Origin: a virus
DNA: 64,000 nt
Direction: 5' to 3' (one strand)
Virus record (IMG/VR): IMGVR_UViG_3300027969_000046
Shown here: positions 1 to 64,000 of the stretch, one piece after another
Layout of the letters: the number at the start of each line of letters is the position of its first letter
Position numbering within the stretch: position 1 is the first letter of the stretch
Notes under the pieces: generated by a model
The model's input: only the letters and a program-made list of their open reading frames with translations
Database searches by the model: none
Told to the model about the DNA's origin: nothing
Program-made: the position numbers and the translations under genes

Positions 1-419
1 TTTCTTCTGATGTAGCTTCTGCTTTCGCAATGGCTGGTTTACTTGACTACAACTCTGCGTTGAATAGCCAAATTAACTTGACAGTTGACGATACAGGTAA
101 CACATTCGCTGGTACAATGTTTGGTCGTATCAAGGTTTATATTGACCCATATGCACAAACATCTTCAACTAATGAGTTTGCAGTTGTTGGTTTCAAAGGC
201 ACTAATGCTTATGATGCTGGTCTGTTCTATTGCCCATACGTTCCGTTACAAATGGTTCGTGCAGTTGATACAGGTACTTTCCAACCTAAGATTGGTTTCA
301 AGACCCGTTACGGTCTAGTTGCTAACCCATTCGCAGAAGGTACAAGTCAAGGTCTTGGCGCTTTGACTGTTCAATCAAACAACTACTATCGTTCATTCGT
401 AGTTGCGAACATTATGTAA
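1..419 (+). CDS. gp23: Major capsid protein gp23, C-terminal part (gene begins before the window)
   Basis: T4-type capsid C-terminal motifs YDAGLFYCPYVPLQMVRAV and FQPKIGFKTRYG. Confidence 0.97.
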   Translation, partial: SSDVASAFAMAGLLDYNSALNSQINLTVDDTGNTFAGTMFGRIKVYIDPYAQTSSTNEFAVVGFKGTNAYDAGLFYCPYVPLQMVRAVDTGTFQPKIGFKTRYGLVANPFAEGTSQGLGALTVQSNNYYRSFVVANIM

Positions 420-447
420 TTAAAAACTCCGTTAAGAGAGTTATTAG

Positions 448-474
448 AGAGGCACTTCGGTGCCTCTTTTTTTT
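448..474 (+). terminator. Intrinsic terminator after gp23
   Basis: AGAGGCAC-TTCG-GTGCCTCT stem with C(UUCG)G tetraloop, then a T-run. Confidence 0.93.
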
Positions 475-479
475 GGCTT

Positions 480-487
480 TATAAATA
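480..487 (+). promoter_or_regulatory. T4-type late (gp55) promoter
   Basis: Exact TATAAATA, 5 nt before the gp3 ATG. Confidence 0.85.
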
Positions 488-492
488 CAGAT

Positions 493-1038
493 ATGACAGC
501 AATCAATTCAAAACCAGCTAATCCAAACTTTTTACATCCAAATAAGTTCCAATTGAGCTTTAGTAGGTTGCCAGATATGCAATACTTCTGCCAAGCAGTA
601 AGTGTTCCTGGTATTTCAATGTCTGAAGTTCCACAAAATACACCATTTGTAGATTTGTATAGACCAGGCGAAAAGGCCATCTATGACCTATTAAATGTAA
701 CTTTTATGATTGATGAAGAACTAAAGGCTTGGTTAGGCATACATGATTGGATTCGTGGCATGACTTTTCCAACCGACTTCAAAGAATATCAAAATCTAGG
801 GTTGTTAAGTAAGACTGCCGGCATTCGTCAATCTGTTGGCTTACAACCTCAATATTCTGACGCTAGTATTACCATACTTTCATCGGCAAATAATCCAACA
901 TATAGATTTACTTTCTATGAAGTTTTCCCTACCACACTATCGACTTTTGTTATGTCGGCATCTGATACACCAGATACCATAATGACTGCCGATGCCACAT
1001 TCAGATATTCCTATTTTAATGTTGACAAACTAGATTAA
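493..1038 (+). CDS. gp3: Tail completion / tube terminator protein gp3-like
   Basis: NFLHPNKFQL...QYFCQAVSVPGIS...DATFRYSYF pattern and position after gp23; start moved to ATG 493 because the longer ORF overlaps the terminator. Confidence 0.85.
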   Translation: MTAINSKPANPNFLHPNKFQLSFSRLPDMQYFCQAVSVPGISMSEVPQNTPFVDLYRPGEKAIYDLLNVTFMIDEELKAWLGIHDWIRGMTFPTDFKEYQNLGLLSKTAGIRQSVGLQPQYSDASITILSSANNPTYRFTFYEVFPTTLSTFVMSASDTPDTIMTADATFRYSYFNVDKLD

Positions 1039-1050
1039 CTGTGATACACT
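1022..1050 (+). promoter_or_regulatory. sigma70-type promoter for uvsY-uvsW
   Basis: TTGACA-17 nt-TACACT with TG extension. Confidence 0.65.
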
Positions 1051-1069
1051 CCTATAAGGAGGATTTGTA

Positions 1070-1504
1070 ATGAATAAACTTGATGAATTATTAGAAATGT
1101 GGGCAAAAGATTCTGTCATTGATAGAACTGAGCCAGGTAAAGAACTTACCAATATTCCACAACTGCATAGTAAATACTTGAACATACTTTCAAGGCATCG
1201 CCTACTGGCAAAAGAAGCCGAGTTCAAGTATAACAGAATGAAGAAAGTAAAGTGGGAATACTATACAGGTAAAATGGATGATGAATCTCTTAGACAACAT
1301 GGATGGGAACCATTTCCATTTGTATTGAAATCCGAAATTACTACATACTTTGATAGTGATGAAGATTTAAATCGTTTAATAGCAAGTAAGATGTTACACG
1401 ATGAAATCGTAGATGTGTGCCAAAGTATTCTTAAAGAACTAAACTCACGCACATTCCAACTTCGTGATTTTATAGCATGGGAAAGATTCATACAAGGTGT
1501 CTGA
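1070..1504 (+). CDS. uvsY: Recombination mediator UvsY
   Basis: IPQLHSKYL...KWEYYTGK motifs; synteny with uvsW; AGGAGG RBS. Confidence 0.9.
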   Translation: MNKLDELLEMWAKDSVIDRTEPGKELTNIPQLHSKYLNILSRHRLLAKEAEFKYNRMKKVKWEYYTGKMDDESLRQHGWEPFPFVLKSEITTYFDSDEDLNRLIASKMLHDEIVDVCQSILKELNSRTFQLRDFIAWERFIQGV

Positions 1505-2963
1505 TATTAGATTAGAGAAAGTTAATGAGGCTTATATTCGTGTTCATTGTGAACGCAACATAGCTCAAGAACTTTCCGATTACTTCACATTTTATGTGCC
1601 TGGTCATCAATTCACTCCTGCATTTAAAGCAAGATATTGGGATGGCAAAATAAGATTATTGGATTTACGAACCATGGGAATTTACCATGGTTTGGTTCCA
1701 TACATTCAAAAGTTTTGTGATGAAAGACAATATCAAGTAGAAGTAGATTCTGAAGTATCACTCACAGAAAACTTCTCAATTGCAGAGGCTAATGAGTTTA
1801 TTAAGACACTTGGTTTACCACATGAGCCAAGAGATTATCAAATCAATTCTTTTGTTCATGCAATTCGTAATAAAAGAATTCTATTACTATCACCTACAGC
1901 TTCAGGTAAATCATTAATACAATATCTTATTCTTAGAATGATACAGGACATGGACCACAAAAAAGGTCTGTTGATTGTTCCAACTACTTCATTGGTAGAA
2001 CAGATGTATTCAGACTTTGTATCATATGGGTATGATTCTGAAAAGTATTGTCACCGACAGTATGCAGGTAAAGACAAGGTGACAGATAAGTTTTTGACCA
2101 TTACTACATGGCAATCTATCTACAAGAACCCACCAGAATACTTTGAACAGTTTGACTTTGTGTTGGGTGACGAAGCACATCAGTTTAAAGCCAAATCATT
2201 AACAACTATTCTATCAGGTTGCACCAATGCCAAGTATCGTATTGGTTGCACAGGCACATTAGATGGTACACAAACACACAAACTAGTATTAGAAGGTTTG
2301 TTTGGTCCAGTTTACAAAGCAACATCAACTTCAGAACTGATTGATAAAGGCCAATTGGCTGCATTTAAGATTAAGTGTTTGATTCTTAAATATCCTGAAG
2401 CAGTCTGTAAGATTGCTCGTGATTGGGACTACAATACTGAAGTTGAATATATAGTTATGAACAAGGCTAGAAATGAGTTTATCAAAAACCTAGTCTTATC
2501 TTTAAAAGGTAATTCTCTAGTGCTATTCCAATTTGTTGAGAAGCATGGTAAAGATTTACACAATATAATCCAAGAACAGGCGAAAGGTCGCCAAGTTTTC
2601 TTTGTCTATGGAGGCACCGACGTCGATGTCAGAGAATCAATCCGTGCAATTACGGAGAAAGAGAAAGATGCTATCATCGTTGCTTCTTACGGCACTTTTT
2701 CTACTGGCGTTAACATACGAAATCTTCACAATATCATCTTTGCTTCCCCGTCAAAGTCCCGTGTTAGAAATCTTCAGTCGATTGGTCGTGGGCTTCGTTT
2801 AGGAGATGATAAAGAAGAAGCAACACTATTTGATATATCTGATGACTTCCGTATAGGCAAATTTGCCAATTACACCTTGAAACATTTTATTGAGCGTGTT
2901 AAAATATACGATGAAGAAAAGTTCAACTATAAATTTTATAACATAGAGCTAAAAAATGGATAA
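1497..2963 (+). CDS. uvsW: SF2 helicase UvsW
   Basis: SPTASGKS Walker A, DEAH, QSIGRGLR. Confidence 0.96.
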   Translation: MSDIRLEKVNEAYIRVHCERNIAQELSDYFTFYVPGHQFTPAFKARYWDGKIRLLDLRTMGIYHGLVPYIQKFCDERQYQVEVDSEVSLTENFSIAEANEFIKTLGLPHEPRDYQINSFVHAIRNKRILLLSPTASGKSLIQYLILRMIQDMDHKKGLLIVPTTSLVEQMYSDFVSYGYDSEKYCHRQYAGKDKVTDKFLTITTWQSIYKNPPEYFEQFDFVLGDEAHQFKAKSLTTILSGCTNAKYRIGCTGTLDGTQTHKLVLEGLFGPVYKATSTSELIDKGQLAAFKIKCLILKYPEAVCKIARDWDYNTEVEYIVMNKARNEFIKNLVLSLKGNSLVLFQFVEKHGKDLHNIIQEQAKGRQVFFVYGGTDVDVRESIRAITEKEKDAIIVASYGTFSTGVNIRNLHNIIFASPSKSRVRNLQSIGRGLRLGDDKEEATLFDISDDFRIGKFANYTLKHFIERVKIYDEEKFNYKFYNIELKNG

Positions 2964-3384
2964 TATTAAAATACTAAGATTACAAAGTGGCGAAGATGTT
3001 ATTGCAGATTATACACAGGTTGAAGGTGATGCATCGGTATTGCTAACCAATCCAATGTGTTTAATCTTTAAAAGAATGCCTACTGGCAGAGCAGTCATGT
3101 TGATGAGTCCTTGGTTGCCATTAGAACTGGTAGAAAAGAATGAAGCTTGGTTGTTTGAAGCAGATATACTTTCAGTCTTTCAACCTAAGGCACAGATTAT
3201 TGAATACTATACTACCTCTGTGAAAGAAGTGCAAGAGGATATGTTACAAGAAGAAATGCACGGAGAATCTCTAACAGATATATCTGATGAGTATGATGAT
3301 GAGATGTCCGAAGAAGAAGAACTGCAGGCAATGGAAGAATTAGAAGAACTTAGGAAGGATGTAAAGAAGAAGTTATTACATTAA
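2956..3384 (+). CDS. Conserved T4-like hypothetical protein (Sm-like N-terminus, acidic tail)
   Basis: IKILRLQSGEDVIA start; usual position after uvsW. Confidence 0.7.
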   Translation: MDNIKILRLQSGEDVIADYTQVEGDASVLLTNPMCLIFKRMPTGRAVMLMSPWLPLELVEKNEAWLFEADILSVFQPKAQIIEYYTTSVKEVQEDMLQEEMHGESLTDISDEYDDEMSEEEELQAMEELEELRKDVKKKLLH

Positions 3385-3497
3385 TCTGAAAACGGAACAC
3401 CGCTAATGTAACACTTGTCAAGTAGTAAATGAGGCAATAGTAAGCAATATATCCTTAATTGCTTGCTTTATAAGAAATTTGTGATATAATGATTGAT

Positions 3498-3911
3498 ATG
3501 TTAGAATATAATGATGACAACTTAAAGAAAGTATCAGAGCTGATTTTAAAGAATCTCAGCTCTGATTTGCTTCCTAGGTCTTGGTTGGATAAGAATGAAA
3601 TCAATCTTACATTCGGACATTGCCACAATGCAGCAGGTTGTTTGTATAAGGTATTTGGATCCAAAGCACTTAATATGTACCGAGGATTTGATGGTGAAAT
3701 ATATCATTGGTGGGTTCAAGACAAGGCAGGTAAGATAATTGATTTAACTGCTGACCAGTATTATTCCAAAGGTAGAGTTCCTCCGTATGACAAGGCTGAG
3801 AAAGCAGGTTTGCTTGGCTTTGAATACAAAAAAAGAGTGCTTGAGTTGTTTCGTAGAGTTACCATCGAATTGAGTGGTAAAAAATTAGGACTATTAGAAT
3901 ATTATGAGTAA
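3498..3911 (+). CDS. Hypothetical protein, possible papain/transglutaminase-like fold
   Basis: GHC...HWW...IIDLTADQY (Cys-His-Asp order); start at 3498 fits the upstream promoter. Confidence 0.6.
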   Translation: MLEYNDDNLKKVSELILKNLSSDLLPRSWLDKNEINLTFGHCHNAAGCLYKVFGSKALNMYRGFDGEIYHWWVQDKAGKIIDLTADQYYSKGRVPPYDKAEKAGLLGFEYKKRVLELFRRVTIELSGKKLGLLEYYE

Positions 3912-4464
3912 AAAACACTATGTCAACAATGCTGACTTTCTAGCATCTCTGATTGATTATAAAAAGAGATGTAAAGAGGCAGCACAGAATGATAAAGAAG
4001 ATCCACCAATCCCAAATTATGTTGGTGAATGTTTCCTTAAAATTGCAGAACATCTATCCCGTAAGCCTAACTTTGTATCGTATTCATTCCGTGATGAAAT
4101 GATTGCAGATGGTATTGAGAACTGTATTCAATACTTCCGTAACTTTGACGAAACGAAATCAAAGAACCCATTTGCTTACTTCACACAGATTATTTACTTT
4201 GCTTTCTTGCGTAGGATTACCAAAGAAAAAAAACAGTTGTATGTCAAGTATAAGGCAACACAACAGTTTGGTTTACTAGGCGAAGGTGAAATGTATGAGG
4301 ACGCTGAAGGCAATATGCAACAGTTTGTCCTGTATGATAACATCGCAGAGTTCATTGAAACCTTTGAAGATGCCAAAGAAAAGAAAAAGAAAGCAAAAAC
4401 TAAAGGCCTAGAAAAGTTCCTTGATGCCGAAGAAATCATTTCAGAGGATGATTTGAAGGAATGA
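3904..4464 (+). CDS. gp55: Late transcription sigma factor gp55
   Basis: HYVNNADF, NFVSYSFRDEMIADGIENC, NPFAYFTQIIYFAFLRRI. Confidence 0.96.
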   Translation: MSKKHYVNNADFLASLIDYKKRCKEAAQNDKEDPPIPNYVGECFLKIAEHLSRKPNFVSYSFRDEMIADGIENCIQYFRNFDETKSKNPFAYFTQIIYFAFLRRITKEKKQLYVKYKATQQFGLLGEGEMYEDAEGNMQQFVLYDNIAEFIETFEDAKEKKKKAKTKGLEKFLDAEEIISEDDLKE

Positions 4465-5528
4465 AGATTGCTTTGATAAATGATACTCATGCAGGTGCTC
4501 GTGGTGATGACCCACGATTTAATGAATACTTCTTTAAGTTTTGGGAAGGCACATTCTTTCCTTACCTTGAAGAACATAACATTAAACATATTTGCCATTT
4601 AGGTGATGTTGTTGACCGCAGAAAGTTTATTAACTTTGTAACTCTTAATTCATGGCGTAAACGATTCTTTGATGTTATCAGAGATAAGGGTATTCAAATG
4701 GATGTGATTGTTGGTAACCATGATGTTACTTACAAAAACACCAATGAGATTAATGCCATGCATGAGTTGTTTGACCATTATAATAACATTAATGTTTATA
4801 CAGAAGCACTAGACATTGAATATGATGGTTGTAATGTAGCTATGGTACCATGGATTAATTCTGGTAACTATGAACAGACATTACAATATTTGAAAGATAC
4901 TAAAGCACAAGTTGTATTTGGCCACTTTGAGATTGCGGGTTTTGAAATGGACAGAGGCAACATCTGTCATACAGGTATGGACAAATCTTTGTTTGATAGA
5001 TTTGATACCGTGTTATCAGGACACTTTCATCACAAGTCAACAAGTGGCAACATCACATATCTTGGTAATCAATATGAAATCACTTGGGCTGATTATAATG
5101 ACCCTCGTGGTTTTCATGTGTTTGATACCGAAACAAGAGAAATTACTTTTGTTCAAAATTTGAACAAAATGTTCCATAAAATTAGTTATGATGATGGTGC
5201 AACAGACTTTGAATATTGGAAATCATATGACTATGCCTCATTAAAAGATGCCTATGTCAAAGTTGTTGTATTGAATAAACAGAATCCTTACCTGTTTGAT
5301 AACATGGTAGATAATCTTTACAAGGCAGGAGTTGGTGATATCTCAATCGTTGAGGACTTTACCGAAACTATTGTAGAGAACGACCAAGATTTAATTGACC
5401 AGGCAGAAGATACGATGACTATCCTATCCAAGTATATTGATAACCTCACTTTAGCTGTGGATAATGATAAACTTAAAACTTTAATGAAAGAGCTTTATGT
5501 TGAAGCTCTCACTACCGAAACTGAATGA
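4461..5528 (+). CDS. gp47: Recombination endonuclease gp47 (Mre11/SbcD-like)
   Basis: DTH, GDVVDRR, GNHD, GHFH phosphoesterase motifs. Confidence 0.95.
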   Translation: MKIALINDTHAGARGDDPRFNEYFFKFWEGTFFPYLEEHNIKHICHLGDVVDRRKFINFVTLNSWRKRFFDVIRDKGIQMDVIVGNHDVTYKNTNEINAMHELFDHYNNINVYTEALDIEYDGCNVAMVPWINSGNYEQTLQYLKDTKAQVVFGHFEIAGFEMDRGNICHTGMDKSLFDRFDTVLSGHFHHKSTSGNITYLGNQYEITWADYNDPRGFHVFDTETREITFVQNLNKMFHKISYDDGATDFEYWKSYDYASLKDAYVKVVVLNKQNPYLFDNMVDNLYKAGVGDISIVEDFTETIVENDQDLIDQAEDTMTILSKYIDNLTLAVDNDKLKTLMKELYVEALTTETE

Positions 5529-7237
5529 TATTATTTCGTAAAATTAAATGGAAAAACCTGTTAAGTACCGGCAACCATTTTACAGAATTACAATTTGATA
5601 AATCACCAAACACATTAATTGTAGGCAGTAATGGTGCAGGTAAATCCACAATGCTTGATGCGTTGTGTTTTGTCCTGTTCGGCAAGCCGTTTCGTGCCGT
5701 GAATAAACCATTGTTGTTGAACTCAATTAATAATAAAGATTGTGTGGTTGAAGTTGAGTTTGATACAGGTAACAAACACTATAAGATTGTTCGTGGTATT
5801 AAGCCAAACATCTTTGAAATCTGGTGTGATGGTGAAATGATTAATCAAGAAGCGGCAGTCAAAGACTACCAAGAACACCTTGAAAAATTTATTCTAAAAT
5901 TAAACTATAAGTCATTTACTCAGATTGTTATTTTGGGTAGTGCTTCGTTTACACCATTCATGCAGTTGCCACCTGCTCATCGTAGAGAGATTATTGAGGA
6001 CTTACTTGATATCCAAATCTTCTCTGCCATGAATAACATTCTTAAAGATAAGGTAATCAATAATAAAGACCTTACTACAAATAAGAAATATGATATTGAT
6101 TTAGGTCAGCAAAAGTATGACCTACAAAAGAAACATCTTGATGGTCTGAAACAAAACAATGATGAAAAGGTAAAAGAATATGATAGTGAGATACAGACTA
6201 ATACGACTACCATTTCCACCTTGGCTGAACAGATTGAAGAATACTCAATCGCTGTCGCCGAGTTACAGTTATTGGTTGATGCCAAGAGTGAAACAGAGGC
6301 TAAGGTCAAGAAGATTACAAAACTTGAATCGCAGATTGAAAGCAACTTATCTAAATTTCGAAAAGATATCAGTTTCTTTCAACACAATGACGATTGTCCA
6401 ACGTGTCGGCAGGCCATTGCCTTGGAGTTCAAAGAGAAAGAACTTGGCGTGCTTACCACCAAGGTTACAGAATGTGACCATGGTTTAACACAACTAGAAC
6501 AGAAATTATTGGAAGAACAAGCAAAGTTAAATTCTATCAACGAAACTCAAAAGAAGATTCAGGCATTACAGATTAAAATTGCTACCAATAACACTTCTAT
6601 TACCGAAACAAACAAATACATTAAGCGCTTAGAGAAACAGTTAGAAGAACTTAAAACAAATACAACCTCTACTGAAAAAGAAGAACAAGAGTTAGCATCT
6701 ATAAATGAAACATTGAAACAGTTAAAAATTGATTTGAATGCTCTTATAGATGAGAAAACATATTATGAAGTGGCTGCAGGTCTATTAAAAGATACTGGTA
6801 TCAAAACAAAGATTATTAAACAATATTTACCAATCATTAACAAATTAGTAAACAAGTATCTGGCTTCATTTGACTTCTTTGTGAACTTTAATCTTGATGA
6901 ATCATTCAAAGAGACCATTAAGTCCAGACACCGTGATGATTTTACCTATGCTTCTTTTAGTGAGGGTGAGAAACAAAAGATTGACTTGGCATTATTGTTT
7001 AGTTGGCGTGCTGTTGCCAAATTAAAGAACTCTGCCAATACTAATCTGTTAATTTTGGATGAAGTGTTTGATTCTAGTTTGGATACCAATGGTACAGAAT
7101 ACTTAATGAACATTCTCCATATGCTAGAAGGCACAAATGTATTTGTTATTTCTCATAAGGGTGATATACTACAAGATAAATTCCGTAGTGTAATTCGTTT
7201 TGAGAAGGTAAAGAATTTTTCGAGGATTGTAAAATGA
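5525..7237 (+). CDS. gp46: Recombination ATPase gp46 (Rad50/SbcC-like)
   Basis: GSNGAGKS, CPTC zinc hook, FSEGEK signature, LILDEVFD. Confidence 0.96.
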   Translation: MILFRKIKWKNLLSTGNHFTELQFDKSPNTLIVGSNGAGKSTMLDALCFVLFGKPFRAVNKPLLLNSINNKDCVVEVEFDTGNKHYKIVRGIKPNIFEIWCDGEMINQEAAVKDYQEHLEKFILKLNYKSFTQIVILGSASFTPFMQLPPAHRREIIEDLLDIQIFSAMNNILKDKVINNKDLTTNKKYDIDLGQQKYDLQKKHLDGLKQNNDEKVKEYDSEIQTNTTTISTLAEQIEEYSIAVAELQLLVDAKSETEAKVKKITKLESQIESNLSKFRKDISFFQHNDDCPTCRQAIALEFKEKELGVLTTKVTECDHGLTQLEQKLLEEQAKLNSINETQKKIQALQIKIATNNTSITETNKYIKRLEKQLEELKTNTTSTEKEEQELASINETLKQLKIDLNALIDEKTYYEVAAGLLKDTGIKTKIIKQYLPIINKLVNKYLASFDFFVNFNLDESFKETIKSRHRDDFTYASFSEGEKQKIDLALLFSWRAVAKLKNSANTNLLILDEVFDSSLDTNGTEYLMNILHMLEGTNVFVISHKGDILQDKFRSVIRFEKVKNFSRIVK

Positions 7238-7425
7238 GTGAGTTTAAAAAGTTGCATGAGTTTACCGATGGCAACAAAACGGGACAAGTGTTCTTTACAA
7301 ATATTGGCAATCATAGGTTTATGGCCTTGCTTTATCAGGCTGATTTAGATTATAATGATGCTCAGTATTTTATAACAGAACAAGATGCCGAAGATTGTGC
7401 AGAAAATTGGGTGATGAACAAATGA
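7234..7425 (+). CDS. Hypothetical protein
   Basis: Coupled by ATGA overlaps on both sides. Confidence 0.7.
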   Translation: MSEFKKLHEFTDGNKTGQVFFTNIGNHRFMALLYQADLDYNDAQYFITEQDAEDCAENWVMNK

Positions 7426-7997
7426 GTGAAGAATTTATTATTGACACAGGCGCAGCCGTAGCTGAAGCCGAAAATATTACACCATTGCCATTGTTTGATG
7501 AGAATCATCCAATGTTAAAACAACCTATTCCAGTATTTGATGTTTATAAATTGCCAAGTCCTTTAACAACTAAACTTATTAAACGACTAAAGATGACTAT
7601 GAAATTACACAATGGTCTTGGTCTATCGGCAAATCAATGTGGTGTATTTGAAAGACTTTTTGTTATTGGTAGTGGTGACGATGTTTGGGCTTGTATTAAT
7701 CCAGAAATTCTTGCAACTTCGGATGATATTGTTAAAGACAAAGAAGGTTGCCTCTCTTTTCCAGGTTTATCTGTTATAATAGACAGACCAAGTTGGATTG
7801 AAGTTCAATACTTTGAAGAAAATGGAAAACAAGTTCAGAAGCGTTTTGAAGGCTTAACGGCAAGATGTTTTCAACATGAACTAGACCATATGAATGGCAT
7901 TCGTATGATTGATAAAGTTAAACCACTTGCATTACAAATGGCAAGAGATAGACAAAAGAAACTAATTAAGAAATTTATGAGATTACATAAACAATGA
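7422..7997 (+). CDS. def: Peptide deformylase
   Basis: GLGLSANQ, EGCLS, QHELDH motifs. Confidence 0.95.
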   Translation: MSEEFIIDTGAAVAEAENITPLPLFDENHPMLKQPIPVFDVYKLPSPLTTKLIKRLKMTMKLHNGLGLSANQCGVFERLFVIGSGDDVWACINPEILATSDDIVKDKEGCLSFPGLSVIIDRPSWIEVQYFEENGKQVQKRFEGLTARCFQHELDHMNGIRMIDKVKPLALQMARDRQKKLIKKFMRLHKQ

Positions 7998-9325
7998 TTG
8001 ATGCAAAAGCAGATATAGAAGAACAGTACCGCCAATGGCAGGAAGAAAATCCTGCTGAATCGTGGGTTGATGTTGATGAGAATGTTCTCAAAGAACAGGT
8101 TATCAACGACCTCTCCTATGTTTCAAAGATGGATGTAAAAGAATATACTCTGTATCAGAAGTGGTGTGAAGTAAAAGAGAAGTATCCCACGGTTGTTAAT
8201 CATACATTGTTCGGTGAAGAAACACAATTAGTTGACCCTAACCAACAGAAAGTTGTTGATGAAGTAAAAGATTCTATTTGGATCCCACAAACAGCCGAAG
8301 ATTATCTTAACCTTGAACCTGTGTTAGAATACACAGATGATTCTGGTAAAGATATGCAGATTGGTATTGATGGTTCTTCATTTGAAGTTGAGAAGAAAAG
8401 AAGCAAAGACTTACCTGAAAGATGGAATACTGTTCGTAATTTCATTTCAACAATGAAGAACAACAGTAACATTGGTCGCAACCTAAACTTCTTGGTTCGT
8501 GACCAGGTCACTAATAAGTATCTAGGTGTCATCTGCATATCATCTGACTTCTTAGACCTTACTCCTCGTGATGAAGTGATTGGTTGGCCTCGTGAACTAA
8601 AGACACAAGGCAGTATGATTAATCACACGGCAATCGGTTCTACTATTGTGCCATTCCAACCACTAGGTTTTAATTATGTTGGTGGCAAGTTACTTGCTTT
8701 ACTTTGTTTATCTGACGAAGTGCAAAGACTTTGGAAGAAACAATATGGTGATGTATTAGTTGGTGTAACAACAACATCATTGTATGGTAGAACAAAGGTT
8801 GATGGTCTATCACAGTATGATAACCTTGACCATTGGCAGAAGATGGGCTTCACGGCAGGTTCAGTATCATTTGAACCAAGTAGAGAAGTCCGTGGCAATA
8901 TCATTAATTGGTTAAAGAAGAATCATACTCGTAAATACTTTGAATGGTATGTTGCAAAGAAACCATCAGGTCAACCATACAAGCGTGACCATAAGAATCG
9001 CTCACTAGGTTTCACTTATAGTAAACTAGGTATTCCTAAAGAGTTGATTAGAACTGACCATGCTCGAGGCATTTACTTTTCACCATTGTATGATAACTCT
9101 TATGAGTTTCTCCGTGGTGAAATCAAAGAAGAACAGTTGGTAAAATCATTTGATACCAGTTACAAGGCCTTAGTTGACATTTGGAAAATCAAACACGCTA
9201 AAGGTCGTATCAAACAGTTGATGAAGAAAGACAGAGTATCATATGAAACATTATTCTATGATGACCTAATCTATCTTACATGGGAAGAAACAAAAGCCAA
9301 ATATCTGGCACAAGTTGGTAGATAA
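7994..9325 (+). CDS. DUF4338/DruA-like protein, probable GNAT/Mom-like fold (paralog 1)
   Basis: GRNLNFLVRD..TNKYLGVI, VPFQPLGFNYVGGKLLA, TTTSLYG..SQY..W..MGFT; clearly homologous to 29918..31030; family name is from recall. Confidence 0.65.
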   Translation: MIDAKADIEEQYRQWQEENPAESWVDVDENVLKEQVINDLSYVSKMDVKEYTLYQKWCEVKEKYPTVVNHTLFGEETQLVDPNQQKVVDEVKDSIWIPQTAEDYLNLEPVLEYTDDSGKDMQIGIDGSSFEVEKKRSKDLPERWNTVRNFISTMKNNSNIGRNLNFLVRDQVTNKYLGVICISSDFLDLTPRDEVIGWPRELKTQGSMINHTAIGSTIVPFQPLGFNYVGGKLLALLCLSDEVQRLWKKQYGDVLVGVTTTSLYGRTKVDGLSQYDNLDHWQKMGFTAGSVSFEPSREVRGNIINWLKKNHTRKYFEWYVAKKPSGQPYKRDHKNRSLGFTYSKLGIPKELIRTDHARGIYFSPLYDNSYEFLRGEIKEEQLVKSFDTSYKALVDIWKIKHAKGRIKQLMKKDRVSYETLFYDDLIYLTWEETKAKYLAQVGR

Positions 9326-9349
9326 TTAGGCAATGCTTTAAAAAAGCGC

Positions 9350-9378
9350 TTGATTTTCAAATAAAAAGCATATATAAT
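9350..9378 (+). promoter_or_regulatory. sigma70 promoter for the tRNA-like RNA
   Basis: TTGATT-17 nt-TATAAT with A-rich upstream sequence. Confidence 0.8.
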
Positions 9379-9394
9379 TATATACACAGAATAT

Positions 9395-9461
9395 GCGGTG
9401 GTTGTAGAACAGTTTGGGTGTCCAACTCAGGCGCTATGTGCGAATCATAGACACCGCTCCA
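9395..9461 (+). tRNA. Non-canonical tRNA-Gly(TCC)-like RNA with truncated D-arm
   Basis: Acceptor stem GCGGTG/CACCGC, discriminator T, encoded CCA; T-arm CTATG-TGCGAAT-CATAG; anticodon arm with loop TGTCCAA; only 67 nt. Confidence 0.85.
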
Positions 9462-9499
9462 ATTTTTCAAATAAATCTCCATTTATCGTTGAAAAGACT

Positions 9500-9531
9500 A
9501 GACCCTTACCGTAAAAAGTAAGGGTCTTTTT
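9500..9531 (+). terminator. Intrinsic terminator after the tRNA-like RNA
   Basis: AGACCCTTAC / GTAAGGGTCT 10-bp stem followed by a T-run. Confidence 0.85.
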
Positions 9532-9570
9532 ATTGCCTCAAATCTATTTTGGGTAGTGTATAATGGCTGC

Positions 9571-9753
9571 ATGATAGAAGATTACTCACACACCCTACTA
9601 GAACAGGAAGAAATGCACTTTTATTCCTGTGTTGCCGATGTTCTCCGTGCCTTTCAATGCCACGGTGCAAGTCATATCCTACATGAGGTTATGAAAAATC
9701 CTCAATTAAATCAAGAGCTTAGCGTGTTGTTTCCACGCAACACCAAGCCTTGA
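9571..9753 (+). CDS. Hypothetical protein, probably leaderless
   Basis: ATG 6 nt after TATAAT (9559-9564). Confidence 0.55.
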   Translation: MIEDYSHTLLEQEEMHFYSCVADVLRAFQCHGASHILHEVMKNPQLNQELSVLFPRNTKP

Positions 9754-9777
9754 CATTCCTCGTGGTTCGTGTATAAT
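9725..9777 (+). promoter_or_regulatory. Early promoter with upstream palindrome
   Basis: TGTTG-N8-CAACA, then TTGACA-16 nt-TATAAT(GGTTGTAT). Confidence 0.8.
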
Positions 9778-9805
9778 GGTTGTATAAATTAAGTAGAAAG
9801 ATACT

Positions 9806-12184
9806 ATGGCATTTACAGTCGAATCAAAATCCCAATTGGCAAAATTACTTGCCACAGAAAATTTAACAGTTGAGCACCAGAAGCTTAGCACGGCAAAATT
9901 TGATCCTATGAATCGTGTTTTGTATTGTCCTATCTGGAAAGATATGTCTGGCGCTTTATATGATTTGCTTATGGGTCACGAAGTTGGCCATGCACTTTAT
10001 ACTCCTGCCGATGGTTGGCATGATGCCGTTTCCTCTCTTGGTAGAAAATACAAAGGCTTCTTGAATGTTGTTGAAGATGCTCGTATTGAGAAAAAAGTTA
10101 AACGCAAATTTCCTGGTATTCGTACCTCATTTGTTAAAGGTTATCAAAACCTTTTAGAGCGTGATTTCTTTGGTATTAAAGAGCGTGATGTTAACGGAAT
10201 GTCATTTATTGACCGATTAAACATTTATACAAAATCGGCAGGTGCTATTCAAATTCTTTTTAACCATGAAGAAACAATGCTTGTTAAGCAAGTAGAAGCT
10301 TGTGAAACATGGGAAGATGTTTTACGGGTAACTAAATCTGTTTTTGATTATTCAAAGCATGAGCAATTTGAAACCATGTTACAGTCTTTGGCTTCTATGC
10401 AAGTTGACCAATTTGGTGATGGTGAAGATGGTGATGAAGATTACGATTCTGCCGATTCTGATTATGATGGCGAATCTGATATTGATGGTGATGATGGTGA
10501 TTCTTCAGAAGATGCCGATACCGATTCTGACGGCGATGCTGAAGGCGACAAAGCTGAAGCTAAAGGTAATTCAGAAAAAGACCTAGATGATTTTGAAGGT
10601 GATTATGGCGATGAAGTTGGTAATGAATTGAATCGTAATAAAGATTCTAAAGCATCCAACTTTGACCAGTTCCAACCTAGTTGTGAAACTGATGAGAATT
10701 TCCGTAAGAATGAAACTGAATTATTGTCAGCAGAATCCAAAAACTATGTTTATGGCAAAGTGCCTAAGCCTAACCTTGATGCTATCGTAACACCTGCTAA
10801 ACGGGTTCAACAAGCATTAAGTGAATATTATTTCAATAGCGATTATCGTGCTGAAAGCTTTGAAAAGCAATATACAGAAAAAGTAAAAGAATTCAAATCG
10901 AAGAATGACCGTTACATCGGTTTGTTGGCAAAAGAATTTGAAATGAAGAAAGCTGCTCGTGCTTATGCGAAGGCTAAAGTGTCCAATACTGGTGATATTG
11001 ATATCAATCGTTTATACAAATATCAGGTAGAAGATAACATCTTTAAAAAGATGATGAGAATCCCTAAGGGCAAATCTCACGGTCTGGTCTTGTTACTTGA
11101 CCGCTCAGGTTCCATGTCCCGTAATATGGCAGGTTCTATTGAACAGATTTTGGTTCTTACCATGTTCTGCCGTAAAGTGAATATTCCATTCGTTGTGTAT
11201 GGCTTTGGTGATTCTACTGATGGTCGTTTTGCTGATTATCCACAAGAACAATATAAAAAAGGTTTTACACCAGAAGCTAATGAGTTTGCATTTGAAACAG
11301 TATTTCTCCGTGAATATCTTAATTCAAAAATGAGTAATATGGATTTCAACAATTCAATCCGTAACATGATTGCTTTGCGTGATTCGTATAGTGTCGAAGC
11401 TCGTGGTCGTTATGGCATCGGTCGTCCTTCAAATGAACATCTTGGTAATACACCATTAATTCAGGCGATTGTTGCTCTTGAACCAATTACACAACAATTC
11501 CGCAAAGTGAATAACCTTGACTTGGTTAATCTGGTAATTGTTCATGATGGTGATGCTGATAATAGTAATTCAGTAATGCAAGAGCGTGATTGTTATGGTT
11601 GGGAAAATAAACCTGGCCAAAAAACGGTTCGTCCAAGTTCATTCAATCCTAAATCTGAGAATGTTTATATTAAAGACCGTGATTCTAAATTACAAGTTAA
11701 AGTAGAATCTTGTATTAATGATTCTTATTATACAGTAGAAGAAGGCTTGCGTATCGGTATTTTTGACTGGTACAAAGCAAAAACTGGTGCAAAGATTTTT
11801 GGTTTCTTTATTGCAGGTGGTACTGCTCGTGAAATGCGTGGCGGTATTACAAACAAATATATTGACAAGAATGGCAAAACAATTCGTGAGCAAGTTTATT
11901 CAGGTGATGTGAATGCTCGCTATTATCAATTAGACAAATCTGAATATGTTAAGACTATGGTCAAGAAATTGACAAGTGAAAAATTCTTGCAATCCTACAA
12001 TAAAGGTTACGATTCATTCTTTATTATGCCTGGTGGTAATGAATTGCAAATTGAAGATGATGAGTTGGTTGTAACTGGTGTGGTTACGGCAAGTAAGTTG
12101 AAAACGGCATTTATGAAAATGAATAAAAAGAAGGCAGTTAGCCGTGTGATGGTCTCTCGGTTCATTGATGGCATTGCTGCCTAA
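9806..12184 (+). CDS. HEXXH metallopeptidase-like / vWA (CobT-like) protein
   Basis: HEVGH and NVVEDARIE at the N-terminus, acidic linker, MIDAS LLDRSGSM...TP...DGDA. Confidence 0.85.
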   Translation: MAFTVESKSQLAKLLATENLTVEHQKLSTAKFDPMNRVLYCPIWKDMSGALYDLLMGHEVGHALYTPADGWHDAVSSLGRKYKGFLNVVEDARIEKKVKRKFPGIRTSFVKGYQNLLERDFFGIKERDVNGMSFIDRLNIYTKSAGAIQILFNHEETMLVKQVEACETWEDVLRVTKSVFDYSKHEQFETMLQSLASMQVDQFGDGEDGDEDYDSADSDYDGESDIDGDDGDSSEDADTDSDGDAEGDKAEAKGNSEKDLDDFEGDYGDEVGNELNRNKDSKASNFDQFQPSCETDENFRKNETELLSAESKNYVYGKVPKPNLDAIVTPAKRVQQALSEYYFNSDYRAESFEKQYTEKVKEFKSKNDRYIGLLAKEFEMKKAARAYAKAKVSNTGDIDINRLYKYQVEDNIFKKMMRIPKGKSHGLVLLLDRSGSMSRNMAGSIEQILVLTMFCRKVNIPFVVYGFGDSTDGRFADYPQEQYKKGFTPEANEFAFETVFLREYLNSKMSNMDFNNSIRNMIALRDSYSVEARGRYGIGRPSNEHLGNTPLIQAIVALEPITQQFRKVNNLDLVNLVIVHDGDADNSNSVMQERDCYGWENKPGQKTVRPSSFNPKSENVYIKDRDSKLQVKVESCINDSYYTVEEGLRIGIFDWYKAKTGAKIFGFFIAGGTAREMRGGITNKYIDKNGKTIREQVYSGDVNARYYQLDKSEYVKTMVKKLTSEKFLQSYNKGYDSFFIMPGGNELQIEDDELVVTGVVTASKLKTAFMKMNKKKAVSRVMVSRFIDGIAA

Positions 12185-12185
12185 G

Positions 12186-12237
12186 TGTTGTATAGAAACA
12201 ACAGCGGGCTTGACAAGGCCTGTGGTTGTGTTATAAT
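12186..12237 (+). promoter_or_regulatory. Early promoter with upstream palindrome
   Basis: TGTTG-N8-CAACA, then TTGACA-16 nt-TATAAT(GGTTGTAT). Confidence 0.8.
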
Positions 12238-12269
12238 GGTTGTATCTAGTGAAAAATGGAGTTTATATT

Positions 12270-13484
12270 ATGCGTAGTAATCGTGTGGAAATCAAAGAAA
12301 AATTTAATGCTATGCTACTTGCTACAGGCAAGAGCACAATCTCAAAATCAGAGATTAAACAAATTTGTAATACATTAGGCATTTCAGGTGCTCAATGGTT
12401 TACTAAAGACGAATCGAACCGTATTGGTCGTGGTCTTTATAAAGTGCCAAGTCTGGCATCATCAGCACCAGTTGCTGAAACAATTAATATGTCAGCACAG
12501 GTTATGAAAATGCCAGAAAAAAATATTGTGCCGAATGGCGGCCATCGTATTACTAATGTAATTACCGACCTTGAAACCGAGAATTTGGTTCCTGCCGTTT
12601 ATAAAAATTATGTTCCGTTTGGTAACTTTGATGACTTGCTTTCTATTATTGCAAGTAAGAAATTCTATCCTATCTTTATTACTGGTCATTCAGGTAATGG
12701 TAAAACAATGTCTGCTGAACAGGCTTGTGCTAAACTAGGTCGTAAATTCGTTTGCGTATCAATGACACCAGAAACCGATGAATCAGATTTACTTGGTAAC
12801 TTTGTGCTTATCAACGGTCAAATGGAATGGCGAGATGGCCCCGTTACTGTAGCTGCTCGTCAAGGTGCGGTACTTTGCGTTGATGAAATTGATTACGGCG
12901 CTCAGAACCTTTCCTGTTTACAGCGTGTGCTTGAAGGCAAACCATTCTTGCTCAAAAAGAAAAATGAAATGGTTGCACCTGCTGAAGGTTTCACTATCAT
13001 CGCTACTGCCAATACTAAAGGCAAAGGCTCAGATGATGGTCGTTATATGTTCACCAATGTCCTTAACGAAGCTTTCTTGGAAAGATTCTTAAACACCTAC
13101 GAACAAGATTGGCCACCAGTTACCGTTGAGCGTAAGATTATCAAAAAAGAATTATCTTATCACGGTAAAGCCGATGATGAGTTTGCTGAGAAATTGGTAA
13201 CTTGGGCTGATGTGATTCGTAAAACCTTTGTAGAAGGCGGAGTTGACGAAGTGATTTCTACTCGCCGTTTGGTGCATATCAGTAAGACTTATGGTGTATT
13301 TGGTAATCGTATGAAGGCTATTGAGTTGTGTTTGAATCGTTTTGATGATGACACCAAGATGTCTTTTCTTGACCTCTACACTAAAGTGGATGCTGGTGCA
13401 AATACAGAAACCTTGATGGCACAGACACTCGAACCTACCGAAGTGCCTGAAGAACCTAAATCAGAAGAACAACCACCGTTTTAA
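12270..13484 (+). CDS. MoxR/CobS-like AAA+ ATPase
   Basis: GHSGNGKT, LCVDEID, ATANTKG, AFLERF, ISTRRL; adjacent vWA partner. Confidence 0.9.
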   Translation: MRSNRVEIKEKFNAMLLATGKSTISKSEIKQICNTLGISGAQWFTKDESNRIGRGLYKVPSLASSAPVAETINMSAQVMKMPEKNIVPNGGHRITNVITDLETENLVPAVYKNYVPFGNFDDLLSIIASKKFYPIFITGHSGNGKTMSAEQACAKLGRKFVCVSMTPETDESDLLGNFVLINGQMEWRDGPVTVAARQGAVLCVDEIDYGAQNLSCLQRVLEGKPFLLKKKNEMVAPAEGFTIIATANTKGKGSDDGRYMFTNVLNEAFLERFLNTYEQDWPPVTVERKIIKKELSYHGKADDEFAEKLVTWADVIRKTFVEGGVDEVISTRRLVHISKTYGVFGNRMKAIELCLNRFDDDTKMSFLDLYTKVDAGANTETLMAQTLEPTEVPEEPKSEEQPPF

Positions 13485-13500
13485 TCTTCTGATTGGTAGT

Positions 13501-13527
13501 GGCCAGACTTAGGTCTGGTCTTTTTTT
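13501..13527 (+). terminator. Intrinsic terminator
   Basis: GGCCAGAC-TTAG-GTCTGGTC followed by T7. Confidence 0.85.
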
Positions 13528-13579
13528 GATTCTCGTTATATGGGAATTATTTTTAATCCTTTTTTATAGGAAATTTATT

Positions 13580-14971
13580 ATGAAACTTGCTACAAAACAA
13601 AATGCTATTACCGTTGGACTTAACAAAGAGTATCCTTTGATAAGTGATTTTATGACCACATTTAAAGATAAAGTTGGACTTGACTTATCTTTTAATCGAC
13701 TTGGTTGTTGGGAAGAAAAACAAAGAACTAAATTTGTAACTTCTTTAATTTTAGGACAAGCGCCATCCAAAATAATTGTGGCGAATGTTGAAGAATGTCT
13801 TGCTTTGTGTTTAGAAGGCACACTAGATTATGAATACTTTAAACACTGGCACGATTTAGGATTCAAATACATTGCAATTGATGGAAACAACCGAACTCAA
13901 ACAATTGAATTGTTTTTAAAAGGTAAAGTTAAACTTGAACACGGCATCTATATTTTGCCTACAGGTTCTGTTAATATCCACGCTAGTTGTGATACCTACA
14001 AAACAATGCCTAAGGTTCTTAAAGATTATATAACAGAGAACATTATGATTACTATTTGTGAGTATGTTGTAGCTACTCGAATGGGTTTATCTCGTTTGTT
14101 TACTAATATCAATGATGGCATGACATTAAATCCACAAGAATTGCGTAATGCTATTTTAGTTCCATTTGCTGATGCGGTTCGTAATATTGTAAATGACAAT
14201 ATGTCGGCATTTAGAACCATCTTCAAAGATAATGGTCGTTTAAAAATTGATGAACAAATTGTATTGATGGCAGTCTATTCAACCTTTGGTGCAGACCACG
14301 GTGTTTCAAAGAAAGATAAAGATGAAGCCTACGAAGATAATTCTGGTGTATGGATAAATTATTCTACACAAGGCGGTGAGAAACGCATTTTGGAAACATT
14401 AAAAATTATTGACAAATATACTACGAAGGCCTTTAAACAATCTTCAACACTATTAAATTTCTTTATGGTTATGGTTGAGTTGTCTAAACAGAAACGAACC
14501 ATTAAAGACAAAGAGAAATTAATGTCTTGGTTTTTGGCTACTGAAGCAGAGCGATTAGCAAATCCAGAAATTCTTGTTGAAAAGAAAAACGGCGAGTTGC
14601 GTAACTATGCCAGTTGTTGCGATGTTACAAGTGAATATACTTTGCCTGCTCGTTTGAATTTGATTCGTAAAGATATGGCAAAACTAGGCAATAACATTGT
14701 TACTGAATTGGATCCTGACCGACTGTTTACACCACAACAAAGATTCCAAATGTGGAAAAAACAAAACGGCATTTGTCCTGCCACAGGTAAAACAATCTCA
14801 CAAGATGAGATTAACAACCATGAATTGTGGAATGCCGACCATATCGTTGCTTGGGTTCTAGGCGGTGAAACAACTGTTGAGAATGGGCAACTTGTTTGTG
14901 CTAGTTACAACAAATCAAAAGGTAAAAAATCTCAGGCAGAGATGAAGAAAAAAGAGTTGATTGCCGCTTAA
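13580..14971 (+). CDS. DUF262 (ParB-like) plus C-terminal HNH nuclease, GmrSD-like architecture
   Basis: FNR..W, IDGNNR, FTNINDG..LNPQELRNA; C-terminal CPATG..ADHIVAWVLGGETTVENGQLVCASYN. Confidence 0.75.
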   Translation: MKLATKQNAITVGLNKEYPLISDFMTTFKDKVGLDLSFNRLGCWEEKQRTKFVTSLILGQAPSKIIVANVEECLALCLEGTLDYEYFKHWHDLGFKYIAIDGNNRTQTIELFLKGKVKLEHGIYILPTGSVNIHASCDTYKTMPKVLKDYITENIMITICEYVVATRMGLSRLFTNINDGMTLNPQELRNAILVPFADAVRNIVNDNMSAFRTIFKDNGRLKIDEQIVLMAVYSTFGADHGVSKKDKDEAYEDNSGVWINYSTQGGEKRILETLKIIDKYTTKAFKQSSTLLNFFMVMVELSKQKRTIKDKEKLMSWFLATEAERLANPEILVEKKNGELRNYASCCDVTSEYTLPARLNLIRKDMAKLGNNIVTELDPDRLFTPQQRFQMWKKQNGICPATGKTISQDEINNHELWNADHIVAWVLGGETTVENGQLVCASYNKSKGKKSQAEMKKKELIAA

Positions 14972-14975
14972 ATGC

Positions 14976-15004
14976 TTGACTTGTTCATCATTATCTGTTA
15001 TTAT
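14976..15004 (+). promoter_or_regulatory. sigma70 promoter
   Basis: TTGACT-17 nt-TATTAT with TG extension; predicted start site about 15011-15012. Confidence 0.65.
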
Positions 15005-15011
15005 TATACAT

Positions 15012-15058
15012 ATCTGAGGTTCGAACCACACCTTAGATTCTTATCTTGAAAGTGGTTC
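15012..15058 (+). ncRNA. Predicted H-type pseudoknot in a 5' UTR
   Basis: Stem 1: 15012-20 with 15030-38 (9 bp). Stem 2: GAACCAC 15023-29 with GTGGTTC 15052-58 (7 bp). Confidence 0.65.
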
Positions 15059-15082
15059 AATTAAATAATGGAGTTTTTAATA

Positions 15083-15355
15083 ATGTCTGCAAAGCAAAAA
15101 GTATTGTCATATTTGGCAAAAGATAGTTCCTACAACACATTGACAGCTGCTAAGATGCAATCTGTTTTCGGAATTGCAAACCCTTCAGCAACAATCAATG
15201 AGTTGCGTAATGAAGGTCACGCTATCTACTTGAATAGCCGTGTTAATGCTAATGGCGATAAGGTTTCTTTCTATCGCTTAGGCTCACCTACCAAGCGTAT
15301 CGTTGCCGCTGGTATTGCTGCTCTACGCAAGCAAGGTGAACGTGCATTTGCCTAA
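15083..15355 (+). CDS. Small winged-HTH nucleic-acid-binding protein
   Basis: LTAAKMQSVFGIANPSATINELRNEGHAI...YRLG pattern; GGAG RBS. Confidence 0.7.
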   Translation: MSAKQKVLSYLAKDSSYNTLTAAKMQSVFGIANPSATINELRNEGHAIYLNSRVNANGDKVSFYRLGSPTKRIVAAGIAALRKQGERAFA

Positions 15356-15377
15356 TATAAATTAGGTTTCACTAGAT

Positions 15378-15414
15378 GAGGAGAGATATATATAATAGTA
15401 TCTCTCCTCTTTTT
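15378..15414 (+). terminator. Intrinsic terminator
   Basis: GAGGAGAGATAT / GTATCTCTCCTC stem plus T-run. Confidence 0.8.
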
Positions 15415-15430
15415 ATTTTATGGGTATATA

Positions 15431-16246
15431 ATGGAAATCAAAGTCAACATTGAAGAATTAAAGAAAAATAAACTGTTTATTGCCACGCCCATGTATGGTG
15501 GTATGGCTCACGGTTTATATGTGAAGTCTTGCCTCGATTTACAAACAACATTTTCAAAATATGGAATTGAAACAAAGTTTTCTTTCCTGTTTAACGAATC
15601 ACTAATCACCAGAGCTCGTAACTATCTGGTCGATGAATTTCTCCGAAGCGACCACACGCATATGCTGTTTATTGATTCGGACATTCACTACTCACCTCAG
15701 GATATTATCGCATTGATGGCATTGGATAAAGATGTTATTGGTGGTCCCTATCCTAAGAAATCTATGAACTGGAATAATATTGCTCAAGCAGCAAGAAATC
15801 ATCCTGACATGGATCCAAAAGAACTTGAGAACCTAGTTGGCGATTATGTGTTCAATGTGGTTAAAGGTACAAATCAATTTCAAGTTTCAGAACCACTTGA
15901 AGTATTAGAAATTGGTACTGGTCATATGATGATTAAACGCCATGTATTTGAAAAGATGGCCGCTGAATATCCATTGATTCGTTATAAACCTGACCATGTT
16001 GGTCAAGCTAACTTTGATGGTTCACGATACATTCATGCTTACTTTGATACTGTTATTGACACAAGTGAATCAATTACTGGTGGCGGTTCAGAAAGATATC
16101 TAAGTGAAGATTATATGTTTTGTCAGATGTGGCGTAAGATGGGTGGTAAAATCTATCTGTGTCCTTGGATGAGAACTCAGCATATCGGTACATATGCGTT
16201 TACTGGTAATATGCCAGCTGTTGCTCAGTATACCGGTAAGTTATGA
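15431..16246 (+). CDS. GT-A-fold glycosyltransferase-like protein
   Basis: IATPMYGG, SLITRARN, FIDSDI (DxD), LSEDYMFC. Confidence 0.7.
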   Translation: MEIKVNIEELKKNKLFIATPMYGGMAHGLYVKSCLDLQTTFSKYGIETKFSFLFNESLITRARNYLVDEFLRSDHTHMLFIDSDIHYSPQDIIALMALDKDVIGGPYPKKSMNWNNIAQAARNHPDMDPKELENLVGDYVFNVVKGTNQFQVSEPLEVLEIGTGHMMIKRHVFEKMAAEYPLIRYKPDHVGQANFDGSRYIHAYFDTVIDTSESITGGGSERYLSEDYMFCQMWRKMGGKIYLCPWMRTQHIGTYAFTGNMPAVAQYTGKL

Positions 16247-16596
16247 CAACAACCAGAGTTGAAGCGATTGAAGATGCTATCAAAGCGTCCCAAAATGCTA
16301 CGACTGGTGGTCGCAAGTTTGATGGTGGCAAACCGCAATATGGTTTGTTACCACCACTTGCACTAAAAGCTACAGTTGACATTCTTACATTTGGTGCTGA
16401 GAAGTATGAACCTGACAATTGGAAATATGTACCAGATTCCAAGAGAAGGTATTTTGATGCCATGCAACGACACTTGTGGGCATGGAAAGAAGGTGAAGTG
16501 AATGACCTTGAATCAGGTAAACACCACTTAGCTCATGCTATGTGTTGCCTTATGTTTCTTTATGAACACGATGTCAAATATTCGCCTGACAAATAA
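16243..16596 (+). CDS. dATP/dGTP diphosphohydrolase-like protein (DUF5664)
   Basis: KFDGGKP, FGAEKY..NW, AMQRHL, ESGKHHLAHA. Confidence 0.85.
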   Translation: MTTTRVEAIEDAIKASQNATTGGRKFDGGKPQYGLLPPLALKATVDILTFGAEKYEPDNWKYVPDSKRRYFDAMQRHLWAWKEGEVNDLESGKHHLAHAMCCLMFLYEHDVKYSPDK

Positions 16597-16643
16597 GTTT
16601 AAGTGTAGTATAATGAAGTTTCAATTACAATATGGAGTATGTT

Positions 16644-17327
16644 ATGCAATTATCAAGTGATACAATTAAGGTATTAAAGAACTTTGGTGTGATTAACCAA
16701 GGCATCTTTTTCAAACAAGGCAAGGTTCTAAAGACCATGTCCTCTGGCAAGAACATTCTTGCTGAAGTAACAATCAAAGAAGAAATTCCAACCAACTTTG
16801 GCATCTATGACTTGAACAAGTTCCTGTCTGTGGTTTCTTTACATAGTGATAATCCAACTTTTGAGTTTAGTGAAAAAGAAGTTAAGATTGTTGGTAACAA
16901 AGGTCGTAGTAAAATCAAGTATCGCTTCTGCGAACCATCTATGATTAATACACCACCTGAGAAACAGTTGGCCATGCCATCACCTGAAGTATCATTCACA
17001 CTATCTGCTGAAGATTTTGCGTGGGTTATGAAGGCGTCTGGTGTTCTTGGTTCACCACAGATTGCGGTTGAATCTGATGGTTCTAAAGTAACAGTTCTTG
17101 CTTTTGATTCATCTGATAGTTCTGCTCACACCGATGCACTTGAAGTTGCTGATGGTAATGGTGATAAGTTCCGTTTCATCTTTAAGACAGAGCATCTTGC
17201 TAAGTTGTTTGATGGTGCCTATGATGTGCAAATCTCATCTAAGGGTATCTCTAACTTCAAACACAAGACAGTAGAGTTACAATATTGGATTTCTACTGAA
17301 ACTGGTTCTACATTCACAAAGGCCTAA
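16644..17327 (+). CDS. gp45: Sliding clamp gp45
   Basis: LKNFGVINQGI, FGIYDLNKFL; synteny with gp44 and gp62. Confidence 0.94.
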   Translation: MQLSSDTIKVLKNFGVINQGIFFKQGKVLKTMSSGKNILAEVTIKEEIPTNFGIYDLNKFLSVVSLHSDNPTFEFSEKEVKIVGNKGRSKIKYRFCEPSMINTPPEKQLAMPSPEVSFTLSAEDFAWVMKASGVLGSPQIAVESDGSKVTVLAFDSSDSSAHTDALEVADGNGDKFRFIFKTEHLAKLFDGAYDVQISSKGISNFKHKTVELQYWISTETGSTFTKA

Positions 17328-17328
17328 T

Positions 17329-17511
17329 ATGACAGACTTTGATTACCAAAGTTTCGATATTACAGATGAGCAGTATCTTGCGGTGTTAGAAATGGAAAAG
17401 TCAAAGCTATTGCACTTCTATTATAAACCGCAAGAAGAAGGCACAGGCCATTTCAACACAGCTGCTTCTGTTTTACAAATGCGTATTGATGAGATTAAAT
17501 CTCAAATTTGA
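17329..17511 (+). CDS. Hypothetical protein
   Basis: Fills the gp45-gp44 gap. Confidence 0.55.
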   Translation: MTDFDYQSFDITDEQYLAVLEMEKSKLLHFYYKPQEEGTGHFNTAASVLQMRIDEIKSQI

Positions 17512-17540
17512 TTTTTTATATTATATTATGAGGTATTGTG

Positions 17541-18473
17541 ATGGAACAATTATTGTGGACAGAGAAGTATCGTCCTAAAAAAATCCAAGATTGCATACTG
17601 CCTGAACGGTTGAAAACACCGTTTCAGGAGTATGTTAATCAAGGTAAGATTCCAAATCTTCTTCTAAGTGGTGGTGCTGGTGTTGGTAAGACCACAGTTG
17701 CAAAAGCCATGTGTGAAGAAATTGGATGTGATGTAATGGTTATCAATGGTTCAGATGAATCTGGTATTGATACCTTCCGTGTTAAAATCAAAAATTTTGC
17801 TTCGTCTATGTCGCTTGCTGGTGGTCGTAAGGTCATCATCATTGATGAGGCAGATTATCTAAACCCAAACTCAACACAACCTGCTTTGCGTAATGCGATT
17901 GAAGAATTTGCAAGCAACTGCTCGTTCATATTCACCTGTAACTTTAAGAATCGTATCATCGACCCACTTCATAGTCGATGTGCAGTTATTGACTTTCAAC
18001 TAAAGAGCAACGAAAAGAGCCAGATGGCCTCACAGTTCTTTAAGAGAATTCAATCGGTTTTGCAAAGTGAAAATGTAGAGTATGATGACAAGGTAATTGT
18101 TGAGTTGGTGAAGAAACACTTTCCAGATTTTCGCCGTGTGATTAATGAGTTGCAAAGATACAGCCAGTTTGGTAAGATTGATACTGGCATTTTGGCACAA
18201 ATCGTTGATGTATCAATCAATGATATCATTAAGTTTATTAGAGAGAAAGACTTTGGTTCAATTCGTAAATGGGTTGCAAGTAACGATGTGGATGCTACGA
18301 CATTTTTCCGCAAGTTGTATGATAACTTGTATGAAGCTTTAAAACCACAATCTATACCACAGGCCGTTTTGATTCTCGCTGACTATCAATACAAACAAGC
18401 GTTTGTTGCTGACCAAGAAATTAATACGGTTGCTTGTTTAACAGAGTTGATGGTAAATTGTGAATTCAAATGA
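17541..18473 (+). CDS. gp44: Clamp loader large subunit gp44
   Basis: LWTEKYRP, GAGVGKTT, IIDEAD, SRC. Confidence 0.96.
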   Translation: MEQLLWTEKYRPKKIQDCILPERLKTPFQEYVNQGKIPNLLLSGGAGVGKTTVAKAMCEEIGCDVMVINGSDESGIDTFRVKIKNFASSMSLAGGRKVIIIDEADYLNPNSTQPALRNAIEEFASNCSFIFTCNFKNRIIDPLHSRCAVIDFQLKSNEKSQMASQFFKRIQSVLQSENVEYDDKVIVELVKKHFPDFRRVINELQRYSQFGKIDTGILAQIVDVSINDIIKFIREKDFGSIRKWVASNDVDATTFFRKLYDNLYEALKPQSIPQAVLILADYQYKQAFVADQEINTVACLTELMVNCEFK

Positions 18474-18754
18474 ACGATATCTCACTTAATATATTGAAAT
18501 GGATACATGATGATTGGAAATCTTACCCTCTACGCTTTACAATTGAACTATTGGCTTGGGCTGTCAGTATCGGATGCTCTCTCACAATGGCTCTCACAGT
18601 TCCGAATCCGCCCCTACTTGCCCTTTATCCGGTATGGATTTCTGGTTGTGCTATGTATTGTTGGGCTGCTTACACTCGTAAATCTTTTGGGATGGTTATT
18701 AATTACTTGCTACTTACTGCTATTGATACAGTTGGCTTAGTGAGAATGTTATGA
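18470..18754 (+). CDS. Small membrane protein
   Basis: About three hydrophobic segments; coupled overlaps. Confidence 0.65.
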   Translation: MNDISLNILKWIHDDWKSYPLRFTIELLAWAVSIGCSLTMALTVPNPPLLALYPVWISGCAMYCWAAYTRKSFGMVINYLLLTAIDTVGLVRML

Positions 18755-19128
18755 GTAATCCATTTGACTATGTAAATGCAATCCTTCAGAACAAAAAACA
18801 GATTATAGTTGATGAAATTACAGAGAAAGATTATGTACCATTTATGACTAATCGGTCTCTGTCTTACCATAAAGACTGTATAATCTACGCCAATGAGATG
18901 AATCAAAGGCACTTTCTCGACAAGAAGCTTCAAAACGACTTTTTACTAAATACCGTAAGGTCTGCAAAACGACCTTTCGCAAAGTGGGTTAAGTCTGAGA
19001 AAAGTGAAGATATAGAATGTGTGAAGATGGTCTATGGACTGTCAGATTCTAAAGCTCGTGAAGCTCTACGCCTACTTAGTGATGAACAAATCCAACAACT
19101 AAAAGAAAAAACCGAAACGGGTGGATAA
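18751..19128 (+). CDS. gp62: Clamp loader small subunit gp62
   Basis: YVPFMTNRSLS...ANEMN...KRPFAKW. Confidence 0.92.
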   Translation: MSNPFDYVNAILQNKKQIIVDEITEKDYVPFMTNRSLSYHKDCIIYANEMNQRHFLDKKLQNDFLLNTVRSAKRPFAKWVKSEKSEDIECVKMVYGLSDSKAREALRLLSDEQIQQLKEKTETGG

Positions 19129-19133
19129 ACATC

Positions 19134-19541
19134 ATGGTAGATTTAAGCAAGTTCGTTGAAGTAACTCTCAACGAGCAGGATGATTTTTTGAAGGTTCGTG
19201 AAACACTAACACGGATCGGTGTGTCATCACGCAAGGAACGAATTCTATACCAGTCTTGCCATATTTTACATAAGCAAGGCCATTATTATATCGTGCATTT
19301 TAAGGAACTGTTTGCTCTTGACGGCAAACCGGCCAATATATCAGAGAATGATATTCAAAGACGAAATGCAATTGCTAAGTTACTGGAAGAATGGGGTTTA
19401 ATTACAATTATTAATCCACAGATTATGATTGACAATATTGCACCATTACACCAGATTAAAATTATATCATTCAAAGAGAAACATGAATGGGAATTAGTAA
19501 CCAAATATAATATTGGTAAGAAGCCAGATTCATTGTATTGA
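19134..19541 (+). CDS. regA: Translational repressor RegA
   Basis: DDFLKVRETLTRIGV, LYQSCHILHKQG.YYIVHFKELFALDG. Confidence 0.96.
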   Translation: MVDLSKFVEVTLNEQDDFLKVRETLTRIGVSSRKERILYQSCHILHKQGHYYIVHFKELFALDGKPANISENDIQRRNAIAKLLEEWGLITIINPQIMIDNIAPLHQIKIISFKEKHEWELVTKYNIGKKPDSLY

Positions 19542-19622
19542 CTTCACCTTAGGACCGACTTATGGTACGAAGCGTTTTAAAGCGGACTTGACGTTACGAA
19601 ATCGCTGGATCCCGTAACCAGC
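19542..19622 (+). ncRNA. Candidate structured RNA of unknown family
   Basis: GC-richer intergenic stretch with four consecutive hairpins and loop-loop complementarity TTACG/CGTAA. Confidence 0.5.
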
Positions 19623-19688
19623 AAATCACGGTAACATTGTGGCATGATTGCCACATTTTGCCACTCCCTATGTTATAATGGTTGTATT

Positions 19689-20639
19689 ATGAAAATAGCT
19701 GTTTGTTCCGACCTTCACCTTGAATTTAAAACTATTGCCCTCACTAATGATGAAGGTGCGGATGTTCTTATTCTTTCAGGTGACATTTGCGTTGCTAAAG
19801 ATTTATTAGAAGTGGATAGTCCTGACTTGAAAGATAGTAGAGGTTCGGAAAAGAGCCGCCGTATCCATGATTTCTTTTATAATTGTTGCAACAACTTTCC
19901 TCATGTAATTTATATTGCTGGTAACCACGAGCATTATCATTACGATTTTAAATATACAATTTCTCATTTGAAGAAAATGTTAAAGTATTTGCCTAACTTG
20001 CAAATCTTGGATAAAGAAGTGTGGACATTACACGATGAAGTTACATTCATTGGTGGTACATTGTGGACTGATATGAATAAGGAAGATCCTTTGACATTGT
20101 TCCATGTTCAACAAAGAATGAATGACTTCCGTTGTGTAGATAATTCTAATCGTATGGTATCTCGCAAAGTTCCAATCTACGAAGAAAATCCGTTATACAC
20201 AGAAGATGGTAAAAACGGACCAAAATACACACAAGATGAAAAAGGTTTTCATAAGCAAATTGGTTTCAAACACAAAGAAAGCCCTTCTCGTTTTTGTCCT
20301 GAAGATGCGGTTGTAGACCATCGTAAGATGTTAGATTACATTAAAACTGTAACAGAGGGTCAACATAGCAGGAAGTTTGTTGTGGTTGGCCATCATACAC
20401 CAAGTCCTTTTAGTGTGCATCCAAAATATGCACATGATACTTTGATGAATGGTGCATATCATTCAGATTTGATGGACTTTATTTTAGATAGGCCACAGAT
20501 TAAACTCTGGACTCATGGACATACACATGAAGAATTTGATTACATGGTTGGCAGTACCAGAGTAGTTTGCAACCCTCGTGGTTATGCTGACTACGAAACG
20601 ATTGCTGATAATTTTAAACTGAAGTATTGGGAGATATAA
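19689..20639 (+). CDS. Calcineurin-like metallophosphoesterase
   Basis: SDLHLE, GDI, GNHEHY, HH.P, HGHTH, NPRGY. Confidence 0.9.
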   Translation: MKIAVCSDLHLEFKTIALTNDEGADVLILSGDICVAKDLLEVDSPDLKDSRGSEKSRRIHDFFYNCCNNFPHVIYIAGNHEHYHYDFKYTISHLKKMLKYLPNLQILDKEVWTLHDEVTFIGGTLWTDMNKEDPLTLFHVQQRMNDFRCVDNSNRMVSRKVPIYEENPLYTEDGKNGPKYTQDEKGFHKQIGFKHKESPSRFCPEDAVVDHRKMLDYIKTVTEGQHSRKFVVVGHHTPSPFSVHPKYAHDTLMNGAYHSDLMDFILDRPQIKLWTHGHTHEEFDYMVGSTRVVCNPRGYADYETIADNFKLKYWEI

Positions 20640-20818
20640 TGGTAAAAACAAACGGAACTTTTAAGTTGAGCAAAACAACTAAACGCAGAATGGCAACTAT
20701 GGTCAATGCTGACGATAGAAACCAATACAGGCGTATGATGATTGATGCTGAAGTAGCCGAAATCAAAGCTAAGTTAGCAAAGATTAAAACCAATAAGAAT
20801 GAAGCCAAAGTTTCTTAA
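20639..20818 (+). CDS. Small basic hypothetical protein
   Basis: GGAG RBS; overlaps neighbouring genes. Confidence 0.6.
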   Translation: MVKTNGTFKLSKTTKRRMATMVNADDRNQYRRMMIDAEVAEIKAKLAKIKTNKNEAKVS

Positions 20819-21260
20819 TGCTCATATGAAGGCGGCTGAGGTTTACTCTCAGCTGTCCTCTGCAAAAAGATTACAAGTTGGTTGTGTTGTTGTAAAAGAT
20901 AATACAATCATTGGTATTGGTTACAATGGTATGCCAAGTGGTTGGGATAATGATTGTGAGAAAAGGTCTTACATCAATATTGATCCTAAATGGCAATACT
21001 TAGATGAAGATGGCTCTACCTATTCATTAGTAACAAGGCCAGAAGTGCTTCATGCTGAAAGTAACTCTTTAGCAAAGATTGCTCGTAGTACCAATTCTAG
21101 TGAAGGTGCCTCGTTGTTTGTAACTCACGCACCTTGCCTTGATTGTGCTAAGTTGATGTATCAAGCTGGCATCAATAGTGTATATTATCGCAATTCATAC
21201 CGAGATAATTCTGGTGTGGATTTTTTAAAAGAATGTAACATTGAAGTAGAACAGATATGA
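20799..21260 (+). CDS. cd: dCMP deaminase
   Basis: GYNG.PSG, HAE, PCLDC zinc motifs. Confidence 0.92.
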   Translation: MKPKFLNAHMKAAEVYSQLSSAKRLQVGCVVVKDNTIIGIGYNGMPSGWDNDCEKRSYINIDPKWQYLDEDGSTYSLVTRPEVLHAESNSLAKIARSTNSSEGASLFVTHAPCLDCAKLMYQAGINSVYYRNSYRDNSGVDFLKECNIEVEQI

Positions 21261-21472
21261 AAACCCATACAAGCAAAGTTTTGGAGATTTGTGAGAATGG
21301 TGATGCTATCATCGAATTGCCTGATGACCTTATGGAAGAAATGGGTTGGAAAGTAGGCGATGTTTTAAGATATGAACTAAAAGATGAAAAAGTCTTTATT
21401 AAGAACATAAGTATAAATGATACAGATAAACATGGACAACAAGGAACTGATTCGGTTCCTAAACAGGATTAA
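21257..21472 (+). CDS. AbrB/MazE/SpoVT-like protein
   Basis: GDAIIELPDDLMEEMGWKVGDVL swapped-hairpin pattern. Confidence 0.65.
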   Translation: MKTHTSKVLEICENGDAIIELPDDLMEEMGWKVGDVLRYELKDEKVFIKNISINDTDKHGQQGTDSVPKQD

Positions 21473-21553
21473 GGTTAGATTACCTTATACAAATACTCAG
21501 CTAAGAGCTGAGATTGAAGCATTGATAGAACGATTGAAAATAGGACAGTAATT

Positions 21554-22015
21554 ATGTTAGTATTACCTGATGAAATGGTTGGTCGTCCAATAGGATTTAC
21601 TTGTTCGACTTTTGACTTGTTACACGCTGGGCATATTCTTATGCTTGCAGAGTGTAAGCAATTAGTGGATTATTTAATTGTTGGTATACAAACAGACCCA
21701 ACAATTGACCGACCAGAAGTCAAAAACAAACCAGTCCAATCCATTGTTGAACGCTATGTTCAATTAACAGCTGTAAAATTCGTAGATGAAATCATTGTCT
21801 ATGATACAGAAAAAGACCTAGAAGATTTGCTTATGTTCTTGCCTATTACTATGCGTATATGTGGTGAAGAATATAAAGAAAGGCATTTGACAGGTCGTGA
21901 TATCTGTGATAGTCGTGGTATTAAAACATACTACAACTCTCGCACTCATCGGTTTAGTTCTTCCGAGTTAAGACAAAGAACTTATCAATCTGAATTAAGT
22001 AAGGTAACAAAATGA
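21554..22015 (+). CDS. Cytidylyltransferase (TagD-like)
   Basis: STFDLLHAGH (HxGH), R.HRFSSSELR. Confidence 0.88.
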   Translation: MLVLPDEMVGRPIGFTCSTFDLLHAGHILMLAECKQLVDYLIVGIQTDPTIDRPEVKNKPVQSIVERYVQLTAVKFVDEIIVYDTEKDLEDLLMFLPITMRICGEEYKERHLTGRDICDSRGIKTYYNSRTHRFSSSELRQRTYQSELSKVTK

Positions 22016-22236
22016 ATATTCGTGAGGTAGCGAAGAAATTGGCAATTGACAACAAATTGCCCCGTGCAGACAAGTATGACTTGTTTCTCCGTGAGTTCGA
22101 CAATATGGTTGAGCTTGTTGGTTTTATTCAAGACCCAACCGCTGACATGAACGACTATCGTGGTCGTGAGATGTTATTTCCAAAACGCTGGGTAACACTA
22201 GCAGTATTTCATCCAAGTGAGAAAGTAAATGTATAG
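22012..22236 (+). CDS. Hypothetical protein
   Basis: Coupled ORF. Confidence 0.6.
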   Translation: MNIREVAKKLAIDNKLPRADKYDLFLREFDNMVELVGFIQDPTADMNDYRGREMLFPKRWVTLAVFHPSEKVNV

Positions 22237-22355
22237 AGTATTTTTTTACCTCAATGGTAGTTCAGCTGTTGCTGCTAGGGAGTTTCCCGAGCTCAAAGAA
22301 GCTACTGAATTTGCCAATAACCAACCAATTAATTCAATTTTAGAAATTAAACATT

Positions 22356-22667
22356 ATGCCGATAAAACTAGTGACCTTCAAGACTAACCACACCATTATG
22401 GGTGATGTTACAGAATCACCAGTAGATTCTAATATTATGGTAAAACAACCGGTACAAGTTGTATCTGTGCCACCTCGGTCAGCAACGGATCCAGGTAGTG
22501 TTGCGTTTTCACCATTCTTAGAATATGCGGACGAATTCAAAACAGGATTCAAAATCCATAGTTCTGACATTTTAATTATTTCAACACCTGTAAGAGAATT
22601 AGAGAATCAATACAATCAAATTTTCGGTAGTGGTATTCAAATTGCCTCAGCCATTCCTAAAATCTGA
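22356..22667 (+). CDS. Conserved hypothetical protein upstream of gp43
   Basis: IKLVTFKTNHTIMG...LENQYNQIFGSGI. Confidence 0.7.
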   Translation: MPIKLVTFKTNHTIMGDVTESPVDSNIMVKQPVQVVSVPPRSATDPGSVAFSPFLEYADEFKTGFKIHSSDILIISTPVRELENQYNQIFGSGIQIASAIPKI

Positions 22668-22679
22668 TATAATGTATGA

Positions 22680-25214
22680 ATGACTAATTACTACACTAAT
22701 GTTGCCTCAGTAGGCAACAACATTCTCTATCGTGGTATTAAGAACGGCAGGCGAGTTAAACTGAAAATCGGTTACTCGCCTACTTTGTTTTTGCCTTCAA
22801 AGAAACCAACTCAATTCAAATCGCTTGAAGGTGAATATCTTGAACCAATGAAGTTCGAAAACATCCGTGAGGCTCGTGATTTCGTTAAGAGATATGAAGA
22901 AGTATCCAATTTCAAAATCTATGGTCAAACTCGTTATGAATATGCCTTCATCGCTGATGAGAACAAAGGCATGGTTGACTGGAACATGGATGATATCTCT
23001 GTTGCCATTTGTGATATCGAAGTTGGTTCAGAGAATGGTTTTCCTGACCCATATCAAGCAAACGAACCAATCACCGCAATCTGTGTCACCTTTTTAAAAG
23101 GTGCAACAACTGTATTTGGTTGTGGTGACTATGTTGTTCAAGGTGATGAAACATACATCAAGTGTTCTGATGAAACAGAATTGTGTAAAAGATTCTTGGC
23201 CTTCTGGCAAGAAAATTATCCTGATGTGTTGTCTGGTTGGAATACAAAGTTCTTTGATATACCATATCTTGTAAATCGTTTTCGTAGAATTCTTGGCGAA
23301 GAAGAAACTAAGAAGTTATCTCCATGGAATATGATTGGTGAACGCAAGGCTGTTGTAAACAACCGTGAGTTGATTGCATATGATATGGTCGGTGTATCAT
23401 CACTAGACTACATCGAACTATACAGATGGTATGCGCCAGGTGGCAAATCACAAGAATCATATAAACTAGATAACATCGCCAATGTGGAACTCGGTGACAG
23501 TAAATTATCGTATGATGAGTTTGATAACTTACACGCATTGTACCGTGAAAACTTCCAAAAGTTTATTGAGTATAACATCAAAGACGTTGACCTCATTGTG
23601 CGAATGGAAGAAAAGTTAAAACTAATCGAACTTGGTTTGACTTTGGCATTTGATACAAAGACCAACTTTGAAGATATCTTTGCACAAACTCGTATGTGGG
23701 ATTCAATGACATATGCTTATCTGTTAGAGAAAGGCATTGTTGTTCCACCTAAAGTTGTGCAGAACAAAACATCGGCATTCGAAGGCGCCTATGTTAAAGA
23801 CCCACAAGTTGGCCAACATAAATGGGTTGCTTCGTTTGACTTAAACAGTCTGTATCCGCATTTGATGATGCAATACAATATTTCACCTGAAACATTGGTT
23901 CAAACAGAAGATTACACCGATGAAATGCGTAACATTATTATGAAAGGTGTTTCTGTTGAGAAGATGCTAGATAGAGGTGTTGACTTATCTAATCTGCAAG
24001 GTGCAACTATCACACCTAATGGCCAATTCTTCCGAACAGATAAGAAAGGCTTCTTCCCTCAAATGTTGGAAGATATGTATATTGACCGAAGTAAGTTTAA
24101 GAAGTTGATGTTGAAGGCCAAACAAGACTATGAAAATGAATCTGACCCAATTAAACGCAAAGAGATTAAGAACCTTGTTTCTCGTTATGACAATCTACAA
24201 CTAGCAAAGAAAGTTTCTCTAAACTCCGCTTACGGCGCTCTTGGTTCACAATACTTCCGTTTCTATGACCTGCGACAGGCACTTGCAGTTACTACTGCTG
24301 GTCAATTATCTATTCGTTGGATTGAAGCAAAGATTAATTCTTGGATGAATAAGATTCTGAATACAACAGGCAAAGACTATGTTATTGCTTCTGATACAGA
24401 TTCGATTTATCTCCGTATGGGTGAGTTGGTTGATAAGTTTATTAAAGACCAATCAGACAAACAAAAAGTAATCTCACTCATGGATAAAATCTGTGAAGAA
24501 AAGCTTCAACCATTCATCGATGAATCGTATGATGAGTTGGCACAATATGTTCATGCCTATGCTCAGAAGATGGTAATGAAGCGTGAAGGTCTTTCTGACA
24601 AAGGTATTTGGACTGCCAAGAAACGATACATTCTTAATGTGTATAACAACGAAGGTGTGCAGTATAAACAACCACAAATGAAAGTGATGGGTCTTGAAAT
24701 GGTCAAGTCATCTACACCGAGTGCTATTCGGCAGAAGATGAAAGAATCAATTAAGATTATGTTGCAAGGCACAGAAGATGATATTCACAACTTTATTGCT
24801 GAGTTCAAGGCTGAGTTCAACTCATTACCGCCAGAAGAAATTAGTTTCCCTCGTGGTCTAAATGGTCTGAAAGAATATTCTGATAGAGTTACCATGTATA
24901 AAAAAGGCACACCGATTCATGTCAAAGGTGCTATCCTATATAATCATTACCTGCAACAATTAGGTTTAACTAAACAATACCCATTGATTCAAAATGGCGA
25001 GAAGTTGAAGTTTACTTATTTAAAACAACCAAATCCATTTAAAGATATGGTCATATCGTATCCAGTTCGGTTGCCAAAAGAGTTCGGCATCCATGAGTTC
25101 ATTGATTACGATATGCAATTCAACAAAGCTTTCTTAGAACCAATCAAAGTGATTTTAGATTGTATGGGTTGGACTACTGAGAAATCTTCTTCACTAGAGG
25201 ACTTTTTCGGATGA
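22680..25214 (+). CDS. gp43: Family B DNA polymerase gp43
   Basis: DIEV exonuclease motif, SFDLNSLYP, KVSLNSAYG, DTDS. Confidence 0.98.
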   Translation: MTNYYTNVASVGNNILYRGIKNGRRVKLKIGYSPTLFLPSKKPTQFKSLEGEYLEPMKFENIREARDFVKRYEEVSNFKIYGQTRYEYAFIADENKGMVDWNMDDISVAICDIEVGSENGFPDPYQANEPITAICVTFLKGATTVFGCGDYVVQGDETYIKCSDETELCKRFLAFWQENYPDVLSGWNTKFFDIPYLVNRFRRILGEEETKKLSPWNMIGERKAVVNNRELIAYDMVGVSSLDYIELYRWYAPGGKSQESYKLDNIANVELGDSKLSYDEFDNLHALYRENFQKFIEYNIKDVDLIVRMEEKLKLIELGLTLAFDTKTNFEDIFAQTRMWDSMTYAYLLEKGIVVPPKVVQNKTSAFEGAYVKDPQVGQHKWVASFDLNSLYPHLMMQYNISPETLVQTEDYTDEMRNIIMKGVSVEKMLDRGVDLSNLQGATITPNGQFFRTDKKGFFPQMLEDMYIDRSKFKKLMLKAKQDYENESDPIKRKEIKNLVSRYDNLQLAKKVSLNSAYGALGSQYFRFYDLRQALAVTTAGQLSIRWIEAKINSWMNKILNTTGKDYVIASDTDSIYLRMGELVDKFIKDQSDKQKVISLMDKICEEKLQPFIDESYDELAQYVHAYAQKMVMKREGLSDKGIWTAKKRYILNVYNNEGVQYKQPQMKVMGLEMVKSSTPSAIRQKMKESIKIMLQGTEDDIHNFIAEFKAEFNSLPPEEISFPRGLNGLKEYSDRVTMYKKGTPIHVKGAILYNHYLQQLGLTKQYPLIQNGEKLKFTYLKQPNPFKDMVISYPVRLPKEFGIHEFIDYDMQFNKAFLEPIKVILDCMGWTTEKSSSLEDFFG

Positions 25215-26044
25215 TACAAGCATTATTTCCGTTTATTACCGCAATAGCCTTATCAGCGATAGCAGCGTTTTATTCGGTGATAGGACTTGCACAAATATTT
25301 CCTGGCTCATTTTGGCCAATCATACTAATGGGTTCAATTCTTGAGCTTGCAAAGTTAGTAACAGTATCTTGGCTATATAACAATTGGGAAGAAACCAATC
25401 GCTTGATGAAATATTATTTTTCAATAGCAATTATTCTTTTAATGGCAATTACAAGTATGGGTATTTTTGGTTACCTATCAAGAGCTCATATTGAATCTAA
25501 TGTGGTTGTTGGTGCTAATACAGTTCAACTAAAGACCATTGAAACACAAGAGAAGATTGCTAAAGAAAGATTAGATTATCTACTAGCAAGAGCAAAAGAC
25601 CCATCTACTGCTAGTAATAAACTAGACAAACAAATCCAAGAAACGCAGGCGGATTTAACTAGGTTAACCAAAGAAAAGTTGCCTTTAATGGCAGAAGAAA
25701 ATAAGTTGACGGCAGAGATTGGTCCAATTAAGTATATCGCCGAGATTTTCTATGACAGAGAAGATACCGGCTTCATAGATAAAGCTGTAAGATTAGTTAT
25801 CTTCACCATCATTATAGTATTCGACCCACTTGCTGTGCTTCTATTGATTGCCTCTAATCAAACCTACAAAAGAATAAAAGCGGCAGAACTGGTACCAATT
25901 GAACCTTTTAAGAAAAAGGCAAAGAAGAAAAAAGTGGTTGACAATGACACCACTAATAGTTTAGAATCCTTTTATGTAGATGGCGAAATGCATGAAATGA
26001 TACCGAAAAACAAAATAACAACCCTTGACGGAGGCTCCTTTTAA
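25211..26044 (+). CDS. Membrane protein with coiled coil
   Basis: Three N-terminal TM segments, coiled coil, IIIVFDPLAVLLLIA. Confidence 0.7.
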   Translation: MIQALFPFITAIALSAIAAFYSVIGLAQIFPGSFWPIILMGSILELAKLVTVSWLYNNWEETNRLMKYYFSIAIILLMAITSMGIFGYLSRAHIESNVVVGANTVQLKTIETQEKIAKERLDYLLARAKDPSTASNKLDKQIQETQADLTRLTKEKLPLMAEENKLTAEIGPIKYIAEIFYDREDTGFIDKAVRLVIFTIIIVFDPLAVLLLIASNQTYKRIKAAELVPIEPFKKKAKKKKVVDNDTTNSLESFYVDGEMHEMIPKNKITTLDGGSF

Positions 26045-26045
26045 T

Positions 26046-27110
26046 ATGAGTTTAATGGATAAAATTAAAAAGAATTCAACGATTAAAGATAGTGCGATTC
26101 TATCCAAATCTAAATTCTTTACAGATAAAGATATGGTACCAACTGATGTGCCCATGATTAATGTGGCACTTAGTGGTAAGTTAGACGGCGGAATTATTCC
26201 TGGTCTAACAATGTGGGCTGGTCCGTCTAAACACTTTAAGACTGCCTTCTCATTATTGATGGCAAAAGCTTACATGGACAAATATCCAGAGGCCGTATTG
26301 TTGTTCTATGATTCAGAATTCGGAACACCTATCAAGTATTTCGAAACTTTTGGCATCGACATGGAGAGAGTCCTGCATACGCCATTGACTGATATTGAAC
26401 AGTTGAAGTTTGACATTATGCAACAGTTACAAGATGTAAATCGTGGTGATAAGCTAATGATTATCCTTGATTCAATCGGTAACTTGGCAAGTAAGAAAGA
26501 AGTTGATGATGCTCTTGACGGCAAATCAGTTGCCGATATGAGCCGTGCTAAACAAGTTAAGAGTTTGTTCCGTATGGTAACACCACACTTAAACCTTAAA
26601 GATATTTCAATGGTAGTTGTGAATCATACTTACAAAGAAATTGGTATGTTCCCTAAAGATATTGTTGGTGGTGGCACAGGTTCTTATTACTCAGCTGACA
26701 ACATCTTTATTCTTGGCCGTCAACAAGAAAAGACTGGCACAGAAGTTACTGGTTACAACTTCATCATCAATGTGGAGAAATCTCGTTACACTAAAGAGAA
26801 ATCAAAGATTCCAATTGCAGTATCATTTGATGGTGGTATTCAAAAGTATTCTGGTATCGTTGATATTGCCATTGAAGGTGGCTTTGTATCTAAACCAAGT
26901 CCAGGCTGGTATGCAAAGATTGATTTGGATACTGGTGAAGTCCTTGACAAAGTTCGCTTTGATGCTACACAGACAGATGAGTTTATGTTACCTCTATTGA
27001 AGTCTGCAAAGTTCAAAGAATATGTAAATCAAAAATATGGAATAGCTTATGGAAACATTATGGGAGAAAGTAACCCAATTCTTTTACAAGAAGAAGAAGA
27101 TGCCGCTTGA
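26046..27110 (+). CDS. uvsX: RecA-like recombinase UvsX
   Basis: AGPSKHFKT, FYDSEFG, DSIGNLAS, GGGTG..YSAD. Confidence 0.96.
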   Translation: MSLMDKIKKNSTIKDSAILSKSKFFTDKDMVPTDVPMINVALSGKLDGGIIPGLTMWAGPSKHFKTAFSLLMAKAYMDKYPEAVLLFYDSEFGTPIKYFETFGIDMERVLHTPLTDIEQLKFDIMQQLQDVNRGDKLMIILDSIGNLASKKEVDDALDGKSVADMSRAKQVKSLFRMVTPHLNLKDISMVVVNHTYKEIGMFPKDIVGGGTGSYYSADNIFILGRQQEKTGTEVTGYNFIINVEKSRYTKEKSKIPIAVSFDGGIQKYSGIVDIAIEGGFVSKPSPGWYAKIDLDTGEVLDKVRFDATQTDEFMLPLLKSAKFKEYVNQKYGIAYGNIMGESNPILLQEEEDAA

Positions 27111-27411
27111 AGGTGAAGATTACAGATTTATAGACTTTACTGATTCAGAATTAACCGGCATACAAATCATTAAAGGTGAGTATGCTGGTGTAGTTTACCA
27201 TTATGGTAAAGTCCGTGTCAAAGAGCAAGGTGAAATGGGAGTGTTAGAATTCGGTTATACTACTGTTAATCCTGGTAAACACAACATAGACGCCTTGCAA
27301 AATGATGATGAATTTGTTACAATCATGGGTGATATCCTTACTGAAATATTAACAAGACAGGCAAATGAAACGATTAGAAAAGACGATACTGAAGAATTTG
27401 ATATACAATGA
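27100..27411 (+). CDS. Hypothetical protein between uvsX and gp41
   Basis: Overlaps both neighbours; occupies the position of T4 gp40. Confidence 0.65.
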   Translation: MPLEGEDYRFIDFTDSELTGIQIIKGEYAGVVYHYGKVRVKEQGEMGVLEFGYTTVNPGKHNIDALQNDDEFVTIMGDILTEILTRQANETIRKDDTEEFDIQ

Positions 27412-28762
27412 AGAATATGCTCGTAAGGTTATTCCATTCATTCGACCAGATTATTTCTCAGATGTAAACGAAAAGAATATTTTTAAAGAAGTCCAAGACT
27501 TCGCAAACAAATATAAGACTTTACCTACACACGAAGCTCTTGTAATCAATTTCACCGAAAGCAAATCGCTGACCGAACCAGAAGTTAGGTCGGCGATTGC
27601 CATTTTGGATGAGATACATGATGACAAAGACCCAAGTGAAGCACAATGGCTGATTGAGCAAACTGAGAAGTTCTGCCAAGATAAAGCCATCTATAACGGT
27701 ATCATGGAAGCAGTTTCTATCCTTGATGACAAAACACACACAAAAGGCAAAGGCGAAATCCCTAAGATTTTAAGTGATGCTCTTTCTGTATCATTCGACA
27801 ACTCTGTTGGCCATGATTATATGCAAGATAGTGATTCACGGTATGACTTCTATCACCGTGTTGAATCTAGGGTTCGTTTTGACCTTGACCTATTCAATAA
27901 GATTACTAAAGGTGGTTTTCCAATAAAGACATTGAATGTCGCTTTGGCTGGAACTGGTGTTGGTAAATCTTTGTTTATGTGCCATTGTTCTGCTAGTTCT
28001 ATTGCTCAAGGTCATAATGTATTGTATATCACAATGGAGATGGCAGAAGAAAAGATTGCTGAGCGTATTGATGCCAATCTATTGAACATTGACTTGAATG
28101 AATTACAAACAATTAGTAAAGATGATTATGCTCGCAAGTTTGATGTGTTGAAGAACAAGACACAAGGCAAGTTAATCATCAAAGAATATCCAACGGCAGC
28201 TGCACACGCAGGCCATTTCCGTGCCTTGTTGAATGAGTTGAAATTGAAGAAGAACTTTACACCAGATATTATCTTTATTGACTATCTGAATATCTGTTGC
28301 TCAAGTAGAATTAAAATGGGTGCAAGTATCAATTCATATGCCTACATCAAGTCTATTGCTGAAGAACTCCGTGGTTTGGCTGTAGAGTTTGGTGTGCCAG
28401 TTGTAACTGCGACACAAACAACAAGAAGTGGTTTCAGTAACACCGATGTGGGACTTGAAGATACTTCTGAATCGTTTGGTCTGCCTGCAACTGCCGACTT
28501 TATGTTTGCTTTGATTTCTACTGAAGAACTTGAACAGTTGAATCAGATTATGGTTAAACAATTGAAGAATCGTTATGGCGACCCTAATCTATATAAACGA
28601 TTTGTGATTGGTGTTGACCGTTCTAAGATGAGATTGTATGATGCTGAACAATCGGCTCAGAATGATATTGTTGATAGTGGTCAAGAAGATGATAAACCAT
28701 TGAATACTTTTGGTAATAGAGAAAGAAAATTCAATAATAAATTTGAAGGAATTAAAATATAA
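27365..28762 (+). CDS. gp41: Replicative helicase gp41
   Basis: AGTGVGKS, IDYLNIC, TATQTTR, SESFGLPATAD, KQLKNRY. Confidence 0.97.
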   Translation: MKRLEKTILKNLIYNEEYARKVIPFIRPDYFSDVNEKNIFKEVQDFANKYKTLPTHEALVINFTESKSLTEPEVRSAIAILDEIHDDKDPSEAQWLIEQTEKFCQDKAIYNGIMEAVSILDDKTHTKGKGEIPKILSDALSVSFDNSVGHDYMQDSDSRYDFYHRVESRVRFDLDLFNKITKGGFPIKTLNVALAGTGVGKSLFMCHCSASSIAQGHNVLYITMEMAEEKIAERIDANLLNIDLNELQTISKDDYARKFDVLKNKTQGKLIIKEYPTAAAHAGHFRALLNELKLKKNFTPDIIFIDYLNICCSSRIKMGASINSYAYIKSIAEELRGLAVEFGVPVVTATQTTRSGFSNTDVGLEDTSESFGLPATADFMFALISTEELEQLNQIMVKQLKNRYGDPNLYKRFVIGVDRSKMRLYDAEQSAQNDIVDSGQEDDKPLNTFGNRERKFNNKFEGIKI

Positions 28763-29325
28763 TGGACTATATTAGTTATTGGGATAATGTTCTTACAAAA
28801 GACCAATGTGATGATATCATTCGTAGATTTGAAGAAGCCAAAGACCAACAAGAAGATACCTTACTTGAAGGTCACCGACACTTTACAGAACTCAATATTA
28901 CAAAGAACCTTGAATCATGGGGTGATACACAAAATCTTTTATTAGATAAAATGCAAACTTACTTGGCAAAATACAAAAATGTTTTTGGTATTAACGAAAA
29001 AGTTTGGCCAGATAATCTAGGCTTTGAACATTTTAGAATAAAGAAATATGAACCAAATGATAAAGACGAATTTGCTTTTCATGTGGATGTAGGTGACTAT
29101 GCTTCTGCTCGTAGATTTTTGGTATTCTTTTGGTATCTTAATGATGTAACAGAAGGTGGTGAAACAACCTTTCAACATAGTCCCACAGCACGAATTGAAA
29201 TGTCGGTTAAACCAACTGCTGGTCGTATGCTTGTTTTTCCACCAATGTGGACACACCCACACACAGGAAATAAACCAATTTCAGGACCAAAATATATCAT
29301 TGGTGGCTATTTACACTATCTATGA
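28762..29325 (+). CDS. 2OG-Fe(II) oxygenase (prolyl-4-hydroxylase-like)
   Basis: FHVD, YLNDVTEGGET, HPH.G...KY. Confidence 0.88.
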   Translation: MDYISYWDNVLTKDQCDDIIRRFEEAKDQQEDTLLEGHRHFTELNITKNLESWGDTQNLLLDKMQTYLAKYKNVFGINEKVWPDNLGFEHFRIKKYEPNDKDEFAFHVDVGDYASARRFLVFFWYLNDVTEGGETTFQHSPTARIEMSVKPTAGRMLVFPPMWTHPHTGNKPISGPKYIIGGYLHYL

Positions 29326-29921
29326 AACATAGAACGCTTTACAACAAGCTACATTCATTTGCCCCTAAGTTTGAAGGAGTAAAAACTAGAGGCCAAATAA
29401 TGTGGTGGGTTCGTAAGATGTTATTGCCTTATAATGTTAAAGTCAGTAGATTGATTGATAAAACAAATCAATGTGTTAGTGGTTTAACTATTGGTGGGTT
29501 CTATGACCCATCAGCCGATTATGATGAGAAGGACATTGAAATCTATTTAATGTTCCGTGAAGAACATAGTTGTATTTGGTTTGATTATTTGGATATTGAA
29601 GTAATGATTAATGAAATATTTAAAACATTAGTCCATGAAAAACGCCATCGTTACCAATTCAAACAAAGAGGACTTGCCTATGGGCCAGTTTACCGATTGT
29701 GTAAGAAGATAGAAGATGAAAATTTGGCAAACGAATTAAAATATTATGGTGACGCCGATGAGATAGATGCCTATGCTCAAGAGGCAATCATTGAAGAACG
29801 ACTATATGGACACTCGGATACTAAGGCTAAATATAAGGAACTATTTGACATCCATGATAAAAAGGTGTATAATAGCTTCTTAAAGAAATATTACACATAC
29901 GATAGAAAAGTTACCCTATGA
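29322..29921 (+). CDS. Hypothetical protein with HEXXH motif
   Basis: LVHEKRHRYQ...DEIDAYA. Confidence 0.6.
   Translation: MKHRTLYNKLHSFAPKFEGVKTRGQIMWWVRKMLLPYNVKVSRLIDKTNQCVSGLTIGGFYDPSADYDEKDIEIYLMFREEHSCIWFDYLDIEVMINEIFKTLVHEKRHRYQFKQRGLAYGPVYRLCKKIEDENLANELKYYGDADEIDAYAQEAIIEERLYGHSDTKAKYKELFDIHDKKVYNSFLKKYYTYDRKVTL
29845..29873 (+). promoter_or_regulatory. Consensus sigma70 promoter for DUF4338 paralog 2
   Basis: TTGACA-17 nt-TATAAT, inside the upstream gene. Confidence 0.8.
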
Positions 29922-31030
29922 ATTTGAGTAGAGAACAGGCAAACTATGTTGCCTCGGTGTTTGAAGATTACTTTGGTAACTTCAATCGAATTGATGAGTA
30001 TATGCGTGAGCAGAAACTTAACTCATTGAAAGATTGGCCAGTGGCATTACCAGGATGTGGACCTGAAGAAGATTTGTTTTCAGATTTCAATATGGATCCA
30101 CAAAACATGGAGTTTGATATCGTTGACCTCGAATCACAGAGGTGGCAACAATACTTAGATATCATTTCTTCGCACAATAACCTTACATCACCTGGCCGTA
30201 ATGTTAGACTAGCAGTATTAGAAAAGACGACTCAGAAGTGGGTTGGTTTTATTCGTATCGGTTCTCCAACTATTATGATGAAGCCTCGCAATCAGTTACT
30301 TGATTGTGTTATCACTAATGAAACTGCAACGACCAAATCATTCAATAATGCTTCTGCAATGGGTTTCGTTATCGTACCTGCACAACCATTTGGTTACAAC
30401 TATCTTGGTGGTAAGTTACTTGCTGCTATCTGTTGTTCACATGAAGTCCGTGAAATTCTCAATAAGAAGTATAATATGAATATGTGCTTGTTTGAAACCA
30501 CATCTTTGTATGGCACATCAAAGGCTATCTCACAATATGATGGTATGAAACCATATTTACGATTCAAAGGTGTAACTGAATCAGATTTTCTACCAATGAT
30601 GCACGGTAAACCATATGATGACCTCAAAAATTATGTTGAAGGTATTGTTGGTGAGTTTGTTCCGCCTGATGCCTCTAGCCGTAAGTTAAAGATTAGTACC
30701 ACAATCATTGCTATGACCAAGGCTGCATTGAAACCACATAAAGAAGATTATGATAGGTTCATGGCTACAATCAACAAGGCCAAGTCCCTAACAGAACAGA
30801 AGCGATACTATGTGTCCAACTATGGTATTGCAAACTATAAAGATATTGTTCTTGGAAAAACCTCTGAGATTGTCAAAGATGAGAACTATGATAAACACTA
30901 TTTGGCTAACATTACAGAGTGGTGGAAGAAGAAAGCATCTGCTCGCTTCGTATCATTAAAACAACAGGCCAAGGTCAGGACAGAGATGGAAGTATGGACA
31001 AGTGGCAAAGTCCTTGACATAATCCGTTGA
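29918..31030 (+). CDS. DUF4338/DruA-like protein, probable GNAT/Mom-like fold (paralog 2)
   Basis: PGRNVRLAVLEKTTQKWVGFI, VPAQPFGYNYLGGKLLA, ETTSLYG..SQYDG. Confidence 0.65.
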   Translation: MNLSREQANYVASVFEDYFGNFNRIDEYMREQKLNSLKDWPVALPGCGPEEDLFSDFNMDPQNMEFDIVDLESQRWQQYLDIISSHNNLTSPGRNVRLAVLEKTTQKWVGFIRIGSPTIMMKPRNQLLDCVITNETATTKSFNNASAMGFVIVPAQPFGYNYLGGKLLAAICCSHEVREILNKKYNMNMCLFETTSLYGTSKAISQYDGMKPYLRFKGVTESDFLPMMHGKPYDDLKNYVEGIVGEFVPPDASSRKLKISTTIIAMTKAALKPHKEDYDRFMATINKAKSLTEQKRYYVSNYGIANYKDIVLGKTSEIVKDENYDKHYLANITEWWKKKASARFVSLKQQAKVRTEMEVWTSGKVLDIIR

Positions 31031-31074
31031 TTAAGATAGGATAAATACTCCTAATAAATGAAAGGGGTGTTTTG

Positions 31075-32274
31075 ATGGCAACAAAGACTACGGCTACTGC
31101 GATAGCATTAACGAAAGTTTTAAAAAGTTTGGGAATTAGTGAAAAAGAAAATAAAAATGGTTACTTTACTGCACCAAAGTCCGCAGTTGGTAAAGAATTT
31201 ATTATATTTTTGCCAGAAAAAAATAGAGTTAATGAAACTTATACAAAAAAAACAAGAAAAGATTTTCTTGTAAATGAACTTTTACCACACCTATCTTCAA
31301 AATTTAATGGTGCTAAATATGAATTTGTTGCTAAAAATTCAACAGCCGGTCAGATTTCATTTACAGGTTCTCAAATATACATCATAGCAAAATTAATTGC
31401 TATGAAAGGTGCTGGTGCTAGTAAAGGTGCTGCCTTTGAATATGATTTAGAAAAAGATTTTAACCAACTTATTAAAGGCACCAATAAATTTTTATATCCA
31501 AATTTTATGAAAGAGTTTGAAAAAACTGTTCTTAAAGGCGCTAAGGTTATTTCTGTTGATGTTACTGGTAAAGAAAACACACCAAGACCTTTGAAGTTTG
31601 ATGCTAAAGGAATTTATTGTTCAATGAAAGGTGGTGCAAGAACGACTGACATTGGTGCAGGTTTAGCTGATGTGAAAGTTAAAATTAAACGAGGAAATGT
31701 TGCAGAAACTTTAGACTTGTCTGCAAAATTTGGAACAACAGTTACTTTTTTTAATTCTGGTTTAGGTAGTGGAACTTTTCCACCAGAAGGTGCTTTTCCA
31801 GCTTCAGAATTTAAAAGTGGCAATTTTTCAACAGAATCAGGATTAGCAATTTTAGATTTATTTGGTTTAGATCCTAAAAGATTTAGAGATGTTTTTGTTA
31901 AATATAAAGAAAAATCTGGTGTCATTAAGAAAACGGCCGCTCCTAAACATACTGAAACTGTTTCTATTTCAGGTAAAAGAAAAACAGAATTGCAAGGATT
32001 TTTAAAAACTATTATTGGCCACAATTATTATTTGTGCCATTTAGACGATAGGAAAAATGTTCATTTGTTTGTTATGACCGAAAAGTTTTTAACTGAAGCT
32101 TCAACAATTACTAGCTCAGATTTAACAATTTATTATCCAGTTGGCGGTTCAGCAAAAAGAATTGATATAAAATTAGAAACAAAAATGTATGAATTAAATT
32201 TTAATATCAGAAGTAAAGCTGCTGGTGTAACATACCCTACACACATAATGTGTGATTACAAATTTAAACACTAA
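31075..32274 (+). CDS. AT-rich hypothetical protein, possible PD-(D/E)xK nuclease
   Basis: GAAFE...LADVKV...LSAK arrangement; upstream TTGACA-17 nt-TAGGAT (31014-31042). Confidence 0.5.
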   Translation: MATKTTATAIALTKVLKSLGISEKENKNGYFTAPKSAVGKEFIIFLPEKNRVNETYTKKTRKDFLVNELLPHLSSKFNGAKYEFVAKNSTAGQISFTGSQIYIIAKLIAMKGAGASKGAAFEYDLEKDFNQLIKGTNKFLYPNFMKEFEKTVLKGAKVISVDVTGKENTPRPLKFDAKGIYCSMKGGARTTDIGAGLADVKVKIKRGNVAETLDLSAKFGTTVTFFNSGLGSGTFPPEGAFPASEFKSGNFSTESGLAILDLFGLDPKRFRDVFVKYKEKSGVIKKTAAPKHTETVSISGKRKTELQGFLKTIIGHNYYLCHLDDRKNVHLFVMTEKFLTEASTITSSDLTIYYPVGGSAKRIDIKLETKMYELNFNIRSKAAGVTYPTHIMCDYKFKH

Positions 32275-32275
32275 A

Positions 32276-33505
32276 ATGAACTTCACACAATATTTAACAG
32301 AAAGTAAAGAAGGCAAGAACCTTCACCTAGAACATATCGAAGATGAGATGTTGAATCGTGGTGTAGCGGGGGCTCGTGAATCAATTAATTTTCTCCGTTC
32401 ACTCAGAGATATGCTCGCTGGTCATTCACAATCTCATGTTAATGTAACAACAAAATGGGACGGTGCACCTGCGGTGTTTGCTGGTATTAATCCAGAGAAT
32501 GGTAAATTCTTTGTTGGTACTAAAGGTGTATTCAATGCAACACCTAAGTTAAACTACACAGATGCTGACATTGACAAGAATCATCCTGGCGAAGGTCTTA
32601 ATGCCAAATTAAAAGTTGCATTACGCTATTTACCAAAACTTGGTATCAAAGGTGTGTTGCAAGGCGATATGATGTTTGCAAAAGGTGATATAAAAGACCA
32701 AACAATTGATGGTGAAGATTATATTACTTTTCAACCAAATACTATTGTGTATGCCGTTCCTGCTGATTCAAAGTTAGCTAAATCAATGACAGCTGCACAG
32801 ATGGGTATTGTGTTTCATACATCATATACAGGTAAAACCATATCTGATATGAAGGCTTCATTCAACATTGATATTGGTAAGTTATCTACAACCAAAGATG
32901 TTTGGTTCCGTGATGCTTCATTTGTTGATGCTTCTGGTACTGCCACATTTACAGAAGCAGAAACCAAAGAACTTACTGGTATTCTATCTCAAGCAGGTTC
33001 ATTGTTTCAACAGATTAATCCAATGGCATTGAATCGTATTTCTGCCAATGACACCATTCTCACACAGATTAAAACCTTCTATAACAGTAAAGTCCGTTCT
33101 GGTGAAAAGATTAAGAATACATTACAACATACAAATGAATTGATTAGAACTATTGAAGCCAAATTAAACAAAGAAGTTCTTGAAGCTAAATTAGAAAAGA
33201 CTAAAAAAGAAAGAATTGCAAAGAAGAATGAAATTATGCGGTTCTATCGTAGTAATGCCAATGAATTGAAAAAGATATTTGATTTACAGAATCTAATTGT
33301 TGATGCCAAATTAATGATTGTTGGTAAACTACAAAATCTAAAACAACTTACTGGAACATTCATTAAAACTGAAGATGGTTTCCGTATTACTGCACCAGAG
33401 GGATTTGTGGCAGTAGATAGATTGAAAGGTAATGCCATGAAATTGATTGACCGATTTGTATTCGCACATGATAACTTTAACGCACAAAAGAATTGGGACA
33501 AATAA
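32276..33505 (+). CDS. Conserved T4-like protein with ligase-type nucleotidyltransferase motifs
   Basis: TTKWDGAP (KxDG), LQGD, PEGFV, MKLI; N-terminus MNFTQYLTE. Confidence 0.6.
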   Translation: MNFTQYLTESKEGKNLHLEHIEDEMLNRGVAGARESINFLRSLRDMLAGHSQSHVNVTTKWDGAPAVFAGINPENGKFFVGTKGVFNATPKLNYTDADIDKNHPGEGLNAKLKVALRYLPKLGIKGVLQGDMMFAKGDIKDQTIDGEDYITFQPNTIVYAVPADSKLAKSMTAAQMGIVFHTSYTGKTISDMKASFNIDIGKLSTTKDVWFRDASFVDASGTATFTEAETKELTGILSQAGSLFQQINPMALNRISANDTILTQIKTFYNSKVRSGEKIKNTLQHTNELIRTIEAKLNKEVLEAKLEKTKKERIAKKNEIMRFYRSNANELKKIFDLQNLIVDAKLMIVGKLQNLKQLTGTFIKTEDGFRITAPEGFVAVDRLKGNAMKLIDRFVFAHDNFNAQKNWDK

Positions 33506-33786
33506 TGGCCGAAATTAAATATGACCTAACCGCAATTATGAAAGAGTATGGTGATGATGATTTTGGATTCACCGCTACTGATGAAGAAGAATATAATGCT
33601 GTTATTGCAGAAAAAGATGATACAGTAGAAGAATACAGAGCAAGATTGGAAGAAGTTGAGAAGTTAGTATTGCCGTTTTTAACCAAACTATTAAAGACAG
33701 CCGACCAACCAATCATCAAATGGCCTAATCGTAAACCTATTCTCGAAGCACAGATTCAAAAGATTTTAAATCTTACAAGAGGATAA
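33505..33786 (+). CDS. Hypothetical protein
   Basis: DDFGFT...IKWPNR; coupled. Confidence 0.65.
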   Translation: MAEIKYDLTAIMKEYGDDDFGFTATDEEEYNAVIAEKDDTVEEYRARLEEVEKLVLPFLTKLLKTADQPIIKWPNRKPILEAQIQKILNLTRG

Positions 33787-33787
33787 A

Positions 33788-34144
33788 ATGTCAGTCCAAA
33801 GAATGATTTGGGTTAGAAACCTTTTAGAACAATTAGATGAAGCCTCATATGCAGGCAACATTGGTATGATGGAACTGGTAAAGTTTCATTCAAAGGCTTC
33901 TCCTAAAGACAAAAGTATGTTACAATCACATATTAAGAATAAGAAACATAAAGAAGCATGGAAGTTAGTCCAAGATGTAACTGGCGTGAAACTACATAAG
34001 AGTGTGCGTGAAGAAGTTAAGCCTGATATTCTGTCTAAAGCAGGTGCAGGCCAATGGGGTACCGATGGTTTGGCAAATACTTACAAGAATGATACGCCAG
34101 GTCAAAACATTACCAAGTTTAAGGACTTTAAGCGACATAAGTAA
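33788..34144 (+). CDS. Hypothetical protein
   Basis: RBS GAGG; LDEASY motif. Confidence 0.6.
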   Translation: MSVQRMIWVRNLLEQLDEASYAGNIGMMELVKFHSKASPKDKSMLQSHIKNKKHKEAWKLVQDVTGVKLHKSVREEVKPDILSKAGAGQWGTDGLANTYKNDTPGQNITKFKDFKRHK

Positions 34145-34167
34145 TATATTAACTGATTGGAAATATT

Positions 34168-35013
34168 ATGAAAGATTTAGTGATTGGATGTACCACAAAT
34201 TATGATTGGAGTAAACTGAAGTATTGGGTTAACTCCATCAATAAATCAGGTTTTCAAGGCGAGAAAGTTATGGTCGCCTTTAACATTGATTATGAAACCA
34301 TTGAAAAATTATCTCAAGCTGGTTTTCAGGTTATTTTGCCTGGAAAACCGAACGAACAAGCACAGCGATATGAATATCAATCATCGTTGCCTGTCCATGT
34401 AGAACGCTTTGTTCACATCTACAATTACCTACAATCACACGACAACTATCGGTTTGTTATTACAACCGATGTTAAAGATGTAGTATTCCAAAAAGACCCT
34501 ACTAAGTTTCTTGGCATGGAATTGCCAGGTGCTAAGTTGATGTTTGCTTCCGAATCTATGAAGTATAAAGATGAGCCATGGGGCAATCAGAACTTAATGG
34601 AAACATTTGGTCCCTTTTTCCATGAAAGATTCAAAGACAATATCATCTACAATGTAGGCGTTTTGGCAGGTCGTGGCGATGCGATGAGAGATTTATGTGC
34701 GATGATATTCGTTATGTCTGTTAATCGACCTATCCCAATCGTAGACCAGTCCACATTTAACTTTATGATTTCACAAGAGCCATATAAATCTGTTGCAAGA
34801 TATATGACCTCTGAAGAAGGTTGGGCTTGCCAACTAGGCACTACTGCCGATCCAAGTAAACTTGAACAGTTTAAACCTTTTTTGCTTGAACCCTCACCGA
34901 TTATGGTTGACGGCGAAGTTGCAACTTCAGCAGGAAAAGCCTTTACAATTGTTCATCAATATGATAGAGTACCAGAATGGAAAAAGGTTATAGAGGAAAA
35001 ATATAATGACTAA
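34168..35013 (+). CDS. Glycosyltransferase-like protein
   Basis: TTDVKDVVFQ, NVGVLAG, DQSTFN, HQYDR. Confidence 0.7.
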   Translation: MKDLVIGCTTNYDWSKLKYWVNSINKSGFQGEKVMVAFNIDYETIEKLSQAGFQVILPGKPNEQAQRYEYQSSLPVHVERFVHIYNYLQSHDNYRFVITTDVKDVVFQKDPTKFLGMELPGAKLMFASESMKYKDEPWGNQNLMETFGPFFHERFKDNIIYNVGVLAGRGDAMRDLCAMIFVMSVNRPIPIVDQSTFNFMISQEPYKSVARYMTSEEGWACQLGTTADPSKLEQFKPFLLEPSPIMVDGEVATSAGKAFTIVHQYDRVPEWKKVIEEKYND

Positions 35014-36034
35014 AAGAGTATTAATTACAGGCGGTGCAGGTTTTATCGCCCACCACCTGATTGAAACAATCCTTGATAATACAGATTGGACAATCGTATC
35101 GCTTGACCGACTTGACTTTTCAGGCAATCTAAATCGCCTTGAAGATATTATGAAGAAGTATTCACCTGAGCAGAAGAAGCGAGTTGAGATTGTATTCCAT
35201 GATTTACGAGCTGAAGTAAACCCACAGACTGCTGGTCTAATTGGTGATTGTCAGTTAGTATTGCACCTTGCAGCTGGTTCTCATGTTGACCGCTCAATCG
35301 AATTCCCTATGGAGTTTGTGCAAGACAATGTAATTGGTACAGTTAATCTGTTACAGTTTGCTCGCACACTAAAGAACTTAGAAAAGTTTGTTTACTTCTC
35401 AACAGATGAAGTATTTGGTCCCGCACCTGAAGGTGTTGACTACAAAGAAAGAGACCGCTACAATGCTACGAATCCATATTCAGCATCTAAGGCGGCAGGT
35501 GAAGAAATGTGTGTTGCATTTGAAAACACATACAATATGCCAATCATCGTTACTCATACAATGAATGTGTTTGGTGAACGCCAACATCCTGAAAAGTTTA
35601 TTCCTAAGGCCATTCGGTATGCTCGTGATGGTTTAACACTTACTATCCATTCAGACAGAAACAAAACAAAGGCAGGTTCACGCCACTATGTTCATGCTAA
35701 AGATGTTGCAGATGGTTTGATGTTTATTCTTAATCTGCCTGAAGATTATGCTCGCATTCCTGATTTTGGTGGTGCGAAGATTCCTAAGTTTAACATTGTT
35801 GGTCCCGATGAAGTAGATAACTTAGAGTTGGCTAAACTAATTGCAGAAGCACAAAATAAGGAACTCAAATATGAAATGGTTGACTTTCATTCATCCAGAC
35901 CTGGCCACGATTTACGTTACGCTCTTTCTGGTGATTATATGGCATCTCTAGGATGGAAACCAAAGATTTCGTTGCGTGAACGAATCAAAGGTATGGTTCA
36001 ATGGTCATTAGAAAATGATAAGTGGCTAAAATGA
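35006..36034 (+). CDS. rfbB: NDP-glucose 4,6-dehydratase (RmlB/RfbB-like)
   Basis: GGAGFI, HLAAGSHVDRS, STDEVFG, YSASK, RPGHDLRY. Confidence 0.9.
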   Translation: MTKRVLITGGAGFIAHHLIETILDNTDWTIVSLDRLDFSGNLNRLEDIMKKYSPEQKKRVEIVFHDLRAEVNPQTAGLIGDCQLVLHLAAGSHVDRSIEFPMEFVQDNVIGTVNLLQFARTLKNLEKFVYFSTDEVFGPAPEGVDYKERDRYNATNPYSASKAAGEEMCVAFENTYNMPIIVTHTMNVFGERQHPEKFIPKAIRYARDGLTLTIHSDRNKTKAGSRHYVHAKDVADGLMFILNLPEDYARIPDFGGAKIPKFNIVGPDEVDNLELAKLIAEAQNKELKYEMVDFHSSRPGHDLRYALSGDYMASLGWKPKISLRERIKGMVQWSLENDKWLK

Positions 36035-36735
36035 AAATAGCACTCTGTTTATCAGGACAACCTCGTAGTGTAAAACAAGGCTACGAGTTTGTTAAGAAGA
36101 ACATTTTGGACGGTAACGATGTTACCGTTTTTTGCCAAGTTTGGGAAGCAGATGGTGCAGAAGATTTAAACCTTTATAAGCCAGAAGTTGTGTTTATGGA
36201 GAAATCATTAAACACCGACCTATCAAAATACACCAATGTTCCGCCACCGCAACCAAACTGGAAAGTAAAAGACCCAGCTCGTTCCACTTGGAATCAGTTG
36301 TATGCTCTTAAAGTAGCAAACACACTTAAATCGGTGTATGAACAGAATGAAAATATGAAATTTGATTGGGTCATTCGTAGTCGTTATGACTTTGCAATCA
36401 ATGTTAAGATTCCATTTGCAGAACTAGATAATAGTAAACTGTATATTCCAAATTGCAGGCAAGTTCCTAATCGTGATTTTGGTAATGACCAGTTTGCCTT
36501 TTCATCTTCAGAAAACATGGACAAGTATGCTGACACATACACACACTTAGATAGATTCTATGATAGTGGCATACAGATGATGTGTGAAGATATGATGAGT
36601 GCTAATTGGAAAGAAAAAGGCCTTGTTGGTGAAAACTTGGTGTATTGTAACATCAATCATCCATTTCCACCTGGTGCTTACAATGGCACATGGCACAGTT
36701 TAATTCGTGAGGACTTTGAGCAATGGCTGCGTTAA
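36031..36735 (+). CDS. Putative glycosyltransferase-like protein
   Basis: KIALCLSGQPR, DWVIRSRYD, NDQFAF; cluster context. Confidence 0.55.
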   Translation: MKIALCLSGQPRSVKQGYEFVKKNILDGNDVTVFCQVWEADGAEDLNLYKPEVVFMEKSLNTDLSKYTNVPPPQPNWKVKDPARSTWNQLYALKVANTLKSVYEQNENMKFDWVIRSRYDFAINVKIPFAELDNSKLYIPNCRQVPNRDFGNDQFAFSSSENMDKYADTYTHLDRFYDSGIQMMCEDMMSANWKEKGLVGENLVYCNINHPFPPGAYNGTWHSLIREDFEQWLR

Positions 36736-37445
36736 TAGTTTGTATGGCTGGTTTGAACACCAGATTCCATGATGTGGGTTTTGATATACCAAAGTATCTA
36801 TTACCTTGGGGTGAAGAAACAATCATCCATGAAATTCTTAAACAATTAGGTAAGTTTGATGAGGTCTTGTTGTTGGCTAATAAGCGTGATGCTTATTTTA
36901 TGCCTGATTTGGTAAAGACTATTGAACCACTTGGTCTCACTAAAGATAACATTCATTACATTGGTGATACAAGTGGTCAAGCACACACCGCATACATTGG
37001 TGCTTCATTATTGAAAGACAGATTTCAACCATTCTTTGTTCATAATGCTGATACACTATTGGTTGGTAGAAATTTCAAAGATATTGAATCTGTAATGTCT
37101 GATGGTTATGTTGATGTGTTTGTTGCCAACAATCCAAAATACTCTTATGTTAGGTCAAAAGATGGTATTGTGACTGAGATTGTTGAAAAGTCTGCTATCT
37201 CACCATTCGCAAGTTCTGGTTTGTATGGTTTTTATAGTGCTGAATTGTATCAACAAATGTATGAGGCACTATCACAAGGCTTTACTGGTAAAGAAATGTA
37301 TATTGCTAATGTGTTAGATTACATGATAAAGAATAATAAGTTTGTTGGTCTAAATGAATTGAACAATGAATATGAAACAATAGTTCTTGGTAGTCCACAA
37401 GAATATGGACTTGAATTGGCTAAAAAGAGTTTAAAGTTAAGATGA
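36723..37445 (+). CDS. Sugar-phosphate nucleotidyltransferase
   Basis: MAGLNTRF...PKYLL, NADT, VEK. Confidence 0.8.
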   Translation: MAALIVCMAGLNTRFHDVGFDIPKYLLPWGEETIIHEILKQLGKFDEVLLLANKRDAYFMPDLVKTIEPLGLTKDNIHYIGDTSGQAHTAYIGASLLKDRFQPFFVHNADTLLVGRNFKDIESVMSDGYVDVFVANNPKYSYVRSKDGIVTEIVEKSAISPFASSGLYGFYSAELYQQMYEALSQGFTGKEMYIANVLDYMIKNNKFVGLNELNNEYETIVLGSPQEYGLELAKKSLKLR

Positions 37446-38404
37446 AGATTACTAAGTTAAAAGGTGGTTCTTTAAGTAGCACATCTTTGTATGAAGATGG
37501 TAATAACAAATTCATTCGTAAAGCTATTAGCACAAAAGATAACCGAGAGTATGGTTATGTTCGTTGGTATTCTCAGTTAAAGAAACTACAACGATTTGCT
37601 GGAACAGGTTTATACCCTAAAGTTTTAAAAGTTGGCACCACAGATAATGGTGCATACTTTGATATTGAATATCTCAAAGGTTATAGAGATATTAAAACTA
37701 TCCTTTCAGAAGATACTTTAACTGTTCCACAAATTGAACAGATTAATGAGGCTGTCTGGCGGTCTTTTGATAATCACCATCGTAAAATGTATTTGCCAGT
37801 TAATGGTGCAGGTGCATTGTATTTCAAAGAAGAAGTTATACAGAAACTATCCGATGCCTTTAAATATCAGAAGTTTTACAATTTCTATGAATCTGGTTTA
37901 TTGGATTCTTTTGAATACAATGGTCGTATCACACATGGCATTCAAAACTTTTTACCAGAACTAAAAAACTTCTTTGATGAACTTAATTTCACCACAGAAG
38001 AAACCATTCATGGTAATCCAACGCTTGAGAATATGATGTATTCTTTTGATGATGATAGAGTAGTTTTTATTGACCCATATGAAGAAAGTTGTATTGATTC
38101 TCGCCTCTTAGATTATTCACAAGTGTTACAATGTTCAAGAAGTTATTATGGTCACATAAATGATAATGAAGTAACAGTAGATGGCCCATCTGTTGGATAT
38201 CATGGTGAGATACCAAATAATTTTATCGTATTCAATAAACGATTTGAAGATAGAATTGACCCAGCGGATAGAAAAACTGTTGATGTATTAGAGGCAACAC
38301 AATTCATTCGTATGTTACCATTCAAGTGTGCAGCTGGTGAGATGGAGAAGGCGATGTTCTTCTATGTTCATGCTTGCCACCTATTAAGTAGAGCTTTCAA
38401 ATAA
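37442..38404 (+). CDS. APH/choline-kinase-like phosphotransferase
   Basis: GGSLS, IRK, HGNPTLEN, FIDP. Confidence 0.75.
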   Translation: MKITKLKGGSLSSTSLYEDGNNKFIRKAISTKDNREYGYVRWYSQLKKLQRFAGTGLYPKVLKVGTTDNGAYFDIEYLKGYRDIKTILSEDTLTVPQIEQINEAVWRSFDNHHRKMYLPVNGAGALYFKEEVIQKLSDAFKYQKFYNFYESGLLDSFEYNGRITHGIQNFLPELKNFFDELNFTTEETIHGNPTLENMMYSFDDDRVVFIDPYEESCIDSRLLDYSQVLQCSRSYYGHINDNEVTVDGPSVGYHGEIPNNFIVFNKRFEDRIDPADRKTVDVLEATQFIRMLPFKCAAGEMEKAMFFYVHACHLLSRAFK

Positions 38405-39546
38405 TGGAAAATGTATTAACTAAATTCGACAATTATAAACGCACATGGTCTGTCAAGGCAGAACTACCAATTGAGTTTACACTAAAGTATTCTAGTGATG
38501 TATTCAATTGGAGTAATCACGACCTGTTGAGTTTTAGTGAGTCCAATCGTAGAGTGGTTGTTATAGACCAGACTGTATATAAACTATATGGTCAACAATT
38601 AGAAGATTACTTTAAAACATTTCAAATAGAATTGAAGTTGTTTATCATAGATGCCACAGAAGAAAAGAAAGATTGGCCACACACAGACCAAATTTTAAGG
38701 TTCTTTGAAGAAGTTGGTGTTTTGCGTAGAGAAGCAATCATTGTTATTGGTGGTGGTGTTCTACTAGACTTGGTTGGTTTCTGTTGTTCAATTTATCGCA
38801 GAGGCATTCCTTACATTAAAGTGCCAACTACATTGTTGGCTATTGTAGATGCTTCAGTTGGTGTTAAAGTTGCAGCTAACCACTTTGGTCGTAGAAATCG
38901 TATCGGTGCATATTATCCACCAATTGCCACATTACTAGACAAGAAGTTTATTGCTACACAAGATGAAAGAAACATTGTTAATGGTATTGCAGAGATATTT
39001 AAACTTGCAGTAATCAAAGATAAAGAATTGTTTGAGTTGTTAGAAACAAGTGCAGAACAATTAATCACCGAAAAGTTTCAATTTGGTGCGGTACCAGTTC
39101 GTGTAATCAATTCTGCCATTACAGGTATGATTGAAGAATTGGCACCAAACCTATGGGAAAGAAAACTAGACCGATGTGTTGACTTTGGCCATTCGTTTAG
39201 TCCTATTATTGAAATGCAGAATGTTGCTACATTACAACATGGTGAGGCGGTTGTATTAGATTGCCTGTTGAGTTCTTGCTTGGCTAATGTCCGTGGTTAT
39301 ATTGATACTGAAACACTACAAAGAATATTTAAGACAGCACACAGTTTAAAATTGCCTGTATTCCATAAAGATTTCTGTAATTTTGATTTGCTTAAAAAGT
39401 CATTATCTGATACAATGAAACATAGAAATGGTAATCAATACTTACCTGTTCCTGTTGGCATTGGTAACTATAAAATATTAAATGATGTAACTGATGATGA
39501 GATAAAGAAAGCTTCAGATATATTTGAAGAAGTTAAATATGAATAA
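38404..39546 (+). CDS. Sedoheptulose-7-phosphate cyclase, EEVS (2-epi-5-epi-valiolone synthase) type
   Basis: GGGVLLD, YRRG.PYIKVPTTLL..VDA, MIEELAPNLWE...RCVDFGHSFSP, HGEAV. Confidence 0.85.
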   Translation: MENVLTKFDNYKRTWSVKAELPIEFTLKYSSDVFNWSNHDLLSFSESNRRVVVIDQTVYKLYGQQLEDYFKTFQIELKLFIIDATEEKKDWPHTDQILRFFEEVGVLRREAIIVIGGGVLLDLVGFCCSIYRRGIPYIKVPTTLLAIVDASVGVKVAANHFGRRNRIGAYYPPIATLLDKKFIATQDERNIVNGIAEIFKLAVIKDKELFELLETSAEQLITEKFQFGAVPVRVINSAITGMIEELAPNLWERKLDRCVDFGHSFSPIIEMQNVATLQHGEAVVLDCLLSSCLANVRGYIDTETLQRIFKTAHSLKLPVFHKDFCNFDLLKKSLSDTMKHRNGNQYLPVPVGIGNYKILNDVTDDEIKKASDIFEEVKYE

Positions 39547-40216
39547 GACCATTTTGATTACTGGCACCACAAGTGGTGTTGGTGCAACAATCGCATATGA
39601 TTACATTGAGAAAGGTTGGAATGTAATTGGTCTTGCTCGTGGTGAATCTTTATTTGATTATGCAAACTACAAACACTTTCAAGTTGATGTTGGCAATCCA
39701 TACCACTTGAATGAAGTGTTTGAACAGATTGGTAATAAGAACATTGATATTCTAGTTAATAATGCAGCTGTGTTTAAGATGAAACCATTTTCACAAACCA
39801 GTATTGATGAGATTGATGATATGATTGATATTAATCTTAAAGGTGCCATGTATGTAACTAAGTTTGCATTACAGAATATGGAAAAAGGTAGTCGTATATT
39901 CTTTATTAATTCGGTGGCAGGCCTTGAAGAACTAGAAAATCAATCAGCATATTGTTCCTCTAAACATGGTCTTACAGGATTTGCTGGTGTTCTTGGTCAA
40001 GAGTTACGGCCAAGAGGCATTAAAGTAACAAGTATCCATCCAGGCGGTATTGATACGCCATTATGGAGTAGAGATATACCTTACCCGTGTGGTGATGTGA
40101 GTAAGGCAATATCACCAATGGAACTTGTGAAAGTAATTGATTTCGTGTATAATAGCCAATTCAATATTGAATACAAGACTATTAAAATGTTTCCTGATAC
40201 AGAGTGGCATAAATGA
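39539..40216 (+). CDS. Short-chain dehydrogenase/reductase
   Basis: TGTTSGVG, NNAA, YCSSK, PGGIDT. Confidence 0.92.
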   Translation: MNKTILITGTTSGVGATIAYDYIEKGWNVIGLARGESLFDYANYKHFQVDVGNPYHLNEVFEQIGNKNIDILVNNAAVFKMKPFSQTSIDEIDDMIDINLKGAMYVTKFALQNMEKGSRIFFINSVAGLEELENQSAYCSSKHGLTGFAGVLGQELRPRGIKVTSIHPGGIDTPLWSRDIPYPCGDVSKAISPMELVKVIDFVYNSQFNIEYKTIKMFPDTEWHK

Positions 40217-40926
40217 TTATACCAAGTACCGACTTATTCATTGTAACATCTGCTTTGAGAACGAGCATTGGTGTTATTGATGATGAAACGAGATTAAAAC
40301 AAACAATAGAAGGCCTGCAATCATTACGCAAGGCCGCACCTGATGCCATTATCCTATGGGTAGATGCTTCGTCCAAAATGGTTGATGAAGCAACAATGGT
40401 TACAGTAAGTCAATATTGTGATAGAAGTATCAGTTTCTTTGGTGATGAAGATTTAATGACGCTTGCAAATGCAGGCCTCAAATCACAAGCAGAAGTTACT
40501 TTATTGTTTAAGACACTAGGTATTATTAAACAACATCCTGAATTACAGAAGATGATGGCTGGTGTTCGTAGAGTGTTTAAGCTATCTGCTAGAACCAATA
40601 TGCTTGAGGGTTATGACCCTAAGGTATATGATAATCTATATGGTAAGTATGTGTTTAAGAAAAGAATACCATCTTGGTTGCCACCATATAAACAAGTGGA
40701 ATCTGATTGTAACCATCTATACATAACTAGGATGTATTCATTCTGTGTATCATTGATTGATAACTATTTGCATATTCTACCAGAAATATACCGAACAGTT
40801 AATGAATTTGGTGTAGATACAGAACACGCACATTTTGGTAACACAGACAAAAATTTAACTGTTGAATTTGAAAATTTATATTGTGAAGGAGTTTTGGCAG
40901 GAAATGGCCAGACAGAAAGATATTAA
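40213..40926 (+). CDS. Hypothetical protein in the glycan cluster
   Basis: FIVTSA...FKLSAR; cluster context. Confidence 0.6.
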   Translation: MIIPSTDLFIVTSALRTSIGVIDDETRLKQTIEGLQSLRKAAPDAIILWVDASSKMVDEATMVTVSQYCDRSISFFGDEDLMTLANAGLKSQAEVTLLFKTLGIIKQHPELQKMMAGVRRVFKLSARTNMLEGYDPKVYDNLYGKYVFKKRIPSWLPPYKQVESDCNHLYITRMYSFCVSLIDNYLHILPEIYRTVNEFGVDTEHAHFGNTDKNLTVEFENLYCEGVLAGNGQTERY

Positions 40927-42212
40927 TGATTGACGAAAAAATACAAGAACTAGCTAAACTTGCTAGACCAAAATATTTACAGAATTACGACAACTTCAAA
41001 CCTGGCGAAGATTATGTAATGTATTCTGGCCAATTGTGGGACGAAAGAGAGATGGAACTTTCTCTTAAAGCATTCCTTACAGGCAAATGGGTTTCAGCAG
41101 GTGAGAATGTTGAGAAGTTTCAGATTAAATTCTCCAAGAAATACAATGTCAAAGCCTCACACATGGTCAATTCTGGTTCATCTGCCAACTTGGTGATGAT
41201 TGCAGGTGTTAAGAAACATTTGAAATGGGAAGATGGCGATGAAGTCATCGTATCACCTGTTGGTTTTCCAACCACAATTGCACCATTGGTTCAGAACAAT
41301 CTTAAACCAGTATTTGTTGATATTGAGTTTGATACATTAAATTTTGATGTTAATAAGATTGAAGCGAAGATTACTTCAAAGACTAAAGCAATTATTGTAT
41401 CTCCTGTGATGGCCAATCCGCCTGACATGGATATAATCCATGATATCTGTTACAGAAACAATTTAGTATTGATTGGTGATAATTGTGATTCACTAGGTAC
41501 AAAATGGAATGGTAAACTGTTGACAGATTTGTATTACTGCTGGTCAACTTCATTCTATCCCGCACACCACATCTCAACAGGCGAAGGTGGCATGGTATCA
41601 TCTAATGATAGCTTGTTGATTGATACTGTTAGGTCATTCAGTTGGTGGGGTCGTGATTGTTACTGCATTGGTTCTAACAATCAACTTCCATGTGGCACTT
41701 GCGGTAACCGATTCGACAGATGGTTGCCAGGCTATGATGGCATTATTGACCACAAATATATCTTTGCAAACATGGGTTACAATTTGAAACCACTTGATAT
41801 GCAAGGTGCAATTGGTATTGCTCAGTTAGAAAAGGTTGATTACATTGACCAGAAACGCAGAGAACATAAACTAAGATTGGCTAAATTATTGACGGACAAT
41901 CTAAATGTCCGTGTTGCTGATAAACTAGAGCAATCAGACCCATCTTGGTTCGGTGTTCCAATTATCTGTGAAACACAAGAGATTAAAGAGAAGTTGGTTG
42001 CACACTTTGAAGCCAATAAAATTCAGACACGAAACTATTTTGCTGGTAACATCTTGTTACATCCAGGTTACAATCACTTAGATGATTCTAGTAAATATCC
42101 ATTAGCAAACAAAGCACTATCTCATGTCTTTATCTTGGGCTGCCCTCCATTTTGGAATGATGCTGTGTTTAAATATATTGAAAAGGTGATTAAAGATGCC
42201 AAGTCCATCTAA
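40926..42212 (+). CDS. rfbH: CDP-4-keto-6-deoxyglucose 3-dehydrase (RfbH/E1-like, PMP and Fe-S)
   Basis: NSGSSAN, SFYPAHH (His replaces the PLP lysine), GRDCYC..CG.RF, DHKY. Confidence 0.88.
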   Translation: MIDEKIQELAKLARPKYLQNYDNFKPGEDYVMYSGQLWDEREMELSLKAFLTGKWVSAGENVEKFQIKFSKKYNVKASHMVNSGSSANLVMIAGVKKHLKWEDGDEVIVSPVGFPTTIAPLVQNNLKPVFVDIEFDTLNFDVNKIEAKITSKTKAIIVSPVMANPPDMDIIHDICYRNNLVLIGDNCDSLGTKWNGKLLTDLYYCWSTSFYPAHHISTGEGGMVSSNDSLLIDTVRSFSWWGRDCYCIGSNNQLPCGTCGNRFDRWLPGYDGIIDHKYIFANMGYNLKPLDMQGAIGIAQLEKVDYIDQKRREHKLRLAKLLTDNLNVRVADKLEQSDPSWFGVPIICETQEIKEKLVAHFEANKIQTRNYFAGNILLHPGYNHLDDSSKYPLANKALSHVFILGCPPFWNDAVFKYIEKVIKDAKSI

Positions 42213-43023
42213 ATTTCAAATATTTGGTGGTTCAGGTTTTGTTGGTTCTGAATTGGTTAAACAAATTGAAAACTGTATTGTAACTCCACGCCGTGATTAT
42301 ACAGTAGAAGGTTGTGATATCATTTATTTGATTTCAACTGTTAGTAACTACAATGTTAAAACAGACCCTCTTATTGACATTGACACCAATTTAACAACTC
42401 TTATGCAGGTGTTAAGACAATGTAAAGATAGAAATTTGACATTCAATTTTATTAGTTCATGGTTTGTTTATGGTGAAACTGAAATGCCTGCAACGGAAGA
42501 ATCAAATTGTTATCCAAATGGATTTTATTCAATCACTAAACGCTGTGCCGAGCAACTACTAATTTCTTATTGTGAAACCTTTGGCATCAAATATCGTATT
42601 CTCCGTCTTGCCAATGTGGCAGGTAGTGGTGATAAGAAAGCCTCACCACAAAAGAACGCACTTCAACATATGATTAATGAATTGAAGGCAGGCCGTGATG
42701 TGAATGTGTATGATGGTGGGAATCTATTCCGTGACTACATCCATGTTAACGATGTTGCTACGGCAATTAAGACCATCGTGGAAAAAGGCGAAGTTAATAC
42801 CATCTATAATGTGGGCAATGGCAAACCTATGTTGTTTAAAGATATGATTGAGTATGCCAAAGAGTTAATTGGCGGTGAAGGCAAATTAAATCCAATTGAA
42901 ATTCCGCAGTTCCATCGCACGGTACAAGTTCGTAGTATGTGGATGCTCAGCGACAAACTTAAATCGCTTGGGTACGAGCCAAAATACGATTTGAAGGCTA
43001 TCATTGAAGATATGGTTCGATGA
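42196..43023 (+). CDS. NAD-dependent epimerase/reductase
   Basis: GGSGFVG, YSITK, RDYIHV. Confidence 0.85.
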   Translation: MPSPSKFQIFGGSGFVGSELVKQIENCIVTPRRDYTVEGCDIIYLISTVSNYNVKTDPLIDIDTNLTTLMQVLRQCKDRNLTFNFISSWFVYGETEMPATEESNCYPNGFYSITKRCAEQLLISYCETFGIKYRILRLANVAGSGDKKASPQKNALQHMINELKAGRDVNVYDGGNLFRDYIHVNDVATAIKTIVEKGEVNTIYNVGNGKPMLFKDMIEYAKELIGGEGKLNPIEIPQFHRTVQVRSMWMLSDKLKSLGYEPKYDLKAIIEDMVR

Positions 43024-43667
43024 ATCTTAAAATCTATCAAGCATACTATGATTCGGTACAGTTACCTAACTTAGACCCCGTATTCATACCTTACGATAAT
43101 ACCGCAAACGATGCTCCTGAAATGCGTGAGTTGCCTATGTGGCGAAAACTCTTAGAGAAACATAAAGATTCTGATGCTCATTGGGGTTTATTATCTTGGA
43201 GATGGTTACATAAAACAGGATTGCCGCCATATCAGTTCAGAGATTGGATACAAGAAAATCCTGGCTACGATGTATATCATTTCGACCCATTCAAACATTT
43301 AGCTGATGAATATCCAAATTTATGGGTGCAAGGTGATAGATGGCATCCAGGCATGATTAACTTTGCGAACAGATTATTTCCAAAAATTGGTATTGATACA
43401 CCAGTTGAGCAATTTAAATATCTACCAGAAGATTTTGGAAGTTGTAATTATTTCATTGGTAATAGTAAATTTTGGAAAAATTACCTGTCTTTTCTTGACC
43501 TATGTCTAAGAACTTGTGAAGAAGATGTAGCTCTAAGCAACTACATATACAAAGAAGGTCAAACATATAATGGCCATTTTCTTCCATATTTTTCATTTGT
43601 AATAGAAAGATTGTTTTCTATTCATAACATATTGAACCGTGATATTACAGTTAAAAGATACCCATGA
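43020..43667 (+). CDS. Hypothetical protein, possible glycosyltransferase
   Basis: WGLLSWR, CNYFIG, FVIERLF; cluster context. Confidence 0.55.
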   Translation: MNLKIYQAYYDSVQLPNLDPVFIPYDNTANDAPEMRELPMWRKLLEKHKDSDAHWGLLSWRWLHKTGLPPYQFRDWIQENPGYDVYHFDPFKHLADEYPNLWVQGDRWHPGMINFANRLFPKIGIDTPVEQFKYLPEDFGSCNYFIGNSKFWKNYLSFLDLCLRTCEEDVALSNYIYKEGQTYNGHFLPYFSFVIERLFSIHNILNRDITVKRYP

Positions 43668-44443
43668 TTAATGAATTTGATTACGAAAAACTGAATAAAG
43701 AGTATAATGATGGCAAACCGTTTCGCCATGTGGTGATTGACAATTTCTTTGATGATGAAACAGCATTGAAATTATCTTCTGAATTTCCTGATTTTAATGA
43801 CCCAATCATTTGGTCTGTATATAAGAGTCCAATTGAGAACAAGAAATTGACTCCTAATTGGGATTTGTTTCCTAAAGAAACATACAAGGCCTTTTCGTTG
43901 ATGAATACACCAGAGTTTGTGGACAAAGTCCGTAAAATTACTGGTATTAATAATTTAGAAGCTGATTATGGACTACATGGTGGCGGTTGGCATATGACTG
44001 CTCGTGGTGGTAAATTGAATATGCATAAAGACTATTCAATTCATCCAAAACTAGGTAAAGAAAGACGAATCAATATCATCATCTACATGACACCAGAATG
44101 GCAAGAAGAATGGAATGGTGGTTTAGAATTCTGGTCACATAATGAAGAAAAGAATCTTCCAAAAGAGTGTGTAACCAAAGTATTCAATAAATTTAATAGT
44201 GCGGTTCTATTTGATACCGCAGACAATTCATGGCATGGTCTGCCAACAGAACTCCAATGTCCTGATGGCGTCTATCGCAAGTCATTGAATATCTACTATG
44301 TTTCAGAAGCTCGTCAAGAAGCAGAGAAACACGATAGAGCCATGTTTGCCCCCTATGGAGAACAAGCAAACAATCCCGATATACTTGAACTTATTAAGAA
44401 AAGGTCTAGTTCCAAGACATCTGCTGATACATATAGAACCTAA
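43664..44443 (+). CDS. 2OG-Fe(II) oxygenase
   Basis: HKD, GGLE, SWHG, RKSL. Confidence 0.88.
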   Translation: MINEFDYEKLNKEYNDGKPFRHVVIDNFFDDETALKLSSEFPDFNDPIIWSVYKSPIENKKLTPNWDLFPKETYKAFSLMNTPEFVDKVRKITGINNLEADYGLHGGGWHMTARGGKLNMHKDYSIHPKLGKERRINIIIYMTPEWQEEWNGGLEFWSHNEEKNLPKECVTKVFNKFNSAVLFDTADNSWHGLPTELQCPDGVYRKSLNIYYVSEARQEAEKHDRAMFAPYGEQANNPDILELIKKRSSSKTSADTYRT

Positions 44444-44448
44444 ATTTA

Positions 44449-44456
44449 TATAAATA
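44449..44456 (+). promoter_or_regulatory. T4-type late promoter
   Basis: Exact TATAAATA before the head-associated gene block. Confidence 0.8.
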
Positions 44457-44495
44457 GACTGTAAGTTTAATAATTATAACGCTGTAGAGGCGGAG

Positions 44496-46775
44496 ATGAA
44501 ATTTAGAGATTTTATACTAGAAGCAACAGAGAAGCACGCCGTCATGGCCTTTGGAAGGATGAACCCTCCAACGACTGGTCATGCCAAATTGGTCGATAAG
44601 GTCAAAGAGGTTGCTGCTGAACACAAAGCTTCACATCATGTGGTATTATCTCATTCTCAGGATGCTAAAAAGAATCCTCTCTCCGCTAAAGACAAACTGA
44701 AACACGCAAAGCGTTTCTTCCCAAACACCAATCTGTCCACTTCAGATTCGGAACATCCAACTTTCCTACATCATGCTGCTAAATTACACAAACAAGGTGT
44801 AACGCATTTGCACATGGTTGCTGGTTCTGACCGCACAGACGAATATAAGAAAAAGTTGGCTCAGTATAATGGAAAACACGAAGGTGCATTATTCAATTTT
44901 AAAAAGATTACTGTTCATTCTTCTGGTGAAAGAGATCCTGATGCTGAAGGCACAGAAGGAATGTCAGCCTCCAAAATGAGAGGTCATGCTTCAACAAGTA
45001 ACTTTAAAGAATTTAAGAAAGGTATTCCTGGCCATGTACCTGAACACCATGCAAAAGAATTAATGCACGATGTTCGTAAAGGTATGGGACTTAAAGAAAG
45101 TGTAGATGAACTCTTTGAAGAATTGTTAACTGAAGGTGTGCATGACAAAGGCATTTTTAAGGCAGTATTCTTAGCAGGTGGTCCTGGTTCTGGTAAAGAT
45201 TATGTTTTAGATAACACACTTGCTGGCCACGGCATGACCGAGATTAACTCTGATAAAGCATTAGAGTTTTTGATGGACAAAAAAGGCCTTAATAAGACCA
45301 TGCCTGCTTCTGAAAAAGTTGCAAGAGATGTTGAGCGTGGTAAGGCCAAGAACATGACCGAGTTACGCCAAAGATTGGCACTACATGGTCGTAATGGTGT
45401 TATCATCAACGGTACTGGTGATGATGCTGAAAAGATTAAAAAAATTAAAAGTCGTTTAGAAGAACTTGGTTACGATACTGCCATGATTATGGTTAATACT
45501 CGTGATGAAGTATCTGCTTCACGAAATGTTGAAAGAGGTCAAAGAGGTGGTAGAAGTGTACCTGAAACCATCCGTAAACAGAAATGGCAATCGGTACAAG
45601 ATTCAAGAGCAGACTTAGCAAAACTATTTGGTGACAAGTATGTTGAGTTTGATAACTCTGAAGATTTAAGAAGTGCCAAACCAGAAATTGTGCAAGCTAA
45701 GAAAGAAGAAATGTTGAATATCTATAAAGGTGTTCAGAAGTTTATTAAAACTCCACCTAAAGCACCACAAGCAAAAGAATGGATTGGCCAAGAATTAGAA
45801 AAGAGTGATAAATTGCCTGTCAACACCAAAGTTGATTCTATGCCACATCCTAATAGTGGTGCAGCTGATGAAGCTCGTAAGATGGGATTACAATATTATG
45901 GTTTTGGTCGTTATGGTAAAGATGGTAAAGTTACATTCCGTTCTGTCCATGATAAATTACAACAAGTTAAACCTGATGAACCAAAGGTAACTCCATTGCA
46001 AACAAAACCAGTTGCTAAGAAAGTCAACGAAGAATTTGAAAACGAATTTGCTAATCCTTTGTTAGAATCAGCACTTGATAAGTTCCGTGCTGCTGCAGCT
46101 GAGAGAGAAAAGAAACACAATGAGATTGAGGCTAAACGCAAAGAAGCTGAAAAACAAGGTAAAGAAAATATGTCTGGCTCTATTGACCGTTTAGAGAAAC
46201 ATTTAAATAAAGAATCACATGAAATAAATCATAAGAGTTTATTGAAGGATACACACGGCAAAGTAAGAACATTTATGCTTCGCCGTTCTGCTGCTAAAGA
46301 AGCCCACATAAATGGTGGTGTAGTCTATAAGCAAGGCAAGGGGTATGTAATTAAAATCAAGGAGAATGAAGATGTTAAAGTTAATCAAAAGTTTTTTCAA
46401 GAAAGCGGAAGAACCAACACCAGTAGTAGCACCGGAACCAGTAGTATCTCCGAAGCCGACTACCAATACCAAACCGGTAGTGACCTCGAAAACAGTCCCG
46501 TCAAAACCAAAATCACCCTCAACCAAATCCGCACCAAGAAAGAAAGTAAAGTAAAAGAGTCGATTGATAAGGGTATTGAACCTGGTATGTCTATGGCAGC
46601 TGGCGGAGAATCCATTGGTCGTGATATGGGCGAGAAGATTAAGAAGCGGAAGATTTCTGTTACTGAAATGCAAGGTGACGAAACTACCGCTTCTATCGGT
46701 GACCAAAAAGAAGATGAATTAAAGAAGAAAGGCATAGACCTTTTATCGTTCAGAAAAAGAAATTACGCACTATGA
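44496..46775 (+). CDS. Fusion of HxGH-type nucleotidyltransferase, P-loop kinase and low-complexity tail
   Basis: FGRMNPPTTGH, VAGSDR, MSASKMR; KAVFLAGGPGSGK. Confidence 0.75.
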   Translation: MKFRDFILEATEKHAVMAFGRMNPPTTGHAKLVDKVKEVAAEHKASHHVVLSHSQDAKKNPLSAKDKLKHAKRFFPNTNLSTSDSEHPTFLHHAAKLHKQGVTHLHMVAGSDRTDEYKKKLAQYNGKHEGALFNFKKITVHSSGERDPDAEGTEGMSASKMRGHASTSNFKEFKKGIPGHVPEHHAKELMHDVRKGMGLKESVDELFEELLTEGVHDKGIFKAVFLAGGPGSGKDYVLDNTLAGHGMTEINSDKALEFLMDKKGLNKTMPASEKVARDVERGKAKNMTELRQRLALHGRNGVIINGTGDDAEKIKKIKSRLEELGYDTAMIMVNTRDEVSASRNVERGQRGGRSVPETIRKQKWQSVQDSRADLAKLFGDKYVEFDNSEDLRSAKPEIVQAKKEEMLNIYKGVQKFIKTPPKAPQAKEWIGQELEKSDKLPVNTKVDSMPHPNSGAADEARKMGLQYYGFGRYGKDGKVTFRSVHDKLQQVKPDEPKVTPLQTKPVAKKVNEEFENEFANPLLESALDKFRAAAAEREKKHNEIEAKRKEAEKQGKENMSGSIDRLEKHLNKESHEINHKSLLKDTHGKVRTFMLRRSAAKEAHINGGVVYKQGKGYVIKIKENEDVKVNQKFFQESGRTNTSSSTGTSSISEADYQYQTGSDLENSPVKTKITLNQIRTKKESKVKESIDKGIEPGMSMAAGGESIGRDMGEKIKKRKISVTEMQGDETTASIGDQKEDELKKKGIDLLSFRKRNYAL
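46372..46554 (+). CDS. Overprinted small Pro/Lys-rich protein in another frame inside 44496..46775
   Basis: AAGGAG 7 nt before ATG; amphipathic N-terminus MLKLIKSFFKK, then P/K/T/S-rich tail. Confidence 0.55.
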   Translation: MLKLIKSFFKKAEEPTPVVAPEPVVSPKPTTNTKPVVTSKTVPSKPKSPSTKSAPRKKVK

Positions 46776-47074
46776 AAAGACTAAAAGAATTCATGGCAGA
46801 GTCCCCAGCATGGACTCGCAAAGAAGGCAAAAGCGAAGCCGGTGGTTTAAACCGTAAAGGTATTGAATCATATCGCAGAGAGAATCCAGGTTCTAAACTT
46901 TCAATGGCAGTTACAACTAAACCATCTAAGTTGAAGCCAGGTTCTAAATCTGCAAATCGTAGAAAATCATTTTGTTCCAGAATGTCCGGAATGAAAGCAA
47001 AACTTACATCTGCTAAAACCGCAAGGGATCCAGATAGCAGAATTAATAAAGCACTAAGAAAATGGAATTGTTAA
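46772..47074 (+). CDS. Small basic phage protein, putative internal head protein
   Basis: MKRLKEFMAE start; GGLNRKG...RRKSFCSRM...LRKWNC. Confidence 0.75.
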   Translation: MKRLKEFMAESPAWTRKEGKSEAGGLNRKGIESYRRENPGSKLSMAVTTKPSKLKPGSKSANRRKSFCSRMSGMKAKLTSAKTARDPDSRINKALRKWNC

Positions 47075-47092
47075 TTCAAAAGGAAACTAACC

Positions 47093-48745
47093 ATGGAATT
47101 TGAAAATAAAAAACTAAGAGATGTAGCTGATATTGCTGCTCGCATCATGATGGGCGAAAAAGCCTTGCATCCAAATCAACAGAAATTGGATGTGCATGAG
47201 CCAGAGAAAGATGAGCTGACTGCAAAAGACTTTGAAATGCTTCGTAACAAGAAAAAAGTAAAAGAAAATTTAGAAGATTTTTCATTGGAAGAAATTGAAG
47301 AATTTATGGTATCAGAAGAATTTGAGCAACTTGATGAATTGTCAAAAACAACACTTGGTTCTTATGTGAATAAAGCAAGTGATAGTGCTGCAAAGAATGC
47401 TGCTGGTTCAGTTGGTATGGCAAACACAAGCTTAAGAGCAAAAAATCCTCGTGTAAAAGCTGCAGCAGAAAAATACTCAAATGAAGATGAAGCAACAAAA
47501 CAAAAGCGTCTTTCTGGTATTGGTAAAGCTGTTAAAAAATTAACAAAAGAAGAAGTTGAAGAATTGGATGAAGTATCATTAAAAACTGCAACTTCTGCTT
47601 ATGTAAAAAGAATGGGTGATGATGGTCCAAATGAAAAATCTAGTATTGCTAAAGCAACAAAAACCATGGATCACATTGCAAATAAGCATGGAGTAAGAGG
47701 TGTTGCTAGAGCAACCAAAACTGCTGATGACAAGTATGGACTCAATGATCCTGTTCACAATCCAAGAAAAGCGTTTGTTAAACAAATTATGCAATCGGTT
47801 AAAAAAGAAGATGTTGATGCTGCAGCTGCAACCATTTTAGAGTATGAATCTAAAGATGGTAAGTTTGTTCATCGTGCAAGACCTGGCGCATACGGCGGCA
47901 CTAAAGATGAAAGACACGCAGTTGATACAATGTCTGGTCCAAAAGAAAAAGATTTGAAAAATATTGAAAAAGATTCTTCAATGTATAAAAAAGGATATCA
48001 CGGTACTTCAAAAAATTATTTGAGAAAAGACACACAAGATTATTTTGCAAAAAGATTTTCTGAAGATTTAGACCTTTACAAAGAAGGCGGTATCAAAGGT
48101 TTGTTTGAAGCGTGGGCTAAAAAGAAAAAAATGGCAGAAGATGTTGAAGTTCTTGATGAAGGCATTGAAGTTAAAAAAGAATATAATGATAAAACTGAAG
48201 CTGAACATGGTGTTTACCATAACAACAAAAAAATTGGTTATGTAGTCCATCACAAACCATCTGGAACACATACTGCATATCATAGTCCTCAAGGTGATGA
48301 TGATTATGGTCAGATTGATGACTTTCATAGTCACCACGATGCTGTTAAACAAATTAGGCACTCTGCTGGCGTAGGTGTTCACGAAGAAGTTGAACATATT
48401 TCTGAAGAACCAACTAGTGCTGAATTTGATGCTCAATTAGCTGATGCTAAACAACGTGCTGCTGGTACAAAGAAACAGCCTGAAGTATCTAAGCCTGCCG
48501 TTCAAGCAGTTCAGAATGAAGAAACACATACAACTGTTGAGTTCATTGATTACAATGATGTTAATGGTGTTAAAATTTCTGAGATTGATTTGGATGAGCG
48601 CTCATTATCAGAACCAGAAATGAAGAAGAAAGAAGAAATTGTTAAATCAATGAAGAAAGGTATTTCTGGTTTCAAAGAGCGTTATGGTAAAGATGCTAAG
48701 TCTGTAATGTATGCAACTGCTACTGCTCGAGCCAAAGGCGAATAG
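47093..48745 (+). CDS. Modular charged protein, putative internal head protein
   Basis: Repeated EQLDE/EELDE/EVLDE linkers. Confidence 0.7.
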   Translation: MEFENKKLRDVADIAARIMMGEKALHPNQQKLDVHEPEKDELTAKDFEMLRNKKKVKENLEDFSLEEIEEFMVSEEFEQLDELSKTTLGSYVNKASDSAAKNAAGSVGMANTSLRAKNPRVKAAAEKYSNEDEATKQKRLSGIGKAVKKLTKEEVEELDEVSLKTATSAYVKRMGDDGPNEKSSIAKATKTMDHIANKHGVRGVARATKTADDKYGLNDPVHNPRKAFVKQIMQSVKKEDVDAAAATILEYESKDGKFVHRARPGAYGGTKDERHAVDTMSGPKEKDLKNIEKDSSMYKKGYHGTSKNYLRKDTQDYFAKRFSEDLDLYKEGGIKGLFEAWAKKKKMAEDVEVLDEGIEVKKEYNDKTEAEHGVYHNNKKIGYVVHHKPSGTHTAYHSPQGDDDYGQIDDFHSHHDAVKQIRHSAGVGVHEEVEHISEEPTSAEFDAQLADAKQRAAGTKKQPEVSKPAVQAVQNEETHTTVEFIDYNDVNGVKISEIDLDERSLSEPEMKKKEEIVKSMKKGISGFKERYGKDAKSVMYATATARAKGE

Positions 48746-50658
48746 TGAAAAAGTTTTCTGATTTCTTAGAAGGTAGATGCTGGCCTGGTTATAAACCAAA
48801 ACCAGGCAAAAAAGCATACTCGCCTGGTTCTTGCGTAAAAGAATCAGCTGCGGCAGCAATTGCGGCTGCAACTGCTATTGCAAAAAAGAAATCAGGAAAC
48901 TATGATAAAGAAGGTTTTAGAAAAACTCCTTATAAGAATCCAGACCATCCAAATCGCAAATCTAATACTGAAAGAGAAGCAGAACTTAAAGAAGATTTGC
49001 GTAAATGGTTCAGTAAAACTGCACCAGAAGGTGGTTGGAAAAGAATCAATAGCAAAGGCGAAGCAATTGGTCCTTGTGCTAGAGAGCCAGGAGAACCTAA
49101 ACCTAAATGTATGTCTAATGAGAAAAGAGCTAAACTTTCTAAAAAAGAAAGAGCATCAGCTGTTGCCTCTAAACGCAAACACGACCCAAATCCTGAAAGA
49201 CAAGGAAAACCTATTAATGTTTCCAATTTTGGAAAAGGAAAAATAAGTGAAGATATGGAAAAATTAGACGAAAAAAATGTACCAACAAGTCCTGAAAAAT
49301 GGGCTCAAGCAAAGGCACAAGCCAAAGCCAAATTTGATGTTTATCCTTCTGCATACGCCAATGGTTGGGCATCAAAGAAATACAAAGAAATGGGTGGTGG
49401 TTGGAAGTCTGTTTCAGAAGATACTGAAATGACCGAAGGTGCCGTTCCTGCTCAAGAAAAAATTATTACAGTTAAACATAAGACTTCTGGTAAAACTTTG
49501 CGTATCTCTGCAAATGCTGCGGCTAAGTATCGTATGCAAGGTTATCACTATCATCCAGTTAATGAAGCAAAAGATGAACAAGAATATGGCTATGAAGGTG
49601 ATATGGCTTTGAATCAATTAGCAACATTAACTCGTTGTGCTGAAATGATTAAAGATATGTTGAAACCAGATACAGATATGCCTGAGTGGGTTCAGTCCAA
49701 GATTACTCTTGCTACTGATTATATCCAAACTGCGGCCGACTATATGTATTCAGAAATGAAAGAAGTCAAAGAAGATGTTTCCAAAATGCCTACTGATAAG
49801 TTGCAGAAACATTGGGACAGTCATAAAGACGAACAAAGACCTTCACCTGCATTTGCTTCTAAGTTAAAAATGGTTGCAAAAGAACTTACTAAACGCAAAG
49901 CAATGAAGAAAGAAGATGTTGAACAAGTTGATGAGATTTCACAAGATTTAGCTGGTAGATACCTTGAAAAAGTTACACATGACCAACTAAAGAAAAGTGG
50001 AATGCACCACAACCTATACGGTCAATTGCCACCTAAGCGTCAAGCAGGTGTTGGTCGTGCTTTAGATAGATTGGTTGTTAATAAAGAATCTGTTGATAGT
50101 GATGGTGGTCCCCCAACTGAAGCAGCTGCAACATTGACTGTAACTGGACAACCAAAATTAAACAAAACTATTGGGCAAACTAAATTGATTCCTTATGTGC
50201 AAGAAGATGCAGAAGCAGACAAGAAGTCTGGTTCATGGAAAGTAGAAACACCATGGAGAAAAGTCAAAGGTACAGGTACAGTAACAGATAAGTCTGGTGC
50301 TAAACACACACCTATGTCCCGTGCTCGTGATTTGGCTCGCAAAGCTATGGCAAAGAAAATGGAAGAACAATCAAATGTAAAACCAAATCCATTTACAGTT
50401 CCAGAAATACCAATTGGTAAAGCAGATAAACCTAAATCAGATTATGTGAAGGCTCGTGACGCTGGTTCGTCTACCAAAAACGCTCAAGCAAGAGCTGCTG
50501 GTGCTTCTAATGCACATATGTTTGAATCACGCCAATTAGAGATTGTTCGTGAGGCAATGAAAGTTGCTAAAAAGAAAAAAGAAGTAACTGAAGCTGGTAG
50601 TGATAAATTTATCGCTGATCCAGAATTAACAAGTCAGATTACCAAGAGTAATCCTTAA
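48745..50658 (+). CDS. Modular charged protein, putative internal head protein
   Basis: MKKFSDFLE start; modules CWPGYK, KFDVYPSAYANGW, MPEWVQSKIT separated by Glu-rich linkers. Confidence 0.7.
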   Translation: MKKFSDFLEGRCWPGYKPKPGKKAYSPGSCVKESAAAAIAAATAIAKKKSGNYDKEGFRKTPYKNPDHPNRKSNTEREAELKEDLRKWFSKTAPEGGWKRINSKGEAIGPCAREPGEPKPKCMSNEKRAKLSKKERASAVASKRKHDPNPERQGKPINVSNFGKGKISEDMEKLDEKNVPTSPEKWAQAKAQAKAKFDVYPSAYANGWASKKYKEMGGGWKSVSEDTEMTEGAVPAQEKIITVKHKTSGKTLRISANAAAKYRMQGYHYHPVNEAKDEQEYGYEGDMALNQLATLTRCAEMIKDMLKPDTDMPEWVQSKITLATDYIQTAADYMYSEMKEVKEDVSKMPTDKLQKHWDSHKDEQRPSPAFASKLKMVAKELTKRKAMKKEDVEQVDEISQDLAGRYLEKVTHDQLKKSGMHHNLYGQLPPKRQAGVGRALDRLVVNKESVDSDGGPPTEAAATLTVTGQPKLNKTIGQTKLIPYVQEDAEADKKSGSWKVETPWRKVKGTGTVTDKSGAKHTPMSRARDLARKAMAKKMEEQSNVKPNPFTVPEIPIGKADKPKSDYVKARDAGSSTKNAQARAAGASNAHMFESRQLEIVREAMKVAKKKKEVTEAGSDKFIADPELTSQITKSNP

Positions 50659-50697
50659 CATAAATAACAAACAGACCGATTTTTTAGGAGAATAAAA

Positions 50698-51282
50698 ATG
50701 TCTTTATGGGGAAACCTAGACGCTGCCAACAATGCACCTGTATCAAGTGCAATGGCTGGTTATGGCGGAACAACACCACAAGTAACAGCAAACGCAGAAG
50801 TATATTACGCTAATACAAAACTTGGTTCGTTTAGCGACAACCAAGCAATTGGTATTTTTGGCGTATCTGCTGCTGAACAAGCTAATTCATCAACAGTAGA
50901 ATCAACCGGACATCCATCACACGCTGGTTGGGTAACCCGCCGTGTTGGTATGGGACCTGTTGTTTCAATTACTGCTAATGCAGGCGCAGTTGGTGTAAAC
51001 AGCACAATTACTATTGTTGCGAATAGTGGATTTGGTAACACCGGTTCAAACGGCCGTTCTACCATTATTCCAGTTGTTGCAACAATCACAACAAATACTG
51101 CTGGTTACATTAATACAATTACAATTGTAAATCCAGGAATGTATGCTAACACACCAATATTGCGTCCAAATACAGGTAATGCTGTGTTCACCGTAACGAT
51201 GGGTGGTCGTGCAAACCGTGTTTTAACAGAAACTTTAGTTGCCATGGGTTCAATGACTGGCGACAACGAAAACGTATTCTAA
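50698..51282 (+). CDS. Putative virion structural protein
   Basis: MSLWG...HAGWV...ETLVAMGS; Gly/Thr/Asn-rich; AGGAG RBS. Confidence 0.65.
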   Translation: MSLWGNLDAANNAPVSSAMAGYGGTTPQVTANAEVYYANTKLGSFSDNQAIGIFGVSAAEQANSSTVESTGHPSHAGWVTRRVGMGPVVSITANAGAVGVNSTITIVANSGFGNTGSNGRSTIIPVVATITTNTAGYINTITIVNPGMYANTPILRPNTGNAVFTVTMGGRANRVLTETLVAMGSMTGDNENVF

Positions 51283-51283
51283 T

Positions 51284-51652
51284 ATGAAATTCAAAGAGTT
51301 TTTAACAGAGTTAGCAATGCCTATGGATTCAATAGTTCACGATGTGGCTATTGAAGAAGCGGTTAATGCTCAACTAAGTAAAGAGCTCAATGATATAATT
51401 CTTTCTCCACAAATCGGTTTCCTAAAAATCCGTAAGGTGTTGCGTATGTTCAATTTAGACATACCAACATCTTATGCGGTTGAACAGGAAGGTGATGAAG
51501 TGGTATTAGATTTGTTGGGTGATACAGATTCACTATTGTATGTTTTATATTATCAGACTGATGATGGTAATTATGATTTTTATGCCTGTGTTGACGATGA
51601 AGAAGGTATAGAAGAAATTATCTCTAAGGATGAGGAACTAGAAAAAGAATAA
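51284..51652 (+). CDS. Acidic hypothetical protein
   Basis: MKFKEFLTE start. Confidence 0.65.
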   Translation: MKFKEFLTELAMPMDSIVHDVAIEEAVNAQLSKELNDIILSPQIGFLKIRKVLRMFNLDIPTSYAVEQEGDEVVLDLLGDTDSLLYVLYYQTDDGNYDFYACVDDEEGIEEIISKDEELEKE

Positions 51653-51654
51653 TA

Positions 51655-52047
51655 ATGTCCTTCGATGATTTGAGTAATGAGAATATAATGTTATACGCAG
51701 CTAAAGTTTACGATAAACCAAACTGCATTATGTCTGAATTTAAAGAGGACATGAAAAGATTTAACTATCTAAAAAGACTTTTCTTTAGATACCGAAAGGT
51801 AAATGAAGTTAAAGAACGATTGATATTAAATCACCTAGTTGTATTGTATAATGTATTTGGTGTTGAAGCTGCGACCAGACTACTGTTCTATAAGATTGCC
51901 AAAGAGGATTATCCTGCTTTGAAAACTTATTTGGTATTTTTAAGTTGTATGCCTGAGAGAGTTAAGGGTATCAGAGGTCAAGATATATTATCTTCGGATA
52001 TTCCCGTTGATACCAAAGTAGCGAACACATTAAGAGAATTTAAATGA
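51655..52047 (+). CDS. Conserved T4-like hypothetical protein
   Basis: EFKEDMKRFNYLKRL...RLILNHLVVLYNVFG. Confidence 0.75.
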   Translation: MSFDDLSNENIMLYAAKVYDKPNCIMSEFKEDMKRFNYLKRLFFRYRKVNEVKERLILNHLVVLYNVFGVEAATRLLFYKIAKEDYPALKTYLVFLSCMPERVKGIRGQDILSSDIPVDTKVANTLREFK

Positions 52048-52223
52048 AAAAGAAGTTGAAAGAAGATGGAGTTGGAATGGTTGGTGGTACACCAGTCAAT
52101 AATGCAGGTGGCGGTGAAGTCGCAGGCATTGGTGTGGGACCAAAAGGCGAGCCAGGTGTTGGCAAGCGTAAGAAGCCTATGCCGTTCAAATCATTTTTTA
52201 AGAGAAAGGATCCTGCATACTAA
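52044..52223 (+). CDS. Small Gly-rich protein (59 aa, not in the ORF track)
   Basis: MKKKLKEDGVGMVGGTPVNNAGGGEVAGIGVGPKGEPGV...; overlaps both neighbours. Confidence 0.6.
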   Translation: MKKKLKEDGVGMVGGTPVNNAGGGEVAGIGVGPKGEPGVGKRKKPMPFKSFFKRKDPAY

Positions 52224-52702
52224 TGTGGTTTCTTTTATCATTTATTCCTGATTGGTTCGTTAGTTATTTTGTTCACATTATTTTTAGTGTGGGCTTAATT
52301 GGTATTATTGTAGGAGCATTTTTAAGTAAAATTCCATTTGTTAATCAATATGGTGTTTTAATTAAGATTGTCTCCAATATTTTATTTGTTGTCGGTCTAT
52401 TTCTTGAAGGCGGTTTACAAACAGAGTTAGCATGGCGTGAGAAAGTTGCTGAATTGCAAGCTAAAATAGAAGTTGCACAACAACAATCAAAAGAAACTAA
52501 TGTTAAAATTGAACAGAAAGTAGTTGAGAAAGTTAAGACTATTAAGGATAATGTAAATGCTAATCGACAAATTATTGAAGAAAATCGTGATAGTATCAAC
52601 GCTGAGTGTAAGTTGTCTGACACTGCCTGGTTGCTCTACAACAGCGCCAGTCAAAATGCCTTGGCCAGAAGCACCAGCAACTCTACTGCAACCGGCAAGT
52701 AA
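52223..52702 (+). CDS. Inner-membrane spanin (Rz-like)
   Basis: N-terminal TM segments, coiled coil, overlapping lipoprotein gene. Confidence 0.7.
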   Translation: MWFLLSFIPDWFVSYFVHIIFSVGLIGIIVGAFLSKIPFVNQYGVLIKIVSNILFVVGLFLEGGLQTELAWREKVAELQAKIEVAQQQSKETNVKIEQKVVEKVKTIKDNVNANRQIIEENRDSINAECKLSDTAWLLYNSASQNALARSTSNSTATGK

Positions 52703-52856
52703 TCTCAAACCACTACCAGAAGATAAAAAAACTTTAACTGATTTGATAGAAAATGCCAATGAGAATTTTGGTACATACTATCAGATAAAGAGTAAGTATG
52801 AAGCTTGGCAAGAGTGGTATAATTCCCAAAAGAAAATCTATGAGGGTGTAAAATGA
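52557..52856 (+). CDS. Outer-membrane spanin lipoprotein (Rz1-like)
   Basis: Lipobox LPGC and Pro-rich segment; overlaps the i-spanin in another frame. Confidence 0.7.
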   Translation: MLIDKLLKKIVIVSTLSVSCLTLPGCSTTAPVKMPWPEAPATLLQPASNLKPLPEDKKTLTDLIENANENFGTYYQIKSKYEAWQEWYNSQKKIYEGVK

Positions 52857-53209
52857 AAAGATTAATAGTCTTATCAGTTACATTACTATCTGGTTGTGCC
52901 TTATGGATGGCAAGTTACGATAGCACAGAATACTCATTAGTAAACAAAGTAAGAACACAGGCGATTGTAGGTGATTGCTCTAGTGAAAGTGTAAAAAGCC
53001 TGTATAATACTACATTAGAACTAAAGAACTTTGCACAGTATATACCACGCAACGATGCCACGATTGGTCTGACAAATCAGTTATACACCATTGTTGATGA
53101 ACTACATAAAAGAGAAAATCCAAGTCCTGCATATTGCAAGGCTAAACTAAACACAATCGCCAAATCGGCTGAAGAAATTCAACGAGTTGTTGGGAGCAAA
53201 CCAAGATGA
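52853..53209 (+). CDS. Lipoprotein
   Basis: Signal peptide with LLSGC lipobox. Confidence 0.7.
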   Translation: MKRLIVLSVTLLSGCALWMASYDSTEYSLVNKVRTQAIVGDCSSESVKSLYNTTLELKNFAQYIPRNDATIGLTNQLYTIVDELHKRENPSPAYCKAKLNTIAKSAEEIQRVVGSKPR

Positions 53210-53418
53210 CCGCATTAGTAAATATTGCAGCTCAAGCAAATGATTTGCATGACCAGTATCTTGCAGGTGAATTATCACCATCTGAATTTAAAGAACTTTG
53301 TGAAGATTTAAAAATTGTTCAACAAATTGCAGATGATGCTTCTGATTTTGAAAAAGACCAAGAGTATCGTGCTTACATTCTTGCTGTTCTTCAAGTAGCA
53401 AGTAACATTCCCCTATAA
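53206..53418 (+). CDS. Hypothetical protein
   Basis: Coupled ORF. Confidence 0.6.
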   Translation: MTALVNIAAQANDLHDQYLAGELSPSEFKELCEDLKIVQQIADDASDFEKDQEYRAYILAVLQVASNIPL

Positions 53419-53419
53419 T

Positions 53420-54157
53420 ATGATTATTGGTTCAGGCATCACAATTGGTTCAGGTATTGGAATAGTGCCAATTCCTGTTTCTGGATTTAGCACAACCAAT
53501 TTGTTATTATATTTAAATGCAACAAATAGTTCCAGTTATTCTGGTTCCGGTACTGCTTGGAATGATTTAAGTGGTAACGCAGATAATGGAACATTAGTTG
53601 GTAGTCCAACATATACAGCAAGTCCAGGATATTTTACTTTTGCTGTAGGTAAATATGCATCAACAGGTGTAATTAATAGTGCTTTGACGGCCGCAACATT
53701 TATTGCTTGGGTATATCCAACACAAACGCAATCACAATATACTGGTGTTATTTTTAATAGAAATGGTTACGGCGGTGCAACTGCTTATGCAACTGGTATG
53801 AATTTTTATACAAGCAATTCTGTTGGGTATCATTGGAACGATAATGGTGCAACATATGGATGGAACTCTGGTTTATCTGCACCAAATAATGCTTGGTCAA
53901 TGATTGCTATAACTGTTAACTCTACTACTGCAACTGCTTACTTGTGTCAATCTAGTGGAATAACAACAGCAACAAATACATCTAGTCACTCGTCAACTTT
54001 ATCTGGACTTAGTTTTTATGTTGGTGTTGAACCATCTAGCACTTCTGGTAGAGCATTTAAAGGTAATATTTCACAGGCCGCAATATACAGCACAACATTA
54101 ATTTCTGATGAGATAACAACAAACTTTAATAATACAAAATCTATTTACGGTTTATAA
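53420..54157 (+). CDS. LamG/concanavalin-A-like lectin domain protein
   Basis: LLLYLNA..SSY.GSGTAWNDLSGN, TFIAWV, WSMIAIT, FKGNISQAAIYS. Confidence 0.8.
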   Translation: MIIGSGITIGSGIGIVPIPVSGFSTTNLLLYLNATNSSSYSGSGTAWNDLSGNADNGTLVGSPTYTASPGYFTFAVGKYASTGVINSALTAATFIAWVYPTQTQSQYTGVIFNRNGYGGATAYATGMNFYTSNSVGYHWNDNGATYGWNSGLSAPNNAWSMIAITVNSTTATAYLCQSSGITTATNTSSHSSTLSGLSFYVGVEPSSTSGRAFKGNISQAAIYSTTLISDEITTNFNNTKSIYGL

Positions 54158-54262
54158 ACAAGTAATACATTAAATCCATTCTAAATAATTTGTAGTTCAA
54201 AGTGTTTTTCATTGTTATGGTTAATTTATGGTTTTTTGACAGTAACCTAAATTTAACCAACA

Positions 54263-55033
54263 ATGGATCCAATAACATTATTTGCTCTTGCTAATGGTGC
54301 TGTATCTGCTATCAAGGCAGGATGTAAGCTATACAAGGACATTAAGGGTGCAGCTGGTGATATTAAGGATGTTCTCAAAGACCTTGATGAGCAATTCCAT
54401 GGTGCATATGCAGCTAAAGGTAAAACACCTACACCGGCAGCAGTTAAACAACTAAATGAAGAAAAAGCCAGAGTAAAAGAATTAAACAAAAAAGATTCTG
54501 GTGATGTTTACTTTGAATTGGGTCAACATCTTGGTACATTCTTTGACAATCAAGCAAAATGCATAGCAGTATTTGAGGCAGAAGAAAGAAGGTCTTATCA
54601 ATTATATACTGGTGAATCTTCAGTAGGTAATCGTGCTCTACAAAGAGTATTGATGAAGAAAAAACTTGAGCAAATGGAAATTGATTTGCGTGAGTTGATG
54701 ATATATCAAAGCCCTAAAGAATTAGGTGCCTTGTGGACCGAAGTTCAACAAACTTCTCAAATATTAAATGCAAGACAATCTGTTGCATTAAAGAAACAAA
54801 TTGAAATAAACCACAAACATGAAATTGAGCACGCTAAATTTGTAAAAAAAGTTAAAACTGCTATTTGGTGGTTTGGTATTTTTGTGTCAATAATTGTTTT
54901 TACTTTTATTATAATGTGGTTTGTGGTACAAGATAGAATAGAAAAATATCCACAGTTAGGGACTGAATGGTTTCCTAAAACTGAAAAACAAAGAAGGCTG
55001 GAAGCACAACCTAAACACTATGTTGGAAGATAA
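54263..55033 (+). CDS. Hypothetical protein with C-terminal TM helix
   Basis: MDPITLFA..A.SAIK start; coiled coil; TM segment. Confidence 0.7.
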   Translation: MDPITLFALANGAVSAIKAGCKLYKDIKGAAGDIKDVLKDLDEQFHGAYAAKGKTPTPAAVKQLNEEKARVKELNKKDSGDVYFELGQHLGTFFDNQAKCIAVFEAEERRSYQLYTGESSVGNRALQRVLMKKKLEQMEIDLRELMIYQSPKELGALWTEVQQTSQILNARQSVALKKQIEINHKHEIEHAKFVKKVKTAIWWFGIFVSIIVFTFIIMWFVVQDRIEKYPQLGTEWFPKTEKQRRLEAQPKHYVGR

Positions 55034-55057
55034 ATAAAGCATCATTAAGGAAAAAAC

Positions 55058-55672
55058 ATGGAACTAACTTTAGACCAATTAAAACAACTATTACCAAAGA
55101 ACCCATATGTGGATCATTGGCATCACGCACTATCACAATTGTTACCGGACTATGACATTAATACTCCTCAGCGTATTGCTGCCTTTGTTGCACAATGCTC
55201 ACATGAAAGTGGTGGTTTTGTAGCACTAAAAGAAAATTTAAACTATCGTGCAGTAACACTACGCAAGATATTTCCAAAGTATTTTCCTACTGATGAATTG
55301 GCCAATGCATTTGCTGGTAAACCAGAAATGATTGCTAATCGTGTGTATGCAAGTCGCATGGGAAATGGCGATGAGGCTTCAGGTGACGGTTTTCGTTATT
55401 GTGGTCGTGGACTTATTCAACTGACAGGTAAGAGTAACTATCAAGCATTTGCTGATAGTTTAGAAATGAATGTTGAAGATGTGCCTGATTACTTGTCAAC
55501 ATTTGAAGGTGCAGCTCAATCTGCCTGTTGGTTTTGGGAATCAAACAATCTAAATCAATGGGCTGACAAAGGCGACATCTTAACATTAACTAAGCGTATC
55601 AATGGTGGTACCATTGGACTTGAAGATAGAATTAAACATTATGACCATGCCATGCATATTCTTCAAGCGTAA
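55058..55672 (+). CDS. GH19-family endolysin
   Basis: AQCSHESGGF, ENLNY, GRGLIQLTGKSNY, TKRINGGTIGL. Confidence 0.92.
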   Translation: MELTLDQLKQLLPKNPYVDHWHHALSQLLPDYDINTPQRIAAFVAQCSHESGGFVALKENLNYRAVTLRKIFPKYFPTDELANAFAGKPEMIANRVYASRMGNGDEASGDGFRYCGRGLIQLTGKSNYQAFADSLEMNVEDVPDYLSTFEGAAQSACWFWESNNLNQWADKGDILTLTKRINGGTIGLEDRIKHYDHAMHILQA

Positions 55673-55755
55673 CTCTCTTTTGGCATAAATACATCAACTG
55701 ATTTGAATTTATCTTTATTATTGTTTAGTATTTGGTTAATAAATGGTATAGATAA

Positions 55756-56199
55756 ATGGCTGATCCAATCCTCTCTGGCGCTCAAGGTGCAGCAGCAACC
55801 TTAAAGGGTGCTCAACAAGCTGGTAAACAACTTGGTTCAGTTGTTATGGATCAGCAAGCTGATATGGAAAAAGCCATTCAGCAACAACACAAAGCACGAA
55901 TTCAGGCCAAATTGGCAGAAGAAAGACGAGCCACTATGTTGGAAGTCCGTGCTGTTGAAAAATACGAACAAGAGAAAGCACATCAACGAGAGTTAGAAAA
56001 ACTCAAACAAGATACTATACGCAAGCATGGAAAAAATGCTTGGGCCGAAGTAGAAGCAGTAAAGTCTAAATTACAAAAAGAAGCAGAAGCAGAAAACAAA
56101 TTAATAGATTATGACCGCCAAAAACAAATTCAAGTTTTTTGGTGGTGTATGACTGCTGCAGCATTAGTAACATATTTTTTTAAATTGTATAAGATATGA
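55756..56199 (+). CDS. Coiled-coil protein with C-terminal TM segment
   Basis: ORF composition. Confidence 0.6.
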   Translation: MADPILSGAQGAAATLKGAQQAGKQLGSVVMDQQADMEKAIQQQHKARIQAKLAEERRATMLEVRAVEKYEQEKAHQRELEKLKQDTIRKHGKNAWAEVEAVKSKLQKEAEAENKLIDYDRQKQIQVFWWCMTAAALVTYFFKLYKI

Positions 56200-56398
56200 A
56201 GGGACCGCAACCATTTATATTTGTGGCCGTTCTTATTCTTTGTTTAACATTAATGATAGTAGAATCGGGAGCAGTATTTAAATAAACTGAAAGTGAGGAT
56301 GTTATGAATAAATTAGCACAAATAATTTTTACACTAGTAATTATAGGTTCTTTAGGTATTGTAGTATTAGAAGCAATAGCAAAAATAAATTAAAACAT

Positions 56399-56947
56399 AT
56401 GGCAACAGAAAACAAACCACTATCCCGTTCAGAACGGGAAGCACAAATTAAAGACAAAGCAGGTCTAGTAATCTGCGTGTTAGCTGCATTGTTGGCAATC
56501 AACACTCTTATGGGTGGTGGTAACAGTTCAAAAGTATTGAATAATACTATTGATGCCAATAATACATGGGCTTTCTTTCAAGCAAAAGCTATCAAACAAA
56601 CATTAGCAGAGCAATCACTTGATGATGCTATTGTTCGTAATGATAAAGCAAAGATTGAAAAGTTGAAGGCTAAGATTGAACGCTATGAATCAGATCCGGT
56701 TTCTGGCGAAGGTAAAAAAGAATTAATGGCAAAAGCTCGTAAGTTAGAATCCGACCGTGCGGTTGCTAAGTCCCGTAGTCCTTGGTACACATATGCTGGT
56801 AGTCTATTGCAGATTGCTATTGTGTTATTGACTGCAAGTATTTTGGCTGTGAACAACAGAATGTATAATGCAAGTATTGGTGTTGGTGTTGTTGGTGCTC
56901 TCTTAATGAGCCAAGCCCTTTGGTTATGGTTGCCTATAACATTATAA
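56399..56947 (+). CDS. DUF4337-like membrane protein
   Basis: NTWAFFQAKAIKQ, LLQIAIVL..AS. Confidence 0.65.
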   Translation: MATENKPLSRSEREAQIKDKAGLVICVLAALLAINTLMGGGNSSKVLNNTIDANNTWAFFQAKAIKQTLAEQSLDDAIVRNDKAKIEKLKAKIERYESDPVSGEGKKELMAKARKLESDRAVAKSRSPWYTYAGSLLQIAIVLLTASILAVNNRMYNASIGVGVVGALLMSQALWLWLPITL

Positions 56948-56958
56948 GGAATTAAAAA

Positions 56959-57414
56959 ATGTCAACACAAGAACAAAATATAGATGAACTTTATGCTAAA
57001 GTTGGTAAATTAGAAGAAACAGCTACTTCATCAGGTAGTAAAGGTGCGTTGGTTGAAAAAATGACCTTTGCTGGTATTCCTATCATGTTTAGTTGTATTG
57101 TTTATTTGATGTCATCATTAAGTAACGCTAACCATGAACTCACTATTCTTCAAAGTAAAATCAATGTGGTGGTAAATGCTGAAAACAAAGCAATACCTCC
57201 ACAAGGAACTACTATTGAAATGGAAAGAATTAAAGAAGAAGCTGCTCTTGCACGAGCTGCCATGACTTTAGAAAGAACTAAAGATATGATGGCCATGAAA
57301 GAAGAAGCTTCATTAAGCCGTGCTAAAGTTGCTTCTGATTCAGCTGCAGCTAGAGCAGAATTAGATAAACGTATTGCTATCCTTGAATGGCGTATGAACA
57401 AAGCAGGTAAATAA
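56959..57414 (+). CDS. Hypothetical protein (TM plus coiled coil)
   Basis: AAGGA RBS. Confidence 0.6.
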   Translation: MSTQEQNIDELYAKVGKLEETATSSGSKGALVEKMTFAGIPIMFSCIVYLMSSLSNANHELTILQSKINVVVNAENKAIPPQGTTIEMERIKEEAALARAAMTLERTKDMMAMKEEASLSRAKVASDSAAARAELDKRIAILEWRMNKAGK

Positions 57415-57415
57415 A

Positions 57416-57832
57416 ATGACCGAACAAGTTAAAAAAGACGAAGATTGGATGCAGAAGAAATGGCGTCCTGCCATGGGTTGGATGTATATGGTTGTCTGTA
57501 TGATGGACATGGTTATATTTCCTGTTGTATGGAGTTTGGCACAAGTATTCACTAAACAACCAATCACACAATGGAACCCATTGACATTACAAGGTGCAGG
57601 ACTATTTCATCTTGCTATGGGTGCCGTATTAGGTATTGCCGCTTTTGGTAGAACACAAGAAAAAATTGCAGGAACAGCTACAAATGCAACACCGCCATCC
57701 ATTCCATCAAGCCTGCCTTCAGCACCTAGCTTTTCGGCACCAACACTATCAGTACCGACCCCAGCACCAGCAGGCATCACAATGGTCAATGGAAAAACTG
57801 CTCCACCACCCCAAGACTTCCCTCCCCTCTAA
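57416..57832 (+). CDS. Holin-like protein (GTA 3TM-holin type)
   Basis: WRPAMGWMY...GAVLGIAAFGRTQEK; near the endolysin. Confidence 0.7.
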   Translation: MTEQVKKDEDWMQKKWRPAMGWMYMVVCMMDMVIFPVVWSLAQVFTKQPITQWNPLTLQGAGLFHLAMGAVLGIAAFGRTQEKIAGTATNATPPSIPSSLPSAPSFSAPTLSVPTPAPAGITMVNGKTAPPPQDFPPL

Positions 57833-57842
57833 GGACTAATAT

Positions 57843-58022
57843 ATGAAAAAGATTTTAATTGCCTCTATGTTAGCTGTATTTGCGTTAGCATCCTATGCTG
57901 AAGCAGAAAAGAAAAAAGTTTGCCATAAAGAAATGGTGAAGGGTAAAGAAGTTGAGAAGTGTAAAGAAATTAAAGTTCATAAAAAACTTGAAGGTACCAA
58001 TGTGCCAGAGAAGAAAAAATAA
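57843..58022 (+). CDS. Small secreted protein (59 aa, not in the ORF track)
   Basis: Signal peptide MKKILIASMLAVFALASYA, two Cys, AAGGA RBS. Confidence 0.6.
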   Translation: MKKILIASMLAVFALASYAEAEKKKVCHKEMVKGKEVEKCKEIKVHKKLEGTNVPEKKK

Positions 58023-58465
58023 TGGCTTCTGCTGAGCAAGATTGCATAGAAATCAAAGTTGATGTGGGCATATTAAAGAATCAGGTTGCCATGCTGACCC
58101 AACTTTGTAATAAAATGGATGCCGTCATAGATAGATTGATGGAAAACCAAAATAAAATGTCTGATGACATCTATGATGACATGGAAAAGAAAAAACAAGA
58201 TACGGTGGCCGATATCAAAGAACTTCACTCACGAATCACAACGGTTGACAGAAACCTATCCGATAAGATAGAATTGACCGAGCGCCGAATTATGGATGAA
58301 ATCAAGTCTTTGCGTACCGATATCGCAGAGCATAATCAGAAAGAAGATAGTGAATTGAAAAAGATTTTAGAATGGAAATGGGCAGCTGCAGGTGGTATAG
58401 TTGTTCTTGCCTGGTTATTATCTCATGTTAACATATTAGCATCATTAGGTAAAGTTTTCGGATAG
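58022..58465 (+). CDS. Coiled-coil protein with C-terminal TM segment
   Basis: ELHSRIT, LEWKWAAAGG. Confidence 0.65.
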   Translation: MASAEQDCIEIKVDVGILKNQVAMLTQLCNKMDAVIDRLMENQNKMSDDIYDDMEKKKQDTVADIKELHSRITTVDRNLSDKIELTERRIMDEIKSLRTDIAEHNQKEDSELKKILEWKWAAAGGIVVLAWLLSHVNILASLGKVFG

Positions 58466-58506
58466 TAGTTGTTTTTTTGTGATGGTTGTGTTACAATGTG
58501 TATATT

Positions 58507-59538
58507 ATGAGTTTAGTTATCGACCAAAAGTATGTGGGTATGATTTCCCACCGTCTCCGCAATTTCAAGCGTAAGCAGGATTATGTTTGGAATTTCTCCT
58601 GCCCATTGTGTGGCGATTCAAAAAAGAATGTTTTAAAAGCAAGAGGTTATGTCTATAAAAAAGGCAATAACCTTTTCTATTCCTGTAAAAACTGTGGCAT
58701 CGGCACAAGTGTCGGTAAATTATTGGAGCAAATAGATGGTAGTCTATACAAAGAATACATATTGGAAAGATACAAGGCTGGTGAGTCCGGTACATCCAAT
58801 TATACGAAGCCAACATTCAACGTCCCCTCGCCGAGATTTGATAAACTTGACAAACAAAAACAGTTCGAACACGCCGAGTTCTGTTCTGACCTACCAAGTG
58901 GACATTTTTGCTTAGACTATTTGAACAACAGGCAGATACCTAAAGAGTTCTACAAGCAATTACTGTTTACATCACACTACAAACAATTCATTGATGCTCT
59001 TGTGCCTAATCATGGCAAGAAACTGGTTGATGATGCTCGAGTTATTATACCGTTTTATGATGTGTATAATAACTTAATTGCTGTGTCTGGTCGTGCATTA
59101 GAAACTAGTGATAAAACTCTTAGATATATAACTATCCGAACTACTGATAGTGAAGATAAGTTGGTCTTTGGTATGGATAGAGTTAGTTTACATGAACCTG
59201 TCCGTATTGTAGAAGGGCCAATTGACAGTCTATTCGTAAAGAATTGTGTGGCATCAGGCGATTCAAGCCTAACAACAGTTGCAGAAAATATTTCAGCAGG
59301 TAAGAAAGTTTTAATATTTGATAATGAACCACGCAATAAAGAAATTGTGAAATTGATGCAAGATGCCATCAAATCCAATCACCAGATAGTGATTTGGCCT
59401 AATACAATTGAGGCTAAAGATATCAATGAGATGGTTGTAAGTGGCATATCGCCAGATGAGATTGAAGCTATTATAAGTAGTAACACCTTCTCAGGTTTGG
59501 AAGCGCAGGCGAAATTCGTTTTTTGGAAGAAAGTATAG
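58507..59538 (+). CDS. gp61: DNA primase gp61
   Basis: CPLCGDS..KARG..CKNC zinc finger; VEGPIDSLF; FDNEPRN; KDINEM. Confidence 0.95.
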   Translation: MSLVIDQKYVGMISHRLRNFKRKQDYVWNFSCPLCGDSKKNVLKARGYVYKKGNNLFYSCKNCGIGTSVGKLLEQIDGSLYKEYILERYKAGESGTSNYTKPTFNVPSPRFDKLDKQKQFEHAEFCSDLPSGHFCLDYLNNRQIPKEFYKQLLFTSHYKQFIDALVPNHGKKLVDDARVIIPFYDVYNNLIAVSGRALETSDKTLRYITIRTTDSEDKLVFGMDRVSLHEPVRIVEGPIDSLFVKNCVASGDSSLTTVAENISAGKKVLIFDNEPRNKEIVKLMQDAIKSNHQIVIWPNTIEAKDINEMVVSGISPDEIEAIISSNTFSGLEAQAKFVFWKKV

Positions 59539-59606
59539 AGCATGATTGATTTATATCTCACCCAGCAATTCAGTAAATAATTTATAATAATAAGATTGGA
59601 GTAATA

Positions 59607-61397
59607 ATGCAAGATATTATGCATGGCATTAAGGTTGACTATTCCCGTGATAGTTTGTTTGATGAGTTAGGTATTAAAAGATTAAAAGAGTCCTATATGA
59701 AAGAGGACGAAACAAGTCCACAGGAGAGATTTGCATATGTATCAAAAGCATTCGGTACTAACGAGGTTCATGCACAGCGATTGTATGAGTATTCTAGTAA
59801 ACATTGGCTTTCTTATTCTACTCCCATTCTTAGTTTTGGGCGTTCTAAGCGTGGCCTTCCTATATCATGTTTCTTACCTTATTTGCATGATTCAGCAGAA
59901 GGTCTTGTCGATTGTTTATCGGAAGTAAATTGGTTGTCAATGTTGGGAGGTGGTGTTGGCATTGGTCTAGGCATTCGTAGTGCTGATGACAAGTCAACAG
60001 GTGTAATGCCACACTTGCGTACCTATGACGCCTCATCACTAGCCTATCGTCAAGGCAGAACACGCAGAGGTTCATATGCAGCCTACCTTGATATCAGCCA
60101 TCCTGATGTATTAATGTTCCTTGAGATTCGTAAACCAACAGGCGACCAGAATATGCGTTGCCTTAACTTACACCATGGTATCAATATCACCGATGACTTT
60201 ATGAAGTTGGTTGAAGCATCTATGCTTGACCCTCATGCAGATGATACATGGGAATTAAAAGACCCAGCATCTGGTATTGTCCGTGATACCATTCCTGCTC
60301 GTGAATTATGGCAGAAGATTTTAGAAATGCGTATGCTTACTGGTGAACCATACATTCACTTTATTGATACTAGTAACCGTGCCATGCCACAATTTCAGAA
60401 AGATTTAGGTCTTTCTATTAAACAATCCAATCTCTGCTCAGAGATTATTCTACCAACCGATAAGGACAGAACCGCAGTATGTTGCTTATCATCAGTTAAT
60501 TTGGAGTATTATGATGAATGGAGTAAAGATGCCCTCTTTCTTAAAGATATTGCTGAAATGCTTGATAATGTCCTTCAGTATTTCATTGATAATGCTCCTT
60601 CTGCTGTTCATCGTGCAAAGTATAGTGCCGAAAGAGAGCGCTCTATTGGTGTTGGTGCTCTTGGGTTCCATGCTTATTTGCAGCTCAATGGCATTGCTTT
60701 CGAAGGTGTCATGGCTAAAGTAGCCAACAACAGAATGTTCAAACATATCAGAGGTAAATTAAATGAAGCCAACTTACAATTGGGTAGTGAGAGGGGCTCT
60801 CCTAGTGACTGTGCCGGCACCGGCCTACGCTTCGCTCACGTTATGGCTGTGGCCCCAAATGCTTCCAGTTCTATTCTTATGGGTAACACCAGTCCTTCTA
60901 TTGAGCCATATCGTGCTAATGCTTACAGACAAGATACCTTATCAGGATCTTATCTAAACAAGAATAAATTCCTTGATGCTATTTTAAGAGCAAAAGGTCT
61001 TACAGAAGAACAAATGCAAGATACATGGTCATCTATTATTGCTAATGATGGTTCATGCCAACATTTATCTATTTTAGATGATATACAGAAAGATGTGTTT
61101 AAAACTGGAATGGAAATTGACCAACGCTGGGTTATTGAACACGCATCCGATAGACAGGTGTATATTGACCAAGCACAATCATTAAATCTATTCTTTAGGC
61201 CTGATGTGCATATCAAATACCTACACGCCTGCCATTTCTTGGCATGGAAAAAAGGATTGAAAACACTATACTATTGCCGTTCAGAGAAATTGGCTAAGGC
61301 TGATAAGGTCTCTAAGCGTATTGAAAGAGAAGTTATCAAAGAGTTAGATATGTCCGCAATCGCACAAGGTAACGAGTGCTTGGCTTGTGAAGGTTAA
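59607..61397 (+). CDS. nrdA: Class I ribonucleotide reductase alpha subunit (short, no ATP-cone)
   Basis: SCF, SNLCSEI, APNASSS, KTLYY, C-terminal CLACEG. Confidence 0.95.
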   Translation: MQDIMHGIKVDYSRDSLFDELGIKRLKESYMKEDETSPQERFAYVSKAFGTNEVHAQRLYEYSSKHWLSYSTPILSFGRSKRGLPISCFLPYLHDSAEGLVDCLSEVNWLSMLGGGVGIGLGIRSADDKSTGVMPHLRTYDASSLAYRQGRTRRGSYAAYLDISHPDVLMFLEIRKPTGDQNMRCLNLHHGINITDDFMKLVEASMLDPHADDTWELKDPASGIVRDTIPARELWQKILEMRMLTGEPYIHFIDTSNRAMPQFQKDLGLSIKQSNLCSEIILPTDKDRTAVCCLSSVNLEYYDEWSKDALFLKDIAEMLDNVLQYFIDNAPSAVHRAKYSAERERSIGVGALGFHAYLQLNGIAFEGVMAKVANNRMFKHIRGKLNEANLQLGSERGSPSDCAGTGLRFAHVMAVAPNASSSILMGNTSPSIEPYRANAYRQDTLSGSYLNKNKFLDAILRAKGLTEEQMQDTWSSIIANDGSCQHLSILDDIQKDVFKTGMEIDQRWVIEHASDRQVYIDQAQSLNLFFRPDVHIKYLHACHFLAWKKGLKTLYYCRSEKLAKADKVSKRIEREVIKELDMSAIAQGNECLACEG

Positions 61398-61784
61398 ATG
61401 GCATATTCAGATAAAGTATTAAACCATTACGAAAATCCACGCAACGTTGGTAAAATGGATTCTACTGATGAAAATGTTGGCACAGGTATGGTGGGGGCAC
61501 CTGCTTGTGGCGATGTAATGAAACTCCAAATTAAAGTCAAAGATGGAATTATTACAGATGCAAAATTCAAAACATATGGGTGTGGGTCGGCGATTGCGAG
61601 TAGTTCGCTCGTCACAGAATGGGTCAAGGGTAAAACGCTGGAGCAAGCTGGATCAATTAAGAATGCTGAAATTGCAGAGGAGCTCAGTCTCCCGCCGGTT
61701 AAAATCCATTGTAGTATCCTTGCGGAAGATGCTATTAAGGCAGCAATAAAAGATTACGAACTTAAATGTTTATGTAAGGTATAA
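61398..61784 (+). CDS. iscU: Fe-S cluster scaffold IscU
   Basis: HYENPRNVG, APACGDVM, GCGSAIASS, LPPVKIHC. Confidence 0.96.
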   Translation: MAYSDKVLNHYENPRNVGKMDSTDENVGTGMVGAPACGDVMKLQIKVKDGIITDAKFKTYGCGSAIASSSLVTEWVKGKTLEQAGSIKNAEIAEELSLPPVKIHCSILAEDAIKAAIKDYELKCLCKV

Positions 61785-61785
61785 A

Positions 61786-62112
61786 ATGATTACTGTAACA
61801 GATAGTGCTTTCAATAAAATTAGAGATTTAATTGTTGAAGAAAAAGATAACGATAATTTGGCATTAAGAATGTCAGTAAGAGGCGGTGGGTGTTCAGGTT
61901 TTCAATATGAATTTACCTTTGATGACAAACAAGAAGAAGATGATTTTGTGATTGAAAAAGATTCCATTAAAGTGTTTGTTGATTCAATGTCAGCACAATA
62001 TTTAATGGGAGCTACTTTAGATTACAAAGATGAAAAATTCAATTCACAATTTGTCATAACTAATCCTGAGGTTAAATCAACTTGTGGTTGTGGTTCATCG
62101 GTAGCATTTTAA
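61786..62112 (+). CDS. erpA: A-type Fe-S carrier (ErpA/IscA family)
   Basis: GGGCSGFQY, TCGCGSS. Confidence 0.9.
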   Translation: MITVTDSAFNKIRDLIVEEKDNDNLALRMSVRGGGCSGFQYEFTFDDKQEEDDFVIEKDSIKVFVDSMSAQYLMGATLDYKDEKFNSQFVITNPEVKSTCGCGSSVAF

Positions 62113-62750
62113 TGGCACATATTGTTGCAAATTTACCACCAGTAAATTGTTACATTCGCAAAGAGTTTCTCTATGACTTTGAAAAGGGTCATGGAGAATT
62201 TGTGCCTTGTTGGTGGATTAGTATCAAATCATTAAGAGGTCAGGCATTTCGTATCGAGGCCTATTTGAATGAATATGGTGCATTATATGATAAATTACCG
62301 TTACACGCATTTTGTTGGAAACCCATTGAAGGTGAACCATATTCATTAGATAGTTTGCAATTGTGGGATTGTTTATCATATGATATTACAGTCATAAAGA
62401 AAGCTCAATTGCAATCTATGAAGTGTCAGATTAAAATGAAAAATGGTGATTGGGCATTTGGTGAATATATGTTTACAGTTGATTCGGCACATCCTGATTT
62501 CAATATCATAGACACGGGATTTAGTGAAGATGTGACCGACCACAAATCATATAACTTTGTTAAACTAGACAACGGTCAGTTTGCCGCACAGCCAAACAAT
62601 CGTATGTTAGTATTGGAGCCGAGTAGTAATCCAAAAGAATTAAAAGTGCCTGATTTTAAAGTTGCAACTAAACGATGGTCGGTTGAAACAGAATCAAAAT
62701 GGGCATTAGGAGATACAGATACATTTATGTATGAAGTAAAATTTGATTAA
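62112..62750 (+). CDS. Conserved phage hypothetical protein
   Basis: GALYDKLPLHAF, LQLWDC, LDNGQFAAQPNNR. Confidence 0.7.
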   Translation: MAHIVANLPPVNCYIRKEFLYDFEKGHGEFVPCWWISIKSLRGQAFRIEAYLNEYGALYDKLPLHAFCWKPIEGEPYSLDSLQLWDCLSYDITVIKKAQLQSMKCQIKMKNGDWAFGEYMFTVDSAHPDFNIIDTGFSEDVTDHKSYNFVKLDNGQFAAQPNNRMLVLEPSSNPKELKVPDFKVATKRWSVETESKWALGDTDTFMYEVKFD

Positions 62751-62753
62751 GTA

Positions 62754-63407
62754 ATGAAACCAACAGTTGCTTTGTTTATGCACCATCCTGAATGTTCTCA
62801 GGAATGTTGTAATGCTATTATAAATGTATTGTCTAGTAATTACAATATAAGGTTGTTCTCAGAAGATGACATACTTAACACTAATTTTTTTAGCGATATT
62901 AGCCTTATTATTTTCCCTGGCGGCATCGGCGATTCTAATTCGATGTATAGATTCTTTAGCAGAAGAACGGGAAATAGAATAGCAGAGTATATTGAGAATG
63001 GTGGTCATTATCTTGGTATTTGTATGGGTGCATATTGGGCAGACCAATGGTACCTTGATATCATAGATGATGTTAGAGCTGTTCAATATATAAAGAGACC
63101 TAATGCAGATATTCGTAGGTCATATGGTACAGTTGCACCCGTAGTATGGAATGGCACACCAATGAATATGTATTTTTATGATGGCTGTGCATTGATAGGT
63201 GATGAGAGTAAATTCAAAACGATTGCTCGATATGCAAACGGTGACCCAATGGCCATAATCAAAGGCCGTGTTGGTCTAATCGGTTGTCATCCTGAGAGTA
63301 GTGAATTTTGGTATCAGAAACCTTGGCAGTATATCAATGAGCATTGGCACAATGGTAAACACCATAAATTATTATTGGAATTTGTAAATGAATTGATGGA
63401 GAAATAG
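62754..63407 (+). CDS. Class I glutamine-amidotransferase-like (BPL-N type) protein
   Basis: FPGG, YLGICMGAY nucleophile elbow, HPE. Confidence 0.8.
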   Translation: MKPTVALFMHHPECSQECCNAIINVLSSNYNIRLFSEDDILNTNFFSDISLIIFPGGIGDSNSMYRFFSRRTGNRIAEYIENGGHYLGICMGAYWADQWYLDIIDDVRAVQYIKRPNADIRRSYGTVAPVVWNGTPMNMYFYDGCALIGDESKFKTIARYANGDPMAIIKGRVGLIGCHPESSEFWYQKPWQYINEHWHNGKHHKLLLEFVNELMEK

Positions 63408-63535
63408 AATGATAGTAGCAGGATGGATAGTAGTGGGGTTCTTCTCAGCAATAGGTTGGTGGAGTGCCAATCATTATGTGATTGAACCTTATTTCCCAGA
63501 ACCAATTAAAAAAGAAAGAAAAGTAGAAACTAAAA

Positions 63536-64000
63536 ATGACTAAAAAATCAGAATCAAAATTAACAGATACACGCAACAGTTTTAAACCCTTTAACTATCC
63601 ATGGGCATACGATGCTTGGCTTAAACACGAACAATCTCATTGGCTGCATACGGAAGTTCCTATGCTTGAAGATGTCAAAGATTGGAAAAAGAAACTCACC
63701 GCTGAAGAAAAACAATTTCTCACACACATTTTTAGATTCTTCACACAAGGAGATATTGACGTTGCTGGCGGTTATGTTCGCAATTATCTACCTTATTTCC
63801 CGCAACCTGAAGTAAGAATGATGCTCATGGGCTTTGCTGCTCGTGAAGCATTACATATTGCTGCTTACTCACACCTGATTGAAACATTAGGTTTGCCTGA
63901 TACAACCTATAATGATTTTATGGAATATCAGGAGATGAAAGACAAACACGATTATGTGCTTGACATTTCAGATAAGAATGGCACCAAAGAAAATACAGCA
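63536..64000 (+). CDS. nrdB: Ribonucleotide reductase beta subunit, N-terminal part (runs off the window)
   Basis: Read from the sequence: FKPFNYPWAY...HWLHTEV..EDVKDW...FFTQGDIDV...REALHIAAYS. Confidence 0.93.
   Translation, partial: MTKKSESKLTDTRNSFKPFNYPWAYDAWLKHEQSHWLHTEVPMLEDVKDWKKKLTAEEKQFLTHIFRFFTQGDIDVAGGYVRNYLPYFPQPEVRMMLMGFAAREALHIAAYSHLIETLGLPDTTYNDFMEYQEMKDKHDYVLDISDKNGTKENTA

What the first reader, a model, noticed from the sequence alone, without database searches (positions are those of the whole stretch)
7994..9531. Candidate new system: GNAT/Mom-like DUF4338 enzyme plus its own non-translating tRNA-Gly as glycyl donor
SEEN: 70 nt after the DUF4338-like gene is a stand-alone unit: promoter (9350-9378), a 67-nt CCA-ending tRNA-Gly-like RNA (9395-9461), terminator (9500-9531). 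A second DUF4338-like paralog lies at 29918. KNOWN: GNAT-fold enzymes such as FemABX use aminoacyl-tRNA as the acyl donor, and staphylococci keep dedicated non-proteinogenic tRNA-Gly for that purpose. From recall (needs verifying), phage Mu Mom, a GNAT-fold protein, was reported to transfer glycine from Gly-tRNA-Gly to adenine N6 in DNA. INFERENCE: this phage makes a private Gly-tRNA, hidden from translation, to feed one or both DUF4338 proteins, most plausibly for anti-restriction DNA hypermodification. The GNAT/Mom fold is inferred from motif order (GR..strand-hairpin-GxI; VP.QP.G.NY.GGKLLA helix; TTSLYG..SQY..G.T).
Basis: partly seen in the sequence, partly recalled or inferred. Interest (0 to 1): 0.92.

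Follow-up and report, generated by a model that had tools for sequence, protein, structure and literature searches.

The report
Phage mini tRNA-Gly beside GNAT gene
A freshwater T4-like phage carries a conserved, unannotated 67-nt miniature tRNA-Gly that keeps the marks needed to be loaded with glycine but has lost the parts needed for translation. It sits right after a DruA-family enzyme whose nearest solved structure is phage Mu Mom, which uses Gly-tRNA to modify DNA, so the RNA may be that enzyme's private glycine donor, though this is not shown.

Summary
Window 9395-9461 is a real RNA gene with its own promoter and terminator, 69 nt after a 443-aa Pfam DruA/DUF4338 gene. ARAGORN and Rfam both miss it. 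I found 71 distinct homologues (63-70 nt) in related IMG/VR phage contigs. They covary strongly (91-93% of cells paired, against 36-50% in slid controls). G1-C72, C2-G71, G3-C70, U73, CCA and a loop 'CC' are invariant or nearly so, which matches the bacterial glycine identity set. None has a canonical UUC T loop or a G18G19 D loop, and 17 have a 4-nt 'anticodon' loop. Many carry UGC in the T loop, as staphylococcal non-proteogenic tRNA-Gly do. The covariance model cross-hits only tRNA-Gly among phage tRNAs.

The RNA lies either after DruA1 (62 of 77 loci) or in the tRNA cluster beside a canonical tRNA-Gly. All five large contigs of the second kind also encode both DruA paralogs. The protein is a confident GNAT fold. 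Mom ranks first in three structure searches, but within one Z unit of ordinary GNATs, and profile comparison finds no sequence similarity.

DruA homologues in cyanophages and bacteria lack the RNA, so the link holds in one phage clade only. The glycyl-donor idea is plausible (about 0.3) but unproven. The scan's own first-stage notes had already flagged this RNA on this window.

The parts
7994..9325 (+). DruA1: a 443-aa DruA/DUF4338-family GNAT protein. It has an N-terminal extra domain (about 1-100), a GNAT core (about 103-290), and a helical insertion (about 297-352) before the last strand. Its start overlaps the stop of the peptide deformylase gene (7395..7997).
9350..9378 (+). Sigma-70-type promoter of the RNA gene (TTGATT, 17 nt, TATAAT).
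   Evidence: Scan. The TATATAATTATAT -10 block recurs upstream of the RNA in homologous loci.
9395..9461 (+). 67-nt mini tRNA-Gly-like RNA. It has a 6-bp acceptor stem plus a G.A mismatch, a 3-bp D stem with loop GUAG, and an 8-bp anticodon-like stem with loop GUCCA (7-nt reading U-G-UCC-A-A). The T stem is 5 bp with loop UGCGAAU. The discriminator is U, and CCA is encoded.
   Evidence: The model scores it at 85 bits (R1) and 75 bits (R2). This is the only hit in the window.
9500..9535 (+). Intrinsic terminator of the RNA unit.
   Evidence: Hairpin plus T-tract terminators also follow the RNA in homologous loci.
29918..31030 (+). DruA2: a 370-aa paralog (phrog_19197) with no RNA gene beside it.
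   Evidence: The covariance model finds no second copy in the window.

Best explanation
The 67-nt RNA is a phage-encoded, non-decoding derivative of tRNA-Gly.

It is transcribed early from its own sigma-70 promoter, or from the tRNA cluster in related phages. It is matured like a tRNA, with CCA encoded. It is probably glycylated by the host GlyRS, because the glycine identity elements are the only invariant positions. With no D/T-loop elbow and a non-canonical anticodon loop, it is probably poorly used by the ribosome.

The most likely use is as a protected pool of activated glycine for a tRNA-dependent transferase. The prime candidate is the adjacent DruA-family GNAT (DruA1, perhaps also its paralogs). 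DruA1 would then work like Mu Mom, or like Fem transferases with staphylococcal non-proteogenic tRNA-Gly. The acceptor would most plausibly be DNA, given where DruA genes sit.

What is shown: the RNA family, its structure, its conserved positions, its genomic contexts, and the GNAT fold. What is inferred: charging, exclusion from translation, donor function, pairing with DruA1, and the acceptor.
For: **The RNA**
- Among 71 distinct RNAs, 70 start GCGG and all 71 end UCCA. The loop CC and the G53-C61 pair are also invariant, while the stems covary.
- These positions match the bacterial Gly identity set: U73, G1-C72, C2-G71, C35 and C36 (PMC9976931).
- 0 of 71 have UUC in the T loop, against 13 of 13 neighbouring canonical phage tRNA-Gly. 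27 have UGC or UGU, the hallmark of staphylococcal non-proteogenic tRNA-Gly (PMC7826273).
- 17 of 71 have 4-nt loops. The window RNA has G33.
- Model R2 hits only tRNA-Gly among more than 20 tRNA types in phage clusters.
- A complete 169-kb genome (G003) has the mini RNA plus canonical tRNA-Gly GCC and UCC.
- The cultured pelagimyophages HTVC008M and Mosig each give a single model hit, an aberrant 74-nt tRNA-Gly(ACC).

**The link to DruA**
- The RNA lies 50-70 nt after DruA1 in 62 of 77 evaluable loci.
- All 5 large contigs with the RNA in the tRNA cluster encode DruA1 and DruA2 elsewhere.

**The protein**
- Mom is proven to use Gly-tRNA-Gly (PMC13219725).

**A DNA-related setting**
- DruA-type genes sit in replication modules.
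- They occur next to HU-like genes in bacteria.
- They are fused to DndF (PMC10853773).
Against: - There is no sequence-level relation to Mom. Pfam Mom does not hit DruA1, and hhalign of the two family alignments gives probability below 1%.
- Mom's structural lead is within 1 Z unit of acetyl-CoA-dependent GNATs.
- DruA1 keeps a Q-x-x-G...GGK segment at the position where GNATs bind the CoA pyrophosphate. This is my own reading of the alignment.
- Four of five cyanophage genomes with DruA2-type genes have no model hit. The fifth has only a 75-nt hit.
- Four distant DruA loci have no tRNA-like gene within 6 kb.
- Contig G001 (133 kb, 75% complete) has DruA1 and canonical tRNA-Gly genes but no mini RNA.
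- 15 of 77 DruA1 loci lack the adjacent RNA.
- All positive associations come from one related phage clade, so they are not phylogenetically independent.
- One T4-like contig carries both a DruA-like gene and a true Mom gene, so the two are not simply interchangeable.
- Strong avoidance of CGCG, GATC and ACGT suggests the DNA is not broadly shielded by modification.
Confidence: 0.3

Rival explanations
1. The RNA is a decoy or sponge that acts independently of DruA. It mimics the acceptor end of tRNA-Gly and titrates a host factor acting on (Gly-)tRNA-Gly, or GlyRS itself. Candidate factors are TacT-type GNAT toxins that acetylate Gly-tRNA-Gly, or nucleases that cut tRNA 3' tails. Its position next to DruA1 would be inherited synteny.
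For: The RNA also lives in tRNA clusters far from DruA genes, and some genomes carry tandem copies. DruA homologues outside this clade have no such RNA. The variable elbow and loops suggest only the acceptor end and the CC are read. tRNA-Gly-specific toxins and tRNA-tail nucleases are documented (PMC9976931 cites TacT; PMC12851939).
Against: No tRNA-Gly-targeting defence is known in the unidentified freshwater host. A decoy for an anticodon nuclease would keep a canonical anticodon loop, and many members do not. A repeated placement with a private promoter and terminator directly after DruA1 in 62 of 77 loci is not explained.
Confidence: 0.2
2. The RNA is a glycine donor, but for a different reaction. 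One option is that DruA1 glycylates proteins, as an N-terminal aminoacyl-tRNA-protein transferase working after the co-transcribed peptide deformylase. Another option is that a different phage or host enzyme uses the RNA.
Against: Deformylase is a common auxiliary gene in marine T4-like phages without any tRNA link. FemA scores below many plain GNATs. DruA-family contexts elsewhere point to DNA.
Confidence: 0.15
3. The RNA is a structurally reduced but still decoding tRNA-Gly that supplements translation of GGN codons.
For: It sits in tRNA clusters and is spaced like a tRNA, 1-7 nt from the next tRNA. The window's loop U-G-UCC-A-A is one base away from the canonical U-U-UCC-A-A of the neighbouring phage tRNA-Gly. 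D-arm-reduced tRNAs do decode in mitochondria (PMC7609411).
Against: 17 of 71 members have 4-nt loops, and others have G33 or C37. None has the G18G19 or T-Psi-C elbow. It usually sits right beside a canonical tRNA-Gly(UCC) that already does the job. Bacterial ribosomes and EF-Tu are not adapted to armless tRNAs (PMC12221289 describes the special mitochondrial EF-Tu that is needed).
Confidence: 0.1

Closest known systems
Staphylococcal non-proteogenic tRNA-Gly (NP1-3) feeding FmhB/FemA/FemB
   Same: These are extra tRNA-Gly paralogs that keep GlyRS charging but lose translation features. The T loop has UGC/UGU instead of UUC, there is no G18G19-type elbow, and the anticodon is UCC. The partner enzymes have GNAT-type folds (PMC7826273).
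   Different: The staphylococcal RNAs are full-size cloverleaves of a cellular lineage restricted to staphylococci, and they serve cell-wall synthesis. The RNA here is 63-70 nt with a 3-bp D arm, often has a 4-5-nt loop, and is encoded by T4-like phages of Gram-negative freshwater and marine hosts. Its partner and acceptor are unknown.
Phage Mu Mom (PF25680) with host Gly-tRNA-Gly
   Different: No sequence or profile similarity is detectable. Mom uses host tRNA and has no private RNA. I could not map equivalents of R111 and S124. DruA1 is twice as long, with an extra N-terminal domain. One phage contig encodes both families.
DruA of type I Druantia (PF14236/DUF4338)
   Same: DruA1 belongs to this Pfam and padloc family. 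The Aravind laboratory calls the domain a GNAT (PMC10853773).
   Different: No DruB-E genes are present. The neighbours are a deformylase gene, a CobT-like gene and T4 replication genes. The protein is phage-encoded rather than a host defence component. The biochemical function of DruA itself is unknown.
D-arm-reduced or armless mitochondrial tRNAs
   Same: They are similar in size and share the loss of the D/T-loop elbow (PMC7609411, PMC6158502).
   Different: Those RNAs decode with co-adapted mitochondrial factors. The RNA here coexists with a canonical isoacceptor, and its loop is often too short to decode.

Membership tests
Canonical decoding tRNA | Recognised by tRNA finders and the Rfam tRNA model | tested here: not met
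   ARAGORN finds 0 genes in the window. Rfam gives no tRNA match at E<=10.
Canonical decoding tRNA | D loop with G18G19 and T loop with U54-U55-C56 forming the elbow | tested here: not met
   The D arm is a 3-bp stem with a 3-4-nt loop. 0 of 71 have UUC in the T loop, against 13 of 13 neighbouring canonical tRNA-Gly.
Canonical decoding tRNA | 7-nt anticodon loop with U33 and a purine at 37 | tested here: not met
   The window RNA has G33. Other classes have C37, and 17 of 71 have 4-nt loops.
Bacterial tRNA-Gly identity set (GlyRS substrate) | G1-C72, C2-G71, G3-C70, discriminator U73, C35 and C36, 3' CCA | tested here: met
   70 of 71 start GCGG, 71 of 71 end UCCA, and the loop CC is invariant. 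The identity set is taken from PMC9976931. Actual charging was not tested.
Non-proteogenic tRNA-Gly (staphylococcal type) | T loop UGC/UGU instead of UUC | tested here: met
   The window T loop is UGCGAAU. 27 of 71 members have UGC or UGU, and the rest have AGC, UUU, UUA or UGA (PMC7826273).
Non-proteogenic tRNA-Gly (staphylococcal type) | Weak EF-Tu and ribosome binding, and preferential use by a transferase | not testable with these tools
   This needs biochemistry.
Pfam DruA / DUF4338 | HMM score above the gathering threshold | tested here: met
   DruA1 scores 81.5 bits and DruA2 38.3 bits, against a cutoff of 27.
Druantia type I system | Operon with DruB-DruE, including the DruE helicase | tested here: not met
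   The neighbours are a deformylase gene, CobT- and CobS-like genes and T4 replication genes.
GNAT superfamily | GNAT fold | tested here: met
Mom family (PF25680) | Sequence or profile membership | tested here: not met
   The Pfam scan at E<=1 lists no Mom hit. hhalign of A2 against the Mom alignment A5 gives probability 0.3%.
Mom family (PF25680) | Closest structure, and a helical insertion before the last strand | tested here: inconclusive
   Mom ranks first in three searches but within 1 Z unit of other GNATs. An insertion is present in the model at 297-352.
Mom family (PF25680) | Catalytic R111 and S124 equivalents, and use of Gly-tRNA-Gly | not tested
   No residue-level superposition was available. 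Activity needs an assay.
Fem / L,F-transferase aminoacyl-tRNA transferases | Fem-type (duplicated GNAT) fold | tested here: inconclusive

The most novel reading that the evidence does not exclude
T4-like pelagimyophage-type phages encode a dedicated non-proteogenic mini tRNA-Gly. Host GlyRS charges it, and DruA-family GNATs consume it to glycylate DNA or another macromolecule. That would make DruA/DUF4338, including Druantia DruA, a second family of aminoacyl-tRNA-dependent nucleic-acid-modifying GNATs after Mom. It would also be the first virus-encoded private aminoacyl donor.
Probability: 0.25. Interest if true: 0.92.

Novelty: new variant of a known kind. Interest (0 to 1): 0.8.

Why it matters
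Dedicated non-translating tRNA-Gly have so far been reported only in staphylococci (PMC7826273). A widespread viral family would be a second, independent case, and by far the smallest.

The RNA is invisible to standard annotation. ARAGORN and Rfam miss it. HTVC008M is tabulated with 0 tRNAs, and Mosig annotates an ORF over its copy.

If the RNA feeds the neighbouring GNAT, this would give DruA/DUF4338 its first biochemical handle. The role of that domain in Druantia defence is unknown. It would also extend the tRNA-dependent DNA modification just shown for Mom. Both ideas can be tested directly with a 67-nt transcript, GlyRS and one recombinant protein.

Tried and rejected
- **Known RNA and tRNA finders.** Rfam at E<=10 over 9200-9700 gave only chance sRNA rows. 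ARAGORN found nothing in the window.
- **Nucleotide searches of GenBank phages.** Megablast and blastn with the locus found nothing.
- **Sequence search of the PDB.** The family profile gave only noise.
- **Comparison with Mom.** hhalign against Mom alone and against a 39-member Mom alignment was not significant. The only aligned scrap was an 'RGVY'-type motif at the end of the helical insertion of both families. That is a lead, not evidence.
- **Foldseek.** E-values never passed 0.001.
- **ESM Atlas feature search.** It gave only sub-0.9 leads: the protein's own family and 'GNAT-phage-like'.
- **Metatranscriptomes.** Contigs from four lake runs cover parts of the DruA1 and CobT-like ORFs but not 9210-9798. 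These are contigs of standard libraries, so they say nothing about whether the small RNA is made.
- **Distant DruA homologues.** Four loci and five cyanophage genomes were scanned for the RNA, with no hit except one 75-nt match that I did not characterise.
- **Whole Logan contig behind L218.** It could not be searched because it is not held.
- **EF-Tu T-stem rules.** I considered using them, but the neighbouring canonical phage tRNA-Gly are also AU-rich in the T stem, so the comparison does not discriminate.
- **Ideas rejected.** A 3' mRNA processing signal or an integration-site remnant does not fit, because the RNA has its own promoter, covaries in all four helices and keeps the Gly identity positions.
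Full report
**What is at the locus.** The window is the replication and recombination module of a T4-like phage: UvsW, gp47/gp46, gp45, gp44, DNA polymerase, UvsX and gp41. Its closest cultured relatives are the Pelagibacter myophages Mosig and HTVC008M, at 62% and 56% protein identity for the gene in question. Near-identical DNA occurs in freshwater and lake metagenomes.

ORF 7994..9325 (443 aa, here called DruA1) matches Pfam DruA/DUF4338 at E 8e-23. A paralog at 29918..31030 (DruA2) matches at 1e-9 and is 39% identical over the core. The RNA lies 69 nt after the DruA1 stop. In order there is a TTGATT-17-TATAAT promoter (9350-9378), the 67-nt RNA (9395-9461), and a hairpin plus T-tract terminator (from 9500). 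ARAGORN finds no tRNA anywhere in the window, and Rfam gives no tRNA match.

**The RNA is real and belongs to a family.** Fetching 80 IMG/VR loci through DruA1 and looking downstream showed a GCGG...CCGC-U-CCA element on the same strand in most of them. On a 14-sequence alignment with a four-helix structure, 93% of cells are paired, against 36-50% when partners are slid. 14 of 22 pairs change on both sides, and no shuffle reaches the observed values. A 36-sequence set gives 91% against 37-49%. Single-sequence folds of several divergent members give the same four-way junction independently.

Two covariance models were built. Together with a DruA-independent pattern scan of IMG/VR, they yield 71 distinct RNAs of 63-70 nt.

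**What is conserved and what is lost.** The invariant or nearly invariant positions are G1, C2, G3 (G4 in 70 of 71), the 3' strand CCGC, the discriminator U, CCA, two Cs in the anticodon-like loop, and the G53-C61 pair. These are the bacterial glycine identity elements: U73, G1-C72, C2-G71, C35 and C36 (PMC9976931).

Everything that builds the tRNA elbow is gone or variable:
- The D arm is a covarying 3-bp stem with a 3-4-nt loop and no GG.
- The T loop is never UUC. It is UGC in 25 members, AGC in 24, UUU in 13, UUA in 4, UGA in 3 and UGU in 2. All 13 canonical phage tRNA-Gly caught in the same search have UUC.
- The anticodon-like hairpin has a 5-nt loop in 54 members and a 4-nt loop in 17.
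- Read as 7 nt, the window's loop is U-G-UCC-A-A, with G at the universal U33 position. Other classes have C at position 37.

The UGC/UGU T loop is the known mark of staphylococcal non-proteogenic tRNA-Gly (PMC7826273).

The model's only cross-hits in phage tRNA clusters of more than 20 tRNA types are tRNA-Gly genes. This independently ties the family's origin to tRNA-Gly.

**Where the RNA sits.** There are two contexts.
- **After DruA1.** The order is deformylase, DruA1, RNA, CobT-like, as in the window. This holds in 62 of 77 DruA1 loci with enough downstream sequence. The RNA usually has its own -10 box and terminator, and some loci have two tandem copies.
- **In the tRNA cluster.** Here the RNA lies 1-7 nt from a canonical tRNA-Gly, usually UCC. 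I searched five large contigs of this kind, and all five encode both DruA1- and DruA2-type genes elsewhere.

A complete 169-kb genome has the mini RNA plus canonical tRNA-Gly GCC and UCC, so the mini RNA is not a replacement.

HTVC008M and Mosig lack the mini RNA. Each gives one model hit, an unannotated 74-nt tRNA-Gly(ACC) with an aberrant T loop and no GG in the D loop. It lies a few kb downstream of DruA1. The literature tabulates HTVC008M with 0 tRNAs (PMC7029224).

Ordinary acetyl-CoA GNATs follow within 1 Z unit, aligning about 135-150 residues. So the GNAT fold is established, but Mom-likeness is only a consistent nominal best.

At sequence level nothing links the families. Mom transfers Gly from Gly-tRNA-Gly to N6 of adenine in dsDNA, with R111, S124 and a helical insertion essential (PMC13219725). 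DUF4338 has independently been called a GNAT (PMC10853773).

**Tests of the coupling.** Outside this clade the association fails.
- Four of five cyanophage genomes with DruA2-type genes have no model hit. There the gene sits between the clamp-loader genes gp44 and gp62.
- Four distant DruA loci, two of them bacterial and next to HU-like and Mrr/GmrSD genes, have no tRNA-like gene within 6 kb.
- One T4-like contig has both a DruA-like gene and a true Mom gene in its clamp-loader module.
- One 133-kb contig (75% complete) has DruA1 but only canonical tRNA-Gly.

All positive co-occurrence therefore lies within one lineage and may be inherited. The window also avoids short palindromes strongly: CGCG 0 against 26 expected, GATC 27 against 229, ACGT 14 against 111. 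That is not what one expects of broadly hypermodified DNA.

**Verdict.** The pattern of keeping GlyRS identity while losing decoding features is best explained by a charged, non-translating tRNA-Gly mimic. The adjacent DruA GNAT is the only visible candidate consumer, and the Mom and Fem precedents make a glycyl-donor role the single most likely mechanism (about 0.3). A DruA-independent decoy role, a different acceptor, or residual decoding all remain open. No step linking the RNA to the enzyme has been shown.

Noticed in passing
window 1-64000: Short palindromes are strongly avoided: CGCG 0 (26 expected from trinucleotides), GATC 27 (229), ACGT 14 (111) and GTAC 64 (178). All 27 GATC sites lie within GGATC or GATCC.
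   Followed up: partly
L084:1501-1574 (HTVC008M 91140-91213) and L083:1501-1574 minus strand (Mosig 7779-7852): Both cultured pelagimyophages carry an unannotated 74-nt tRNA-Gly(ACC)-like gene with a non-canonical T loop (AGCGUUA or GGCAGUA). Mosig annotates a 31-aa hypothetical ORF over it. ARAGORN calls the HTVC008M copy but not the Mosig copy.
   Followed up: partly
L218:6001-7212 and L218:10041-10868: A 66-kb T4-like contig encodes a DruA-like gene next to a gp44-like clamp-loader ATPase gene and, a few kb downstream, a true Mom (PF25680) gene directly before the gp62-like clamp-loader gene.
   Followed up: no
L210-L214 (cyanophages S-SCSM2R, S-SM2, S-SSM7, S-B68, S-CAM9): In four of the five cyanophages the DruA2-type gene lies between the clamp-loader genes gp44 and gp62; in S-B68 it lies near gp47. 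One record labels it 'methylcarbamoylase mom', although it is a DruA-family protein, not a Mom-family protein.
   Followed up: partly
window 13493-14971: A 492-aa phage protein has a weak GmrSD_N (DUF262-type) match and a C-terminal HNH nuclease. Padloc matches NsnA at 3e-13.
   Followed up: no
window 9556-9753: A small ORF (60-65 aa) lies between the RNA terminator and the CobT-like gene. A TATAAT box sits just upstream of its ATG, so it may be leaderless. The stretch is about 85% identical at DNA level in L003-L010. It has no Pfam or PHROG match.
   Followed up: partly
L056:4320-4530: In this relative, the space after DruA1 holds a GC-rich, structured-looking stretch instead of the mini tRNA. 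It might be another RNA element.
   Followed up: no
L217:5710-7389 and L220:5783-7659: In these two contigs outside the phage clade (one from a GenBank genome assembly), the DruA-like gene is preceded by a small HU-like DNA-binding gene and lies near Mrr- or GmrSD-type restriction genes.
   Followed up: no
L082:4007-4144, L118:287-430, L151:1955-2094, L158:4120-4259, L166:4377-4516: Some relatives carry two different mini tRNA-Gly genes in tandem, 3-7 nt apart, after DruA1.
   Followed up: partly
window 8820-9208 and 9799-10000: Contigs from lake metatranscriptome runs of four studies between them match parts of the DruA1 and CobT-like ORFs at 95-100% identity. DNA carry-over cannot be excluded.
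   Followed up: partly

Follow-up and report, generated by a model that had tools for sequence, protein, structure and literature searches.

The phage Mu enzyme Mom moves glycine from Gly-tRNAGly to the N6 of adenine in double-stranded DNA, takes all tRNAGly isoacceptors and probably recognizes its substrate chiefly at the acceptor end (PMC13219725). It was for Mom, and only recently, that tRNA-dependent DNA hypermodification was shown, the tRNA used being that of the host. In staphylococci, non-proteinogenic tRNAGly species keep the determinants of glycyl-tRNA synthetase (GlyRS), have a T loop with UGC instead of UUC along with altered D and T regions; they escape EF-Tu and feed the GNAT-fold enzymes FemX/FmhB, FemA, and FemB (PMC7826273). 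These tRNAs are full-size and cellular, have a normal 7-nt anticodon loop and belong to a lineage restricted to staphylococci, and the GlyRS identity determinants given in the same work are G1-C72, C2-G71, G3-C70, U73, C35, and C36 (PMC7826273). DUF4338, which has been termed a GNAT domain (PMC10853773), is found in DruA of the type I Druantia bacterial defence operon, where it sits with DruB-E. The Druantia literature yielded nothing on DruA biochemistry and reports no tRNA-like partner.

Here, we describe a 67-nt miniature tRNA-Gly-like RNA (9395..9461) and a neighboring DUF4338/DruA-domain GNAT gene (7994..9325), both on the + strand of a 64-kb stretch of viral DNA (IMG/VR record IMGVR_UViG_3300027969_000046, hereafter the window). 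Like the staphylococcal tRNAs, the window RNA has a UGCGAAU T loop, a D loop lacking GG and the full GlyRS determinants, but it is viral, belongs to a family 63 to 71 nt long and has a 4- to 5-nt loop and a 3-bp D arm. As the staphylococcal tRNAs form a lineage of their own within staphylococci only, the likeness is convergent and the phage RNA arose independently. The parallel with Mom is that both are phage systems with a GNAT-fold enzyme, Mom being, by a narrow margin, the best structural match of the neighboring protein (PDB 8bv8), and that the acceptor end, probably Mom's recognition site, is the part conserved in the mini RNA. Unlike Mom, which scavenges the ordinary tRNAGly of its host, the phage here would encode its own miniature, non-decoding carrier, and the candidate partner is a DUF4338/DruA protein about twice the size of Mom and without detectable sequence homology to it. 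That protein shares its Pfam and PADLOC family with type I Druantia DruA; however, its gene stands alone in the phage, next to a putative RNA partner, rather than within a defence operon. In concept, the model set out below would join the mechanism of Mom to the strategy of the staphylococcal non-proteinogenic tRNAGly. No published description of a mini glycine-tRNA/DUF4338 pairing was found in the literature, and the pelagimyophage literature does not mention the RNA.

The RNA gene and its surroundings

The window derives from a T4-like myovirus. Its large ORFs are all on the + strand and include those for a UvsW helicase, gp46/47-like recombination nucleases, a peptide deformylase, and a CobS-like AAA protein. 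Among cultured phages, its nearest relatives are Mosig and HTVC008M, both Pelagibacter phages of the Kyanoviridae, while IMG/VR contigs make up most of the metagenomic relatives. Since a DNA search of GenBank phages with the RNA locus gave no match, relatives were reached through the neighboring protein: 80 related IMG/VR loci were fetched with the 443-aa DUF4338 protein as query and, together with the window, the Mosig and HTVC008M loci, and L083, make up the 84 protein-first sources. Two RNA-first scans of IMG/VR enlarged the collection of RNAs to 118 candidates, of which 101 to 107 could be parsed. The covariance models CM R1 and R2 skip divergent subfamilies under default filters, hence regular-expression and hairpin parsing was added. 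A scan in which the end sequences were left free returned coding-sequence noise and one true variant, GCGA...UCGC.

Folded alone, the RNA adopts a cloverleaf, and its sequence reads 5' GCGGUGG ... CACCGC-U-CCA 3'. A first-pass annotation made from the letters of the window had listed G1-C72, C2-G71, G3-C70, U73, and an encoded CCA, all of which are present at 9395-9461 in the 5' GCGG and 3' CCGC-U-CCA ends. The 5' strand of the acceptor stem, which holds the first three of these pairs, spans 9395..9400 and pairs with 9452-9457, giving a 6-bp stem in the minimum free energy (MFE) fold; discriminator U73 and the CCA end occupy 9458..9461. In agreement with the annotation, the D arm (9401..9410) is cut to 10 nt (GUU-GUAG-AAC), that is, a 3-bp stem and a 4-nt GUAG loop without G18G19. 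The same annotation read 7-66 as a mismatch, and G does face A there, but this is no true mismatch since G7 pairs within the 3-bp D stem. The anticodon-like arm (9412..9432) carries the CC at 9422-9423 and the G at the would-be position 33 that had been pointed out. Its stem does extend, as proposed, yet to 8 bp rather than 7 in both the MFE fold and the comparative data, which leaves the 5-nt loop GUCCA (9420-9424). A variable region of 1 nt (MFE fold) separates it from the T arm (9434..9450), where a 5-bp stem and a 7-nt loop match the reported CUAUG-UGCGAAU-CAUAG, including A51-U63.

CM R1 scored 9395-9461 at 73 bits (E 2e-17) and found no other copy in the window. Upstream, a promoter scan identified a sigma-70-type promoter at 9350..9378 (+; TTGATT, 17-nt spacer, TATAAT; 10/12 matches) whose -10 element ends 16 nt before G1. 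A short 5' leader is predicted at 9386..9394 (+) and would be removed by RNase P. Downstream, a terminator scan placed an intrinsic terminator, a 10-bp GC-rich hairpin followed by a U tract, at 9500..9532 (+). Equivalent promoters upstream of the RNA and similar terminators 3' of it occur in most related loci, and the whole-transcript fold lies far below shuffled controls (z -3.9). A genuine RNA gene, equipped with a promoter and a terminator of its own, thus lies at 9395-9461. When the whole transcript is folded, the interval between CCA and terminator forms a 3' trailer hairpin (9464..9495, +), which may be a processing signal. Its loop has a AAAUCUCCA motif, an echo of the GCUCCA 3' end, that is common to the window and three related loci (L013, L027, and L072).

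In line with the expectation that standard tRNA finders might miss the RNA, ARAGORN called no tRNA in the 64-kb window, Rfam gave no match to the window at gathering score, and RF00005 was absent even at E<=10 when 301 nt around the RNA were tested. Weak Rfam matches around the locus (S774, Yfr10, RsaD, and rliG) were far below gathering score and were dismissed. Because standard tRNA finders are blind to the RNA, it is missing from current annotations.

Conservation of structure and glycine identity, and loss of decoding features

The family comprises more than 100 distinct sequences of 63 to 71 nt in related phage contigs, each of which folds alone to the same four-helix cloverleaf. In the protein-first set, the same ends (GCGG ... 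CCGC-U-CCA) were carried by 63 of 84 sources, and 41 distinct sequences of 63 to 74 nt were found beside DUF4338 homologs, with interiors that were often unalignable. In an alignment of 23 sequences (A3), 91% of cells were paired, compared with 37 to 50% (about 42%) when partners were slid, and 17 of 23 pairs showed compensatory changes distributed over all four helices, a result that none of 500 shuffles equaled. An alignment of a second subfamily (A5) was 87% paired, with compensatory changes in 12 of 20 pairs, and RNAalifold recovered the helices independently. Within A3, both-side changes occurred in all three pairs of the mini D stem, covariation in all eight of the anticodon-like stem (closing pair AU 9, UA 6, GC 5, CG 2) and in four of five of the T stem. 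Acceptor pairs 1-4 were constant in A3, while pairs 5-7 were free to vary, pair 6-67 exchanging GC, CG, and UA. The second copy of one tandem (L082:4077-4144) has A4-U69 instead of G4-C69 and retains pairs 1-3, U73, and CCA. Tandem mini tRNAGly-like genes with differing interiors occur at L082:4007-4144 and in L229 (two copies, - strand).

Across every member found, the ends-relaxed scan included, G1-C72, C2-G71, G3-C70, U73, and CCA were constant, and that scan revealed no variant of the ends besides GCGA...UCGC. T loops differed by subfamily, the UGC type being confined to some and others having UUUAACU or AGCAAAG. The equivalents of U54/A58 were retained in 89 of 101 sequences. The last nucleotide of the D loop covaries with nucleotide 3 of the T loop (G:C, A:U, U:A), exchanges that follow subfamilies and hence represent few independent events; this covariation is suggestive of an L-shaped fold with the elbow contact preserved.

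The first-pass annotation had argued for selection rather than decay, with random decay among homologs as the opposing outcome. Random decay was not seen: homologs keep the cloverleaf by compensatory changes, and the GlyRS identity nucleotides are fixed in RNAs whose interiors have diverged beyond alignment. The compensatory pairs and the invariant identity nucleotides argue for selection on structure and chargeability. Rejection by tRNA finders might speak for a tRNA pseudogene in decay or for a cloverleaf that arose by chance, but such a reading has next to no probability in the face of strong covariation, invariant identity nucleotides, conserved promoter and terminator, and more than 100 distinct sequences.

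Loss of decoding features proved to be family-wide and stronger than the initial annotation had stated. The anticodon-like loop is 4 to 5 nt long in 94 of 101 parsed sequences (GUCCA, CCCA, CCCC, UUCCC, UACCC, CACCC), and the pair closing it is always Watson-Crick and covaries (UA 52, CG 26, AU 13, GC 9). Opening of this pair would yield G33, as in the window, or a pyrimidine at 37, and a 4-nt loop cannot reach 7 nt. At the equivalent of position 34, the family has U, A, or C, which leaves the "UCC anticodon" in the original tRNA-Gly(UCC) designation with little meaning. G18G19, T-psi-C, and the 8-9 linker are all absent from the mini RNA, and the variable region is 0 to 3 nt. In common with canonical elongators, the RNA has four arms, an acceptor stem of 6 to 7 bp, a T stem of 5 bp, an encoded CCA, and the U54/A58 pair; it differs in having no 7-nt loop with U33 and purine 37, no G18G19 and no T-psi-C, and in being negative with ARAGORN and RF00005. 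Given the 4- to 5-nt loop, the covarying closing pair, the variable position 34, and the lost G18G19, T-psi-C, and 8-9 linker, ribosomal decoding by the mini RNA is very unlikely.

tRNAs are common in phages, and one could suppose that this RNA is a reduced yet decoding elongator tRNAGly that supplements host tRNAs at GGN codons. Its tRNAGly descent, and the 74-nt versions with a normal 7-nt UUACCAA loop in related marine phages, fit such a role, but the short loop is shut by a covarying Watson-Crick pair whose opening gives G33 or pyrimidine 37. An ACC "anticodon" in many members, the missing G18G19 and T-psi-C, rejection by ARAGORN and RF00005, and one phage in which the mini form stands beside a canonical tRNAGly(GCC) all weigh against it as well, leaving it a slight probability. 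The RNA is very probably a conserved, non-decoding derivative of tRNAGly; of the rival readings considered here and below, residual decoding and decay alone are nearly excluded.

The mini RNA evidently descends from a phage tRNAGly, as judged from a graded series of sequences. One 133-kb contig has a canonical tRNAGly(UCC) within a tRNA cluster and no mini RNA, HTVC008M and Mosig have 74-nt ACC forms that combine the normal 7-nt UUACCAA loop with aberrant D and T loops, and the other relatives have mini forms. The 74-nt genes lie ~3 to 4 kb downstream of the DUF4338 gene, at L002:8998-9071 in HTVC008M (KC465899.1) and at MT647606.1 7779-7852 (-) in Mosig. The HTVC008M gene is missing from the annotated feature table of that genome; ARAGORN calls it and does not call that of Mosig.

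Further tRNA-like elements were noted in these and other genomes. At L002:5117-5160 (HTVC008M) and L001:5666-5710 (Mosig), GTAGAACA is followed by TGTGCGA; the two recall the window-type RNA in its D arm and T loop but come without an acceptor stem. The two spots are syntenic, lying downstream of DUF4338 in HTVC008M and of an intervening MazG gene in Mosig; CM R1 and R2 gave no score on either, and the stretches may, from their sequence, be relics of a mini tRNA. In L192 (- strand; 11% complete), a 71-nt mini-type RNA with a 4-nt UCCC loop adjoins a canonical tRNA-Gly(gcc) at 123-196 within a cluster of 14 tRNAs on a phage fragment that looks unrelated. Many other viral contigs have full-length tRNAGly genes of 75 to 76 nt with a UGCGAAU or UGCAAUU T loop and a D loop without GG (e.g., L210:11673-11747, L249, and L232), which resemble the staphylococcal non-proteinogenic tRNAGly. 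An 81-nt GCGGAGC...UCCGC-UCCA RNA that Rfam does not recognize occurs in L213, L228, L234, and L238.

Set against the losses elsewhere, the bacterial tRNAGly identity set is complete in the window RNA. Within the family, CC was found in the distal loop of 104 of 107 sequences parsed without requiring it, and of 36 of 36 in the protein-anchored set, the rest of the identity set being fixed. The same glycine set is known from work on tRNA identity in E. coli. Selection appears to act on chargeability, and the RNA is probably charged with glycine, although the 4- to 5-nt loop might weaken GlyRS recognition of C35 and C36.

The DUF4338/DruA protein and its linkage to the RNA

With few exceptions, the RNA of the 63 carriers in the protein-first set comes immediately 3' of the DUF4338 gene. 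When loci were gathered through the RNA instead (UUUAACU subtype), DUF4338 ended just upstream in 98 of 114 and lay elsewhere in the locus in 11 more. In the L046/L048-L055 lineage (e.g., L048:4318-4385), the RNA begins 2 nt past the DUF4338 stop codon and is followed by a terminator, and no separate promoter for the RNA was found; the 2-nt gap and the absence of a promoter imply that enzyme and RNA are cotranscribed there. In some relatives, the distance from RNA to gene is 4 to 7 kb, and a 70-nt subtype follows an SprT-like ORF with DUF4338 ~7 kb off. Larger contigs with a nonadjacent RNA encoded DUF4338 in 5 of 5 cases, and DUF4338 was not seen in five small contigs with mini-type RNAs, but these are 7 to 56% complete. 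Three more distant DUF4338 homologs had no tRNA-like RNA within 6 kb. At L056:4330-4530, a GC-rich and apparently structured segment follows the DUF4338 gene in the place of the mini RNA; it had no Rfam match at gathering score.

The linked loci all come from one phage lineage, so that adjacency may in part be inherited synteny. Taken to its end, this would mean that the tRNA-like RNA, charged or not, donates glycine to some other enzyme of phage or host, or has a regulatory role in which it binds a stress sensor, the CCA-adding enzyme, GlyRS, or RNase P, and that its place beside DUF4338 is inherited order. The RNA does follow a cobS-like gene in HTVC008M and Mosig, follows an SprT-like ORF or sits within a tRNA cluster elsewhere, and is lacking beside distant DUF4338 genes. 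However, adjacency has outlasted divergence of the RNA interior beyond alignment and a drop of the protein to ~66% identity, DUF4338 is present in 109 of the 114 RNA-first loci, and one lineage cotranscribes the two, which makes another partner rather unlikely.

The protein proposed as the partner enzyme (443 aa) matched Pfam PF14236 (E 8e-23, 81.5 bits, cut-off 27) and PADLOC DruA (E 6e-19), PF14236 and phrog_19197 being its only family matches. Its AlphaFold2 model (pLDDT 93.6 for the whole protein, 91.7 for the domain only) has a core with a GNAT fold and a helical insertion. Mom was first in four structure searches, one of them by highest TM-score. In exhaustive searches, Mom (8bv8) was the top match both with the whole protein, at Z 9.6 over 168 aligned residues, and with the domain only (Z 11.8, 172 residues), ordinary CoA-dependent GNATs being less than 1 Z unit behind. 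Foldseek with the domain ranked Mom first at TM 0.40, with no other listed chain above 0.35 and most at or below 0.30. FemA and TacT3 were also among the structural matches. Sequence comparisons gave no sign of homology to Mom: PF25680 did not match, the PHROGs differ (Mom is phrog_1384), and hhalign against Mom with single sequence and profile found none, the profile-profile probability being 0.6%. PDB sequence searches with the protein and its profile returned nothing meaningful, and a 14-residue R-G-V/I-Y match to Mom after the helical insertion was not significant. As sequence and profile homology are absent, the protein is not a member of the Mom family. A nearly invariant Q-P-x-G...G-G-K loop at beta4-alpha3, the usual CoA-pyrophosphate site of GNATs, is conserved, so an acyl-CoA donor for the DUF4338 enzyme is possible.

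A second DUF4338 paralog of 370 aa (29918..31030, +; PF14236 E 1e-9, phrog_19197) shares 39% identity with the 443-aa protein in the GNAT core. It comes with a separate promoter region and is the version common to cyanomyophages. CM R1 on the window found no tRNA-like RNA adjoining it, and it is possible that this paralog is a second user of the RNA. One 66-kb phage contig (L326) encodes a DUF4338/DruA protein and a Mom-family PF25680 protein, at 6001-7212 and 10041-10868, 3 kb apart. As L326 encodes both, the DUF4338 and Mom GNATs are not simply interchangeable.

A putative glycyl carrier and its implications

We propose that the RNA, driven by its own early-type promoter and cotranscribed with the upstream gene in some relatives, would be trimmed to G1 and the encoded CCA and fold to a compact L-shape. 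Host glycyl-tRNA synthetase would load it with glycine through the full identity set that is kept (G1-C72, C2-G71, G3-C70, U73, C35, and C36). The long stem with its 4- to 5-nt loop and the noncanonical D and T loops would exclude it from translation, and EF-Tu avoidance can be inferred by analogy with the staphylococcal tRNAs. The glycyl-RNA would then be a dedicated donor of activated glycine for the neighboring DUF4338/DruA-family GNAT. We consider it an even bet that the RNA is such a dedicated, non-ribosomal glycyl carrier, charged by host GlyRS and used by the adjacent GNAT, and the donor role for the DUF4338 enzyme, by analogy, is equally balanced. DNA as the target of glycyl transfer is doubtful, and would follow Mom.

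The invariance of the acceptor end could also point to a decoy or sponge that mimics the acceptor end of host tRNAGly and absorbs defence toxins of the host that probe it, such as FaRel2-type toxSAS and TacT-type GNAT toxins, or an anticodon nuclease, guarding the tRNAGly of the host in the course of infection. Acceptor stem, U73, and CCA are precisely the invariant parts, the RNA is served by its own strong promoter, and FaRel2 is reported to pick tRNAGly via the acceptor stem (PMC11559606). A decoy for acceptor-end toxins, however, has no need of the conserved CC in the distal loop, nor of tight linkage to or cotranscription with a GNAT gene. Decoying of an anticodon nuclease, the alternative raised at the outset by the annotation, is unlikely as the 4- to 5-nt loop resembles neither an anticodon loop nor a substrate of such nucleases. 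The probable hosts, of the SAR11/LD12 type, are not known to have a toxin of this kind, and we regard a decoy function as improbable.

In its broadest form, the glycyl-carrier model holds that DUF4338/DruA GNATs use a private mini carrier to glycylate phage DNA or another macromolecule and so spare host tRNAGly, that the RNA is the first virus-encoded non-ribosomal tRNA, and that DruA and other DUF4338 proteins are aminoacyl-tRNA-dependent transferases; we hold this tentatively, at somewhat short of even chances. If true, viruses can evolve dedicated non-translational tRNAs, and comparative data alone would define a natural minimal GlyRS substrate, in which a scaffold of 63 nt bears the acceptor stem, U73, and a CC loop. 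For DUF4338/DruA, including the Druantia defence component, there would for the first time be a biochemical hypothesis open to testing. The RNA family abounds in T4-like phages that are presumably of freshwater and marine origin and are relatives of SAR11 phages, hence any resulting DNA modification would bear on phage-host conflict and on sequencing-based detection in major aquatic ecosystems.

Follow-up and report, generated by a model that had tools for sequence, protein, structure and literature searches.

A phage operon is described here that probably makes and transfers an activated C7-cyclitol, which would be produced by successive cyclisation, reduction, phosphorylation and NDP activation before transfer, most likely to a host envelope glycan. 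The operon lies in a window of 64,000 nucleotides, the whole stretch of viral DNA that was analysed. It sits in the replication region of a T4-like myovirus, with replication genes of that type on either side, and this module bears out the earlier attribution of the DNA to a phage. An earlier note had reported a translationally coupled gene set built around the cyclase, and six plus-strand open reading frames (ORFs) were confirmed where it had placed them (36022–40926), with neighbouring ORFs sharing overlaps of 1–23 nt, which fits translational coupling. The full unit is a 12-gene operon (34168–44443) holding six sugar genes beyond those in that note:

34168–35013, + strand, GT-A-like glycosyltransferase (Nucleotid_trans-like; tentative), operon gene 1, core
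35006–36034, + strand, NDP-hexose 4,6-dehydratase, accessory and variable
36022–36735, + strand, DUF7796 protein, predicted GT-A fold, core
36723–37445, + strand, sugar-phosphate-type nucleotidyltransferase (NTase), putative cyclitol-phosphate NTase, core
37442–38404, + strand, APH/choline-kinase-fold small-molecule kinase-like protein, catalytic loop HGNPTLEN, core
38404–39546, + strand, EEVS-type sedoheptulose-7-phosphate cyclase (by sequence), 380 aa, core
39524–40216, + strand, classical SDR, putative ketoreductase on the cyclase product, core
40213–40926, + strand, virus-specific 237-aa family, possibly a GT-like transferase, core
40926–42212, + strand, RfbH/E1-like PMP-dependent 3-dehydrase, accessory
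42196–43023, + strand, short extended SDR (NDP-sugar reductase or epimerase), accessory
43020–43667, + strand, 215-aa protein without a family match, accessory
43664–44443, + strand, 2OG-Fe(II) oxygenase, accessory, last gene of the operon
44449–44456, + strand, TATAAATA, T4 late-promoter-like motif, marking the boundary between the sugar operon and the next unit

The motif TATAAATA stands 40 nt upstream of the start codon at 44496 and has only two copies in the window, a count not above chance; it is absent inside the sugar operon, the only nearby copy beginning the next gene. Neither a flippase nor a polymerase is encoded.

The central enzyme is an EEVS-type sedoheptulose-7-phosphate cyclase by sequence, and not an AroB, DDGS or EVS enzyme. 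It has a DHQS-like two-domain architecture (Pfam DHQ_synthase PF01761, 3.7e-33; DHQS_C PF24621, 6.9e-21), and its best solved relative is ValA (4p53; E 1.9e-88, 300 bits), which scored 79 bits above DDGS (1.7e-64, 221 bits), with AroB (1e-38 or weaker, 135 bits at best) and DOIS (81 bits) further behind. The motif on which the earlier assignment to the EEVS class had been based, MIEELAPNLWE...VDFGHSFSP, is present and agrees with its ValA counterpart (MLEELQPNLWE...VDFGHSFSP), unlike DDGS Ava_3858 (MLELEVPNLHE...IAYGHTWSP) and EVS Amir_2000, which has an AroB-like NFGHTTGH where the cyclase has DFGHSFSP (reference motifs from the supplement of PMC4426668). Two sites discriminate EEVS from DDGS (PMC4426668). 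At these the cyclase carries VDFGH and KHR, as does ValA, whereas DDGS has IAYGH and LTR; both EEVS residues occur in 127 of the 144 closest 50%-identity representatives. The two sites are presumably ValA Asp281 and His360 (an attribution to Kean et al. 2014, who reportedly defined 14 fingerprint active-site residues for the cyclase class). Agreement with ValA extends over PNLWE, VDFGHSFSP, KHR and three metal-ligand motifs (AEI, GH and HGE), the W/D/SFSP/H signature being identical.

Together with the trees, these matches uphold the earlier assignment, although the phylogeny proposed as a check did so only in part: Salmonella AroB formed a long outgroup branch, while the deep branches were poorly resolved and a Nostoc DDGS nested, without support, among EEVS-signature sequences in a tree that took in no EVS, ValA or AcbC sequence. 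Among the relatives of the cyclase are fusions to ROK kinases, and one relative is fused to an NTP_transferase.

The genes on either side of the cyclase encode candidates for the remaining steps. The NTase matched NTP_transferase (Pfam PF00483, E 2.8e-7) and PDB 4evw (E 8.6e-16) and carries the N-terminal motif AGLNTRF...PK, and the SDR matched adh_short (5e-41) with its TGxxxGxG, NNAA and YxxxK motifs intact. The kinase-like protein showed a weak Pfam match to Fructosamin_kin, and no ROK domain was found in the operon by Pfam. Its AF2 model (pLDDT 84.7) gave Foldseek matches (E about 1e-7) to FN3K, LicA, APH(2''), NahK and MTR kinase, with a probability of 1.00 for the first four; of these enzymes, NahK and MTR kinase transfer phosphate to the anomeric hydroxyl of a sugar. 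K27, H190-G-N192...N197 and D211 are invariant, and the conserved Lys and Mg-binding Asp of the bilobal kinase fold are thus present. However, Asn192 occupies the position of the catalytic Asp of APH and choline kinases (HGD to HGN, as placed by motif spacing rather than superposition), such that the H-x-D-x4-N pattern is not matched, and the loop H190-G-N192-P-T-L-E-N197 recurs in all phage and bacterial homologues, even in a bacterial one at about 30% identity. A different residue, for example Glu196, may act as the base; alternatively, the protein may not be a kinase.

Three products, those of the genes at 34168, 36022 and 40213, are tentatively assigned to the GT-A fold. The first gave a weak Pfam match (PF03407, E 0.0035) and a match to phrog_1579 glycosyltransferase (E 3.8e-8), and full-length ORFs occur in 18 of 25 related loci. 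The second gene opens with GTG, whereas its ESM Atlas record starts at the ATG at 36031, which is probably the true start; its product falls in viral DUF7796 clusters of the ESM Atlas (score 0.98–0.99) and in phrog_13607, has relatives in BFVD from cyanophages and giant viruses, and is placed by an AF2 model (pLDDT 62) whose Foldseek matches to GT6 and glycogenin reached E 2e-5 at a TM of about 0.5. The third had no match in Pfam, PHROG or the PDB and is placed by its language-model neighbours alone: the nearest ESM Atlas clusters are 98–100% viral, and the nearest named ones are WavE (0.91), DUF7796 (0.89) and DUF1647 (TM 0.67). Full-length ORFs of this gene are present in 21 related loci.

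The survey of viral databases that had been suggested as a further check showed that 25 related IMG/VR contigs define a conserved seven-gene core, comprising the three GT-A-like genes, the NTase, the APH/choline-kinase-fold kinase, the cyclase and the SDR. Since gene order and content are kept in these contigs at 64–99% cyclase identity, the genes have not come together by chance. By way of contrast, the deoxysugar genes vary between phage loci while the core stays, and a 3,6-dideoxyhexose-type module is found in only some phages of the group. The 4,6-dehydratase (GDP_Man_Dehyd/Epimerase 4e-50; TIGR01181 1.4e-70, below the TIGR01181 cut-off) is missing from L008–L011 and L016–L020, and the 3-dehydrase (NF011936 RfbH 9e-108; SFYPAHH with His at the PLP-Lys position, plus a Cys cluster) from the same loci and L023. 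The remaining accessory genes encode an SDR (Epimerase 8.7e-34; GGSGFVG and YSITK motifs), an oxygenase (PF13640, 4e-14) and the 43020–43667 protein, which had no family match in Pfam or PHROG and whose gene occurs only where deoxysugar genes do. With the 4,6-dehydratase, E1-type 3-dehydrase, reductase and oxygenase, this module would provide a second, dideoxyhexose-type sugar in some members. Two near-complete relatives of the phage (95% and 100%) were found to lack psbA, and the source phage is therefore probably not a cyanophage.

The NTase, kinase, cyclase and a reductase also occur in that order in bacteria, namely Prochlorococcus single-cell genomes and gamma- and alphaproteobacterial metagenome-assembled genomes (loci L032, L033 and L035–L037; L034 has the same genes, with its NTase cut by a contig end). 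The bacterial NTase homologues (35–60% identity) lie directly upstream of the kinase and cyclase, and the reductase that follows is an SDR in L033 and L034 and an aldo-keto reductase in L032, L035 and L037. The contexts include Wza, Wzz, GT1 and CTP_transf_3 in L032 (the one bacterial locus with Wza/Wzz genes beside the module), GT2 in L033, GT61, CTP_transf_3 and an inositol-monophosphatase-family gene in L035, and a GT9-like gene, CTP_transf_3 and an FkbM methyltransferase in L037. The cyclase, kinase and NTase trees were concordant. That the kinase-fold protein, NTase and cyclase form one unit, as previously supposed, is thus supported by the same-order triad with a reductase in bacterial glycan loci and by these trees, and the four-gene core was probably acquired from bacteria.

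In the proposed pathway, the cyclase would convert host sedoheptulose-7-phosphate into 2-epi-5-epi-valiolone or a close isomer, the SDR would reduce the ring ketone to a hydroxyl, the APH/choline-kinase-fold protein would phosphorylate the cyclitol, and the NTase, to judge from gene linkage, would couple the cyclitol phosphate to an NTP, forming an NDP-cyclitol. At least one of the GT-A-like proteins (34168, 36022 and 40213) would then hand cyclitol or cyclitol phosphate to an acceptor, most likely a host envelope glycan, as has been proposed for sugar ('LPS') clusters in T4-like cyanophages. A saturated carbasugar-NDP has no access to an oxocarbenium-like transition state and is a poor glycosyl donor. 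The substrate of known pseudoglycosyltransferases is the allylic GDP-valienol (PMC9200736). No valienol-forming epimerase or dehydratase was recognised in the conserved core, though the 40213 protein could be one.

Comparison with the acarbose and validamycin pathways, on which the earlier note had modelled the operon, confirmed that the cyclase belongs by sequence to the same class as ValA and AcbC, its metal-ligand motifs and EEVS-specific Asp and His being kept, and the linked short RmlA-like NTP_transferase-fold enzyme is a candidate counterpart of the cyclitol-1-phosphate nucleotidyltransferase VldB/AcbR. Those pathways, from actinomycete rather than phage sources, otherwise deploy a ROK kinase (ValC/AcbM) where the operon has an APH-fold protein, an epimerase (AcbO; ValD in validamycin) where the core has no recognised epimerase or dehydratase, and a GT20/GT5-type pseudoglycosyltransferase (ValL/VldE, AcbS) where only GT-A-like proteins were found; the analogy thus fails on most of the parts that define those pathways.

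Two other routes offer parallels. In the LicA/LicC/LicD phosphocholine route, a choline-kinase/APH-fold kinase (LicA, the kinase of the LicA/LicC CDP-choline route and among the top structural matches of the phage protein) is followed by an NTP_transferase-fold enzyme to yield an NDP-activated alcohol, as would be the case here, and transfer of a phospho-alcohol rather than an alcohol is chemically easy; the operon differs in having no LicD-type transferase that could be found, a cyclitol substrate made in situ, and Asn for the catalytic Asp. The ADP-heptose pathway (GmhA, HldE, GmhB, HldD) shares the precursor and overall logic, in which sedoheptulose-7-phosphate is rearranged, phosphorylated, nucleotidylated and passed by glycosyltransferases to envelope glycans; its first step is however an isomerisation rather than a carbocyclisation by a DHQS-fold enzyme, and its kinase and NTase belong to unrelated families. 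The phage cyclase might also draw sedoheptulose-7-phosphate away from host heptose synthesis, as the earlier note had suggested.

As a block of NDP-sugar enzymes and glycosyltransferases that varies between relatives, the operon belongs with the sugar ('LPS') clusters of T4-like cyanomyoviruses (P-SSM2, S-SM2, Bellamy, DSL-LC03), and a DUF7796-like gene is common to it, S-SM2 and other cyanophage clusters. Annotations of the S-SM2 cluster include phosphoheptose isomerase and heptose kinase/adenylyltransferase, a route that likewise begins at sedoheptulose-7-phosphate. P-SSM2 has 24 putative LPS genes (PMC1079782). Such clusters encode true sugars (heptose, deoxyhexoses), unlike the proposed cyclitol operon. 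Neither a homologue of the kinase-like protein nor an EEVS-type cyclase was found in any of 50,697 GenBank phage records, and no phage precedent for the pathway emerged there or in the literature searched, in keeping with the earlier statement that no phage pseudosugar pathway had been described.

The pathway could instead serve an acceptor belonging to the phage itself, either virion proteins or phage DNA, and this version, though rather unlikely, is the strongest of the alternatives: hardly any members of the three GT-like families lie outside viruses, and the DUF7796 fold has relatives in giant viruses, a group that glycosylates its own capsids. Set against this, the operon lies among replication genes with no internal late-promoter motif, and the bacterial homologues of the module lie in envelope-glycan loci. 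Virion, host surface and DNA had all been named previously as targets; decoration of DNA is weakened because the two near-complete relatives lack a thymidylate-synthase (ThyA)-family hydroxymethylase. A free small molecule (an osmolyte, a sunscreen precursor, or an inhibitor of glycosidases or of the heptose pathway) rather than a glycoconjugate unit is a distinctly unlikely product, even though the Asn substitution in the kinase puts the activation step in doubt and the characterised EEVS pathways reviewed all give soluble products, namely acarbose, validamycin, kirkamide and gadusol (PMC12904256). Linkage of the NTase to the cyclase is tight in both phage and bacteria, GT-like genes lie nearby, the bacterial contexts are glycan loci, Pfam annotation revealed no MT-Ox-type gene for gadusol, and the core has no aminotransferase.

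Slightly less likely again is a division of labour in which the kinase, NTase and glycosyltransferases serve ordinary hexoses, such as the dideoxyhexose branch, while the cyclase acts apart, for instance by draining sedoheptulose-7-phosphate. The window does hold a 4,6-dehydratase, an E1-like dehydrase and a reductase with no second NTase for their NDP-hexose substrate, but the NTase, kinase and cyclase are adjacent and co-evolving in phages and bacteria without any deoxysugar genes, and EEVS fusions with a kinase or NTase exist. An ordinary 3-dehydroquinate synthase (AroB) serving aromatic amino-acid synthesis is a highly improbable identity for the cyclase. JGI does name close relatives '3-dehydroquinate synthase', and the NCBIfam aroB model gave 216.8 bits, but the cut-off of that model is 305 bits, AroB structures scored at most 135 bits against 300 for ValA, DFGH-SFSP replaces the AroB motif NxGH, Salmonella AroB is an outgroup in the tree, and the annotated window genes included no further recognisable member of the shikimate pathway.

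Synthesis and transfer of an activated C7-cyclitol thus remains the preferred reading, and a broader, more tentative one can be built upon it. C7-cyclitols may be genuine units of microbial envelope glycans, supplied in Prochlorococcus and proteobacteria by a four-gene module that had escaped notice (NTase, APH-fold kinase, EEVS and reductase), and an abundant group of T4-like phages may have captured this module and added transferases of its own, thereby decorating the infected cell or the virion with a cyclitol that is glycosidase-resistant or phosphodiester-linked. Were this so, the consequence would be altered receptor recognition or resistance to depolymerases.

The 380-residue product of the gene at 38404-39546, which contains DHQ_synthase and DHQS_C domains, did not reach the curated threshold of any NCBIfam model for 3-dehydroquinate synthase (AroB; 216.8 versus 305 bits), and a search against all solved structures returned as its top match ValA, the EEVS (synthase of 2-epi-5-epi-valiolone) of validamycin biosynthesis (4p53; 300 bits, E 1.9e-88). 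The Anabaena representative of the MAA-type cyclases (DDGS; 5tpr) scored 221 bits, the many AroB structures no more than 135 bits, and DOIS 81 bits. Bacterial EEVS and DDGS are separated by two fingerprint sites (PMC4426668), and motifs were compared both in the structure-search alignment and with sequences from the supplement to that study. The phage motifs PNLWE...VDFGHSFSP...KHR were identical to those of ValA, whereas the DDGS counterparts read PNLHE...IAYGHTWSP...LTR. The two sites, which we take to be Asp281 and His360 of ValA, were reportedly identified as discriminators by Kean et al. in 2014; of the 144 aligned closest representatives at 50% identity, 143 contained the Asp and 127 both the Asp and the His.

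A 157-row cyclase tree, with named anchors from plasmid records and without ValA, AcbC or 2-epi-valiolone synthase (EVS) sequences, placed the phage proteins in one supported clade within the EEVS-signature radiation and Salmonella AroB as a long outgroup; its deep branches were poorly resolved, and the single Nostoc DDGS nested without support. Identity as a DDGS was rejected on the lower structure score and different motifs, identity as an EVS because Amir_2000 has an AroB-like NFGHTTGH instead of DFGHSFSP, and identity as AroB on model score, structure matches, motif and outgroup position alike. By every sequence test that could be run, the enzyme falls in the EEVS class as a putative sedoheptulose-7-P cyclase with a predicted product, and the earlier note, which had proposed an EEVS-type cyclase, was largely right.

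Metagenomic cyclases with the EEVS signature are often fused (P0122, P0129, P0130, P0136, P0137 and P0155). Many relatives are joined to ROK kinases (about 720-760 aa) and one to NTP_transferase plus hexapeptide domains; an AMP-binding enzyme is a further partner, and multidomain proteins of 2,400-2,800 aa combine two cyclase domains with ROK and a zinc-dependent alcohol dehydrogenase.

The six genes from 36022 (or 36031) to 40926 to which the C7-cyclitol pathway had been assigned are present as described, but that extent was too narrow, since they form the middle of a block of twelve genes (34168-44443), each overlapping or abutting the next. Mapping of all window genes onto related loci divided the block into core genes and accessory genes missing from more distant loci.

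Genes of the block 34168-44443, by start coordinate and strand
34168, + strand: GT-like protein, weakly Nucleotid_trans-like; core
35006, + strand: 4,6-dehydratase; accessory
36022, + strand: DUF7796 protein; core
36723, + strand: nucleotidyltransferase (NTase); core
37442, + strand: kinase-like protein; core
38404, + strand: cyclase; core
39524, + strand: SDR; core
40213, + strand: protein of unknown function; core
40926, + strand: RfbH/E1-like protein; accessory
42196, + strand: SDR; accessory
43020, + strand: protein of unknown function, 215 aa; accessory
43664, + strand: 2OG-Fe(II) oxygenase; accessory

Related loci were found on 25 IMG/VR contigs, some of 103-172 kb, with cyclase identities of 64-99%, and the protein database listed 120 clusters at at least 81% identity on contigs of up to 166 kb, which together indicate a common environmental phage lineage. 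The survey of viral databases that the earlier note had proposed found the core kept across related IMG/VR contigs. The accessory genes resemble a branch for a 3,6-dideoxyhexose. At 40926, the E1-like protein has a His at the PLP-lysine position plus a Cys cluster, and the branch at 40926-44443 also holds a short extended SDR and no E3-type reductase. Truncation of the 42196 SDR at its N-terminus, suggested by a Pfam match starting at profile position 64, was rejected because GGSGFVG lies near the N-terminus.

The NTase at 36723 has an NTP_transferase fold. The 320-residue protein encoded at 37442 gave almost no sequence signal, and its predicted structure (pLDDT 84.7) adopts an APH/choline-kinase fold, the top structural matches being fructosamine-3-kinase, LicA, APH(2''), N-acetylhexosamine 1-kinase and methylthioribose kinase. 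Its loop HGNPTLEN (residues 190-197) places Asn at the catalytic-Asp position of the matched kinases, and HGN(P/S)TLEN is invariant among all phage homologues as well as bacterial ones, including those of Prochlorococcus, down to ~30% identity; this substitution qualifies the putative kinase activity. The 36022 protein is a member of DUF7796, a family found mostly in viruses, and its modest model (pLDDT 62) matched retaining GT-A enzymes as well as cyanophage and giant-virus proteins, some annotated as glycosyltransferases. The 40213 protein belongs to a virus-specific family with WavE and DUF1647 as nearest named neighbours; since hhalign showed no relationship between its family and that of 36022 (probability 0.8%), the two are not called paralogues. 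When the PDB was searched with the kinase, 40213 and 36022 families, neither sequences nor profiles gave a significant match.

A search for the kinase family in 185,579 species genomes yielded five bacterial loci, and a further one was reached via the nearest cyclase representative. The NTase, kinase and cyclase occurred in the phage order at all six, the NTase of L034 being cut by the contig end, and the cyclase was followed by an SDR in L033 and L034 and by an aldo-keto reductase in L032, L035 and L037. Two of the carriers were single-cell genomes of Prochlorococcus. The others were MAGs, one from Magnetovibrionaceae, one from NCBI, one gammaproteobacterial, whose 262-kb contig encodes a cyclase sharing 69% identity with that of the phage, and one from Lake Mendota assigned to Ca. 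Caenarcanales. Genes nearby included those for Wza, Wzz and GT1, GT2, GT9-like and GT61 enzymes, for cytidylyltransferases of the CTP_transf_3 family, for an FkbM methyltransferase and for a protein of the inositol-monophosphatase family. Separate cyclase, kinase and NTase trees, the cyclase tree with rows for Nostoc DDGS and Salmonella AroB, were mutually concordant, with monophyletic phages, the gammaproteobacterial/Caenarcanales pair nearest and the Prochlorococcus group distant. At the genomic level, conserved order, glycan neighbours, concordant trees and fusions together argue strongly that the product of the cyclase would be phosphorylated and nucleotidylated by a module serving glycan synthesis.

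The NTase-kinase-cyclase-SDR modules of L033 (9270-12781) and L034 (5-3180) are closely similar (cyclase branch lengths 0.011 and 0.068), and their MAGs are assigned to different classes, Gammaproteobacteria and alphaproteobacterial Ca. Caenarcanales respectively. Their similarity points either to recent transfer or to mis-binning, with the contig of L034 only 4.2 kb long.

In the minimal route consistent with the four enzymes, sedoheptulose-7-P would be cyclised with loss of phosphate to 2-epi-5-epi-valiolone, the ketone of which would be reduced to a hydroxyl; the cyclitol would then be phosphorylated and subsequently activated at the expense of an NTP to an NDP-cyclitol. Transfer might be pseudoglycosyl transfer, a reaction that is chemically demanding with a saturated carbasugar, given that the known pseudoglycosyltransferases use allylic GDP-valienol (PMC9200736), or the cyclitol phosphate might be handed over as from CDP-choline, CDP-glycerol or CDP-ribitol. 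A host envelope glycan is the favoured acceptor, since envelope loci house the bacterial module, clusters of this kind have already been described in T4-like cyanophages, and no ThyA-family hydroxymethylase, which would prepare DNA for glycosylation, is present in two near-complete relatives. The NDP-carbasugar that had been proposed is plausibly right, its chemistry and target remaining predictions.

The window is a segment of a T4-like myovirus with its genes on one strand. It encodes a DNA polymerase that shares 49.8% identity with its best cyanomyovirus match, together with a helicase, an SbcCD-like nuclease, a clamp and its loader, UvsX, a replicative helicase, a primase, a ribonucleotide reductase and an endolysin. 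Peptide deformylase (7395-7997) and a CobS-like ATPase (12240-13484; 'porphyrin biosynthesis' PHROG) represent auxiliary genes of the sort that T4-like phages of marine and fresh waters typically carry, and 62082-62750 encodes a 222-aa 'ferredoxin' family protein (phrog_3704). Identity as a cyanophage was unsupported, and the host is probably not a cyanobacterium, since psbA is absent from the two near-complete relatives.

The TATAAATA motif occurs nowhere inside the block; one of its two copies in the window lies at 44449-44456, ahead of the next gene at 44496, and the closest strong sigma-70-like sites lie upstream of the block at 29845 and 31014, which weakly hints at early or middle expression of the sugar operon. 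The site at 29845 is a perfect TTGACA-17-TATAAT promoter ahead of 29918-31030, which encodes a 370-aa protein with a DruA (Druantia) domain match (E 1e-9). The operon, with TATAAATA at its downstream edge, separates the DUF6267 protein at 32252-33505, which matches phrog_455 over the N-terminal half of the profile, from a 759-aa protein at 44496-46775 with a cytidylyltransferase-like N-terminus matching positions 422-608 of that profile and a Zeta-toxin/AAA_33 kinase domain; these matches to different parts suggest that the two appear as a single protein in other phages.

In drawing on the acarbose/validamycin-type pathway, the earlier note kept too close to the actinomycete paradigm; the phage pathway, which does not belong to that type, lacks a ROK kinase, the epimerase and dehydratase steps and a GT20/GT5 pseudoglycosyltransferase. 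In pairing a LicA-like kinase with a LicC-like NTase, it resembles the CDP-choline pathway. The cassette belongs among the variable sugar clusters of T4-like phages, one of which is carried by cyanophage P-SSM2 (PMC1079782), but its chemistry is not reported there. The cluster of Synechococcus phage S-SM2 (L038, 253-14121), in which heptose-pathway genes are annotated, looks like a heptose route from the same precursor. Its annotations comprise a transketolase, a 'dN-sugar pyrophosphorylase', two fragments of phosphoheptose isomerase, one of a heptose kinase/adenylyltransferase and several GTs, and it also holds a gene resembling the DUF7796 gene at 36022. Among GenBank phages, the whole operon had no nucleotide match, the kinase no protein match, and the sole matches of the cyclase were to AroB genes from records of bacterial or contaminant origin. 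A full-text literature search found nothing relevant linking EEVS, valiolone or cyclitols to phage, virus or Prochlorococcus, and a 2026 cyclitol review mentions neither phages nor viruses (PMC12904256), in keeping with the earlier note, which knew of no described phage pseudosugar pathway.

So far, EEVS enzymes have been known for opening the way to soluble natural products, acarbose, validamycin, kirkamide and gadusol among them (PMC12904256). Here an EEVS-type cyclase is tied to a kinase-fold protein, an NTase and transferases in bacterial glycan loci as well as in a widespread lineage of phages, which points to an activated carbasugar as a glycan component, of which no description was found. 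The analysis also shows the name '3-dehydroquinate synthase' to be wrong for thousands of metagenomic calls on viral contigs, and the Asn that invariably takes the catalytic-Asp position in the kinase family is a mechanistic puzzle in its own right. If correct, the proposal would open a short enzymatic path to NDP-carbasugars for natural-product chemists and would add a new class of monomer to bacterial and viral glycobiology, whose linkage, lacking a ring oxygen, would resist ordinary glycosidases and so bear on phage receptor masking and depolymerase resistance.
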